A model generated the notes under the pieces. That model did not search any database. It had not been told where the DNA came from and saw nothing but the letters and a program-made list of their open reading frames with translations. Shown here piece after piece: positions 1-64,000 of a stretch of 64,000 nt of DNA. The position numbers and the translations under genes are program-made. Each line of letters opens with the position of its first letter. Position 1 is the stretch's first letter. The stretch comes from Tubulanus polymorphus. Its lineage: Eukaryota > Animalia > Nemertea. The stretch is from contig NC_134031.1 of NCBI RefSeq assembly GCF_964204645.1, forward strand, positions 9,982,001-10,046,000, read 5' to 3'.

Positions 1-2869
1 GTAACCAGTATCTGAATCATCTGCAATATCTAGGATTCTTTTCTTCCAATCAAATTTATCATTATTTTCATGTTGTAAAACTTCACTTATTTCAAATACT
101 CCATAAGGTTGTGGTTCCATCATTGCCCAACCATACAAATCATTTGCATCTATATATAATAACTTATATCCAGGGTTATCATTTACATTGAAATATCTAT
201 CGCCTAATACACCCGTAACTCCTCCTCTTATAGATTTTTCAAATAATAATAATTGATCTACATTTGTTAACAAATCCATTTTTATATCTGTAAATTTTAA
301 TCCACAATCCCATGTTAAACCTGGTGATGAATAACAATGACATGGATCAATATTAAAATATTTTAGGTTTACATCTCTAAACCTTTCGAATATATCGGTT
401 AATAATAATACATCTGATTTTAGATATGAATCTACTAATTGTCCATGATTTTCTATTTTGAAATGATTCCAAATATTCAATGTTCTATTATATACTTCAT
501 CTTTAACATATTCATTTTTTAATTCATCATAGAATTGTTCTTTTAATAATTCAGTTATGTTAAAATCATTATGATTTTTATAGAAAGAATATGGAATTGC
601 TCCTTTATATCTCATTAATTGGAAATCATCATCATTTGGGTAGTGTTGTTTTAATATTTTCAATTCATCATCAACTAATGATTTTGATAAGTTATCTAAT
701 GAACTATTTAAAAATCTATATGAATCTATAAATCTTAGGCAACCAAATTGGAATGATATATAATTCTCAGATGTTTTAGCTAACATTCTAAATTTATAAG
801 TTGGTATTTTATCTTTTGATCTATTTGAATTTAATCTTTCTATTTCATTATTGATTTCTTCTATTTTATGGCATAACTGTTTGATGAATAAATGTGCATC
901 ATATCCTGATAGATTATGAAATATAACTGGTACAAAGTTAATTTTCTTAGCTTGTCAGTTACAATTCTCATGTGCAGCGCCTCTAAACTTTCCATTCAAA
1001 TGATCATGGTCTCTTACTTTTGTATCTTTATAATTAAATGTCTTTTCACAATAATAACATTTATCTGCAAACGCAAATTCTTCTTTATCTTCTTCTGTCA
1101 TTATAATTTCTATATTTTTATTTAACTTTTCATTAAATTTTATTTCATATTCAATTAATAAGTCACAAAAATGATTGATAACATTTTCATTTCTGTAATG
1201 ATAATATTCACTTTTAAATAGTTCTGGATAATCAGATTTAATATATAACCCGAAAGCTGCAGCTGATTGATGAATCTTTTTAATAGTATTTGTTATTGGT
1301 GGTTCATCTGAAAAATCATTTTCATTAGAATTTAATTTCTTTCTTTTATAATGTATTTCTTTTCTATCTTGATCAGTTAGTTCCTTATTTAATGATTCAA
1401 AATCTCCATATATGACAAATGGAACTTTATTTTTGTAATCATATTTTTTGAATTCTAATATTCTATCCTTTTCATTTGGTAAAACTAATTTACAATAATC
1501 ATGATTTTCACATAATTGTTTATGATTAAATAATGTACTTTCATTACTGAATCTATGTAAACATTTTCTACAAAGATATATTTTATGGTGATCATTTTCT
1601 GATTTAAAAAATAAATCGATTTGTTAATCCACATATAATGATTCTCATAATATAGTATATCTATAACATCATTTGAATCATAATCTTTTGATAGATATAA
1701 AGGTTCTAATGTATAATGTTTTATGTTGTTACCTTTTGTATTTGGTAATTTGATTAAATCAAATACATTTATTCTCAAATTATTATCTCTTTCTATCTTT
1801 GGGATGTTTTTAATTATAACAGATACTTATGTATCTTATCATTATTTTCAAATTGTTTATAATTTGTTAATCTATAAGTATGTTTATTATAATCTTCAAC
1901 TGGGTATAAGCAACTTATTATAGCCCCTTGAAAACATTTATCATCTTCATTTTGTACATTTATTACAGCATTAGTTTTAAATGGTAGTTTAATATAACTC
2001 GATGCTTCAATATCTGGTTCTTTATAATATGATACATTATTTTCATCAATTGGTTTTGATTTAGTTAACTTATTATATTTTGTGTTATAAACATGTGAAG
2101 TCATAAATATTATTTCATCAAATATTAAACCAGATCCTTCAAAATATTTCTCTTCTATTTTAGTTTTTACTTCATTATAACATTTATCTAATTTATCATC
2201 TATATGTTGTTCATATATAATATGTTGTGAATGAGAATTTATATTATATATTGGTTTATCTTCAGATTTTATGAATTTAACTTTTGATGAAATACTTATT
2301 TTAGGATATTCAACATCAGTTATTATTTTTATTATTTCTTTCATATTTTCTAAATGTTTTTTATTTTCTTCTAACGTTTTTCCTTTATGAAATTTAAACT
2401 CGATAGCTGCTGGGCCAATATCACTTTTAAATGCTTCGGTTATCTCTATATCTTTTTTATTATCCAATAAATTAATATATTTTCTTACATCTTCCATGTA
2501 TGGTCTTTTATTGTTTAATTTATTTTTTATGCTTTTAATTGTCTTCTGTTTCTTATCATTATCTTTATCAAAATAATCTTCACCTAAAATATCATTATTC
2601 TTATTTCTAATATGACTTTTAGATTTTAAATGTTCATTATAATATCTTTTATCACTGAATGATTGATTACATGTATCACATTTGTATGTTTCTTTTTCAT
2701 TCTTTAATTCATTTAATTTAGTTTCTAATATATCATCTTCATATTCTAATTTCAATTTATTCTCTAAATGTGTTTTAGTTTTATTGTGTCTTGATTTTTG
2801 GGATTTATCTATATTGATATTGTTCATTGATATTGATCATGTTGGACAGTAGTACTTATTTGCTTCCAT
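1..2869 (-). pseudogene. Polinton A protein-primed DNA polymerase B (pPolB), frameshifted, runs off the window start
   Basis: Near-identical inverted copy of 8915-12060. Two N-terminal C2H2-like fingers, NVQNEDDKCF, RDHDHLNGKFRGAAH, FHNLSGYDAH and YIDANDLYGWAM motifs; split over ORFs 1814-2827 and 1485-1778 with frameshifts and a stop. Confidence 0.9.
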
Positions 2870-2889
2870 TTTAATACTAAATTTTTTTT

Positions 2890-3249
2890 TTAAATTGATT
2901 TTAGAAGTTCAATGATTTATATTATGTATTATTTCAATCACACTTTACTAACACTTTTAATGTTTCAAAATCTAACTCACACAAATATAAATATTGAAAT
3001 AATGTTGTAAATATATCTATATATCTATTCTATAAGAGCTTACACTTTTAAATGTTATTCATGTATATGATTATTTTAAGAGTAATAGGGATAATAGGCT
3101 TTCAGGTTAAAGGTTGAAGGGGCGAGTGAGTAAAAATGAAAAACATGAAAATAATAACAATTTCTACTTGAATTAGGAGTGAAACTCATAAAAATGAAAA
3201 ATAAATTCGAGCGTGTGAGAATTTATTTTTCATTTTTATTAGTTTCGCG
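2890..3249. repeat. Polinton A terminal inverted repeat remnant with truncated terminal hairpin
   Basis: Matches the B right TIR (taaattgattttagaagttcaatg...agtaataggg...); contains the palindrome gaaactcataaaaatgaaaaataaattc-gagcgtgtga-gaatttatttttcatttttattagtttc; the outer arm is missing. Confidence 0.8.
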
Positions 3250-3821
3250 AGCCTCATAATACGTTAATTTCTGGCGTAACAAACTTATTTTATATTAAAT
3301 TCATTAGAAACTATTCATAAAAACTATTTTGATAATATAGTATAATTTTGTCCAACGTATGAATTTAATCAAACTTATGACAGAAATATAACTAGAAATA
3401 ATAAATTTATTGTATTAAATCCTAAAACAGTTAATGAAAATTTAGATAATTGTATTAATATAGCAATTGATATTTATAAAGGATCAAATACATTATTCAC
3501 TATACATGATTGTGCAAATTTACATGATTCAAAAATTAGAGAGAGTGAATTATGTTATTTAGCTTTCTCTGGAAGACATTTTGGGATAACAACTTGGGTT
3601 TTAAATCAAAAATATAATTCAATTGTTAACGATTTTAGGGGAATATTAGATTTTTAGTATTATTCTACAATAAAGATAGGAAATCGATGAAAAATGCGCT
3701 TGAGGAAAGTGATATTATTCCACATGATTTACACAATGAATATATGGATAAATTGAAAAATAATAAAAGATCAAAATTACTATTTCGATTACAACACCCA
3801 TTTAAATATGAATTTATTTAA
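3249..3821 (+). pseudogene. Packaging ATPase (A32/FtsK-like) pseudogene
   Basis: Translates to EPHNTLISGVTN...DCANLHDSKIRESELCYLAFSGRHFGITTWVLNQKY, homologous to 38040-38651; Walker A CGKT is lost and there are frameshifts. Confidence 0.85.
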
Positions 3822-3909
3822 ACTCAACTAGCTTGTTAATCTAGTATATTTTAGTCACATTCTAGTTAAATTTTAGTTATTGGCAGTTGAAATAAAAACA
3901 ACAATATTT

Positions 3910-6745
3910 GAAAGGCTGAATCCAAGAACATGTCTATCGCACTTTTGAGCCCAAACGTCTACTTTTACTTAGTAGTCACTTGAGAACAATAAGCGATTAA
4001 CGATATCAGCTACTTTTCCAGTAGTATACATTTCAAAACAGTCACTCTGAAATAGTATTCCTTTCAATTCGGTTGGTTTTCTATAGTGGCTGTTTCGAAG
4101 AGTCTACTATTGAAAAGTGACCATTTTGAAACATCTGGTTTCGATAGTGCACACTAGCAGTAGAGGTGACTGTAAAACCACCCGCCTGTTAACAGTGACT
4201 TTGTGATTGTAACTCCTACCATAGCAGCTACTCTCAAAACACATCGTTTCTAAAAGTCATCTATTGAAAAGTAACCATTTTGAGATCGCTTGCCAGATTC
4301 CCTGTTATAAATACACGGTAGCAACATATGCATCAAATTTGCAGTGATACGTGACAATATAAACATACGGAAAACTCTACTCACTCTATAGTTTGGGGTA
4401 TAGTTCCATTAAGAGTGACTCAGTTAAGATCCGAAGATATTGTAGATACTCTTTGAGGATGTGAAATGTAATGAGCGATTCCCAACTCTAACCAATAAAA
4501 GTCGAGATTGGAATTAAATTTGTTCACAAATTGTCAATAGTTATGTAGTTTTAAGATAAATCGAAATTTCCTTCTTTTCATGAATTCAATTTGAACAATA
4601 AAGCTTTTTTTCAAGCATAGGTCTGCATTTATTTTTGATTTAAATTCTTAGATTAAAAGCACAATTATGAATTCAGGCTAACCTCTCATTATTGAAATGG
4701 TGGTTTATTTTCAACGGGGGCCTGGTTGTCTTTGCATCTTAAATTAAGATGTGCATTTCGGAGTGTCCGAATTTCCATGAATCCTAATTTCGCAAAATCA
4801 TTGATTTTTTTAAAACAAAATATGCTTTATCCATGTGGATTATAAAAATTCTAAGCGAGCCCAAATTTGATCGAATTTAATAGAAGAAACTTTGTATGGT
4901 ATTCAAGATATCATTTGGATTACGGTAACAGCCTTTGGTGATCGTCCCTGGGGCCATGAATGAAGAATTCCGCAAAAGAATTTTAAATATGATAAAATTT
5001 GTTATGGTGAAACCGCAACGTTTCGACTGTTGGCTAACAGCCATCAGCAGGTAGAATTTAGGCATTCCTAGTGAGAAGGGCTTTTAGTCAGATGGCTGTC
5101 AGTTAACAGCCGAAACGTTGTGGTTCAACTTTAATAAATTTCATGATACAAAATTCTATTGTGGAATTTCTTCATTTGTCTACAGTTAACACGGTTTAGA
5201 GTATTTTATTCGACTTCTTCGGGTCCTGTAGCCGTTTAGATCGAAAATTATTTACTTTTCGGCACAGAAGGGATATACAACCGAGTTTGTCGCTATGAGA
5301 GGGATTCCCTGTATATCTGCACCTTAAAGCGGTACCCTTGTTGGTTCTAGCCCGCATTCGCTTCCAAATTCAAGTATTGGTAACGTTGGTTTACAATAAT
5401 TTGAGAAAAAGAGTATAGTTGGAGAAAACTGACGATTATCTTATAATTCAGCGATTCATTGGTTCATCGATTCGTAAAAATAAAATATAGTCTCATAGAG
5501 ATATTGCGGTGCTAAGTTTATTACTATTAAGAGAGGTGATTACTTTTGGTTCAGGTGGTCAGTGCAGTTAGTTCATTGGTTATTCAATCACTGTCTAGTT
5601 AGCCAGTGTAATTGACCTGCTGACCGATAGCTGCTGCTGAGTTTTTGATAACCTATATAAACAATTTACTCAACAAAGTAGGAAAGTATGTGAAACTGAA
5701 ATTACAGCCTATCACATTTCTTTCACTTCTTAAGCCAAACGAAGTTTTCACTATCAAATGAAATTGCTGATTTCAAAATTACGTGAACATCTCAACACTC
5801 AACTCTTATACGCTAATCCTTTGATCTTTCATAATACTTGGTAATTTCATTTCAACCAAACTATATAACTACGAAATAAGATTTTGATTAGGGTATCACT
5901 TCTAGCAAGCGATAAAACGATATTCAAGAACGAACAAGCAGAGAACCGCGTGACAAAGTGAACATCACATGGATTACTTAAAAATCATTTGTATCGAAAT
6001 AAACAATAAATTCAAGGTTAATTAAGTATTTTAGATACATTTTTTTCGTAATTCATTTTCTCAACATATAATTTTATTTGTATATTCCTCTCTCATATAC
6101 CCTTAAAAACAAATTAAGCCTAAAAGACAAATTTATTTTTTGTCTTTCTTTTCTACAAAATCAAAGATTTATGAACGCACCAGAATGTTTTATAATCGCA
6201 AATCTTAAAATTCTAAAAATTCTAGGACTGGCACTATATTTTCGTATTAATGGATTTAATCCATGATGATATAATTTAGGGGATTCTCAGCAACTCAAAA
6301 ACTTTGCGTATCACTGCAAATCTAAATTAAAACAGATGCTGCTATTTTGAACAGGAAATTACCATGCCATCTCAAAATGGTCACTTTTCAATAGTTGACT
6401 TTTAGAAACGATGTGTTTTAAGAGTAGCTGTTATGGTAAGAGTTACTATCACAAAGTCACTGTTGACAGACGGGTGGTTTTACAGTCACCTCTACTGCTA
6501 GTGTGCACTATCGAAACCAGATGTTTTAATATGGTCACTTTTCAATAGTAGACTCTTCGAAACAGCCACTATAGAAAACCAACCGAAATGAAAGGAATGC
6601 TACTTCAGAGTGACTGTTTTGAAAGGTATACTACTGGAAAAGTAGCTGATATCGTTAATTGCTTATTGTTCTCAAGTGGCTACTAAGTAAAAGTAGACGT
6701 TTGGGCTCAAAATTGCGATAGACATGTTCTTGGATTCAGCCTTTC
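3910..6745. mobile_element. Non-autonomous DNA transposon with ~375-bp TIRs and 4-bp ATTT TSD (Sola-like by TSD only)
   Basis: GAAAGGCTGAATCCAAGAACATG... (3910-~4286) is inverted at ~6369-6745; ATTT at 3906-3909 and 6746-6749; removal restores the local acaatattt(t/c)aactagcttg repeat; no transposase ORF. Confidence 0.8.
4958..5178. repeat. Imperfect ~220-bp foldback, possibly Penelope pLTR-derived
   Basis: Arms ...caacgtttcgactgttggctaacagccatc / gatggctgtcagttaacagccgaaacgttg...; resembles the stemII-GAAAC half of PLE hammerheads. Confidence 0.5.
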
Positions 6746-6965
6746 ATTTTAACTAGCTTGTTAATCTAGCATATTTTTAGTTACATTCTAGTTGAATTCT
6801 AGTTATTGGTAGATGAAATAAACATCAAATAAAATTCAACAAAAAATAAATAAAAACAACAATATTTCAACTAGCTTGTTAATCTAGAATATTTTTAGTT
6901 ACATTCTAGTTAAATTCTAGTTGAATTCTAGTTGCAACAGCACAACTAATTTGTTTCTTTTATAA

Positions 6966-7529
6966 ATGGGAGGTGAAAAGAAAATAAAATCTAAAAATAG
7001 TGATGTTCCAATTGAAAAAACTTTAGATGATTTAGGAATAACAGAAACAAAATTAGCGTCAGATAATAATGGTGCTACTAATAATGATATTACTACAAAC
7101 AATAATTATGAATATTATCTTTATTGCAAACATCAATTAGAAATATTAATAGCATCTGGGAAATGAAAAAGTTTTATTAGTAAAAATTTAACTTATAATG
7201 AATTAGATACAATGAAATCAGATGAAATTATTTGAGATTCATGAAACTGCGAGAATAGCTAGAATTAATGATGCGATGTCAGAAAATGTTATAGTAAATT
7301 ATGTAATTATGTGCTGCCAATTCAAGATGAAAATAGATTATATTCCGATTTAAAAAATGACTATTTAGTTATGACCGAATTAAATAAATGGATTGGATAT
7401 TTATCATTTCAATTAGGTGGATTAATGACGCTATTATCAACTGCAGTTATAACATTTTCAAATATTGAAAGTAAAAATTTGTCTACAATAAATGAGCGAA
7501 GTGGAAGAGGTGAAAGAATTAACTGTTAA
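6966..7529 (+). pseudogene. Polinton conserved hypothetical (homolog of 40127-40729), frameshifted
   Basis: IEKTLDDLGI, YEYYLYCKH and DENRLYSDLKNDYLVMTEL are shared with the 200-aa ORF of B. Confidence 0.85.
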
Positions 7530-7861
7530 GAAAAAACCGAGAACTCAGAAACAAATTGAATGGTCTCGGCAATTAGGAATTTAATCACAGGAATATAAAA
7601 AAGCTGTAAATGAAAAAATGAATAATGAAAATGTTTATAATAATGGTGAATATATTGTTATTTCTACTCCTTCTGATAATAGAATATTTGGTAAATATTT
7701 ATATTTTGCAAATGGATTTGTAATTGTATTCATTTTTATTGGGTGTAGTTGGTATAAGAAATCAAATAAAATTTATGATATTAATAATTCTGAAACTACT
7801 GCTATTAAAAATGAAAATACTTCTGAAATTCCAAAATTCACAATTAAAAAAAATGGATTAA
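7492..7861 (+). pseudogene. Polinton small TM protein (homolog of 39784-40134), internal stop
   Basis: KKKPRTQKQIEWSRQLG vs KKKVRSEKQIKWARELG; hydrophobic segment. Confidence 0.7.
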
Positions 7862-8354
7862 TATTTAGAAAAAAAGCAAAAAATAATTTCATTTTAATTA
7901 ATTGAATATCCCACTACTTTTGTAGTTCAAGTATAAATGAACTAATTTATTGCCGCAGACTTCACATTCAGCCGCGGTCTTCAAACAGTAATTTTAACAA
8001 TAGCCCATTTTCCTCATCAAATCATATTACCGATACACAGGAAATTTACTACTTTAGATTTTAAAAGCACTGTCGAGCCGTAAACATCGACGAATCGACG
8101 TGTATCACTACATCGTCGTTCCGGGGATCAGCTGCGAGTTTCTCCTCATCATGAGAATCAAATCGAGTACAAATTAATTCATTACTACCAGTGATTTGGC
8201 TGCGGGTTTCAAGGAGTTAGTTTAACAATACCTATTTTTCTTTACCAAATTAACCGTGTATTTACTAAGATAAATCTTTAGTGTACCGGGGGTCGTAGGC
8301 CTAAACTAAACACGCCGAAGAGATATAGCGGAGAAAAGCTGTTATGTCAACGAG

Positions 8355-8552
8355 AGTAATAGGGGTAATGGGCTTTCAGATCAAAGGTCGAAGGGTCGAG
8401 CTCGTAAAAAAATGAAAATAACAATAATGTACAGTTGAATTAGTCGCGCACACTCCTAATTCAACTGTAAATTATTGTTATTTTCATTTTTTACTCACTC
8501 GCCCCTTCAACCTTTAACCTGAAAGCCCATTACCCCTATTACTCTTAAAGTA

Positions 8553-8606
<54 letters not shown>

Positions 8607-8894
8607 TATTTTAAGAGTAATAGGGGTTTATATATATATATATAAACATAATTTACATGAATAACATATAAATTGATAGATTATTCAATATAAAAGTGTT
8701 AGTAAAGTGTTAGTAAAAAAGTAACGAGTAATTAACGAGCTCTTATAGAATAGATATATAGATATATTTTAAACATTATTTCAATATTTATATTTGTATA
8801 AAGTTAGATTTAGATTTTTAAACATTAAAAGTGTTAGTAAAGTGTGATTGAAATAATACATGATATAAATCATTGAACTTCTAAAATCAATTTA
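8355..8894 (+). repeat. Polinton B left TIR (terminal hairpin 8355-8543, (TA)n tract)
   Basis: Reverse complement of 43111-43633. Confidence 0.93.
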
Positions 8895-8914
8895 AAAAAA
8901 AATTTAGTATTAAA

Positions 8915-11900
8915 ATGGAAGCAAATAAGTACTACTGCCCAACATGTAATATCAATATAGATAAATCCCAAAAATCAAGACACAATAAAACTAAAACACA
9001 TTTAGAGAATAAATTGAAACTAGAATATAAAGATGATATATTAGAAACTAAATTAGATGAATTAAAGAACGAAAAAGAAACATACAAATGTGATACATGT
9101 AATCAATCATTCAGTGATAAAAGATATTATGATGAACATTTAAAATCTAAAAGTCATATTAGAAATATGAATAATGATATTTTAGGTGAAGATTATTTTG
9201 ATAATGACAATGATATGATAAGAAACAGAAGACAATTAAAAGCATAAAAAATAAATTAAACAATAAAAGACCATACATGGAAGATGTTAGAAAATATATT
9301 AATTTATTGGATAATAAAAAAGATATAGAGATAACCGAAGCATTTAAAAGTGATATTGGCCCAGCAGCTATCGAGTTTAAATTTCATAAAGGAAAAACGT
9401 TAGAAGAAAATAAAAAACATTTAGAAAATATGAAAGAAATAATAAAAATAATAACTGATGTTGAATATTCTAAAATAAGTATTTCATCAAAAGTTAAATT
9501 CATAAAATCTGAAGATAAACCAATATATAATATAAATTCTTATTCACAACATATTATATCTAAACAACATATAGATGATAAATTAGATAAATGTTATAAT
9601 GAAGTAAAAACTAAAATAGAAGAGAAATATTTTGAAGGATCTGGTTTAATATTTGATGAAATAATATTTATGACTTTACATGTTTATAACACAAAAAATA
9701 ATAAGTTAACTAAATCAAAACCAATAGATGAAAATAATGTATCATATTATAAAGAACAAGATATTGAAGCATCAAGTTATATTAAACCACCATTTAAAAC
9801 TAATGCTGTAATAAATGTACAAAATGAAGATGATAAATGTTTTCTATGGACAATAATTAGTTGTTTACATCCTGCAACTTATAATATTTGTAGATTAACT
9901 CATTATAAACCATTTGAAAATAATTATAAGATAGATAAGTATCCTGTTATAATTAAAAACATCCCAAAAATAGAAAGAGATAATAATTTGAGAATAAATG
10001 TATTTGATTTAATCAAATTACCAAATACAAAAGGTAACAACATAAAACATTATACATTAGAACCTTTATATCTATCAAAAGATTATGATTCAAATGATGT
10101 TATAGATATACTATATTATGAGAATCATTATATGTGGATTAACAAATCGATTTATTTTTTAAATCAGAAAATGATCACCATAAAATATATCTTTGTAGAA
10201 AATGTTTACATAGATTCAGTAATGAAAGTACATTATTTAATCATAAACAATTATGTGAAAATCATGATTATTGTAAATTAGTTTTACCAAATGAAAAGGA
10301 TAGAATATTAGAATTCAAAAAATATGATTACAAAAATAAAGTTCCATTTGTCATATATGGAGATTTTGAATCATTAAATAAGGAACTAACTGATCAAGAT
10401 AGAAAAGAAATACATTATAAAAGAAAGAAATTAAATTCTAATGAAAATGATTTTTCAGATGAACCACCAATAATAACAAATACTATTAAAAAGATTCATC
10501 AATCAGCTGCAGCTTTCGGGTTATATATTAAATCTGATTATCCAGAACTATTTAAAAGTGAATATTATCATTACAGAAATGAAAATGTTATCAATCATTT
10601 TTGTGACTTATTAATTGAATATGAAATAAAATTTAATGAAAAGTTAAATAAAAATATAGAAATTATAATGACAGAAGAAGATAAAGAAGAATTTGCGTTT
10701 GCAGATAAATGTTATTATTGTGAAAAGATATTTAATTATAAAGATAAAAAAGTAAGAGACCATGATCATTTGAATGGAAAGTTTAGAGGCGCTGCACATG
10801 AGAATTGTAACTGACAAGCTAAGAAAATTAACTTTGTACCAGTTATATTTCATAATCTATCAGGATATGATGCACATTTATTCATCAAACAGTTATGCCA
10901 TAAAATAGAAGAAATCAATAATGAAATAGAAAGATTAAATTCAAATAGATCAAAAGATAAAATACCAACTTATAAATTTAGAATGTTAGCTAAAACATCT
11001 GAGAATTATATATCATTCCAATTTGGTTGCCTAAGATTTATAGATTCATATAGATTTTTAAATAGTTCATTAGATAACTTATCAAAATCATTAGTTGATG
11101 ATGAATTAAAAATATTAAAGCAACACTACCCAAATAATGATGATTTTCAATTAATGAGATATAAAGGCGCAATTCCATATTCATTTTATAAATCACATAA
11201 TGATTTTAACATAACTGAATTATTAAAAGAACAATTCTATGATGAATTAAAAAATGAATATGTTAAAGATGAAGTATATAATAGAACATTGAATATTTGG
11301 AATCATTTTAGAATGAAAAATCATGGGCAATTAGTAGATTTATATCTAAAATCAGATACATGACGCAGTGGATATAATGAAGATATATTGAGAGAATATG
11401 AAGCTGCAGTTAGGGGTAGGGGTACCCGAATGACCCGAAAGTAGGTCAAATTTTTTTTGGACATTTTGGGGGCCTCTAACGACCCCAGAATAGCTAGATC
11501 ATCAGAAACAAGCTGAATCATCATATTTTAGTGTAGGGAAGCGTATTAGACCGTCTAGAAGTTTGAGAACCCAATATTTTTTGAAAAAATTTTTTTTTTC
11601 GAAATAAAAGTCGCAAAATCTCAGGATCTGGTTTTTAGAGAAGTCGCATGGAAAGAGTTCCGATATATTCGAAAGGTTTAGAGATGTAAACCTAAAATAT
11701 TTTAACATTGATCCTTGTCATTGTTATTCATCACCAGGTTTAACATGGGATTGTGGATTGAAATTTACAGATATAAAAATGGATTTGTTAACAAATATAG
11801 ATCAATTATTATTATTTGAAAAATCTATAAGAGGAGGTATTTCAGGTGTATTAGGGGATAGATATTTCAATGTAAATAATAACCCTGGATATAAGTTATT

Positions 11901-13241
11901 ATATATAGATGCAAATAATTTGTATGGATGGGCAATGAGGGAACCACAACCTTATGGAGTATTTGAATTAACTGATGTTTTACAACATGAAAATAATGAT
12001 AAATTTGATTGGAAGAAAAGAATTCTAGATATTGCAGATGATTCAGATACTGGTTACTTCTTTGTTGTAGATTTAGAATATCCTGAACATATTAAATTTA
12101 AATCTAGAAATCTAGCTTACTGTCCCAAACATAAAACTGTAACTCATGAAGGATTATCAAATTACCAAAAAAGAATTAAACCCGAAAATCATATTCATAC
12201 AGAAAAGTTAATGGTAACTCAAGAAGATAAATATAATTATGTAGTACATTATAGAATGTTAAAGTTTTATCTAAAACAAGGAATGGTTCTAAAAAAAGTA
12301 CATAGATATATTTCATTTAGTCAATCTAAGTGGTTAGAAAAATATATAGATTTTAACACCAAACAGAGAACTGAAGCTAAAACTGATTTCGAGAAAGATT
12401 TCTTCAAGTTAATGAATAATGCATTCTATGGTAAGACTTGTGAAAATATTAGAAATAGAAATGATATTGAGTTAGTTAGTAATGGTAAAAGGATAAGGCA
12501 TTTACAATCATATCCTAAGTTTTTAGGTAACAGAATATCTGATGAAAATTTAGCTGCAGTTAAGATGAGAAGAACATCAATGAAATTTAATAAACCAATC
12601 TATGTTGGCGCTTCAGTTTTAGAATTATCAAAATTACTAATGTTTGAATTCTATTATAATGTATTACAACCACTTTTTGGAGAAAAACATATAGAAATAT
12701 TATATTTTGATACCGATTCTTACATATTAAAGATAAAAACTGATAACATAACTGATGATTTAAAAACATTAAAACATCATTTTGATTTCAGAACTATCCT
12801 AAAGATCATGAATTGTTTAGCAATGATAATAAAAAAGTTCCCGGTAAATTCAAAGATGAATTAGGTGGTGAAGAAATGATTGAATTCATTGGTATTAGAT
12901 CTAAAATGTATTCATATAAAACTAAAGAACATGAAGCTAAAAAGTTAAAAGGAATAACCAAAAGTGTAGTAGAAAAGAATATTCATTTCAAAGATTACAT
13001 CAATTGTATATTCAATGAAGAAGTTAGAAAACATAAGATGAGATGTTTAAGATCTGAAGATCATGAAATGTTTATTGAAGAAATTGAAAAGATAAGTCTA
13101 AACCCATTTGATGATAAAAGATATATTTTAGATGATGGAATTCATACAGTTGCTTATGGTTGTAATTTAGATGAATACTTAAAATTTAAAAGAGAAGAAA
13201 CAAAAGAGAACGAGATAATGAAAAGAATTCTAACGTGTTAA
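8915..13241 (+). pseudogene. Polinton B pPolB (Zn fingers, putative terminal protein/OTU-like region, exonuclease with EndoVII-like insert, polymerase), disrupted
   Basis: ORFs 8915-9247, 9277-10281, 10983-11363, 11758-12864 and 12813-13241; motifs YIDANNLYGWAM, KLMNNAFYGKT, YFDTDS, KKLKGI, DDKRY; several frameshifts, a stop and a 302-bp insert. Confidence 0.95.
11358..11659. other. 302-bp foreign filler inserted in pPolB, replacing 13 bp, no TSD
   Basis: Copy A reads aaatcagat-gtattattattaa-ccgatatattc; in B the 13 bp are replaced by unrelated sequence. Confidence 0.85.
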
Positions 13242-13270
13242 TCAAATTTTAATAAAAATATGTTATTAAA

Positions 13271-13624
13271 ATGGAGAGTAAACAAACACACAGCGAGAAC
13301 AACAAATTATTTCTAGATAGAATAAAAGATACTTCAAATGTCAAATCAGTAGATTATAAATTTAAGAAGTTAAAAGAATTAATAATCCATAAGAAATATC
13401 TAATTACAAATATTGATACAGTTACTAACAAATATGGTGATAAATTAGTTATACACTTAGAATATGAAGGATTAAAAGGAAATACATTTAAATTCAGAAC
13501 ATATTTACCGGATAGATTTCATAGATTATCAAGTGAAGACTTAGAAGAATTATGTTCAGGTGATTTCTATTTCGTATACAAAGGTAAGAATGAAAAAGGG
13601 CACCATGAAATAGATTTCGAATAA
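13271..13624 (+). CDS. Polinton small hypothetical protein, possibly OB-fold/ssDNA-binding
   Basis: 117-aa intact ORF directly after pPolB; beta-rich TNKYGDKLVIHL...TYLPDRF...FVYKGK pattern; truncated homolog at 58978-59131. Confidence 0.65.
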   Translation: MESKQTHSENNKLFLDRIKDTSNVKSVDYKFKKLKELIIHKKYLITNIDTVTNKYGDKLVIHLEYEGLKGNTFKFRTYLPDRFHRLSSEDLEELCSGDFYFVYKGKNEKGHHEIDFE

Positions 13625-13630
13625 AAAAAT

Positions 13631-14281
13631 ATGTTGATTCAATATTAGTTAATATAAGTTTATGTAATTCTTTTTATAATATATCGGATAAAACTTTTGA
13701 ACATAGAGGGTTTATGATTTATATGAGAAATAAAGATAAATGGTTTCATATATTTTTAAAACCAGGATTATATAATTTAGAATCATTAGCGCAGGAAATT
13801 AATAGAAGAGCTCGGTTGAAAATCGGGGGCACTTCTGTATTTGAAATTAAATTTAATAAAATTGATAGTACTAATATAATTAGAATAAAGATATCTAATG
13901 AACAACATAAATTTATGGTAAACAAACCACTGGCTAATGTTAGGAATTAAACGGCTTACAGTTACTGGAAACGCAGAAGGCAGCTCAAATATAATACCTT
14001 TTACACACTTTTATATTTATTGCAATTTAATCGAGCCTACAAAAACTTTCGAAGCAACTAAAGAAACAATTTGTAGTTCTAGTATACTAAATATTTTACC
14101 GCTAAAAAATGTTAAACAATTTGGAACTCAAATAAATTATAATTTAACAGAATGTGGTTTTAAACCTTGCATTCCTAAATTTAATAATTTTAAATTAGAA
14201 ATAAGAAATCATAATGGTTATTTAATTGATTTGAATAATTTCCCCGTAATTTATGAATTAGTTATAAGGTGTAAAGAGTAA
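13631..14281 (+). pseudogene. Minor capsid protein (penton, single jelly roll), frameshifted
   Basis: NSFYNI, PGLYNLESL, FYIYCNLI..SSILNILP, KLEIRNHNGYLIDLNNFPVIYELVIR pattern typical of Polinton pentons; ORFs 13714-13950 and 13937-14281. Confidence 0.75.
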
Positions 14282-14297
14282 TTTTTTTGATATATAA

Positions 14298-14549
14298 ATG
14301 AATATAACTGTTGGACCGAGTATATGTTTTGGATTTGATTTTAAACGTGAGAAAGAAATGAAATTTAACATTAATGATGTAATAACACATATCAAAAATA
14401 TTACATTTTCTAATGAAACAACATTTGAGTATGAAACAACAATAGATAAAGAAACTTTAAATGTAGAAAAGATTATTAATTTAATTAGAGAATCTTTAAG
14501 ATTTTATGAATTAGATAAAATTTTATCATCGATGATATTAAAAAAATAA
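14298..14549 (+). CDS. Polinton hypothetical protein (probably frameshift-truncated)
   Basis: TAAATG start; homolog in C (58586-58930) continues to FFDK. Confidence 0.6.
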   Translation: MNITVGPSICFGFDFKREKEMKFNINDVITHIKNITFSNETTFEYETTIDKETLNVEKIINLIRESLRFYELDKILSSMILKK

Positions 14550-14650
14550 TTTAAATATATACAAATGAAACTAGTAATGAAATAAATGTTGAATTAATCA
14601 TCACTAAGATAACTAAATATTGTGATGATAGTAATTTTTTTGATAGATAA

Positions 14651-14872
14651 ATGAGTGATAATAAGTGGATAATAACTGGATTATATAATGGCGCATTACT
14701 ATCAGTTGGAAATGTTGGTTATTCAATGGTATTAAAAAAAGTATTCAAAATGGGAAGTGTTAATGTTGATAGATTTGATATAAATGATATTTTAAAATTA
14801 ACATTAGCAGTTACTTTATCTAATTTAACTATTGATTATTTGGAAAAACAAAAATATATCCCTCCCATATAA
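14651..14872 (+). CDS. Small hydrophobic Polinton protein (73 aa)
   Basis: Intact ORF conserved at 52705-52923. Confidence 0.75.
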   Translation: MSDNKWIITGLYNGALLSVGNVGYSMVLKKVFKMGSVNVDRFDINDILKLTLAVTLSNLTIDYLEKQKYIPPI

Positions 14873-14896
14873 ATGCGTAATTATTTTACTAAATAA

Positions 14897-15319
14897 ATGG
14901 CTTCTGCAATTATAACTATTATAGGATCGGCAATTGTTAACGCTTTAGCATTTACTGGTGGTGGTTATTTATTTAAGCATATTGATAAAAATAGTTCATT
15001 AGGAGAACAAAGAAGACACAACTTAGCATTAGAGAAATACAATAAAGCAGCAGAAGAATACAGAGAAAAACGACAAAACTATATGGATTATATTAACAAA
15101 GAATTATATGATCAGAAGATTTCACATAGAGATTTTCAATCAGTTGATGATGCAATGAGTTTATATAACGCGGTAACAAATAAAGAAAAATTAGATCTAC
15201 ATAAACCTACAATATCAGATTATTATACCCCAAGTAATGAACAGAAGAAATATGAAATAATTTGGATTTTAGATGGAACAGTTATTGTTACATTTGTTGC
15301 TAATAAGTTTACTAATTAG
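14897..15319 (+). CDS. Conserved Polinton protein with N- and C-terminal hydrophobic helices (140 aa)
   Basis: MASAIITIIGSAIVNALAFTGGGYLF...EQRRHNLALE; intact homologs at 52258-52680 and 57919-58341. Confidence 0.8.
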   Translation: MASAIITIIGSAIVNALAFTGGGYLFKHIDKNSSLGEQRRHNLALEKYNKAAEEYREKRQNYMDYINKELYDQKISHRDFQSVDDAMSLYNAVTNKEKLDLHKPTISDYYTPSNEQKKYEIIWILDGTVIVTFVANKFTN

Positions 15320-15338
15320 TAATTTTTTTGCTAAATAA

Positions 15339-15764
15339 ATGGATGATAATATTGATATTATTCCTCATGATATAAATAAAACTAAATTAAAAATATATTT
15401 AGAAAAACAAATATTAGAATTTGAAAGTGACGTAAAGATTAAAAAAGAAAAAATATTAAAATCTAAAATTATATATTATCTTATTATTAGTGGTTCGGTT
15501 ACAATTAGCTCTGTAATAACATTTCTAGCAATATTCAGCCCATTAACACCTTTAGCTATATCAATTGGTGTATTAGGATTAAGTTCAAGTGTTTTAACTG
15601 GTATAAGTTCAAAATTAAATATAAAAAGTAATAAAGAAAAAATTAAAACTAATATAAAAGAAATTAGTAAATTAAAGAATACACTAGATTATATAATAAG
15701 TTTAAATGGTCATATAACAGTTGAAGAACAAGATAAATTATTAAAAGAATTAATAAATTATTAA
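15339..15764 (+). CDS. Two-TM Polinton membrane protein (141 aa)
   Basis: Two hydrophobic helices plus coiled coil; homologs in C carry an in-frame deletion. Confidence 0.75.
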   Translation: MDDNIDIIPHDINKTKLKIYLEKQILEFESDVKIKKEKILKSKIIYYLIISGSVTISSVITFLAIFSPLTPLAISIGVLGLSSSVLTGISSKLNIKSNKEKIKTNIKEISKLKNTLDYIISLNGHITVEEQDKLLKELINY

Positions 15765-15780
15765 TTTTTTAGTTATATAA

Positions 15781-17169
15781 ATGGCAGATAGTTTTCCAAA
15801 AGCTTTCCAATATAATAAATCAATTAAATATAATATTCCTGCAATAGATTTTAATAAAGATATTACATATAGAAATGAAGTTTTAGATTCATTAACTAAT
15901 TTAGAAATTTATGTTACAGAAACTAATAATTTTAATGCAAAGATGGAAAATATATTTTATGTCTATTTAATTAATTTTAAAAAATTGAAAGATGAAAAAC
16001 AATGGTTATTAAAATCTAATATGAAGTATTGGCAGAACCAATTAAATTTTGCTGTTTATTGTGCAACAACAGGATGTGGAATTAGTTGGAATGATCATTT
16101 GAATAATTCTAAATATAAATTAATTCAAAGTTTATTTAGATTTCATACATACTTTCAAATCAGAATAATATTAAATGAATTAGAGTGCGCTTTACCAGGA
16201 TCTAGAAATTTTAAAGAATTAGATAATGATATTAATTTATCAAAGTTTTATAAAATTTGCAATGAATTTAATATAGATATAAATAATTCTGATTTTAGAA
16301 CAAAAATTGGAACAATAAGATCACTTCCTTGCCCTAAACAGATTGCAGAATATTGTGCACTTCCCATACCATCTAATAGTTGTTATGATATATACAATAA
16401 TAAATTAGGTTATGGTAAAATAGAAACTAAGGATTTAGAAACATTAAATTTCAAAAAATTACCGAAATTTTATGATCATTTAAAACAAGAAAACAATAAT
16501 GGTTGGGTTTATTTTATTTTAGAAAATAGTGAAGGTTTTACTAAATCAGGTATAGAAAGAATAAATCAATCTATTAGAACTTATTTGATATGTATTTTAG
16601 GTGCGCAAGTTGAAACAAGATCCCCAATAATTGGAAATGATTACACTTCATTCGATGCGCAGAAACAATTCAAAGTATTATTTGAAGATTCTATTCATAA
16701 TGATAAAAATAGATCGATTTCAGAAAACATTGTAAGATATCAAAATTATTTAGATAAATCACATATTAGATTAAATTATTGTATAGGCCCTAATCTATTC
16801 ATTATTTCTAATGATTTAGTATTAAAGATGGGAAATATAATTGGTTATAATAATCTAATTAAAACTGCAACAATAAATAATTCATTTGGATTGAATGATA
16901 TAAATAAAAACATTATTACTGCTCCAAAATTAATGGAAGGTGAAAAAAATAAAAAACACATTCAATCAACAGAAACTAAAACTAATAATATTAAATTAAA
17001 TAATTATTCTAAAATAAAAGATTACAATACATCAGAAATTATTAGAACTGATAATATTCAACATGAAATAATTAAACTAAATGATGATCATAAATCCCAT
17101 GAAAATACTAAATTAGCTATAACTTGTATAGGAATTGTAATCGGAGGAATATTATATTTTAAATTTTAA
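15781..17169 (+). CDS. Conserved Polinton/adintovirus protein of unknown function with C-terminal anchor (462 aa)
   Basis: WQNQLNFAVYCATTGCGIS, RFHTYFQIR, SIRTYLICILGAQVETRS; decayed homologs at 50152-51450 and 56292-57586. Confidence 0.85.
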   Translation: MADSFPKAFQYNKSIKYNIPAIDFNKDITYRNEVLDSLTNLEIYVTETNNFNAKMENIFYVYLINFKKLKDEKQWLLKSNMKYWQNQLNFAVYCATTGCGISWNDHLNNSKYKLIQSLFRFHTYFQIRIILNELECALPGSRNFKELDNDINLSKFYKICNEFNIDINNSDFRTKIGTIRSLPCPKQIAEYCALPIPSNSCYDIYNNKLGYGKIETKDLETLNFKKLPKFYDHLKQENNNGWVYFILENSEGFTKSGIERINQSIRTYLICILGAQVETRSPIIGNDYTSFDAQKQFKVLFEDSIHNDKNRSISENIVRYQNYLDKSHIRLNYCIGPNLFIISNDLVLKMGNIIGYNNLIKTATINNSFGLNDINKNIITAPKLMEGEKNKKHIQSTETKTNNIKLNNYSKIKDYNTSEIIRTDNIQHEIIKLNDDHKSHENTKLAITCIGIVIGGILYFKF

Positions 17170-19254
17170 TTTTTTTATTATGTAAATGGATGTATAAGGT
17201 GTAGAAGATATTCCATTGGGTGACATGGGAAATAATAATGAAGGATATATTGATGATGATTATAATGATGCAGGTGCTAATCTTAATGAAACTAATATTG
17301 ATAATGATGATGAATCAGCATATAATTCTAATTTAGCAGATAGTGGTTCTAAAGCCCCATCAACGGAGGAACATGATAGAAGAACTAGATCGAGAATAGC
17401 TCCTGAAAATGAAAGTCAAGGTTTATCAAGACAAGATTTAGAATATAAAGAATCTATGTTTAAATTCCAACCTGTATTTAAATATTCTGGATATAATATA
17501 AATGCCAGAGGCGCTAGACGTTTTAGTACAAGAATTAAAGTTTTTAGATGGTGAATATTATTATCGTTTGAAAGATGATTATTATATTGATATCTCTTAT
17601 AAAAAACAAGAAAAAATATAGCTGCAAAGCAGCGATAACGGGTTTTCTGAGCAGGCGTGCTATTCATAGTTTGAAAAGTGGATAATAGAAATATATCAAT
17701 ACGGGATACGCATTTGACGTGTCAAGTCACACCAATGCGGTTTAACATAACATAATTTATAGTTATAGTCAAATTGGGGGTTACTCGGGTCGTTTAGTTG
17801 TCTGCGCAGTCGAGTAGATTGGTTACCCGTCTGTAACATTGGTTACGGAAACGACTCGTCAGCTTGATGAGTTGTATGTATTATGATTGTGCGCCACCTG
17901 CATCTTCCGAAATAATGTTCATATAATTATTTGAAGGGAGGATTGAAATCAATTATCAACGTACATCTGAATATGTAATAGTCCTTAGTAACTTTCTGTT
18001 GCAGAGGGCATAGAAAAGATTTTGAAATTATTTAATTAAAATATAAATTTTATTTACGAAAAATAAACTATTATGGTCAGTACAAATTGAAAATTCATAG
18101 TGTATTTTTTAGAACAAGCTTACATAGCTTACAGAATACATCACGTACATACATTTGAATTTTATAAGTGATGGGTAAAATCAACGTGTGACAGAAAAAA
18201 ATGTAGTTGATTATTTAACAATATCGAAATATGTGCTCTCTTTTTAAACTAATGGAGTGATACGCAATTAATCACATGGCCTGTATTAAAAGATAGAACA
18301 TACAAGTTGGATATTTATAAGTCGAAACATGTGAACAGAAACTAAAACTTTGATTTCAGTGACCAGTATCGAATTATACAACGACAATTGGCTTTAAACT
18401 CAACAAACATTATTAAAGAATGTTTCAAACATAATGCTTTATATTACGACATGAATAAACTTGTTTTACAAAACAAGAAAGTACATTTTGAACTTTTGAA
18501 TGGTCGAATCCCATTTTTTCACAGTAACCTGTGATGTGGCGATCCTAGGAGCCATCATTCTTGATGACGTCACTAACAAGTGGTCACGGCCGTCGCGTGC
18601 ACTCATTTCTTTGAAAATCTAGCTTCCTCGCGGAGCGGGACCTTGTGACGCTGCGCCCCACCCCCTTCGCGCTGAGAAATATCTTATTCCCAGTCAGCAA
18701 AGACAGGTTCTAAAGATCATAGAGTGCATCGCTGGAGGGTTTCCGATCCAATTTGAGTTGGTGCGGTGGCGCTCTCAATGCGGAAGTTTTTGTGAATTTT
18801 TCAGTCGGCGACGGACGTTTATCGTTGTAAGTGATGTAATATGTAAAAAAAAATGCAGGGAAACCTATCTCAATTTGTTTTTAGCGATGCAGCGGAACTA
18901 ATAAGGAACATTTTGATATACAAAATGACTATAGTACACTATCCCTGATGGAATAATAAGCTCCACTCGACAAACTCGTTCCCGTGCATTTTTATCTCTC
19001 TGTTTCACACACACAGCCCCTCTAGGCCTACCATCAATGCCTAACCGCTGTTCGACCAACTGTGGGCGTCTTCCTTTGAAACATAAGCCTAGTTGTAAAA
19101 GATAAGCATTAATCTATGTTAATGCTGCATCTTTATCATGAAACCTAAGAAAGATTATTCTATTATTTAGGCCTATTCAAATTTTCTGTCCACTACCACG
19201 TGGAAATAACACCCAGTCAAAATTGTGCATCACGCTTTGACGAAGGAATTGGTT

Positions 19255-19802
19255 CTAATGTCTATTTATTAATTGATGAGACCTGTTTTTCTGGGATATT
19301 TTGCTTACTTTTTGGGGTACATACCTCATTTATGTCTTAACAGAATGACAAAAATCGCGGACAACAACGGAATATCCGATTTATTTCCAGTTCTGTACCA
19401 ATTAGATGGATTGGCAAAAAGACTCCTTAAGTCCAATTGAATGAGAGAGAAAATCCTCCATTTTGTCAAATTTCTTGAATTTTTACATTGTCACCATGCC
19501 TACGAAATGAAGTTATTTTTCTTGTGGGGTCTCAACAACTAAATCAGGGTGGCGTAGGCATGGTAACAATGTTCAAATCCAAGAAATTTGACAAAATGGA
19601 GGATTTTCTCTCTCATTCAACTGGACTTAAGGAGTCTTTTTGCCAATCCATCTAATTGGTACAGAACTGGAAATATATCGGATATTCAGTTGATGTCCGC
19701 GATTTTTGGCATTCTGTTAAGACATAAATGAGGTATGTACCCCAAAAAGTAAGCAAAATATCCAAGAAAAACAGGTCTCATCAATTAATAAATAGACATT
19801 AG
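19255..19802. mobile_element. Foldback MITE with ~250-bp inverted arms
   Basis: ctaatgtctatttattaattgatgagacctg...catgcctacg / cgtaggcatg...caggtctcatcaattaataaatagacattag; ~46-nt spacer. Confidence 0.85.
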
Positions 19803-22517
19803 GCTATAAATTTTACGACTCAACGAATCTTTTCCTCAACAAAGCCGCTTTTAGTTTGATGCAAAATGAAATTTGCTTTTAAAATGTGTAACTAGGCCTA
19901 ATCAAAAGGATATTTCAAAAGCAAACTTTGCCGGGCCAAGAGCCATATTGAATTCAATTTCTTCCGAACCATTATGCCTCTTTCATCATAACATTATTTA
20001 TCCTATTTCAAGATCTTAGGCCTACAAGTAGAGAGAGGGCCTACGTTGGGTTCAAATCGGAATTTTAAGATTTAGCCTATTTCATTTAATTCCAGGTTTT
20101 CACTGTAGATTATCTAAGACATGTGGCGTTTTGGGAGTTCATAGTTGTTTGATAATCCATCATTTGTAAGTGTAAGGCTATTTGAGGGATTTGAAACCGA
20201 CATTTTGTAAATTTTGTAGCTTTATTACGTTTAATTCCAGATGTTTATCATGACACGTTTCATTTTGGGGGTTTGTCAGCGAGTTGGTATGCTGTCGGCA
20301 GAAGTAGTTTGATAATTCGTTTCATGTAAGTAAACAGCTATTTGAAGGATTCGAAACCGAAATCTGTATTGTGAATTTTTTAGTTGTATTTTGTTTGATT
20401 CTAGGTGAATAGGACATGATTTATTTTGGGAGTTTGTCCGCGAGTTTGTATACTGTCAAATGAAGTTTCTTCGTCAGTTTGTCGTATGTAAGTATCAATC
20501 TATAGGTTATATAGGCCCTATTGTGGGTTCGATACAGAAATTTGGTGAATTCCTCAGATTTATTTTAATTTATTCCAGGTTGTTATCAGAAAAATATGTA
20601 CTTTATTTCATAGGTTGGTCTTTGATTGAAAACTAAAAATGGATGATAGTTCTAAATTTGATGTTGATTCACATGACCAATCTAGTAAGTATGGCTCACT
20701 CGTCTTTTAGAATAAGAGACCTATTGCATTAATCCTTCAATTCAAGTTGCTATACAACCTTTTATACAGATATTTACCTTATCAATATAAACATGTATTT
20801 GCCATTAGCCATACAATTCAGTAAAACTTTTCCCGTCCAGATTTTGAAACATCATTTGACTCAATTTTTCCTCCTAGAAAATTGCTTTAGCTCATTCAAA
20901 TGTTCGCAGTAAAAGTGAATGTAGCATGTATGATTCCCATCCATCAATTTTGTCTTGTTTCGTATTTTTAGCGAAAATCTCGAAAAAGTCTGACGTCGAG
21001 GCAGGTGGTGGCCAGACAAAGACATATTCTTGGGAAATATTTAAAGACGCATGGCAAACACACTTATTGTTCACTTTTTCCTATCCTTATTTTGAAATTG
21101 AAGTATCGTAATAAACTATTGATTTATTTTTGTTGATCAACGCAACTAGTTTTGTTGTTTTCTTTCTTAATTTACATTTGAATTGGATGGTCATCTTGCG
21201 TAGGAGTCAGTTTGTCATCGAAGCAATACAGTCTAACTTGTTGACGTCTCAGATGCAGCGGGGCAGGGCGGTCATTATATTGTGGACTTATCCAAATAAC
21301 ACTTACACAGCCCAACGTGTTTCAGTGTGTAAACTCCGTCGTACTCGGCATTATAAGACAGTGAGGAATTGAGTTTTAGTCACCTGAGCCCTCGGCTTGA
21401 TTCGACCAAAAAGACCTTAACTGACTTCACAGAATTTGATTATGAGTCAAGGATTTTCTAAATTTCTGAATGCTTTCTCTGGTTTTAAGATCAATTCAAA
21501 TTCAATCTTCAAAATATTTTATTGAAAGAAATTCTACTGAATACAGATTTTGAAATGAAGGATATATCCAGGCAAATAATTATAGCAAAATCAACTGATG
21601 ATCATCAAGGTGAAGTTTTCATTCATCTTCGGCTAATTTGTCTACCCCTGATGATTGAAGCATTTTGGTTACTCGTGCCAATTAGTTAGCCACAGTCGAT
21701 TTTCATGCCATCTGACCTCTTTCCATCTGTAATTAAGCAATCAAATGTAAGAATTACTTAGGTAAGGAGCGAAATAATATATAGATATCTTAGGAGACTA
21801 TTTGAAATCATGAGTTTGTTGTGAAAATCTATTGCTACAGTCTCGTAGAGCATAGACACCAAGCCACGTGGCATTGGTATTTTAAGGGCTATTCAGTTTA
21901 CTCCAAAACAAGTCAATGATTAACATTAAAAAAGCTTCATATCAAGGGTATGTTGCAGGACTCGTGACGCCCATGAATTATCATCCCATAATTACAATGA
22001 ATCCAATTCTGCATGTACGTTAGCACGACTGATTACTAATCCAAATATTGCATTACAAAAAAAAAATTACGCAAAACGTCAAGTACTTACAGCATCTGAG
22101 ACAGTTGCGCTTAAGTTAGCCTGTTAAGTTACGTCTTTGGCTGTCAATGTCGAAAAAGCCTAATTTTAAACAAACATTTGCGCACTGTGGTTTAATATTC
22201 CTGCAAGAATCCGCAAAGGAATTGAAGACCGTAGTGCCCAGTTCATTCCACGAATAATAGCTGGAAAGAAAGTAATCAAAATAAATTGTCATGCACATTC
22301 AGTGTAAACCAGGCCATAACTAGCTGCTATTAAGGCATTCCACTGACTGGCTCTACCCATTATATTTAGGGCCTAAATCTATTCTAGGCGCATACCCCAA
22401 AGCCAACAATGATCATTACTTCACCGAGTAGGCCTACTCATTTGCTACCATACTCATATTATTAAAGAAATCATTTAATACATTCCCTGGTTAACGGATT
22501 CTCACCTTAAAATACAT

Positions 22518-22554
22518 CATAGAACTATAACGGAATATCCGTTATAGTTCTATG
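22518..22554. mobile_element. 37-bp collapsed MITE with 7-bp TSD
   Basis: catagaactataacgga-ata-tccgttatagttctatg flanked by AATACAT on both sides. Confidence 0.75.
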
Positions 22555-22880
22555 AATACATAAACTCCGCTGTCGTTGTCATCGATACGAGTCGTCAACT
22601 GAACGCGGAAGTAAAATTCCGTGTGGAAATTCCTACAATTTCTGTCCATATCACGTTGATTTGACCCCGAAATCTTCAGGAAATGTAGCCAACGTAAATT
22701 GATTTACGAATAGAATTAATCAATTGACTAATTTTAGAAATCATGGTTTCGTGAAATTCATTAAAGTCCTAAAACTCGCGATAAATTTAAGCCGAAAATG
22801 ATTTCAACCATCCACCATGTTGTTTCATTAATAAAACAATTGTTGCGCGCCGGCGCTGTACTGTGATAACGCATGGTTTC

Positions 22881-22945
22881 ACTAGGATTCGAACCCTCGA
22901 CCTCTCAGTTGGGAGTCAAACACCTTATCCACCATGCCACAGGAC
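22881..22945 (-). repeat. tRNA-derived (SINE-head-like) sequence
   Basis: Minus strand tgtggcatggtggataagg...ctcccaa...ggttcgaatcc gives A and B boxes; acceptor stem not convincing. Confidence 0.55.
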
Positions 22946-23488
22946 AGGACGCTGTTTTTATCGTTAGTGGGAGTACCGGACAGGGCGAGTCGCGATTGCT
23001 ACTATCATCGGGTGTTATCTTTCAGTAAGTAATTTTAAGTTTAAAATAGGACGGAGAGTGCATAGGTATAATCTACGCGGAGCGAATGCGTGTTATATTA
23101 CTATCAGAATTCTACATTTCAATTAGAAGCAGTTAGTTGTCGAATCTGATAGAAGATGAATTTTATGTGCGAAAAAAAGTGGAAAATATGTAAATAATAA
23201 TAATAACAATCAACAGAATTACAAAAGGGTTTTCGACGAAAGTCAGAAAACCCTAATGAACCAGAAGATGTAACACAAGAAGAAATTATTAAAAATGAAA
23301 GAGTATTTACACAAAGAATTAATAAATTATTTGAAACAATCGATAATAATTTAGAACCAGAAAGAAACTCTGAACAGAATATAAATTCCAAAACTAGTAA
23401 ACTTAAATCAAATAAAGTTCCAATTGAAAAACTTTTACCGAATGGATTAATTGATGCAACAGATTAACAATTAGAAGACTAAATAATA

Positions 23489-26400
23489 AGGTAACGTGGG
23501 GTGACTTGGCCATATGTCTTTAAAATCAGATATTCTTAATCACTTGATTGCATAATCATTCCCCCAATTATTATGTTTGATAGTATGGACCATAGGTTAT
23601 CTTGTACCTGTCATTAGTTAGCCAAAGTGCTATGGATGATTTGTATAATCAGGAGTAAACGGGAATTATTGTGTGACCAAGTCACCCCATACAACATGGG
23701 TGACTTGGTCAGTGCATGGGGTGAATTGGTCATATTAGCTATAATACATGTATATGACAACCCATGGCCCTACCCTCAGGAGAAGTTTTATTCTGACCGG
23801 TGTAAAATGTTTTTACCCACCGGTACCTTGGTCAAAAGATAAAAAGGATGGTTTTGCGATTGCAGAGATCTCCTATAAGCTTAGTAGAAGTGTTCCGCAA
23901 TTACTTCTGCAATCATAGGTTACTTGTGGACCACTGACCATTATACTGAACAAGATCATGCTGCGACTAAATTCATTGTTGTTAATGACTAGTAGGCTTG
24001 GGTAGTAAATGGGTCTGTTTCTGGATCCCTTGATTAGACAGTCACATGCAGAAAATCCTGTTTTCCGATATAATACAACGGTATGCTAGAATAAAAACGC
24101 TACAAATAGGGTGTAATGTTTGTGGTGTTTTCATTCTAGCATAATAACTTCAGGAAACCTTGATAACTCTGACGTTACAGGGTTAAATCCCATGCTCTAT
24201 AAAAACCATAGTCTGAACTGAAAATGACTCTCTCTTGAATAAAAGTAATGAAGGCTGATGGAATGTAATCTTTCAAACAGAACCTTGCTATATTTTTTTA
24301 TATCTGACAGAATACCTCATAAATCTATGCTATATACATGCATTATCAACTTTTCACATAAGTACAGTTGTGTGTTATGCCAGAATTTATTCAAATCTAT
24401 TCATAGACAATCTTATTCAAGAACACTAAACAATCAAATTTTAGTAAAATTCTAACGATCAACAAAACATGAATAACGGCAACTAATTGCTATATAACGA
24501 TAAAACACAAGTACGTAGAACAATATTATTCACCATACTCATCACACCATTTCGAAAAACATTTCTCTATGAGGGCCAGCTTTTCTGATGTCACACCTAC
24601 AAATCGTGAACCAACATTGATGATATCTGACTCAGAGATGGAACAGAGAATATCTTCCTTACAGGTTTCCAGAATATCATCCTTAGGTGGTGACGAGAAC
24701 CTATTCACCCCATGCCATCGTTTATACTTTAAGAATACAGTTGGAGAAATTGCTGGACTTGATTTCAACACTGTCGTGACATACCACTTTTGATTATAGA
24801 CTGCAATAACAAATTTTCCAATTTCATACTCTCTAGCTATCATGTTCTCCATTTGGCCAATCATATCGCTATCATTTTCCAGTTGACCGATGTCGTCATC
24901 ACTATCATCATCAATTTCCGGTTCTTCTTCATTACCATCTTCAGAATCAGACACATTTTCCTTGTTTCCGTTCACTTTTTTTCTTATTTTTGAGTTTGGT
25001 TTCTTTTTTTTAGCTCTCTTCTGTTCTTTCTTTTGTTCTTCCTGTTCGAGCCGCTCAACAACGTCATTTACTGTGAGACATTCAGCAAATTTCCTGTCTA
25101 GTCTTTTTCTCTTCTTCGGAGGCTCAGGAGCAGAATACTTGAAATGATCAAGCAATGCCTTCTCAAGACTAGATTTTGGACTGAGGACATCAGAGTTTTG
25201 CGATCTTTCCGGACGAGGGGTGATGACGTTGCTACCAGGTGGCTTACTATGGACTTCAGCAGTTACAGTGATTGTACTTGGGCCTTCTCTGAATTGTGTA
25301 CTCGAGCGTAGAAGGTCTCTCGGTTGAACGGATATATTCTCACGGGATCTTGAGGCATCAGTTCTGGTTATCTCGTTGTCGTTAGTTACAGTTTCAGTGG
25401 GAGTTTCAGGCAAAGCGCAAGATGTCTTGAGTAGTTCATCGCCTATCTTGGTTTTATCAAGCGGGTATATTCCACATTTCTCAAATGCGTTGATTGCATT
25501 CATTCGCGACATACAACTAGATTGGTGGACTTTATTCAGGAGGGAAGGGAATGTAGCTTTATCTACAGATTTAAACCTAGTTGATACGTAGTGTTCATTT
25601 AGAACCTTCCGCCAACTTTGTTTTAGCGCCTTATATACCCCTACATCAAGTGGTTGAAGAATACTACTAGTGTGCGCTGGTATGCAAAAGATGATCACAT
25701 CATTCTGCATAGCCAGGTTCAGCACATCCAAATTGATGTGAGAATTGTGTCCATCATATAACAGTAACTTTTTTCCAGGTATGGTTTTGGTCTCTTCTAG
25801 AAAAACTTTCTTAAACCATTCAGAAAATTGAGGAGTTTCCATCCATCCAGAGTCTGATACGTTATATCTCGCTCGCTCAGGCCCACCAGTGCACCAAGAC
25901 TCATACAAGTTCTTTGCTTTGTAGACAACATAAGGTGCTAGAAAATTACCATCAGCAGAACAACATTCAACAACTGTGTACATAGTTTTGGTACTAGAAC
26001 CAACCGTTACGTGTGGGTTTTTATCACCTCGTCGACATAGGACTTTTTTCGAGCCAATGTCAGTTTGAAAGCCTGTTTCATCCATATTGAAGATATGACC
26101 TGGACTATGCAGCAGCTGGTTTTCATCTAACAGTTTTTCTAATTTCATAAAGAAATCATCCACTATTTTCTGAGAACATGCTTCGGCACGATTGAGAGGG
26201 AAATTCTGTGCAATCCGACGCGATATTTTAGACTTATGGCGCTCTTCAAATAGTCTCATCCAATCCAACCCTGGTAGATCGCCTTTAAATTGGTTTTTTC
26301 TTCCTAGGCCTCTTATAAAATCTCTCACGATCAATCTTATATCATTGCGATCTAAACCAAAGCCCCAATCGCTGAGGATTTGCAACGAATGAACAACCAA

Positions 26401-27694
26401 CTCCTCTTCTTCCGCTGTGAGAACTGTCTGTCCTCCTGGTTTTTTTATTTCTTCGCCACGTCTGTATGCCTCCAGATGTCTACGTAAAGAAGTACGACTA
26501 ACATGGAATAATTCTGCTGCTTTCTTTTTTGAGAGACCATCTTCGCAGGCTTGAATGGCCGCCTGCATATCACCAGCATCATAGCAATTGTATGGGCGCC
26601 CACCAACTTTTTTAACATAATCTCGTGGCATCCCTGAAAATAAAGACGAAAAATACTTAGATAATAAGGTATTTTGAATGTAGGTAATAATCCCACCGGT
26701 AAATATCCCCCCGGTAAAAATCCGACATGGGAAAAATCCCCCCCCCCCCCAGATCAGTTTTCTATCAAACTTAAGTATAAAACCTAAATTAAAACAGATA
26801 ATAGTTTTTACAATACTACTTAGGGTACGTAGATATTTCACCATTACAAACTAGATTTCTTTATAGAAATTATCAAAACTACGATAATGTGATTTTTATG
26901 CATGTTGGTAGCTAAAAGTCACAGAATAATGTCATTTCTATGCACGTAGCTTGGTAAAAGTCACAGATTATCCAAGGTGAATATTGTGAAAAACGCCATG
27001 GAAAATGTGAAATTTTTGAAAACTATTCAAGTTTTTCAACATAAGAATATAGAAGTATTTTTATTGAATTTTGCTGTGAAATCAAATTTGGGGGGGGGGG
27101 TTACCTGTTTACCTGTTACCAGGTATTGTACTACAAAAACAAATTTGTGATAGTATACAGTAGGCTAGATCCCAGTAGACCTACCGATGATTGCACCTTA
27201 TCAGCTTATAAGGTTTAGCACATCAGTTATTATCCAAGAGTTTATACATAGACCACTTGTTATATAGGTACAAGCGTGGGGTGACATGGCCACCGTGACC
27301 AAGTCACCCCAAAACAAGTAATTTCTTGATTACATTAAAGTATAAAATACCTTGCAGAAGATTCAATTTCTAAATTATACGTCACTAACTAACTAATTAT
27401 AATGACACATAACAATTCAGTTCCAGTGCTCATGATTACAAGTTTTTCCTACCTTAATTCCTTGACTTCACAGCGTGAGTTTGCAGTCCGCCATTTTGAA
27501 TATCTTCAAGTCACATGACTGGTCATGTGACTTCTTGACAATTATCAATTTATAATACAGTACGATCATGACAATAAAACTATATCACAAAGAAAATAAT
27601 AAGCACAGTTTGATTTTTTGGGTCGTGCCTTCTTAATTTTTTATTGATTATGGTGGCCAAATCACCCCAATGGCCAAGTCACCCCACGTTACCT
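23489..27694 (-). mobile_element. pogo-superfamily DNA transposon, 4206 bp, 24-bp TIRs, TA TSD
   Basis: AGGTAACGTGGGGTGACTTGGCCA at both ends, flanked by TA; subterminal (g/a)ccaagtcacccc repeats. Confidence 0.95.
24526..26631 (-). CDS. pogo-type DD35D transposase (HTH_psq + CENP-B HTH + DDE_1), open frame
   Basis: Likely start MPRDYVKK; FNMDETG, LLYDGHNSH, QPLD with 35 residues between the second and third Asp. Confidence 0.93.
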   Translation of the reverse strand: MPRDYVKKVGGRPYNCYDAGDMQAAIQACEDGLSKKKAAELFHVSRTSLRRHLEAYRRGEEIKKPGGQTVLTAEEEELVVHSLQILSDWGFGLDRNDIRLIVRDFIRGLGRKNQFKGDLPGLDWMRLFEERHKSKISRRIAQNFPLNRAEACSQKIVDDFFMKLEKLLDENQLLHSPGHIFNMDETGFQTDIGSKKVLCRRGDKNPHVTVGSSTKTMYTVVECCSADGNFLAPYVVYKAKNLYESWCTGGPERARYNVSDSGWMETPQFSEWFKKVFLEETKTIPGKKLLLYDGHNSHINLDVLNLAMQNDVIIFCIPAHTSSILQPLDVGVYKALKQSWRKVLNEHYVSTRFKSVDKATFPSLLNKVHQSSCMSRMNAINAFEKCGIYPLDKTKIGDELLKTSCALPETPTETVTNDNEITRTDASRSRENISVQPRDLLRSSTQFREGPSTITVTAEVHSKPPGSNVITPRPERSQNSDVLSPKSSLEKALLDHFKYSAPEPPKKRKRLDRKFAECLTVNDVVERLEQEEQKKEQKRAKKKKPNSKIRKKVNGNKENVSDSEDGNEEEPEIDDDSDDDIGQLENDSDMIGQMENMIAREYEIGKFVIAVYNQKWYVTTVLKSSPAISPTVFLKYKRWHGVNRFSSPPKDDILETCKEDILCSISESDIINVGSRFVGVTSEKLALIEKCFSKWCDEYGE

Positions 27695-28449
27695 TATATT
27701 TTCTGATGAAGCAATTAGAGAAATTAAAAGTATAAGACTTGCATCTGATAAAATTGCGCATGACAAAAGTATAAGAGATTTTAAAATTAGAACTTTAGAA
27801 AAAGAATTATCTGATAAAAATAAAGAAATAGAACAATTAAAGTCTGATTTAGATCATCAAGTAATTGATGAAATAGAATATAGGCAAAAAGAATTACGTT
27901 TAGAAAAAGAAAAAGATGATTTAGAATATAACATAGAATTACAAAAAGAAGAAATTAAATTATTGTTAAAATCATATGATTATAATATAAATAGATTAAA
28001 AGTTATTTTTAAAGATTTGTTGATGAAACCAGATTCTGAAATATCATTGAAAGATAGAATAAAATTGTTATCTAAATTAGAAGGAATAACAATTCTTTCA
28101 ATTCTAACAGCTGTAACTATGTTATTTACAACAATAGGTTTAGCTATATCAAATTCACTGAAATCTACTCCTACTCCCAATAAACCAGATAAACCCCCAG
28201 ATAATAATTCTATACAAGATAAAGTTAAGGATGGTTTAATGAAATTAGCATAATATTTATGGGAACTATCTAAAAAATCTGCTGCAGCATTGCCAGGTTG
28301 GTTGTTGGTTTTATATTGAAATCTGTAGGAAACATTATTAACTTTGCTGCTGAACATATTATTTCATTTTTAATTACAGTTGTAAGTGCTATTATTTTTG
28401 GGCTAGTAAACATGATTAAAAATAAATAATTAATTTTTTTGTTAAATAA

Positions 28450-29613
28450 ATGAGTGGGAGTTATATCAATCCTTCTAAGAATCATAGAATATCTAATGCT
28501 ATTAAAGCAGAAAGATCTCATCATATAATTACTCATAACCCTTCTAATATTAATCCCGATGAAACTTTATATGTTAGAATTCCTCGATTAACCCAAAATA
28601 CTTTTTATGTTCCAAATAGCATTTATTTATCAGCCGATATAAAAGTAATCGGTAATAATAATAATTATGTTGTTGATAATGTTGGAAGATATTTGATTAA
28701 AAAATTAACTATAAAGATTGGTCCAGAAACAGTTTTCTCATTAGATGATTATAATTTATTTATGCATTATAAAGATTTATGGTTAACTAAAGAAAATAGA
28801 AATAATATGATATTTCAAGGAATCCAATCAGAAAACCAAAATAAAATAAGATCAGAAACACATAATGCAATATTAACTAATGCTATAGATAAATTGATAA
28901 AAAGTATATATGGAAGCAAATATAAAATTCCATTAGACTTTGAATTGATAAATAATAATGCGCCTTTATATAAATACGCAATTCAAGAAGACGTTATATT
29001 CGAAATAACATTTGCTCCTGTTAATGAAATTGTAATATCTAGCGTTAATAAAGATATGAGTTATCAATTATCGAATATATGTTTAGAATATGATACAGTA
29101 ACTGATGAAAATATTGCAAGTATAATTCAAACTAAATACAATCAAGGATTTTCATTATTATATGATTATATTGATAAATTTAAAACCGTAACTATTAATG
29201 CAAATGATGAAATTATTAATGAGAATATTAACTTCCCAAGAAGATCTATTAAAGGTATATTAATATATTTTACCATTGCAGCATATACTAATGGCGCAAT
29301 AAATGTTGATAATTATTATAATCCTGAAATAACAAAAGTAGAAATAACTATCGAAGGAATAGCAAATAAAATATTTTGTCAAGGAATGAGAATGATTGAT
29401 CAATGGCCAGAAATTAGAAAACATTTTATGATTGAAAAAGTAAAATCATCTGAAAATTGTAATATTAATCAAATTGATTATTATACCGGCAATAAATATG
29501 CATTATGGTTAGATTTTAGAACAACAGAGGATAATTCATTACATGGTTCTGGAAAAAAACTACAGAACTCTAAAGATGGAATTCAATTATTCATGACAAA
29601 GAATAAAGGAATC
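28450..29613 (+). pseudogene. Major capsid protein (double jelly roll/hexon-like), N-terminal part
   Basis: HNPSNINPDETLYVRIP, LSNICLEYD, PRRSIKGIL, YNPEITKVEITIEG, YALWLDFRT..DNSLHGSG; interrupted by an insertion at ~29614. Confidence 0.88.
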
Positions 29614-31404
29614 AACAAGAAAATTAATTTTAGAAAATTATTAGACGCCTGGGAAAATAATGTAGGATTTCTGAGCTAAGCTAATGTGGAATTGCAAATT
29701 TGAAATCGAAGTTTTAAGAAATTTGGGGAATGATGAGATTTGGCGATTGGGTAGATGATACAGGTCTTCGACTCTAGTAGTGGTTTAAATTTTTTTATTG
29801 AAAATTCTCAATAATTGATCGCGAACTTGCGACCGACTTCATTTACTTATGCCTCTAAGCTGGTCTACAACTTCATTGCCTCCATGGATGAAGAAAGAGC
29901 TCTTCTGATGTCTGCTTCATCATGACTTCGAGCATATCGTGTGGCCTAGCCAGCCGGCCCGGTCCCCGGGCCCGGGCCACGGGTTTGGCCGTCACTCGAT
30001 ATCCTAGAGTCTTGAGTCTGGGTGGGTTGAAGTAGACATTGTCATTTAAAATAACATGCTTATGTTGTTCTGTATGAATTACCCGTGTGTCATGTATGTT
30101 GTATTAATTTATTTTAAAATTTGTATTTATTGAATTTGGGAATTTTATCCCGGAATATCAATGTAATAAGGATCAATAAAGAATTGAATTGAATTGTCAC
30201 CTTATACACATGCCATCAGAGGACATGGAGCCGTATATGACAGCTATGCTATTATAAATTCCTAATCTCACGAAACTTGCATACTCCTAATATCAAACAT
30301 ATTTTCTAAAACGTTTGAATATTGAAATTATATGTTTACACATTTTTATATTGACCGCTTGTAGCCGCTGATGAAATTCACGCCGGCCCTACACACATCG
30401 TAGATAGCTTTGTCATTCCACCGGTATGCCCACGTCAGGGTCTGACTTTTATATCAGACTTCCGCATCGTGTATACATCCGCCATTTAACCGAATAATCC
30501 GATTTACTTATCATTTCTATTTATGCCTGCCGCTTCTGATATAATCATACATCCTTTACTACTACAATACGTCTTCTAATGATATTCAATGCAATATTAC
30601 AATTTTGTTCAAAAATTGGTATTTACGAGGAATACTTACCTGGGAAAATACACTATAGCCATATTGCTTTTGGCTAGGCAGATAACGCCCGAATCGACTT
30701 TTGGTAGGGGCGCCGTAACATAGCGCCATCTGGCGAGACGCCATCATCTTTTTGCGCCAATAATCCCTCAATCGCATGGGGGACGGCTGGGTGGGAATAC
30801 CCGTGTATTTTCCCAGGTAAGTATTCCTCGTAAATACCAATTTTTGAACAAAATTGTAATATTTACTTCGAATACATTCCCTGGGAAAATACACTATAGC
30901 CAGAATCCCAAAGAATGGAGGAGGGAGGCGACCAAAAGTCGATTTAAATTCTCTACACTTACACTCACCCTAAAACTCTCTGCAGAAAACCGCAACAAAC
31001 CCCAGGTGAGCCAGTGGGAAACCAAAAATCAGGGAGCTACCGTGCTGCTTCCTTTTCAGTTCCTAACTGTACTGGTAGATAATAACATGCCTATTATGAC
31101 CCTGTTACGTTTGAGTCGAAAAAAGGAAATCAAACAACCCGGTGTCAACTGACTCCCGGATACCTTAGTAAGGCACTGACTGCCATTACCTCGATATTAA
31201 CCTAAACCAGTAGGTAAAAAACTTAAACTCTAGACGCAGCCTTGCCCAGGCTATATAAATGAAATCATGATTCATGTCTAAACTTAATACCTATAACAAA
31301 AGGGACCCTTACCACTAACTGTCTTAAGGTAACCTAGGCCCTGTAAAAGATGCCCACAACTTATATACATCAACTTTCTTATAGCTGAATACAGAAGAAA
31401 CCCT

Positions 31405-32855
31405 TTAATCCCCAGGACCTGGTTTAAAAAGGTCTAACTGGGCCCGATGTTTTTTGGGTTTTTGTACGCTTATTCGTTGTGCAGTAACAATTGGACCCAA
31501 CGTGGACAGTGAGCCTAACTGTCCAGAAACGTCCTTCAAATAAAATGACGAGAAGGTAGATGGAGACGTCCAGAAGGCTGAACGACAAACCTGTTCCAAG
31601 GAAGCCCCGTGAATAATGACCAGGATGTGGCTAATGCCCTCACCTGATGAGAATGTATCCCGAGCGGAGCCTGGGCCCCCTGAAAATGCAGAGTTTCTTT
31701 TATTAAAGATACAATCCATCTAGCGATTGTGTCCCTTGAGATATCTCTCTTATCCCCTTGTCGGAGAGGAATAAAGAGCCTCTCCCTATCTTGTCTGTGG
31801 GGAAGTGTCCTCTCTAGGTACTCCTTTCAAGCTCTTACTGGACAGAGCGACATATCAGGAAGATCGTGAGATACCCTATGCGTCAAAGCCTCGATCTTCC
31901 AAGATCTGGCTGCTACGGAAGCCTTTTGATTCTTGGCAATGAAACTAAGACCAGGCCTTAAAATGACAAACCTATCTTGTGGACCAAAGGAAATATGACC
32001 CGGACGCATCGATAAAGCATGAACCTCCGAACGCCTCGCGGCCATTGCTAAGAACAGTAAGAACACCGTTTTCTTAGATAAGTCTGACAGGGTAGTATTG
32101 CGGATAGGCTCGAAGGGAGTGATCATAAGTGCTCTAAGAACCACCGTTAAGTCCCATGGCGGGATATCTGAAACCTGTTTGGGTCTCTTAACCCCAAAAC
32201 CTGATATCAATTGAGCTATTTTCACATCCTCCGTCACTACAGGGACGCCCGCTGAACGAAAAGTATTCCCCATTGCTGATATGTAGCCTTTAATGGTTAT
32301 AACCTGTCTATTCTTCTCTTCGAACAGGAAATATAAAAAATCTATTAACTCTGACACAGAGGGGTGGAGAGAATCCACCGCTCTCCTATTACACCAATCG
32401 GAGTAACATTCCCATTTGGAAGCGTACAATGCTCCGGTAGAGGGACGTTTGGATTCCACGATAAATCTGGCTGCCCCCGAAGAAATTCCTTGGTTTGAAA
32501 GCTGTCGCTTGACAGTGGTCAGGCGTGTAGATTCAATTGGAATTGATTTGGGTGTAACTTGAACCGTCCCTGGGACAGTAACCCGGGGTAATTGGGCAGA
32601 GTGCGAGGGAAGTCCACCAGTAGATGCAGGAGTCTGACGAACCATGTCTGAGTCGGCCAACAGGGAGCCACTAAGACCACTTGACAGTTGACTGCCCCCT
32701 CTATCTTCTCCAACACTCGATTGAGTAGGCGAGTGGGGGGAAAGGCATAAGCCAGCAGGTTGTCCCAACTCAGAGATAGAGCGTCCACCCCCATGCCAAG
32801 TCGTCTTGAAATGGGGACACAAACACCGGACACATCGTGTTGAAGCGAGTGGCAA
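31405..32855 (-). pseudogene. DIRS tyrosine recombinase (frameshifted)
   Basis: RPSTGALYASKW, PPWDLTVVL, AARRSEVHAL, LCPVRA, FWTSPSTFSSFYL. Confidence 0.88.
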
Positions 32856-34281
32856 ACAGGTCCACGTTCGGACTTCCCATCAGGGCCCGGACTTGATTGG
32901 CTACCCTGACTGCCAATGTCCACTCGGTGTCTACTGGCTTGTCTTGGCGAGACAGAGCGTCGGCCACCACATTCAGGCTGCCCGCCAGGTGGGAAACCGA
33001 AAGAATCATCCCTTGAGCCTGGACCCAGGTCAGAATCTGAGCTGCTAAGTTGGATAATGTTGGGGACCTGGTCCCCCCTAGTTGAGCAAATAAGCCTTTA
33101 CTGTGGAGTTGTCCGTTGACAACCACACATGATGACCCCCTAACCTCCTTTTGAAGTGTTTGAAGGCCTTTTGAACCGCTAACAGTTCCAGGTGATTTAT
33201 GTGGAGATGAGCCTCTGCTCGAGACCAGTTCCCGGCTTTCTGAAAACCTTCTACATGTGCTTCCCAGCCCTGATGGCTGGCATCCGTGACCCAAAACCTG
33301 GGACCAGGACCGAGCCGATCTGGGCGCCCCCGTCAGGAGACCGAGAACTGCCTCCCTCAGCTTCTGAACTCTGGCCTGTGCTGGTCTGACTAAGGCCTGC
33401 GTCAGGTCGAAGTGCATACCTAGGTACGTGAACCTTTGAGAGGGGGTCAACTGGGACTTCTCTAAATTCACTATGAAACCTAATTGACGGATCAAGGCCA
33501 GTGTCTTGTCTAAGGCTTCCTTGCACTCTGCTTTCGAATTTGCCACAACCAGCCAATCGTCCAGGTAACAGAAAATGCGAACTCCCTTCGACTGAAGGTG
33601 TTTCTGAACCCTTTTGACAAGTTTGGTGTAGACCCAAGGGGCTGAACTCAGGCCGAAGGGCAGAGACCGAAATTGGTATGTTCTTCCCCTCCAATGAACT
33701 CTTAAATATTTTCTTGAGTTCCTGTGTATTGGTACTTGTAGGTATGCATCCCTCAGATCTATGGATGCTGCCCATTGGCCTGGCTCCAGCCCCTGAATCA
33801 CCTCCTTGGGTGTTGTTAGCTTGAATTTTGGAGCTATGATATAACGATTTAGAGCTGACAGATCTATTACCGTCCTTAAGCCCCCAGATGATTTTGGGAC
33901 GGTGAAAATTCTTGAATACCATCTTGGGGATCCTAGAGGAATTTCTTCCAGCGATCTTTTTAAAATCATCTCGTTGATCGCTGGCATAACGTGAGACTCC
34001 TGCCCCCACTTCGGCCTCATTTCCACCGGCTGATGAGATAGATGCGGTTTGTGAACGAATTTCAGTCGGTATCCTTTGGAAACGATCTTTGTAGCCCAAG
34101 TGTCGCCAAATTTTTCTAGCCAGTGGGAAGAGGAGTCTTGAAGGCAAGAGCCCACTGGCCTGACATCTTCAACGGGAACCTGTGTTGGCGCGGCCACGAA
34201 AGGGTCGATTGAAGCCCCTACGTAATCTAGCCCTACCCCTTTGGGGATTGTCACTGTAAGAACTTTGAGAATAACTGACAT
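32519..34281 (-). pseudogene. DIRS reverse transcriptase/RNase H/methyltransferase-like pol (frameshifted)
   Basis: IDLRDAYLQVP, LPFGLSSAP, YLDD, NVVADALSR, DLFA, YAFPP, APCWPTQTW. Confidence 0.92.
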
Positions 34282-35956
34282 AGTTCAAATTGTTATTGTT
34301 GTCGCTTTGAGCTCCCTTGGAGCTTGTCCAACCCGCTTTTTTGTAGCTTAATTTGCTGTTGACTTGAGATTGATTGTATCCGGGCTGATTTGCCGGTGAG
34401 TTTCTGTAGGTAGAGTTGCCGGCGTAATAACTAGCCTTTTTTGATGTCTTCCATGACTGCCTACCGGCCTTAGCCTGAGATTCTCTGATCTTGGTGGCCT
34501 CCGCATGGGCGGATGCGCAGCATCCAGAGAAAACCCGTGAGGAATTGCCCAGCGGTGCTCTGTATAGAGCTACTTTCACCGGTTCTGGAAGTTTGGAGTC
34601 GGCCAACAAGCTATATCTATTGATCAAGGCTAGGTTAGCCTGGATCCTTATACCCAAAGGTACTTGGTGACACAACGCCTTGGCCATGGACTGTAGAATT
34701 CTCTCTATGGTCGCCACGTGTTCGGACATTGTCTCTGGATCCGGATTATCCTGGACTAGTTGAGACTTTACTTTTTCTAACTCGCCGTGCATGGCAACCA
34801 GTGAAATGTCTTGGAAAGACGCGATTTGACAAATGCTACGAGCTAATTGGTTCAACACTCCCATTGCTTGTTTTGGTAAAGTGTAGGAAGGCGGTGGTTT
34901 TTTGGGTAGTCCTATCGTGGTTGACCCATCGGAGTCTAACTCAAAGTGTGGTTTGAATCCGGGATCATCAGCACCTGGTGTGGCGTAATAATAAGTCTTG
35001 TACCCCGATATGGGAGGATACAACGGAGAGAAAAATTTTGAATCCTTCATGCCTGCCTCTAATGGAGGAAAAGACCAAGTATTGTCTGTACGCTTACCAC
35101 CCCACAGTGCCGTGTCCAAAGTCTCACGCCATTCTTCTCTATATGCAGAATGTGGTGCTAAAACTAACTCTTCGGTGTCATCGGATGGACTGAAGATTTT
35201 GGCGGCCGACTCTCTAGGCTGGGTTGTTTTAGGTTTGGCCTTGGTACCTCCGTACCGGGAGAAAACTTCTTTTACTAAGTCCTTGAACGGAATGTCTCCC
35301 GTCTCTTCCATTGGATGGTGACGGAGAGCACGATCTGTGCATGTCTCCGTCCCTGGATAGACCAGGATCTTCTGGATCACGAGATTTTTCCTCGTCAGAA
35401 AAATCGTTGACAGCATCCAACACCAACCCATCTGTTGGGTTGCAGGACAGCCCTGTTGGCACTGATGGAGGCTTGGGGCCCGGGGGTTCCTTACCTTTTA
35501 GTTGCTCCGAGAATATCGCTAGCATATTCTTGATGTCACTAGAGTCAGACGGCTTATCAGCCGGTGATCTAGAACGTGAGCGACGACGTTGTTGCTTATG
35601 AGCACGCTTGTGCCTACGCCTGGTAGGTGACGGAGAATAGGTTCGACTTACTCTAGAACGGGACCTAGAACGAGACCTTGACCCAGAGCTGGGGTCAGAC
35701 GGTGAACGACGTCGTTTTTTATTAGAGCGCTGGTGCCTACGTCTAGTAGGAGACGAAGAGTCGGACCGACTAAATCTCGATCGGGACCTGACCTAGACAC
35801 GGATCGTCCCGGATCATTGCCCTGTTTCCGAGTATCCGGGCATTCAGGTGTATCAACCTTGCCCGATGAGGACGCTGGGGTCTTAGAAGGTGTATCAACC
35901 TTGCCCAAACGTTTAAATCTCGGTCAAGGGGAACTGGAGACGTCGTGATCCGACAT
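34169..35956 (-). pseudogene. DIRS gag-like ORF1 (frameshifted 5' part)
   Basis: Position upstream of pol; Ser/Arg-rich N-terminus, helical core, basic tail; ORF 34169-35431. Confidence 0.7.
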
Positions 35957-36669
35957 GTTAAACCCTAAAATAAGCTGAAATGAAGGGTTAATTATTGATA
36001 CGATTTTTAGTACAGATTATTAATTTTCGTGAATGATGAGACGGAAATCAATTACGTTGAATGATAATTATTAAATATATAAGGCGGGAGGAGCCGCTAA
36101 GAAAACAGCACGGCGCTCCCGCGAAACCGGAAGTAGAAAACCGGTGGCAAAATGTTGAAATGCGCATAAATTAAAAACGATCTCACCCGAAGTTCGACTT
36201 CTATTCCGAGATCAATCACTCTTATGTCTGATTCTTATATCAATTAGAACGGATGTCCGATCCAACACGAAGAATTTTAACCGATTTACGAGCACTGCCG
36301 AAACACGTTCTCTAGAGAACAAGCGCCAAGCAAAAAGATGATGGCGTCTCGCCAGATGGCGCCATGTTACGGCGCCCCTACCAAAAGTCGATTCGGGCGT
36401 TATCTGCCTAGCCAAAAGCAATATGGCTATAGTGTATTTTCCCAGGGAATGTATTCGAAGTAAATATAACATTTCGACGTTCAAATATAGGTCATTATAT
36501 AATCACAGGAAGCCATTCTACATCTACGTCAATAATATTTTGCCAGCTTGTTTGTGTACATATAAACCTGTGACGTTTTGCACATCGATTTACGGCTGTC
36601 GTTTGTAATATGACGCTGAATGGTTAACGTTGTTTAGGTTTCATAATGGTAACGTTTTATAAGGCGTCA

Positions 36670-36753
36670 AAAAATTTTAAAATGCACATTTATATTATAT
36701 CTGACGCGCAATTAAATATTGTAAATTCTCAATTAAATAGTGTTATGTATTAA
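36670..36753 (+). pseudogene. Major capsid protein, displaced C-terminal fragment
   Basis: NFKMHIYIISDAQLNIVNSQLNSVMY* fits the terminal strand of this MCP type; not in the ORF track. Confidence 0.8.
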
Positions 36754-36785
36754 AATTTTAACTTTAATAAAAATTTATATAATAA

Positions 36786-37673
36786 ATGGAAGGAGGTAAA
36801 GTATATAAACATATTCCATACATCGATACACATGAAAATAATGATGGTTTATATTATGTAATACCTTGTAATATAGCTTTGATATTTGATCCTATTTTCA
36901 AAATTTATAAAACTAAACTAATAGAAATAGATAATAATAAAAGTGAAGTTGTTGATAATTTAAGTAATGTAATTGATACTAATGTAATACCTTCTACATC
37001 TAATAATGTAATACCTTCTACATCTAATAATGTAATACCTACTACATCTAATAATGTAATACCTTCTACATCTAATAATGTAATACCTACTACATCTAAT
37101 AATGCAATACCTTCTACATCTAATAATGCAATAATATTACATGTTAGTGAAAAAAGAAATTATTGTGATTATTGTAAAGGTGAATTTTCAAACGCTCCAT
37201 CAAATTGGAATAATCATATGAATACAAATTCACATATTACTAATGTTATAAAACGTGTTGGTTTAAGAGAATTTATAGAACACCCATTTAGATATGTTAC
37301 AAAGTTTGTTTCAAATCAAAAAGTAAATGGTAAAGAATTATATGAAGATTTATTATTAGCAACACCTAATAAAGATGAATTAGATTTAACCGATGCTATT
37401 AAATTAGAATCAAATATTGTAAACGAAATATTAGGAGCGAACACTAATAAAGATAATAATGAAAATACAGGAAAGCGCATTGATAATAAAGATTCTATGA
37501 AACTTAAATCAGAAAATAAAGATATAGTTGAGATGACTAATAAGTATATCAATAAACCAATTATTTATGAAGATACGGTAGAGCATTTGAATAAATTGTT
37601 AGGGTCTGATGATGAATTGGAGAGTGATGATGAAAGTGATTCAGAAAGTAATTATCTAACACTCAAAAAGTAA
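36786..37673 (+). CDS. Polinton accessory protein with NNVIP(S/T)TS repeats, Zn-finger-like motif and acidic tail (295 aa)
   Basis: Intact ORF with TAAATG start; ~6 x 24-bp repeat at ~36980-37130; YCDYC...HMNTNSH. Confidence 0.8.
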   Translation: MEGGKVYKHIPYIDTHENNDGLYYVIPCNIALIFDPIFKIYKTKLIEIDNNKSEVVDNLSNVIDTNVIPSTSNNVIPSTSNNVIPTTSNNVIPSTSNNVIPTTSNNAIPSTSNNAIILHVSEKRNYCDYCKGEFSNAPSNWNNHMNTNSHITNVIKRVGLREFIEHPFRYVTKFVSNQKVNGKELYEDLLLATPNKDELDLTDAIKLESNIVNEILGANTNKDNNENTGKRIDNKDSMKLKSENKDIVEMTNKYINKPIIYEDTVEHLNKLLGSDDELESDDESDSESNYLTLKK

Positions 37674-38039
37674 TAAAGGTTGAAAATTGTATAAAATAAT
37701 AGTAAATAAAAAAAAGGGTTTTAAGTATAAACATATCTGATACGTATTTAATACATATCTAATACATATCTAATACGTATCTAATACGTATCTAATACGG
37801 ATTTAATACATATTATTTGAAAATACCTTAAATTATATTTCTTTTTTAAATTTATATTGAAACCTCAGTAATAATAAATAACCTTTATTATTTTCAAACT
37901 TATTCATATAATAGTTGAAAAAATAAAAATAATTTGGTTGGAAATTGTATAAATAATATTTATTTTAAAAAAGGGGGTTTTAAGTATTAATGTATTTAAT
38001 ACGTATTAATACGTATTAGATAGATAGATATATAAACAG

Positions 38040-38651
38040 TTATTTTATAAATTTATATTCATATGGAAATTGTAGTCTCAGTAATAATTTTGAACCTTTA
38101 TTATTCTTTAATTTATTCATATATTCATCATGTAATTCAGTACGTATAATTTGATTTTCTTCCAATGATTGTTGCATAGATTTTTTATCTTTGTTATAAA
38201 ATAAAACTAGAAATCTTATATTCTCCCTAAAGTCTTTAACAATTGAAATATATTTTTGATTTAAAACCCATGTTGTTATCCCAAAATGTCTTCCAGAGAA
38301 AGCTAAATAACATAACTCACTTTCTCTCACTTTTGAATCATGTAAATTTGCGCAATCATCTACAATGAATAATGTATTTGATCCTTTATAAGTATCAATT
38401 GCTATTTTTATACAATTATCTAAATTTTCTTTTACTGTTTTAGGATCTAATATAATAAACTTTTTTATCTTAACTATATCCCTATTATATGTTTTATTCA
38501 TTTCATAAGTAGGACAGAATAATATTATATTATCAAAATGATTCTTATAAATAGTTTCTAACAAATCTAATATGAAATGTGTTTTACCACAATTGGTTAC
38601 TCCAGTTATTAACATATTATGTGGTTCAAATATAAATAAATCTTTATTCAT
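38040..38651 (-). CDS. A32/FtsK-like DNA packaging ATPase
   Basis: Walker A GVTNCGKT, Walker B FIVDD, GRHFGIT..LNQ motif. Confidence 0.93.
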   Translation of the reverse strand: MNKDLFIFEPHNMLITGVTNCGKTHFILDLLETIYKNHFDNIILFCPTYEMNKTYNRDIVKIKKFIILDPKTVKENLDNCIKIAIDTYKGSNTLFIVDDCANLHDSKVRESELCYLAFSGRHFGITTWVLNQKYISIVKDFRENIRFLVLFYNKDKKSMQQSLEENQIIRTELHDEYMNKLKNNKGSKLLLRLQFPYEYKFIK

Positions 38652-39729
38652 TTATTCTTTTAATTTTACTAGATAAAATCCATTCATTAAATTTATCATC
38701 ATATCCTTTATATTTCACCAAAGAATACTTCTTTCCTTTAAGAGTTTTTGTTTTCAATACTTTTTCTATTTTGTATTCTATTTCATCTGGATTTGGTACA
38801 AGTGATAATTCTTGTTCATAGAAATAACCTAATATTTCTTCATCTTTTAGATCTTCTAATTTATGAACAAAAGGTTTAGTTAATATTATCTTTTTAATCT
38901 TGAATATTTCTTCTGTAAAAGTTGGGGTATAACCTTTATAAAAGGTTTTTCTATATTTAGATATTCTAACGTGTTGTCCTATTTTAAATTTAGGTTCTCC
39001 AAAATCATGTGTAACAAACGCTCCATATAAATTATTCCAAACTATTTCTGAATTATCTTCTTTTCTAGCTTGTATAGGTTTCATATTTATAGAACTATGT
39101 TTAGAATTATTATAACCTTTCACTATATCATCTAATACATCGATATATTTATATGTTTCATTAGCAGTAAAGTATTTCCACATTCTAGATTTCAATGTTT
39201 TATTAAATCTTTCTATAATAGATGCTTTTTTATCTGAATGTGTTGAAAAATATTCTACATCGTTATCAGATAATAGTTTTTTAAAATATTTGTTATAGAA
39301 TTCCTTACCTTCATCAAATTGTATCTTATCTGGAACAGCTTCTTTAAATATTGATCTAAAAGCATTTGTCACTTCTATACCAGTTTTATTTTTGATTGGA
39401 ATTGACCATGCGTATCTTCTGAATATGTCTATAACATTTAATATCCAGAAATATCCTTTGTTGTATTCTTCTAAGTTCTTCATGTCAATTAAATCTGCTT
39501 GCCATTGTTGATCGATATATGAAACCATAACTTTTCTTGTTAAATAAGTTTTATCCATTTTCTTATGGATTTGATATGTTGGTTGATTTTGTAACCATGA
39601 TTTCAATTCACTATATTTTATATTTTCATTATCAGATTTAATTTTATTCCATAATTCTGAAACGTTAGAATATGATACTACACTTTCTGGGTTATAATAT
39701 AACTCTCTTAAATATTGTTCTTTTTTCAT
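38644..39729 (-). CDS. rve (retroviral-like) integrase with C-terminal chromo-like domain
   Basis: YYNP, WQADLID, QFDEGKEF, IERFNKTLK, YKIEKVLK...LVKYKGYDDKFNEWI. Confidence 0.95.
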   Translation of the reverse strand: MKKEQYLRELYYNPESVVSYSNVSELWNKIKSDNENIKYSELKSWLQNQPTYQIHKKMDKTYLTRKVMVSYIDQQWQADLIDMKNLEEYNKGYFWILNVIDIFRRYAWSIPIKNKTGIEVTNAFRSIFKEAVPDKIQFDEGKEFYNKYFKKLLSDNDVEYFSTHSDKKASIIERFNKTLKSRMWKYFTANETYKYIDVLDDIVKGYNNSKHSSINMKPIQARKEDNSEIVWNNLYGAFVTHDFGEPKFKIGQHVRISKYRKTFYKGYTPTFTEEIFKIKKIILTKPFVHKLEDLKDEEILGYFYEQELSLVPNPDEIEYKIEKVLKTKTLKGKKYSLVKYKGYDDKFNEWILSSKIKRINE

Positions 39730-39783
39730 CTTATTTTAATCCATTAATAATAATTTAGATTTAGTTTCAATGACTTTATGATT

Positions 39784-40134
39784 TCACTTATTTTCTGGTA
39801 TAATAGGTTTATTGTCTGTACACGGATAACTAAGTTTCCGATCATCATTGGAATCATCTTTATCATCAGATTTGAATTTTGATTTATATATTACACCGGA
39901 TAATATAATAACTGTTACTAATCCAATTGTAATATATAATTTATAATTACTTCCAGCATTAGAAGCATGAGATGGATTATTATTTGAATCAATATCAGAT
40001 AAAGTCTGTGATTCATTTATATCAGTTAATTTCTTTTTCTTAGCTTTTTTTAATTCTGAAGATCTTTTACCTAATTCTCTTGCCCATTTAATTTGTTTTT
40101 CAGATCTAACCTTTTTCTTAACGCTATCACTCAT
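39784..40134 (-). CDS. Polinton small basic TM protein (116 aa)
   Basis: Intact ORF overlapping its neighbour; homolog at 7492. Confidence 0.7.
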   Translation of the reverse strand: MSDSVKKKVRSEKQIKWARELGKRSSELKKAKKKKLTDINESQTLSDIDSNNNPSHASNAGSNYKLYITIGLVTVIILSGVIYKSKFKSDDKDDSNDDRKLSYPCTDNKPIIPENK

Positions 40135-40729
40135 TTATTTTAGTTAATTTTTGTTCTGATTCATTTTCTGTTTCGACGTTTGGTTGTAGTACATCTGTTT
40201 CATTCTTACCTGATTTATATTCCATAGGCTTGATATTCGAAAATGTTATGACGCCAGTAGAAATTAATTTCATAACCGATCCTAATTGAAATGAAGCATA
40301 TGCAACCCATTTTTGTAATTCAGTCATAACTAAATAGTCATTTTTCAAATCACTATATAATTTATTTTCATCATCAATTGGTATTAACAGGTTAAATAAC
40401 TTAGAATAACATTTGACAATACCATCTGAAATAGAATCATTTATTCTAGCTAATCTAGCTTCTTCATAAATCTTAAAATATTTTATTACTTTATCTGGTT
40501 TCATAGCATCTAATTCTTGAAAAGTAATGATTCTATTTAAGAACTCTTTAGATTTTCCACCAGCAATCAATAGTTCTAGATGGTGTTTACAATATAAATA
40601 GTATTCATAATCAATATTACAATTAACTTGAGCACAATTAGTTACAACTGTATCTTTATTATCACTTATACCCAAATCATCTAATGTCTTTTCAATATCA
40701 ATACTATTCTTACTCGATTTCTTTGACAT
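40127..40729 (-). CDS. Polinton conserved hypothetical protein (200 aa)
   Basis: Intact ORF; homologs at 6966, 49641 and 55781. Confidence 0.8.
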   Translation of the reverse strand: MSKKSSKNSIDIEKTLDDLGISDNKDTVVTNCAQVNCNIDYEYYLYCKHHLELLIAGGKSKEFLNRIITFQELDAMKPDKVIKYFKIYEEARLARINDSISDGIVKCYSKLFNLLIPIDDENKLYSDLKNDYLVMTELQKWVAYASFQLGSVMKLISTGVITFSNIKPMEYKSGKNETDVLQPNVETENESEQKLTKINE

Positions 40730-41034
40730 TTATATTAGAGAAATTTAATAAGAAAAATATTATAAGTATTATAAAATGATACTAGATAGTTAAAGTTAAA
40801 GAATTCTAGTATTGACTACTGATACTAGCTATTTGAATTTAAAGAATTTCTATTTGAATCTATTCAAAATATAAAGTATTCTCTTTTTGAAAACAAAATA
40901 TTAAAAATATAATAGAATTCACTAGCTAGTTGAAGTTATTGTTTTTTAAATACTTTTTATTTAAATTAGCATTTAATATCTCACTACTTTTGTTTATCTA
41001 TTAGGAGCAGTAATTATAACTGTCCAGATAAGTC

Positions 41035-41220
41035 ATTTCGGATCCTTGATATCAAATTCCTCAACGTATTGTTCATTATTTGGATCATTGTTCCATTGAT
41101 CAATAAATTTCTTTGCCTTTCTAGTTTATTAGATTTGATTTGATTTTCTTTCTTTTCAAGAGGTCTTAAATTTTTCCAATTCCAAATAAGTTTAAGTTTT
41201 TTATTGTATTCATCATTCCT
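41035..41220 (-). pseudogene. 3' remnant of a second HNH nuclease gene
   Basis: DEYNK...LIWNWKNLRPLEKKENQIKSN...KAKKFIDQWNN...DIKDPK*, paralogous to 42421-42620. Confidence 0.8.
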
Positions 41221-41540
41221 TTCCTTTTATAAATCAAATTTTTATTAAAATTGATTAACATTTTAGAATCCTCTTCCATTTCTTCGACTAACGTCATCCT
41301 TTTTCATTCCTCGCTGCTTTTGACAAGTCATTTCGGACCCTCGATAATAAATCCTCAACTGAAAATCAATTCAACGGAACGACTGGTGGAAATATTATTT
41401 CATAAAATAATGTAAATTTTAGCGATCGATAATAGAACAATGGAGAACAGTAGAAAAGCGGTCCAATCGGACCGGTTATTGCGCAATACTTAGTTAACAG
41501 AAAACAATCAATACAGAACAACCACCGCCATTAACAACGA

Positions 41541-42054
41541 TCAATAATAGAACAATGGAGAACAATAGAAAAGCGGTTCAATCGGACCGGTTACTGCGCA
41601 ATACACAGTTAACAGTAAACAATACAATATTAAAACAGATATATACAATCGAGATATCAAAAAATGTAATCTCGATTGTATATATCTGACTACTTCACTA
41701 AATGCTAATCCTAATATTTTGAGTTTTTCATATTTTATTAATCTACCTACTCTTCTCAGTTTTCTTTCAAAACCGGCACTGATATCTCCACTCATTTTCT
41801 TAGTTTTCGATTCTTTGAGTCCCAACAGCAATTTAAGTCGCGTTGCTGGTAATTTTGGTAATTGTAGTTCGCGCGGTAATTGTTTATTATGTATTACATC
41901 ACTCTAATGTTCTTGTAATTTTTGTGAAGTTTGTTCGTCAATTACGAGAGTTTTATCCTCCATTTCCATTGATTCCTGTGTTTCACTATCCGTCGTTTCT
42001 GGTTCCTCATCCGTTGGTTAGCTTGGAATTTCTGATTGATCTCTGTATTCCATT
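41541..42054 (-). pseudogene. Polinton accessory gene remnant (ISAGFERKLRRVGRL family)
   Basis: Homologous to 46374-46774 plus 48047-48370. Confidence 0.65.
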
Positions 42055-42420
42055 TTAATCTAAAAGATGTCGTGAAAATGAATTACTGTACTTAAATATG
42101 TTTAAAGGTTTCCCTACTTCATAATAACTACAAAAAACGGTACTTACACTTAGATTTAGAACTGTAAACTGTGTTTTGAGAGAGAATATCCAATACGTAC
42201 TATGTATGTGAAAGTTAATTTCTAACTGCCGACGTGGCGCACGTTCAACCAAACTAATTATTTCTGCACGTTTGCCTGGATTGTAACAGATGTTCCTTTG
42301 TGATGAAGTTAATTAATTCTTTAGAATTGAAAACAAGATATATTTGGCAACATATGTTTTAGTAGTAAGCAAAAGCTATGTATTATAGACATACAAAGCT
42401 CAAATAGAATTGCCAGCTTT

Positions 42421-43089
42421 CTAACCACTGATTAAAACCTCAGAATGCGGTTGATTCTGTGAAATACTATTCCATAATTCAACAAATGTCTTTGCTTTAT
42501 CCAGTTGATCTAAATATAACTGTAAATCTAGTTTATTAGATTTAATTATGTTTTCCTTCTTTTCTAAAGGCCTTAAATTTTTCCAACCCCAAATAAGTTT
42601 TTTATTGTATTCATCGTTCATGTTAAATTTAGATATTGGTAACACATGATCAATATGGTAATAATCCCCATAATTATCTTTATTCATTTTATCATCGAAT
42701 TGAAATATAATCCATGATTTTAAGAATTCATCTGAACAACCCAATAAATTAGATAGTGTTTCTGAATGTGTTTCTTTGTTGAATAATTGTGTTAATCTAG
42801 TCCTTAAGCATTGTTTCAATCTAAAATTAAGATCTGTTTGATATCTTTCTCTCATATATTCTGCCATATAATAATTATAATGTTCTATATTATCTTCTCG
42901 ATATTATTTGGTATATAGTTTAGTGCAAGTTTTACAGCAATATTGAAAACCATCTTTGCTAATCTTACGCTTATTGAATTCTGTTATAGCTAATTTATCT
43001 AATTCACACTTAGAACACTTCTTGTAGTATATATTTATGACGCCAGTGTTATTTGTAATATTGATAATTTGTGGTTGTTCTGATTCCAT
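42421..43089 (-). pseudogene. HNH endonuclease of giant-virus type, one frameshift
   Basis: CSKC...CKTC finger; LGCSDEFLKSW..QFDDKM..NYG..HIDHVLP...WKNLRPL..KEN..KSNK. Confidence 0.85.
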
Positions 43090-43110
43090 TTATTATACAT
43101 ATTTTTTTAC

Positions 43111-43349
43111 TAAATTGATTTTAGAAGTTCAATGATTTATATATGAATTATTTCAATCACACTTTACTAACACTTTTAATGTTTAAAAATCTAACTCATA
43201 CAAATATAAATATTGAAATAATGTTGTAAATATATCGATATATCTATTCTATAAGAGCTCGTTAATTACTCGTTACTTTTTTACTAACACTCTACTCACA
43301 CTTTTATATTGAATAATCTATCAATTTATATTTTATTCATGTAAATTAT

Positions 43350-43438
<89 letters not shown>

Positions 43439-43633
43439 TATTTTAAGAGTAATAGGGGTAATGGGCTTTCAGGTTAAAGGTTGAAGGGGCGAGTGAGTAA
43501 AAAATGAAAATAACAATAATTTACAGTTGAATTAGAGTGTGCGCGACTAATTCAACTGTAAATTATTGTTATTTTCATTTTTTACTCACTTCCCCTTCGA
43601 CCTTTGATCTGAAAGCCCATTACCCCTATTACT
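43111..43633 (-). repeat. Polinton B right TIR (terminal hairpin 43448-43633)
   Basis: Reverse complement of 8355-8894. Confidence 0.93.
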
Positions 43634-44672
43634 AACGAGGTATCAAAATAAAATAATATATTACTTTATTCGGCCGCCATCCTCGCTTGCCAGGTATCAC
43701 TCCCGAACTCGCTTCCACCAGCCCCCTGGCCTCACGAAGCGTGATTTCATTACTGGCGCTGTTGCGCATGACGTCATATATCGATTTGCGAAATACTTCC
43801 TTGTTCGGTAAAACGTTCGCTGATTGGTCTATTTAACGGGAAAACCAACAGAAGTCTACTGTCGGTTTGTTACAAGCGCTGTGATTGGTACGACCGGATT
43901 CTGGTCGGCTAGTAACGACTCCAACGACTCGTGAGGTCAAGGAGTTCGGGAAACAGCTTTAGCGTAGTGGGTTCGAATCCCTTGACGGGTGAAGATTTTC
44001 GGCCGCGGGCTTCAACCTCTATATCAATACCATAAATACTCTATATTTCCTACAGTACATACCGATCATTGTCAAATGCACAAGGTATTTACTAAATACA
44101 AGTATATAACACACTCCTATCCGTATGCTTGACTCACACTTGACATTCGGAGTAAGCCTTCGCTGTGGGGGAAAGGAGATCGTTCGCTGTGTCGCTTGAA
44201 GATTTTATCGAGTTTTATGCGACCTTAAGGATTTAGGCGTACCGGTACTGAGCTTAACTGTCTCAAACAAACACAATATAATTGTTGCGTTTATTAACGG
44301 ACTCATTGGATTGAACTTCAAAACAAAATTTACGATATTTAGGAGGGTTGTTATTCAATAGGCCTACGACCTATCCGTCCGGATGTTACGCCTACGTATA
44401 TACATAAGCCTACACAGGCTCGTAGCCTCTACTAGGTTAAAGCTAAGTTCACTGTCAATGAGGAATCAGATTTATTAAAATGCATGTTAATTAGTGATTA
44501 ACTGGTTCTGACTTGCAACGATCAATCACAATTATCAATTTTATTGGCAAAAATGAAGATTTTTTTTTAAAAATTTCGTCTGAGCAGACATCTTTATAAG
44601 CCAGACTTTTCATCTGAGTTTTTTTGATTATAAATGAAACTGGTATTTCATTAATTGCTAATGACTTCGAGC

Positions 44673-44995
44673 GAGCAGTGTGGGCGAGTGGTTAGAGCGT
44701 TCGACCCTGGGAAGCCAGGTCGTGTGTTCGAACCCCGTACATTACCATAGTGTCCTCGGGCAAGACACTTATCCTCATTGCCTCTCTCCACCCGGGGGTA
44801 AAATGGGTACCTGGTCTGATAGATGACTCCTGAGCGCCTAGTAGCCGCTCGGATGTTACTTCTCCCTAAGGAGAGATGACTGATACATGAATAGAGTTAA
44901 AGGCTGGGGGTAATAATACCAAAATTTGGAGCGCATTTGAACAGACTAGGTTTGGATACCTGCGCTATATAAATGAGTTATTATTATTATTATTA
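44673..44995 (+). mobile_element. tRNA-derived SINE
   Basis: A/B boxes (gagtggttagagc, gttcgaacccc), body gtgtcctcgggcaagacactt...aaaatgggtacc, tail gcgctatataaatg-(TTA)n. Confidence 0.85.
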
Positions 44996-45996
44996 CTTAA
45001 GCCAGACGTAGGTTGGCTTTGCGACAGCTTGTGACTCACTGCGGCGCCATTCACAGCGACCGCCATCGATGATTGTGTCGCAACGACTCATCGACCTACA
45101 CAGCTGACCTACGCGCTCTTGCAACTGGCAGAAACTATAGTCGCAAACAGTTGCTGACAATCGTATCGCAACCGACTTGCACCGAAACTTGAGATGCAAC
45201 GCAATGATTGCATCGCGTCGCAAGGCCGACCTACGTCCGGCTTTAAGTTACCGCGGAGCCCCAGAAATATCTTTTTTTCGTTCAAAAGACCTTTCGCTTG
45301 AAAATTCTTTCGTCGGAACAAAATTTATTTTGTTCGAACCAATAATATTCTGTTCGATTGAACCAATTTGAAACAATCGTTAGAGCAAAGCTGAACAAAC
45401 TTTTTTTTTGTCCAAACGAGAGGTTTTCGTTCGAACAATCGTTTGAAACATTCGTTCGAAAAAAAATTGTTTTCGCTCAACCAAATTTTAAGCCGGGACA
45501 AAAAGTTTTTCATTTCAACAAAAACATAGCTTTTTATTGGAACACATTTTTTGTCAGAATGAAGAAAAGTTTTGGTTCAAACAAAAAGTGTATTGCTCGA
45601 TCAAACAGAATTGTTTGCATTCGAACAAGATTTTCTTGTCGAAACATTAAGTTTTTTGGTCGAAAGGTGTGTTAAGGTCGTTTTGGAAATTTACTTGGTC
45701 TGGTATATTTCATTTGTCAGGACATTAACAAAAGACGACTTAGGATACTACCTTGCGTGACTCCACTAGTTAGACCGACTTATTCCAAGATGAGGCGGTT
45801 CGTTGATTTCGGCTACAAGTTTTCGTTCAGAGATAACTGCTGAGCCATTTGAGCAACCTATCATTGATACTGTTTCCTAATAGCCTGTTTAGTAATGGCT
45901 GATGTTGTGCCTTATCAAATGCTTTGTCGAAATCCACCGTTGAACAGGATTCTAAGACTGTGCAGAAAACCCGTTATCGCTGCTTTGCAGCTATAT
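44996..45996 (-). mobile_element. HINE/Helentron-like non-autonomous element
   Basis: TATAGCTGCAAAGCAGCG terminus; stem-loop aagcca-gacgtaggt-tggctt at the other end; close paralog at 61003-61660. Confidence 0.7.
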
Positions 45997-46373
45997 TTAG
46001 TTTTTATCTTTTCTAATTTCAATATTTTGTGTTCAATTTCTTTTGTAACATCGACTAATTTTTTTATTTCAAATTGTTTTTTTCTGTTGGTTCTATTCTG
46101 TTATCTATTGTTGCTAAGAATGCTTTTCTATCTCCCATTTATTATGGGGAAAAATTACTTGTGGTGATGAGTGGTGTCTCGACCGCACGACCTCTGGTAT
46201 GAAACCCCACTTTTACAATTACTGATATAATTCGGAGTTTACAGTTCGGGAGTTAAATGTAAGTACAGTTTTTGTTGTTATTGAGGCTATTAAATATGAA
46301 ACCTTTAAATATTTATATTAAGTATATCTTTTAGATAGCTAGAGTTACCACTAATATCTTTTAGATTAATAAA

Positions 46374-48370
46374 ATGTCAAACGCGTTAAGAAGCGATGTC
46401 GATACTCGAGATACTCCTCAGGGGACAACCGCAATGGAAGTCGATCCAATCGAAAAAGGCGTAGAAGCAAAAAATCACAAGAAGAGATAGATGAAGAAAC
46501 TTTAGAAGAAGTTCAAAAACATTTAGAATACTACCAAGAAATGGCATCAATTTTGGAAAAAATAATACAAAACAAGCAATCTAGTGTGGAATCATTGCCA
46601 TAATTGCCAGAAACGGATATAAAGATATTGTTGGGGTTAAAAGAATCAAAAATTAAAAAGAAAATGAGTGGAAATGAGTTACATAAGTTTTTAAAATCAA
46701 AATTAACAAATTAACAGATGTAAGCTTTAAAGAAATAGGTTTAGTATCATTTGCTGAAATAACCGTTTTATTAAACTAGGGGTCCAGGGACACCATGCCC
46801 ACTTGGGAAGTGGTTCGAAATGCTCAACAATCTAACAATTTCAATATTCAATGCCCCCTGGTGACCATATACTGAATCCAATGACCTTGAAACTCACCAC
46901 AATCATAGAACATGTCAGCAGCTACGATTTTGTAATTGATTGTGATAACAAAATATGCCTCGTTACCACTTTAATATGGAAATACTAAGTTATTCTACTA
47001 TTCAACGCCCCCTGGTGACCATATTCAAAACCCAATGACCTTGAAACTCAACACAATCATAGAACATGTCACGAACTATAACTTTGTAATTGATCATGGT
47101 AACAAAATATGCCTAGGTACCAATATAATAAGGAAATACTAAGTTATTCTACTATTCAATGCCCCCTGGTGACCAAATAGAATAACTAATGGCCTTAAAA
47201 CTTGCCACAATCATAGATGATGTCATGAGCTACAACTTTGCAATTGATTGTGGTTACAATATATGCATTGATACGAATATAATATAGAAATACTAAGATA
47301 TTGCATTATTCAACGCCCCCTGGTGGCCATATACAAAAATCAATGACCTTGAAACTCACCACAATCATAGAACACGTTATGAGCTACAACTTTCTAAATC
47401 ATTGTGGTAACAAAATACGCTTAGGTATCAATATAATGTGGAAAAACTTTTTCCCACTTACGAATGAGTACTGGTGACACCAAGATGGCCGCCAATTGCG
47501 TCATAATTGGTGGATCAAAAATACCTGTCTCAGGTATAAAACATCCCTTTCCAAAAAATACCCATCACAAATTGCAAAGAGAAATGATAAACCAGTAGGA
47601 AGCTACAGGACTCAGAATTTGGGCCAAAATTAACATTTTTGGGCACTAAAAAGGTCATAGGACGGCCCGTTGAGTCCGATCGACCCAATTTTCGTTATGC
47701 TGATGGGCCCTGTGGGAATTCACATATATCCGAAAGATCAAGGTAATTGATCAAAGCGTCTTCAAAATTTTCCTCAAAAAGTTCAAAAATGTGTAAAAAG
47801 TGCTGATTTTGGCGAACAACAATGGCTGCCAGTCGGCCATCTTGAATCGGACAGGGCCAGTTTTTGGGCTGAAGATGTGTCTAGGGTAGATACATCTGTA
47901 ACCCAAATATCAAGAAATTACCTTAAAGCGTCTTCAAAACTTCCCAAAATAACTGGATTCCGTCTACGGACGGACGAACGGACGGACGGACGACGGACGA
48001 AAAGTGAACGCAATAGCCCGCTGGGACTAAAGTCCCAAGTGGGCTAAAAAAAAACTATAGATCTTTATTATTTAAAAAAGCAAAACATCTATGGGACCAT
48101 ATCATTTTCGGGGATTATTTAAATAGGGGGCTTTTAATGTTTAATAAACAAACTGCCGGGATTTCTTGGGCTTCTTGGGTAAAAAGAAACATAAGTATTA
48201 GTGCCGGGCATGAAAGAAAATTAAGAAGCGTAGGTAGATTATTTACATATAAAAGATTCCAATTATAAAGTCTGTCATTTTTTGATATAGTAAAATATTT
48301 AAATGATATCGAAAAAATGTTTGACAATGATCCAGAAATTGAAAAGTTCTGGTTGGAATTATAAATCAAA
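46374..48370 (+). pseudogene. Accessory gene (SWASWVKRNISISAGHERKLRSVGRL) split by an insertion
   Basis: LLGLKESK and ISAG.ERKLR.VGRL are shared with 41541-41831. Confidence 0.65.
46775..48046 (+). mobile_element. HINE/DINE-like element with subterminal IR, ~154-bp x4 internal repeat, (GGAC)n and 3' stem-loop
   Basis: gcccacttggga / tcccaagtgggc; terminal hairpin tagcccgctgggact-aa-agtcccaagtgggcta; inserted in an A-run. Confidence 0.8.
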
Positions 48371-48644
48371 TGATGTATTAGTTGAAACTATAAATTGTGT
48401 CAATACAACGACCGAACATACTCGTATATGTATTGTGTAAATCTGCTTGGTGAATATTCTACGTTCGGTTGTTTCAATTTTACAGAATAAATATACAATT
48501 ATGATACGCGCATTGAGCAAAAGCGCGCCTCAATGCGCGCTTTTGCCCAGTGCGCATGCGACACGGATATTGTAACTGGTATGATTTTGATATCAAGGAT
48601 CCGAAATGACTAATCAAAAGCAGCGAAAAATTCATATATTGTAA

Positions 48645-49289
48645 ATGGAAAGTAAACAGCCACAAATTATTAATATTACAAATAACGCTGGTGTAATAAA
48701 TATTTATCATAAGATATGTGTGAATAAGTGTGAATTAAATAAACAATCTTCAGAATATTACAAACAGAAGTTTTACAAAGATGGTTTACGAAATATTTGT
48801 AAAACATGTTGGAAACAAAATAACGCACAATATCGAGAAAATAACCCAGAATACATGAGAGAATGGATAAAAGATAACCGTGAACATATCAATAATTACC
48901 AACAAGTAAAATATAATTCAGATCCATTATTCAAATTAAAGCATACTAACAGAACTAGTTTGAACAGAGTTTTCAAAAATTTTATAAAATCTGATAGATC
49001 ATTTGGTAATTTAGGGTGTTCTATAGAATTTCTTAAAGCATGGATAGAATATCAGTTCGATAATAACATGAAATTTGAGAATCATGGAGAATATTGGGAG
49101 TTAGATCATGTTATCCCATTATTATCAATAGAAGATGAATCTGAAATAAAATCAATATGTAATTGGATGAATATTCAACCTTTATCGAAAATAGAAAATA
49201 GAATTAAACGTGATAAAATTGATAATGAATTATATAATAATCAAATAATTAAAGCTGAAAGATTTATACAATTATGGAATATGATTTAA
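48645..49289 (+). CDS. HNH endonuclease of giant-virus type (214 aa, open)
   Basis: LGCSIEFLKAWIEYQFDNNM..NHG.YWELDHVIP...NWMNIQPL..IEN..K.DK. Confidence 0.88.
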   Translation: MESKQPQIINITNNAGVINIYHKICVNKCELNKQSSEYYKQKFYKDGLRNICKTCWKQNNAQYRENNPEYMREWIKDNREHINNYQQVKYNSDPLFKLKHTNRTSLNRVFKNFIKSDRSFGNLGCSIEFLKAWIEYQFDNNMKFENHGEYWELDHVIPLLSIEDESEIKSICNWMNIQPLSKIENRIKRDKIDNELYNNQIIKAERFIQLWNMI

Positions 49290-51523
49290 TATCGAGAATC
49301 CGAAATGACTTATCTGGAGAGTTATTTTAACTGCTCCTATAGATAGACAAAAGTAGTGAGGTATTGAATCCTAATTCGAATGAAAAATATTTAAAAAACA
49401 ATATCTTTAACTAGCCATTATTTTTATTTCTATTCTATTAGAATTCTAATATTTCTTTTCAAAAAGAGAATACTTTATATTTTGGTAAGATTTGAATAAA
49501 AATTGCATATCTTCAAATAGCTATTCAAATCTAGTTAATACTAGAATTCTTTAAGTTAACTAAGCTAGCATTAACTAAAGAGTTACTAGTATCATTTGAA
49601 GAATAAGTATAATATTTTTTTCGCTTTTTTCTCTAATATAAATGTCAACGAAATTGAATAAGAATAGGATTGATATTGAAAAGACAATTGAGGATTTGGG
49701 CATTACTGGCAATAATGATACAGTTGTTACTAATTGTGCTCAAGTTCATAATATTGATTAATAATTCGTTAACAATTGTATCTATTACTCTACTTTTCAT
49801 TCCATATAATTGCCCTTTCAAATAAGGATCAGTTGTATTTACTAATCTATTCATTAAATCTTTTCTAAATGTTACGGGTTTAATAACTTTCATTTCGGAA
49901 GCTGTTAAATATTCTTCAAATTTTTCGCGTGTTTCGTAATCAATTACACCATCATCTTCATCAGCTAAACTAGAATTATATGATGGATCATCAATTTCAT
50001 AATTATTTAAATTATTATTATATGCTGATCCATCATAATTATCAATATTAGTTTCATTAAAATCAGGTTGTGGTTCATCACTTATACCAGGTTCATCTAA
50101 AGGATCCATGTCATCCCATGGAATTTCTTCATCCATTTATATAATAAAAAATTAAAATTTAAAATATAATATTCCTCCTATTACAATTCCTATACAAGTT
50201 ATAGCTAATTTAGTATTTTCATGTGATTTATTATCATTATTAGTTTTAATTATATCATGCTGAATAATATCAGTTTTTATATTTTCTGATGTATTGTAAT
50301 CTTTTATTTTAGAATCATTATTTAATTTAATATTCTGAGTTTTAGTTTCTGTTGATTGAATATGTTTTTTAATTTTTTCACCTTCCATTAATTTTGGAGC
50401 GGTGATAATCATTTTATTTATATCATCCATTTTTATTAAATCCAGACTTATTATTTATTGTTGCAGTCTCAATTAAATTATTATAACAAATTATATTTCC
50501 CATTTTTCATATTAAATCATCAGAAATAATTAATCAATTAGGGCCTATACAATGATTTAATCTTACATGAGATTTATCTAAATAATTTTGGTACCTGACT
50601 ATGTTTTCTGAAATGGATCTATTTTTATCATTATGAATTGAATCTTCAAATAAAACTTTAAATTGTTTCTGCGCGTCAAATGAAGTATTATCATTTCCAA
50701 CTATTGAGGATCTTGTTTCAACTTGCGCACCTAACATGCAAATCAAATAAGTTCTTATAGATTGATTTATTCTCTGTATTCGAGCTTTATTAAAACCTTC
50801 ACTATTTTCTAAAATAAAATTAATCCATCCATTATTGTTTTGTTGTTGTTTATTATTATAATATTTGGTAATTCATTCCAATTTAGTGTTCTGATATCTG
50901 TATTTGTTATTATTTTACCAAATTCTTTAGTATATAATATTCATAATCCACCCATTGTACCAATTTTTGCTCTAAAATCATTATTTGAATTAATATTAAA
51001 TTCATGACATATTTTATAAAACTTAGAAAAATTAAATTTATTATTTAGTTCATTAAAATATTTTGAAATATTTTGGCAAAGGACATTCTAATTCATCTAA
51101 TATTAACTTTTATTTGAAAATATGTATGCAATCTAAAAAGTAATAAAAATGATTATTCTAACTTATACCACACCCTCTTATTGCACAATAAACTGCAAAA
51201 TTTAATTGGTTCTGCCAATACTTCATATTAGATTTTAATAACCATTTTTTTGCCTCATTTAAATTTTTAAAATGATTACGTAAATATTGAATATATTTTC
51301 CATCTTTGCATTAAAATTATTAGTTTCAGTAACATAAATATCTAAATTAATTAATGAATTTAAAACTTCATTTCTATATGAAATATCTTTATTAAAATCT
51401 ATTGCTGGAATATTATATTTAATTAATCTATTATATTGAAAAGCTACCATTTATATAATAAAAAAATTAATAATTTATTAATTCTTTTAATAATTTATCT
51501 TGTTCTTCAACTGTTATACTTAA

Positions 51524-51967
51524 CTCATTCGCCGGGGATATATTTCTTCATTATCCATTCAATCTGGGGGAATTAATTTTTTCTTCATATTTCAATGTAA
51601 AGGTCGATACATTTCCAGTGTAGAGACCCTCCTAAAACCAATATCTGTTATGAAGCTAATAGGTATCTCTACCAGAAAATGTTAGTTATAAAAAGTTTGG
51701 ACCTACGGGTGCAAGGTAGGACCCCCCAAAACCTGAGGTCAAGTTGAGGTCACGCAACCAAAAAAAGTCGCCGACAACCAGTACATACTGCCTGTGTGTG
51801 TAGAGTATATACAATCGCTTGTGAGCTCTCTATAGAGCATGCTGAAGCAGTGTAAGCAGCCAGACTCGACTAGTTTGCCATCTATCGGGGGTAATAGGAA
51901 CCGTCACTTGAGGCGTGGCCACGACCCAGTTTCTTTGTTTACGCTGTCACGTGAGGCGTGACGACGC
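51524..51967. mobile_element. 444-bp insertion with 16-bp flanking duplication; left end piggyBac-like
   Basis: caactgttatacttaa at 51508-51523 and 51968-51983; empty site in copy 2 (~57645); starts TTAA|CTCATTCGCCG. Confidence 0.75.
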
Positions 51968-53193
51968 CAACTGTTATACTTAAACCTAAAGCTCCAATTG
52001 AGATTGCTAAAGGTGTTAATGGTGAGAATAATGCTAGAAATGTTATTACAGAACTAATTGTAACTGAACCACTGATAATAAAATAATATATAATTTTGCT
52101 TTTTAAATATTTTTTCTTTTTTATCTTTAAGTCATTTTCAAATTCTAATATTTGTTTTTCTAAATATGTTTTTAATTTAGTTTTATTTATATCATGAGGA
52201 GTTATATTAACACCATCATCCATTAATTTATCATCCATTTATTTAGCAAAAAAATTACTAATTAGTAAATTTATATGCTACAAATATAACAATAACAGTT
52301 CCGCCTAAAATCCAAATTATTTCATATTTCTTCTGTTCACTACTTGGGGTATAATAATCTGATAATTTAGGTTTATATAGATGTAATTTTTCTTTATTTG
52401 TTACTGCGTTATATAAACTAATAGCATCATCGACTGATTGAAAATCTCGGTGTGAAATGTTCTGATTATATAATTCTTTATTAATATAATCTATATAATT
52501 TTGTCTCTTTTCTCTATATTCTTCTGCTGCTTTATTATACTTTTCTAACGATAAGTTGTGTCTTTTTTGTTCTGATAATGAACCATTTTCATCAATATGC
52601 TTAAATAAATACCCACCACCAGTAAATGCTAAACCGTTAACAATTGCCGATCCTATAATAGTTATAACTGCAGATGCCATTTATTTAGTAAAAAAATTAC
52701 GCATTTATATAGGAAGAATATATTTTTGTTTTTCCAAATAATCAATAGTTAAATTCGATAAAGTAACTGCTGTGAATGTTAAAACATCATTTATATCAAA
52801 TCTATCAACATTAACACTTCCCATTTTAAATACTTTTTTTAAAACCATTGAATAACCAACAGTTCCAACTGATAGTAATGCTCCATTATATAACCCAGTT
52901 ATTATCCACTTATTATCACTCATTTATTTATCAAAAAAATCACCTTCTTCAAAATATTTAGTTATCTTATTTATGATTAATTCAACATTTATTTCATTAC
53001 TACTTTTATGATTATCATATATTTCAGTTAATATGTTTTTAATGTCTTCGATAATTCCATCTTCATTTAATTCATAATATTCTAAGGGTTTCGCCAAAGA
53101 TTAGAGGCAGATGATACTCTTTTTGAACGTTCACACATCAGTATAGATGACATTATTAAACTACTGAGCCTCTGTTTAAAATGTACATACTTC

Positions 53194-54322
53194 ATGTTCC
53201 AAGGTCAGTACTACCTTCAAATCCACGGAGCAGCCATGGGCTCCCCAGTTTCACCAATCGTGTGTAATCTGTATATGGAAGACTTTGAACAGAAAGCCAT
53301 CGCCACTGCCCTCCATCCGCCACGTATATGGAAGAGGTATGTAGATGATACTTGCACAGTACTTAAGAAGTGTTTTTCTCAGTATTTCACTGACCATTTA
53401 AACAGCATTGATGATGATATTAAATGGACTACCGAGGGTGAGGTCGAGTTACAGGCTTCGTCACAAGCCGATCTAGAGATTTGCAGTGTAGAGAGGGCTC
53501 TAGCGTTTCTCGACACATATGCGGTCATCAATGAGGATGGGTCAATTCGTACTAAAGTATTCCGGAAAACCACACACACAGACCAATATCTAAATTTCAA
53601 CAGCAACCACCCGTTAGAACACAAAAGGGGTGTAGTTAAAACCCTTCTACACAGGGCTGACACCATAGTTAGTGATGATAGTGACAGACAATCGGAGAAA
53701 CAACACATTAAGGAGGTTCTCTCATGGAATGATTACCCTAATTGGGTCTTCAACAAAGTCACCATTCCGAAGCCCAAACCTGTAGTCAGATATAAGCGAG
53801 ACACCCAGGCGCCGCGTAAGAGATCGGTCGTAGTACCATATGTGAAGGGCATGTCTGAACAAATCAGACGGGTGATGAAAGACTACAACATTAGTGTGTA
53901 TTTTAAACCGGTGAACACGTTACGCCAGTTATTAGTTAGACCGAAAGGACCCGGTACCTAAAGAACGCATTACAGTACCGGTGTACCATGTTAAATGTGA
54001 ATCTTGCGATGCGAGTTATGTTGGTGAAACTGAGCGCTCCTTGAGAGCCCGGTTTGGTGAACACCGTCGACCTAGCTCTGTGACGTCAGAGGTATCCCAA
54101 CACATCCATACTGACAATCCTGATCACTCAGTTGATATAGGCAACACAGACATTTTGACGGTGGAACCCCGGTGGTTCGAACGAGGTGTTCAGGAGTCAT
54201 TTTACATATACCTGAGACACCCCACGCTGAATAAAGACTTTGGGAGATTTGTTCTACCCCCTGTATGGAATAACATCCTTAAGGCAGCAGATGGCGCGCG
54301 GGGGCCTTCACAGACCAGCTGA
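53194..54322 (+). pseudogene. Penelope RT (partial) plus GIY-YIG endonuclease, one frameshift
   Basis: GAAMGSPVSP, RYVDD, FLD, HTDQYLNFNSNHP; VYHVKCESCDASYVGETERSLRARFGEH. Confidence 0.92.
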
Positions 54323-54371
54323 CGAGATCCGGCTGTGACGTCACATCAACAACATCTGATGACGTCACATT

Positions 54372-54413
54372 AAGCCTGACGATGCCTACAGAATGTAGGT
54401 GAAAGCTTGCTCT
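54372..54413 (+). ncRNA. Minimal type I hammerhead ribozyme motif in the Penelope pLTR
   Basis: agc-CTGACGA-t-gcctaca-gaa-tgtaggt-GAAA-gctt-gct: core, stem II and short palindromic stem III. Confidence 0.7.
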
Positions 54414-55221
54414 TGTGAGTATCAAAGTTTATCCAATGTATGAGTGTTAAACTGTTCCTAATTTGAATATTCCTGGATAGTAAAGAATGTTTAATGGTAT
54501 TCTAAGGGTGTTTTAATTAAATCAATTACTTTTTCTTTATTATTATTTTCTTTATTAATCATTGATGCATTGTTAAATGATTAACTTTTTATATCAGTAA
54601 TTAGATCATTTAGTTTAATTCTCATTTCTTTACCATGTTTAAAATCAAACCCAAAACATATACTCGGTCCAACAGTTATATTCATTTATATAGTGAAAAA
54701 AATATTCTTTACATCTTATAACTAATTCATAAATTACAGGAAAATTATCTAAATCAATTAAGTATCCATTATGATTTCTTATTTCTAATTTGAAATGATT
54801 AAATCGTGAAATACACGGTTTTAAATCACACTCAGCTAAATTATAATTAATTTGTGTTCCAAATTGTTTAACATTTTTTAATGGCAGAATATTTAATATA
54901 CTAGAATTACAAATTGTATCTTTAGTTGCTTCGAATGTTTTTACAGGGTCAATTAAATTGCAATAAATATAAAAGTTCGTAAAAGGGATCATATTTGAAT
55001 TACCGTCTAACTTTTCAGTAACAGTATCTGGTTTAATTCCTAACAATTTAGCTATTGTTTTTTTTAACATAAATGCAAGTTTGTTTTCATCATCTAACTT
55101 TATTTTAATTCTATTAGAACTTTCACTTTTTATGAATCTTATTGAAAATTTTTCTTTACTTCTAATTTTTAATTGTGCTCTCCGATTAATTTCTTGTGCT
55201 AATGTTTCTAAATTATATAAT

Positions 55222-58200
55222 CCATGGAGACTATTGGGAGTTAGATCATGTTATCCCATTATCATCAATAGAAGATGAATCTGAAATAAAATCAATATGT
55301 AATTGGATGAATATTCAACCTTTATCGAAAATAGAAAATAGAATTAAACGTGATAAAATTGATAATGAATTATATATTAATCAAATAGTTAAAGCTGAAA
55401 GATTTATACAATTATGGAATATGATTTAATATCGAGAATCCGAAATGACTTATCTGGAGAGTTATTTTAACTGCTCCTATAGATAGACAAAAGTAGTGAG
55501 GTATTGAATCCTAATTCAAATGAAAAATATTTAAAAAACAATATCTTTAACTAGCCATTATTTTTATTTTTATTCTATTAGAATTCTAATATTTCTTTTC
55601 AAAAAGAGAATACTTTATATTTTGATAAGATTTGAATAAAAATTGCATATCTTCAAATAGCTATTCAAATCTAGTTAATACTAGAATTCTTTAACTTAAC
55701 TAAGCTAGCATTAACTAAAGAGTTACTAGTATCATTTGAAGAATAAGTATAATATTTTTTTCGCTTTTTTCTCTAATATAAATGTCAACGAAATTGAATA
55801 AGAATAGGATTGATATTGAAAAGACAATTGAGGATTTGGGCATTACTGGCAATAATGATACAGTTCTTACTAATTGTGCTCAAGTTCATAATATTGATTA
55901 GTAATTCGTTAACAATTGTATCTATTACTCTACTTTTCATTCCATATAATTGCCCTTTCAAATAAGGATCAGTTGTATTTACTAATCTATTCATTAAATC
56001 TTTTCTAAATGTTACGGGTTTAATAACTTCCATTTCGGAAACTGTTAAATATTCTTCAAATTTTTCACGCGTTTCGTAATCAATTACACCATCATCTTCA
56101 TCAGCTAAACTAGAATTATATGATGGATCATCAACTTCATAATTATTTAAATTATTATTATATGCTGATCCATCATCATTATCAATATTAGTTTCATTAA
56201 AATCAGGTTGTGGTTCATCACTTATACCAGGTTCATCTAAAGGATCCATGTCATCCAATTGAATTTCTTCATCCATTTATATAATAAAAAATTAAAATTT
56301 AAAATATAATATTCCTCCTATTACAATTCCTATACAAGTTATAGCTAATGTAGTATTTTCATGTGATTTATTATCATTATTAGTTTTAATTATATCATGC
56401 TGAATAATATCAGTTTTTATATTTTCTGATGTATTGTAATCTTTTATTTTAGAATCATTATTTAATTTAATATTCTGAGTTTTAGTTTCTGTTGATTGAA
56501 TATGTTTTTTAATTTTTTCACCTTCCATTAATTTTGGAGCGGTGATAATCTTTTTGTTTATATCATCCATTTTTATTTAATCCAAACTTATCATTTATTG
56601 TTGCAGTCTTAATTAAATTATTATAACAAATTATATTTCCCATTTTTCATATTAAATCATCAGAAATAATTAATCAATTAGGGCCTATACAATGATTTAA
56701 TCTTACATGAGATTTATCTAAATAATTTTGGTACCTGAATATGTTTTCTGGAATCGATCTATTTTTATCATTATGAATTGAATCTTCAAATAAAACTTTA
56801 AATTGTTTCTGCGCGTCAAATGAAGTATTATCATTTCCAACTATTGAGGATCTTGTTTCAACTTGCGCACCTAACATGCAAATCAAACAAGTTCTTATAG
56901 ATTGATTTATTCTCTGCATTCCAGCTTTAGTAAAACCTTCACTATTTTCTAAAATAAAATTAATCCATCCATTATTGTTTTGTTGTTGTATATTATTATA
57001 ATATTTGGTAATTCATTCCAATTTAGTGTTCTTATATCTGTATTTGTTATTATTTTACCAAATTCTTTAGTATATAATATTCATAATCCACCCATTGTAC
57101 CAATTTTTGCTCTAAAATCATTATTTGAATTAATATTAAATTCATTACATATTTTATAAAACTTAGAAAAATTGAAATTATTATTTAGTTCATTAAAATA
57201 TTTTGAACCTGGTAAAGGACATTCTAATTCATCTAATATTAATTTTATTTGAAAATATGTATGAAATCTAAAAAGTTATAAAAATGATCATTCCAACTTA
57301 TACCACACCCTGTTGTTGCACAATAAACTGCAAAATTTAATTGGTTCTGCCAATCCTTCATATTAGATTTTAATAACCATTGTTTTGCCTCATTTAAATT
57401 TTTAAAATCAATTACGTAAATATTGAATATATTTTCCATCTTTGCATTAAAATTATTAGTTTCAGTAACATAAATATCTAAATTAATTAATGAATTTAAA
57501 ACTTCATTTCTATATGAAATATCTTTATAAAAATCTATTGCTTGAATATTATATTTAATTAATCTATTATATTGAAAAGCTACCATTTATATAATAACAA
57601 AATTAATAATTTATTAATCCTTTTAATAATTTATCTTGTTCTTCAACTGTTATACTTAAACCTAAAGCTCCAATTGAGATTGCTAAAGGTGTTAATGGTG
57701 AGAATAATGCTAGAAATGTTATTACAGAACTAATTGTAACTGAACCACTGATAATAAAATAATATATAATTTTGCTTTTTAAATATTTTTTCTTTTTTAT
57801 CTTTAAGTCATTTTCAAATTCTAATATTTGTTTTTCTAAATATGTTTTTAATTTAGTTTTATTTATATCATGAGGAGTTATATTAACACCATCATCCATT
57901 TTTTTAGCAAACAAATTACTAATTAGTAAATTTATATGCTACAAATATAACAATAACAGTTCCGCCTAAAATCCAAATTATTTCATATTTCTTCTGTTCA
58001 CTACTTGGGGTATAATAATCTGATAATTTAGGTTTATATAGATGTAATTTTTCTTTATTTGTTACTGCGTTATATAAACTCATAGCATCATCGACTGATT
58101 GAAAATCTCGGTGTGAAATGTTCTGATTATATAATTCTTTATTAATATAATCTATATAATTTTGTCTCTTTTCTCTATATTCTTCTGCTGCTTTATTATA

Positions 58201-58977
58201 CTTTTCTAACGATAAGTTGTGTCTTTTTTGTTCTGATAATGAACCATTTTTATCAATATGCTTAAATAAATACCCACCACCAGTAAATTCTAAACCGCTA
58301 ACAATTGCCGATCCTATAATAGTTATAACTGCAGATGCCATTTATTTAGTAAAAAAATTACGCATTTATATAGGAAGAATATATTTTTGTTTTTCCAAAT
58401 AATCAATAGTTAAATTCGATAAAGTAACTGCTGTGAATTTTAAAACATCATTTATATCAAATCTATCAACATTAACACTTCCCATTTTAAATACTTTTTT
58501 TTAATACCATCGAATAACCAACAGTTCCAACTGATAGTAATGCTCCATTATATAACCCAGTTATTATCCACTTATTATCACTCATTCATTTATCAAAAAA
58601 AAAATCACCTTCTTCAAAATATTTAGTTATCTTATTAATGATTAATTCAACATTTATTTCATTACTACTTTTATGATTATCATATATTTCAGTTAATATG
58701 TTTCTAATGTCATCGATAATTCCATCTTCATTTAATTCATAATATTCTAAGGGTGTTTTAATTAAATCAATTACTTTTTCTATATTATAATTTTCTTTAT
58801 TAATCATTGATGCATTGTTAAATGATTAACTTTTTATATCAGTAATTAGATCATTTAGTTTAATTCTCATTTCTTTACCATGTTTAAAATCAAACCCAAA
58901 ACATATACTCAGTCCAACAGTTATATTCATTTATATAGTGAAAAAAATATTCTTTACATCTCATAACTAATTCATTT
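55222..58977. repeat. Tandem segmental duplication (copy 2) of ~49083-54740, lacking the two insertions
   Basis: Near-identical sequence from the HNH 3' half through the structural ORFs. Confidence 0.92.
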
Positions 58978-59161
58978 CAACTGTATCAATATTACTAATT
59001 AAATATTTTTTATGAATTGTTAATTTTGTTAACTTCTTAAATTTATAATCTACTGATTTAGCATTCGTGATATCTTTTATTCTATCTAGAAATGATTTGT
59101 TGTTCTCACTGTGTGCTTGTTTACTCTCCATTTTAATAACATATTTTTTATTAAAATTGAA

Positions 59162-61914
59162 TTAACATGTAATAATCCTTTTCATAAACTCATTCTCTTT
59201 TGTTTCTTCTCTTTTAAATTTTAAGTATTCATCTAAATTGCAACCATACGTGACTGTATGAATTCCATCATCTAAAATATATCTTTTATCATCGAAAGGA
59301 TTTAAACTTATCTTCTCTATCTCTTCAATAAACATTTCACGATCTTCAGATCTTAAACATTTCATCTTATGTTTTCTAACTTCTTCATTAAATATACAAT
59401 TGATGTTATCTTTGAAATGAATATTCTTTTCTACTACGCTTTTGATAATTCCTTTTAACTTTTTAGCTTCATGTTCCTTAGTTCTATAACTATACATTTT
59501 AGATCGAATTCCAATGAACTCTATCATTTCTTCACCTCCTAATTCATCTTTGAATTTACCGGGCACCTTTTTATTATCATTGTAAAACAAGTCATGATCT
59601 TTTGGATAATTACTTAAGTCGAAATGATGTTTTAATGTTTTCAAATCATCTGTTATGTTATTAGTTTTTATCTTTAATATGTAACTGTCAGTATAAAAGT
59701 ATAAGATTTCTATATGCTTTTCTCCAAAATGAGGTTGTAATACGTTATAATAGAATTCATACATTAATAACTTTGATATTTCTAAAACTGTTGCTCCAAC
59801 ATAAATTGGTTTATTGAATTTCATAGAAGTTCTTTTCATTTTAACGGTAGCTAAACTTTCATCAAATGTTCTGTTACCGATAAATTTAGGATATGTTTGT
59901 AAATGTCTAATTCTTTTTCCATTACTAACTAACTCAATATCATTTCTATTTCTAATATTCTCACAAGTCTGAGAATGCATTATTCATTAACTTGAAGAAA
60001 TCGTTCTCAAAATAAGTTTTAGCTTTAGTTCTCTGTTTGGTATTAAAATCTATATAGTTTTCTAACCATTTAGATTGACTAAATGAAATATATCTGTGTA
60101 CTTTTTTTTAGAACCATTCCTTGATTCAAATAAAACTTCAACATTCTATAATGTACTACATAATTATATTTATCTTCCTGAGTTACCATTAACTTTTCTG
60201 TATGAATATGATTTTCAGGTTTAATTCTTTTTTGATAATTTGATAATTCTTCATGTCTTACAGTTTTATGTTCGGGACAGTATGCTAGATTTCTAGATTT
60301 AAATTTAATGTGTTCAGGATATTCTAAATCTACAACGAAAAAGTAGCCAGTATCTGAATCATCTGCAATATCTAGAATTCTTTTCTTCCAATCAAATTTA
60401 TCATTATTTTCATACTGTAAAACTTCAGTTATTTGAAATACTCCATACGGCTGTGGTTCCATCATTGCCCAACCATATAGATTATTTGCATCTATATATA
60501 ATAATTTATATCCAGGGTTATCATTTACATTGAAATATCTATCACCTAATACACCTGAAACTCCTCCTCTTATAGATTTTTCAAATAATAATAATTGATC
60601 TATATTTGTTAACAAATCCAATTTTATATCTGTAAATTTTAAACCACAATCCCAAGTTAATCCTGGACTAGAATAACAATGGCAAGGATCAATATTGAAA
60701 TATGTTAGATTCACATCTCTAAACCTTTCATATATATCAGTTAATAATAATACATCTGATTTTAAATACAAATCTACTAATTGTCCATGATTTTTCATTT
60801 CAAAATGATTCCAAATGTTCAATGTTCTATTATAAACTCCATCTTTAACATATTCATTTTTTAATTCATCATAGAATTGTTCTTTTAATAATTCAGTTAT
60901 ATTGAAATCATTATGTGATTTATAAAATGAATATGGAATTGCGCCTTTATATCTCATTAATTGAAAATCTTCATTATTTGGATAATATTGTTTTAATATA
61001 TTGTCAAGTTTTTCGTTCGAACAAGTATATTGTAAAAAGTTTTTTCTCCTAACCAAAAGTATTAAGTATTTCGTTCAATCGAACAGAATTGTTTTCATTC
61101 AAACATTCGGTCGAAAAAATTGTTTTTGCTCAACCAAATTTTTTTGCCAGGACAAAAAGTTTTTCATTTCAACAATTACATAGCTTTTCATTCGAACAAA
61201 TTTTTTTGTCAGAATGAAGAAAGTTTTGGTTAAAAAAAAAGCGTATTGTTCAACCAAACTGAATTGTTTTCACTCGAACACGATTTTCTTGTCGGAACAT
61301 TAAGTTTTTGGTCGAACAGTGTGTTTGGTCGTTTTGGAAATTTACTCGGTCTTGTATATTTTGGATTACTGTGTATGTCATTTGTCAGGACATTAAACAG
61401 AAGACGACCTAGGATACTACCTTGCGTGACTCCACTAGTTAGACCGACTTATTCCAAAATGAGGCGTTCTGTTGATTTCGGCTACAAGTTTTCGTTCAGA
61501 GATAACTGCTGAGCGAGCTATCATTGATACTGTTTCCTAATAGCCTTTTTAGTTAGTAATGGCTGATGTTGTGCCTTATCAAATGCTTTGTCGAAATCCA
61601 CCGTTGAACAGGATTCTAAGACTGTGCAGAAAACCCGTTATCACTGCTTTGCAGCTATATTTGATATTTGTAATATGACTTTTAGATTTTAAATGTTCTT
61701 TATAATATCTTTTGTCGCTGAATGATTGATTACATGTATCACATTTGTATATTTCTTTTTCATTCTTCAATTCCACTAATTTAGTTTCTAATATATCATC
61801 TTTATATTTTAACTTTAATTTATTCTCTAAACGTGTTCTAGTTTGTCTTTATTTTTGGGATTTATCTATATTGATTTTACACGTTGGACAGAAGTACTTC
61901 TTATTTGCTTCCAT
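59162..61914 (-). pseudogene. Polinton C pPolB, frameshifted, ~2 kb missing at the HINE insertion
   Basis: YIDANNLYGWAM, YFYTDS (catalytic motif altered), DDKRY; N-terminal fingers at 61661-61914. Confidence 0.9.
61003..61660 (-). mobile_element. Truncated copy of the 44996-45996 HINE-like element
   Basis: High identity to ~45420-45996 including the terminus. Confidence 0.8.
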
Positions 61915-61984
61915 TTTAATATCCAATTTTCTATTAAAATTGATTTTATATGTTATTTATATTCATATTTATGAATATTATAAG

Positions 61985-62106
61985 AGTAATAGGGAATAAG
62001 TTGTTTCACATCAAAGGTTGAACGGTCGGAAAATAAATTCGAGTGTGCGAGAATTTATTTTTCCACAGTTCGACCTTTGGTATGAAACAACTTACTCCCT
62101 ATTACT
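61985..62106. repeat. Polinton C terminal hairpin (122 nt)
   Basis: agtaatagggaataagttgtttca...gagtgtgcga...tgaaacaacttactccctattact. Confidence 0.88.
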
Positions 62107-62108
62107 CG

Positions 62109-62249
62109 CGCACACACGCAGCCCCTCGATCCCGGCCACTCTATATAAGGGTAATCCACGCACACATGCAGCCCCTCGATCCCGGCCACTCTATATAAGC
62201 GTAATCCACGCACACACGCAGCCCCTCGAACCCAGCCACTCTATATAAG
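62109..62249. repeat. 50-bp tandem repeat x ~2.8
   Basis: cgcacacacgcagcccctcgatcccggccactctatataagggtaatcca units. Confidence 0.9.
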
Positions 62250-62250
62250 A

Positions 62251-62540
62251 TTGTAGACATTGTCGACGAGTAAAATCGGTCGACAATCGGGGTTGTAGAA
62301 ATTGTCGACGAGTAAAATCAGTCGACAATCAGGATTGCAGACATTGTCGACGAGTAGAATCGGTCAACAATCAGGGTTGTAGACATTGTCGACGAGTAGA
62401 ATCCGATGACAATCGGGGTTGTAGACATTGTCGACGAGTAGAATCGGACATCAATCGGGGTTGTAGACATTGTCGACGAGTAGAATCGGACGACAATCGG
62501 GTTTGTAGACATTGTCGACGAGTAGAATCGGACGACATAT
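62251..62540. repeat. 42-bp minisatellite x ~7
   Basis: ttgtagacattgtcgacgagtagaatcggNcgacaatcgggg units. Confidence 0.9.
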
Positions 62541-63776
62541 AGGATTGATAGATCTCTACTTTACCTGTTCTGGAGTTGAGCCGCACGTCCTATGGCGTAA
62601 TGTCGTAAGATTCAATCAGTCCAATATTGACGGATTAATTCCAAATACCAGTCCAATGTGATAAGTCTCTGCTGGAACTATTTAATGCTATAATGGACTT
62701 GAGCCGTAAATTTATACTACAAACTCAGTGAGAAAGCAGATCATCCAATGATCATTTTCGGATATCGAGTTCAAATTGCATTCTAAATGAACTGATTTTT
62801 CTCAACGAAGAGCCCAGTGTTTTGTTTCGCCACCTGGTGAGTGCAGGTGTCCCATTGCTAAGAGTCCATAAAGTAGGAAGAAACTGTGTTTTAAAAATGT
62901 GGTTTTCTTCTTGTCACTTTATTGTAAATACTCAAATAATGTAATCATTATGGAAAAATAAACACTGCTGAATTCAATTGAAATATATGATAATAGATAT
63001 GCCAGGGCCACGATTCATAAAAAAGATTTAATCATTTTAAGATAAACTGAATCATAAGCAGATCAAACAGTCTTGTGAAACTGCACACTGGTCATCCCTA
63101 AATTTAAATAAAGCAAGGATTTAAGATCAGCATAATGTCTGAGAAAGGGGACATGTACACTAGCACTGATGGAAAATCAGTGCACTAAAATATTGGTGTG
63201 AATACTTTAATTTACATATTTAAGACTTTATGTTATTGTGGATTTTACACAGAATGTAGCATTTACACTTTTGTAACCTGGTTTGGTTTGACCTAGCTCT
63301 TACAAAACCCTTTTATAAACAAAAAGGTCCTGTAAAGTAAGCGATGTTTATTCATTCTTTTTTCGGGTTGAAGGACTAATGTAGACGGTCCATCTGGTAT
63401 GAACAAACTAATATAGATGCAACACTGTATGCTTATAAGCATGATAAGTAAAAACCTGACAAAATGAGTCAAACTCATCTAATTTGGATCAGTTGGTACT
63501 AAAGAATTCGATCAAGTTAAATACCAAATCTAACTTCATATTAAAAACATCAAAGTATATAGGTGGACTACAAGCAATATCCATATTAGATCAAAATCCG
63601 GAGAAAACTTTTCCGAGTTGAGCTGGTTCAATTGTACATGCTCGTATTTCGTGAACCGATTGGTTGCGATGAATCAACCTGGAAGTCACATGATGCAACA
63701 AAAACATGTTTATTCTATGATGCTGAGTATAGAAAGGAATAATCTATCGTTCTTAAGACAAATACATTTTAGACAT

Positions 63777-64000
63777 TTAAGCTTGGTACTGATAATAGCC
63801 ATATTCATCGTGACATCCATATTTATTTTCATCTGGTCTAGTACCATTTATGGTTGCAGAATAATTTCCGCTATTTGGTCGAGCGTAAGCACCGTACACT
63901 GCCTGTCCATATTCATCCATAGTCACAGGATCGATAGGATTTCCGTATTCCTCACCTTGCCGATCCATCGCAAACCCCATGTGATTCTCAGGTCGTTGGA
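63777..64000 (-). CDS. Possible terminal exon of a host gene (Tyr/Gly-rich)
   Basis: Frame is open to the window edge with protein-like composition; no recognisable domain. Confidence 0.35.
   Translation of the reverse strand, partial: QRPENHMGFAMDRQGEEYGNPIDPVTMDEYGQAVYGAYARPNSGNYSATINGTRPDENKYGCHDEYGYYQYQA

Follow-up and report, generated by a model that had tools for sequence, protein, structure and literature searches.

Long imperfect terminal hairpins with paired arm changes and a single orientation in a polymerase-bearing Polinton family of Tubulanus polymorphus

Animal Polintons (Mavericks) of the adintovirus type, as portrayed in the available sections of PMC8097293 and 10.1101/697771, encode a protein-primed family B polymerase (pPolB) with a terminal-protein and a vOTU domain, an rve integrase and an A32 ATPase, and have terminal repeats starting with AG and a 6-bp target duplication, all of which they have in common with the locus described here. 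The terminal-protein (LF/PAD-type) and OTU folds of Polinton-type polymerases have been described (10.1101/2024.03.18.585575, in part). In the standard Polinton model the left repeat pairs with the right repeat, and excision and the start of replication have never been shown. The ends of animal Polintons in these sources read (AGT)2 or (AG)3, whereas the end analysed here reads AGTAAT, and its first 122-189 nt or more fold on themselves. The strings 'hairpin' and 'palindrom' are absent from the accessible portions of PMC8097293, 10.1101/697771, 10.1101/2023.08.22.554363, 10.1101/2024.03.18.585575 and PMC12721341; in the excerpts at hand, PMC11296320 mentions hairpins for poxviruses only, and 10.64898/2026.10.13.758929 mentions a palindromic repeat in one figure legend. 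No paper on hairpins at animal Polinton ends appeared among the titles listed for Polinton-related terms.

Palindromic ends as a general idea are already known in the virophage/PLV group from a preprint of July 2026 (10.64898/2026.07.28.741278), whose available part reports terminal-repeat palindromes in Halocafeteria virophage subtypes 1, 2, 5 and 6 and PLV subtype 4, mostly with non-pPolB genes, proposes hairpin priming, and cites Kapitonov and Jurka 2006 for an origin of palindromes by accidental annealing, so that this older paper may itself describe ends of this kind. Like the ends studied here, those of the Halocafeteria seosinensis elements have a palindrome in the terminal repeat, an adjoining target duplication, rve-mediated integration and a proposed hairpin role; unlike them, they belong to a protist, have a single stated length of 52 nt and mostly lack pPolB, whereas the element here has palindromes of 122-189 nt or more that are imperfect, keep their bubbles, vary in pairs and stand in one orientation, together with a pPolB that has a terminal-protein domain. 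A first-pass annotation of this DNA had known of no description of such a hairpin- or cruciform-dependent step for Polintons, which holds in part only: the preprint proposes hairpin priming for virophages and PLVs, and for pPolB-bearing animal Polintons no such report was found in the portions of the literature covered.

Three further systems offer comparisons, each described in part of a source. The telomeres of Streptomyces (PMC5449611) also have a protein-primed end and palindromes in the first ~180 nt, and their 3' tip can pair with an internal copy, so that fold-back extension repairs the tip before priming; they differ in having several short hairpins, Tap/Tpg, no B-family polymerase and no integration, which makes the likeness one of analogy, not homology. 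Parvovirus hairpins (PMC8242256) have a similar length and mismatch bubbles, and some termini occur in one form, but they require an HUH Rep nickase, which was not found in the ORFs scanned here, and a single-stranded genome. The telomeres of poxviruses (PMC8956199) are AT-rich imperfect hairpins with mismatches, but they are covalently closed and occur as two isomers, whereas here the host junction has both arms in duplex form and a single orientation prevails.

The window analysed, a 64-kb stretch of genomic DNA, contains three related Polintons in pieces (A, B and C), and their features are listed in Table 1. Element B spans 8355 to 43633, and its flanks are directly joined, as an empty site, in 1897 reads of the same species. 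Its insertion target is a high-copy host repeat (8320-8354 / 43634-43665), with an empty-site depth of about 2100. The AGTAATAGGG motif occurs five times on the plus strand and three times on the minus strand, every one at Polinton ends. Nested in B are a DIRS-like retrotransposon (30620-36466, with a reverse transcriptase match, a recombinase-like ORF and terminal repeats) and, likewise, a DDE_1 transposase gene (24526-26844), and B also harbours a foldback element (19255-19802; 548 nt, 91% palindromic) unrelated in sequence to the Polinton ends. Element C has no left terminal repeat within the window and shows a recent internal tandem duplication (49071-53089 vs 55210-58754, 97% identity).

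Table 1. Positions of the terminal structures and predicted genes in the window
Feature	Position	Strand	Remarks
Left target-site duplication of B, 6 bp	8349..8354	+	identical hexamer at 43634-43639
B left terminal inverted repeat, 570 nt	8355..8923	+	91% identity to 43081-43633
B left terminal palindrome, 189 nt	8355..8543	+	outer arm 8355-8443, apex 8444-8455, inner arm 8456-8543
One-off extra fold-back round (AT)n run	8532..8627	.	~30 nt of inner junction duplicated; third AGTAATAGGG at 8616
pPolB N-terminal part (gene frameshifted)	9214..10143	+	predicted terminal-protein domain (LF/PAD fold) and vOTU domain
Endonuclease VII-like (HNH) domain in pPolB	10668..10811	+	PF02945 E 7.4e-05, just below curated cut-off
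Major capsid protein-like ORF	28450..29679	+	Pfam Capsid_N E 0.011, weak
Packaging ATPase (A32 type)	38040..38651	-	PF04665 E 8.1e-12
rve integrase with chromodomain	38644..39735	-	PF00665 E 9.8e-08, PF00385
Stand-alone HNH-like ORF by right end	42421..42903	-	HNH_4 E 0.056, weak
B right terminal palindrome, 186 nt	43448..43633	+	inner arm 43448-43535, then apex, outer arm 43547-43633
Right target-site duplication of B	43634..43639	+	copy of 8349..8354
C right terminal palindrome, 122 nt	61985..62106	+	short subfamily, arm sequence different
A right end	3081..3251	+	complete inner arm, internal bulge 3177-3181, nested inner hairpin 3181-3246

The first-pass annotation had described the Polinton ends as long self-complementary hairpins, and its end coordinates and quoted motifs were correct. 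We compared the DNA folding of each end with 200 dinucleotide shuffles. The results showed that B-left folds at -71.3 kcal/mol (z -20.3), B-right at -87.8 kcal/mol (z -25.2) and C at -39.7 kcal/mol (z -13.4), and that none of the 200 shuffles approached the native folds of these three complete ends. Folding at the A end is confined to its innermost part, 3178-3249 (z -9.1), so the claim that every end folds back applies to the three complete ends and, at A, to this part only. The outer arm of A is severed exactly at the outer side of the internal bulge (3247-3251), and the A end runs directly into an ATPase fragment that belongs to a further copy, itself a decayed piece of a Polinton (about 3249-7900). 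Counted in columns, the two arms are identical at 80/89 positions in B-left, 83/88 in B-right and 49/56 in C, with perfect pairing over the terminal 25 bp at both B ends. In the same zone, the duplex between the left and right repeats reaches -207 kcal/mol, as against -71 to -88 for the local folds.

Two asymmetries interrupt the B-left stem. At arm position 35 the outer arm has C and the inner arm T in all three complete ends, which agrees with the shared outer/inner asymmetry noticed earlier; a larger mismatch bubble at arm positions 42-52 had been missed. It is present in B-left and has been lost from B-right. Among parvoviruses, the left end of MVM has a comparable bubble. Recurrent CpG decay was rejected as the cause of mismatch 35, since it would strike both arms, yet the direction is fixed. 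The apex was found to be less uniform than had been claimed: 10-11 of its 12 letters match, but the apex of B is offset from that of A and C and sits at the internal bulge of A, while C is closed by the same apex stem as A. The match is about what the 86% background identity of the B and C repeats leads one to expect, so apex conservation alone is no evidence of selection. The hairpin has a modular build: a GAGTG-type motif is found at a bubble near arm position 44, again at A's internal bulge and once more at the apex.

As had been proposed, B and C differ on both arms together: seven sites in the first 40 nt are changed on both sides. Of the nine distinct mismatches of transition type, seven read as G-T on the 3'-terminal strand (one-sided binomial about 0.09), a weak bias which agrees with 3'-strand fold-back and is suggestive only. 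The extra fold-back at 8532-8627, found in B-left and not in B-right, shows template switching to have acted recently on an end of this kind.

We then analysed raw reads from one sequencing run labelled as the same species (X4), covering roughly 12% of it (1934 Mb); 6615 of these reads aligned on the C end and 7517 on the right end of B. The depth directly outside C is 5, from which the family has roughly several hundred ends, judged from this one flank. The inner arm is covered at a depth of 1949-2371 and the outer arm at 2356-2548, about equally, indicating that the ends of this high-copy family normally carry the palindrome; at the apex, the B type has a depth of 655-872 and the C/A type one of about 1990. 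At least eight pairs of partner sites vary at similar frequency (35/24, 38/34, 21/23, 11/19, 29/19, 29/43, 36/32 and 35/35%) among the best 40 of 95 and the best 40 of 57 variant rows, frequencies that pool subfamilies and both arms and are not counts of independent events; several other variants have no partner among the matches listed. Three of these pairs are located between the kept mismatch at position 35 and the apex, suggesting that arm-to-arm copying was patchy and not one fresh duplication. Together with the B versus C sites, these pairs support the view that the arms change together beyond one recent fold-back, a step that pairs the two arms being supported as the simplest cause. Since independent drift of the two arms cannot give joint changes, and a fresh duplication after B and C split would have erased the asymmetry, copying between the arms would appear to have been both patchy and repeated.

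The position-35 asymmetry is kept in about 88% of reads, and the inner arm lacks it in 11.5%. The B-left form of the second bubble was found in about 80% of reads (518/632 at one site), so B-right is a converted exception. Hairpin length varies symmetrically on both arms, with 122-nt, 186-189-nt, intermediate (the joint 43510->43572) and longer, A-type forms. The long A type is supported by loose ends of 959 and 732 reads, and the A end in the window is a cut remnant of this hairpin type, which is common in the reads. A further end type, not in the window, has inner (445 reads) and outer (1138 reads) continuations that are complementary by eye. Three mismatches are private to the C copy of the window; most reads have paired bases at these sites. 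Molecule ends did not pile up, as those of free or folded ends would, in either read alignment, at the C end or at the right end of B.

All four ends in the window have the same orientation, as had been stated, and the reads were used to look for flip/flop isomers. The outer letter of position 35 was found on the inner arm in 267/2330 reads, while the reverse change on the outer arm was not seen among the matches listed, whose lowest share was about 11%. Behind the outer tip, 1328 loose ends agreed with each other at only 0.34, and their majority sequence was not that of the inner flank. Loose ends sited at the inner junction were absent from the best 6 of 111 rows, where a 50:50 flip/flop would have given some 800 reads in one such class. 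At least four joints have apex letters between the arms, all in the orientation of the window. A single flip of exact symmetry, 61996->62094, still joined to the inner flank, was seen in 5 reads from 3 starts and represents about one locus or a library artefact. Opposite-strand joints near the apex (e.g. 62028->62063, 24 reads) were not taken for flips, since alignments of this kind can also come from the outer arms of other subfamilies. A regular 50:50 flip/flop is thus excluded, and rare flips may occur.

Predicted proteins were consistent with an animal Polinton. Sequence of pPolB was found in A, B and C, and PF03175 (protein-primed family B polymerase) matched with E 3.3e-06 in C and 0.0025 in B. 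We modelled the ORF at 9214-10143 unaltered on 69 aligned rows (pLDDT 84.7). In the predicted structure, residues 38-159 follow the strand-helix order of PRD1-like terminal proteins, and the candidate linking residue Ser143, present in at least 90% of the 69 rows, lies in the Gly-flanked loop that connects helix 2 with strand 4. In a structural comparison with 48161 chains, LF/PAD domains from Y-family polymerases scored best (Z 9.0, rmsd 2.8, 103 aligned; 4ir1, also LF/PAD, Z 8.9), followed by viral OTU proteases (Z 7.7); these Z values are middling, and both expected folds top the list in the expected order. Cys209 and His305 of the vOTU domain are invariant in 9 rows, and the N-terminal model agrees with adintovirus/MELD polymerases. 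The model therefore predicts that the B polymerase keeps a terminal-protein domain followed by a vOTU domain with its active-site residues. No match to a maturation protease was found among the ORFs scanned. AT-rich clusters of short repeats and palindromes lie 3' of the ATPase gene (3820-3870 and 6750-6940 in the window), and clusters of the same type occur in the closest metagenomic relatives (L001 3033-3105, L002 3557-3633 and L004 9082-9359); they are possibly an internal cis element.

Relatives were also searched for similar ends. Terminus DNA patterns gave 0 matches in metagenome contigs, the apex pattern gave 0 matches, and capsid and polymerase queries gave 0 loci in viral contigs, where three terminus-pattern matches were put down to chance because none had an inverted repeat. 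The integrase alignment yielded 101 loci (80 + 4 + 17), nearly all on short contigs that stop before an element end, and neither a BLASTN match to the palindrome nor a terminal fold-back was found among them, a negative that, given such contigs, does not speak for absence. Two of them, L087 and L088, with 39-41% integrase identity, have terminal repeats with short internal stems only (L087 133-295, L088 273-603); they are distant, apparently complete Polinton-like elements in bacterial MAG bins, with no fold-back of the tip on an inner copy. Two adjacent hairpins at L097 (607-935 and 940-1393), beside a Polinton-like region of an Endozoicomonas MAG contig, were rejected as element ends and look like inserted host MITEs.

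The fold-back ends are real and family-wide, and the standard Polinton model does not explain them; we infer their function, for which origin or end repair fits best among the roles of origin, excision and end repair that had been put forward. A closed, flipping telomere of the pox or AAV type was not supported: both arms form a duplex at the junction, and it is disfavoured because the priming domains, terminal-protein and vOTU, are kept and the ends are found in nearly one orientation. The 6-bp duplication stands directly outside a full duplex palindrome, which means that the DNA entered the chromosome open-ended and with both arms in place.

By analogy with Streptomyces, we tentatively prefer, at a little less than an even chance, a reading in which fold-back of the 3' strand is used together with protein priming. 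Each end holds an inverted internal copy of its own terminus, and the arms change in concert. A single-stranded 3' end, set free by excision or strand displacement, would pair with the inner arm, and a frayed or shortened tip would be re-extended with the inner arm as template. Re-extension and repair of stem mismatches could copy changes from arm to arm in patches. The terminal protein would then prime at the tip, and synthesis round the apex would remake the palindrome in the same orientation with no nick, while the mismatch bubbles might let the polymerase or integrase tell the true end from the inner copy. On this view the fold-back, instead of sealing the telomere, would protect the tip and would offer protein-primed replication a local origin as well as a template for repair. 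This 3'-strand fold-back scheme is the simplest one that needs no nickase. Several points speak against it: free or folded ends were not seen in the reads; a 3' end that is paired throughout and has template ahead of it acts as a primer, so it ought to be extended past the inner AGT and close the end; the panhandle of left and right repeats (-207 kcal/mol) would do the same job; template switching alone perfects palindromes, a one-off fold-back being adjacent in B-left; and the second bubble has gone from B-right. A variant that we consider possible but rather unlikely is a hybrid end, combining protein priming with a bubbled hairpin or cruciform, at which the polymerase, possibly through its Endonuclease VII-like domain, would excise or re-start the genome unflipped.

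Imperfect palindromes can be perfected by template switching without any function. A neutral quasi-palindrome, that is, one old inherited fold-back between whose arms template switching copies changes, with no role in the life cycle, is unlikely. The extra fold-back of B-left shows that such events occur here, the apex match is not above background, a bubble has been lost from B-right, and the inner arm is without the position-35 asymmetry in 11.5% of reads. Long palindromes tend to be unstable, yet the arms stand at about 1:1 in a high-copy family, so that loss of the palindrome is rare; mismatch 35 persists amid seven both-arm changes, and length changes are symmetric, all of which argues against neutrality.

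Still less likely is self-priming as in parvoviruses, with the folded 3' tip priming the second strand and asymmetric resolution restoring one orientation. In its favour are the perfectly paired terminal 25 bp of both B ends and the flipped junction 61996->62094; some parvovirus termini occur in a single form only (PMC8242256, in part), and the model has been proposed for the Halocafeteria virophages/PLVs (10.64898/2026.07.28.741278, available part). In that preprint, however, the palindromes go mostly with non-pPolB elements. No HUH/Rep Pfam match was found in sets of 24 and 14 scanned ORFs (six common) from these decayed element copies, the predicted terminal-protein and vOTU domains are retained, and symmetric resolution predicts the 50:50 flip/flop that the reads exclude.

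Cruciform excision appears doubtful. Integrated palindromes would extrude, the Endonuclease VII-like domain would cut their base, and the nicked hairpin ends would be filled in unflipped. The base of the palindrome lies exactly at the host junction, PF02945 matched in B and the segment was found in 5/5 long homologues tested, an unligated cut would presumably preserve orientation, and the mode of Polinton excision is not settled in the literature covered. Nevertheless, the PF02945 match in B is below the Pfam cut-off and no solved relative of the segment was found by sequence, a similar motif occurs in the distant locus L084, and pPolBs are known to carry HNH and VSR insertions unconnected with hairpins (10.1101/2023.08.22.554363, in part). 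Mismatch bubbles impede extrusion, and no rows of solo-hairpin footprints occurred in the best 6 of 111 loose ends. Very improbable is a reading in which the bubbles take no part in priming and instead mark the free end of the genome for packaging or for the binding of a protein: vaccinia hairpin mismatches do act in maturation and not in DNA synthesis (PMC8956199, in part), an ATPase and a capsid-like gene are present and a GAGTG-type motif lies at each bubble and the apex, but an open-ended duplex linear genome has no bubbles unless its end melts, and the element has no known particle.

What is new here, for the one species covered, is an animal Polinton that carries pPolB and ends in long, imperfect hairpins of a single orientation whose arms evolve in concert. 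They extend palindromic ends from the virophages of protists to an element that keeps its predicted terminal protein, and because such a hairpin-ended element keeps it, the hairpins do not simply replace protein priming. With natural end variants in the hundreds, whose arms change together while bubbles and orientation persist, the family amounts to a ready mutational scan of the end signal. If the hybrid end were true, it would supply a missing link that joins DNA viruses with protein priming to those with hairpin ends, and would offer a first handle on how Polintons leave the chromosome.
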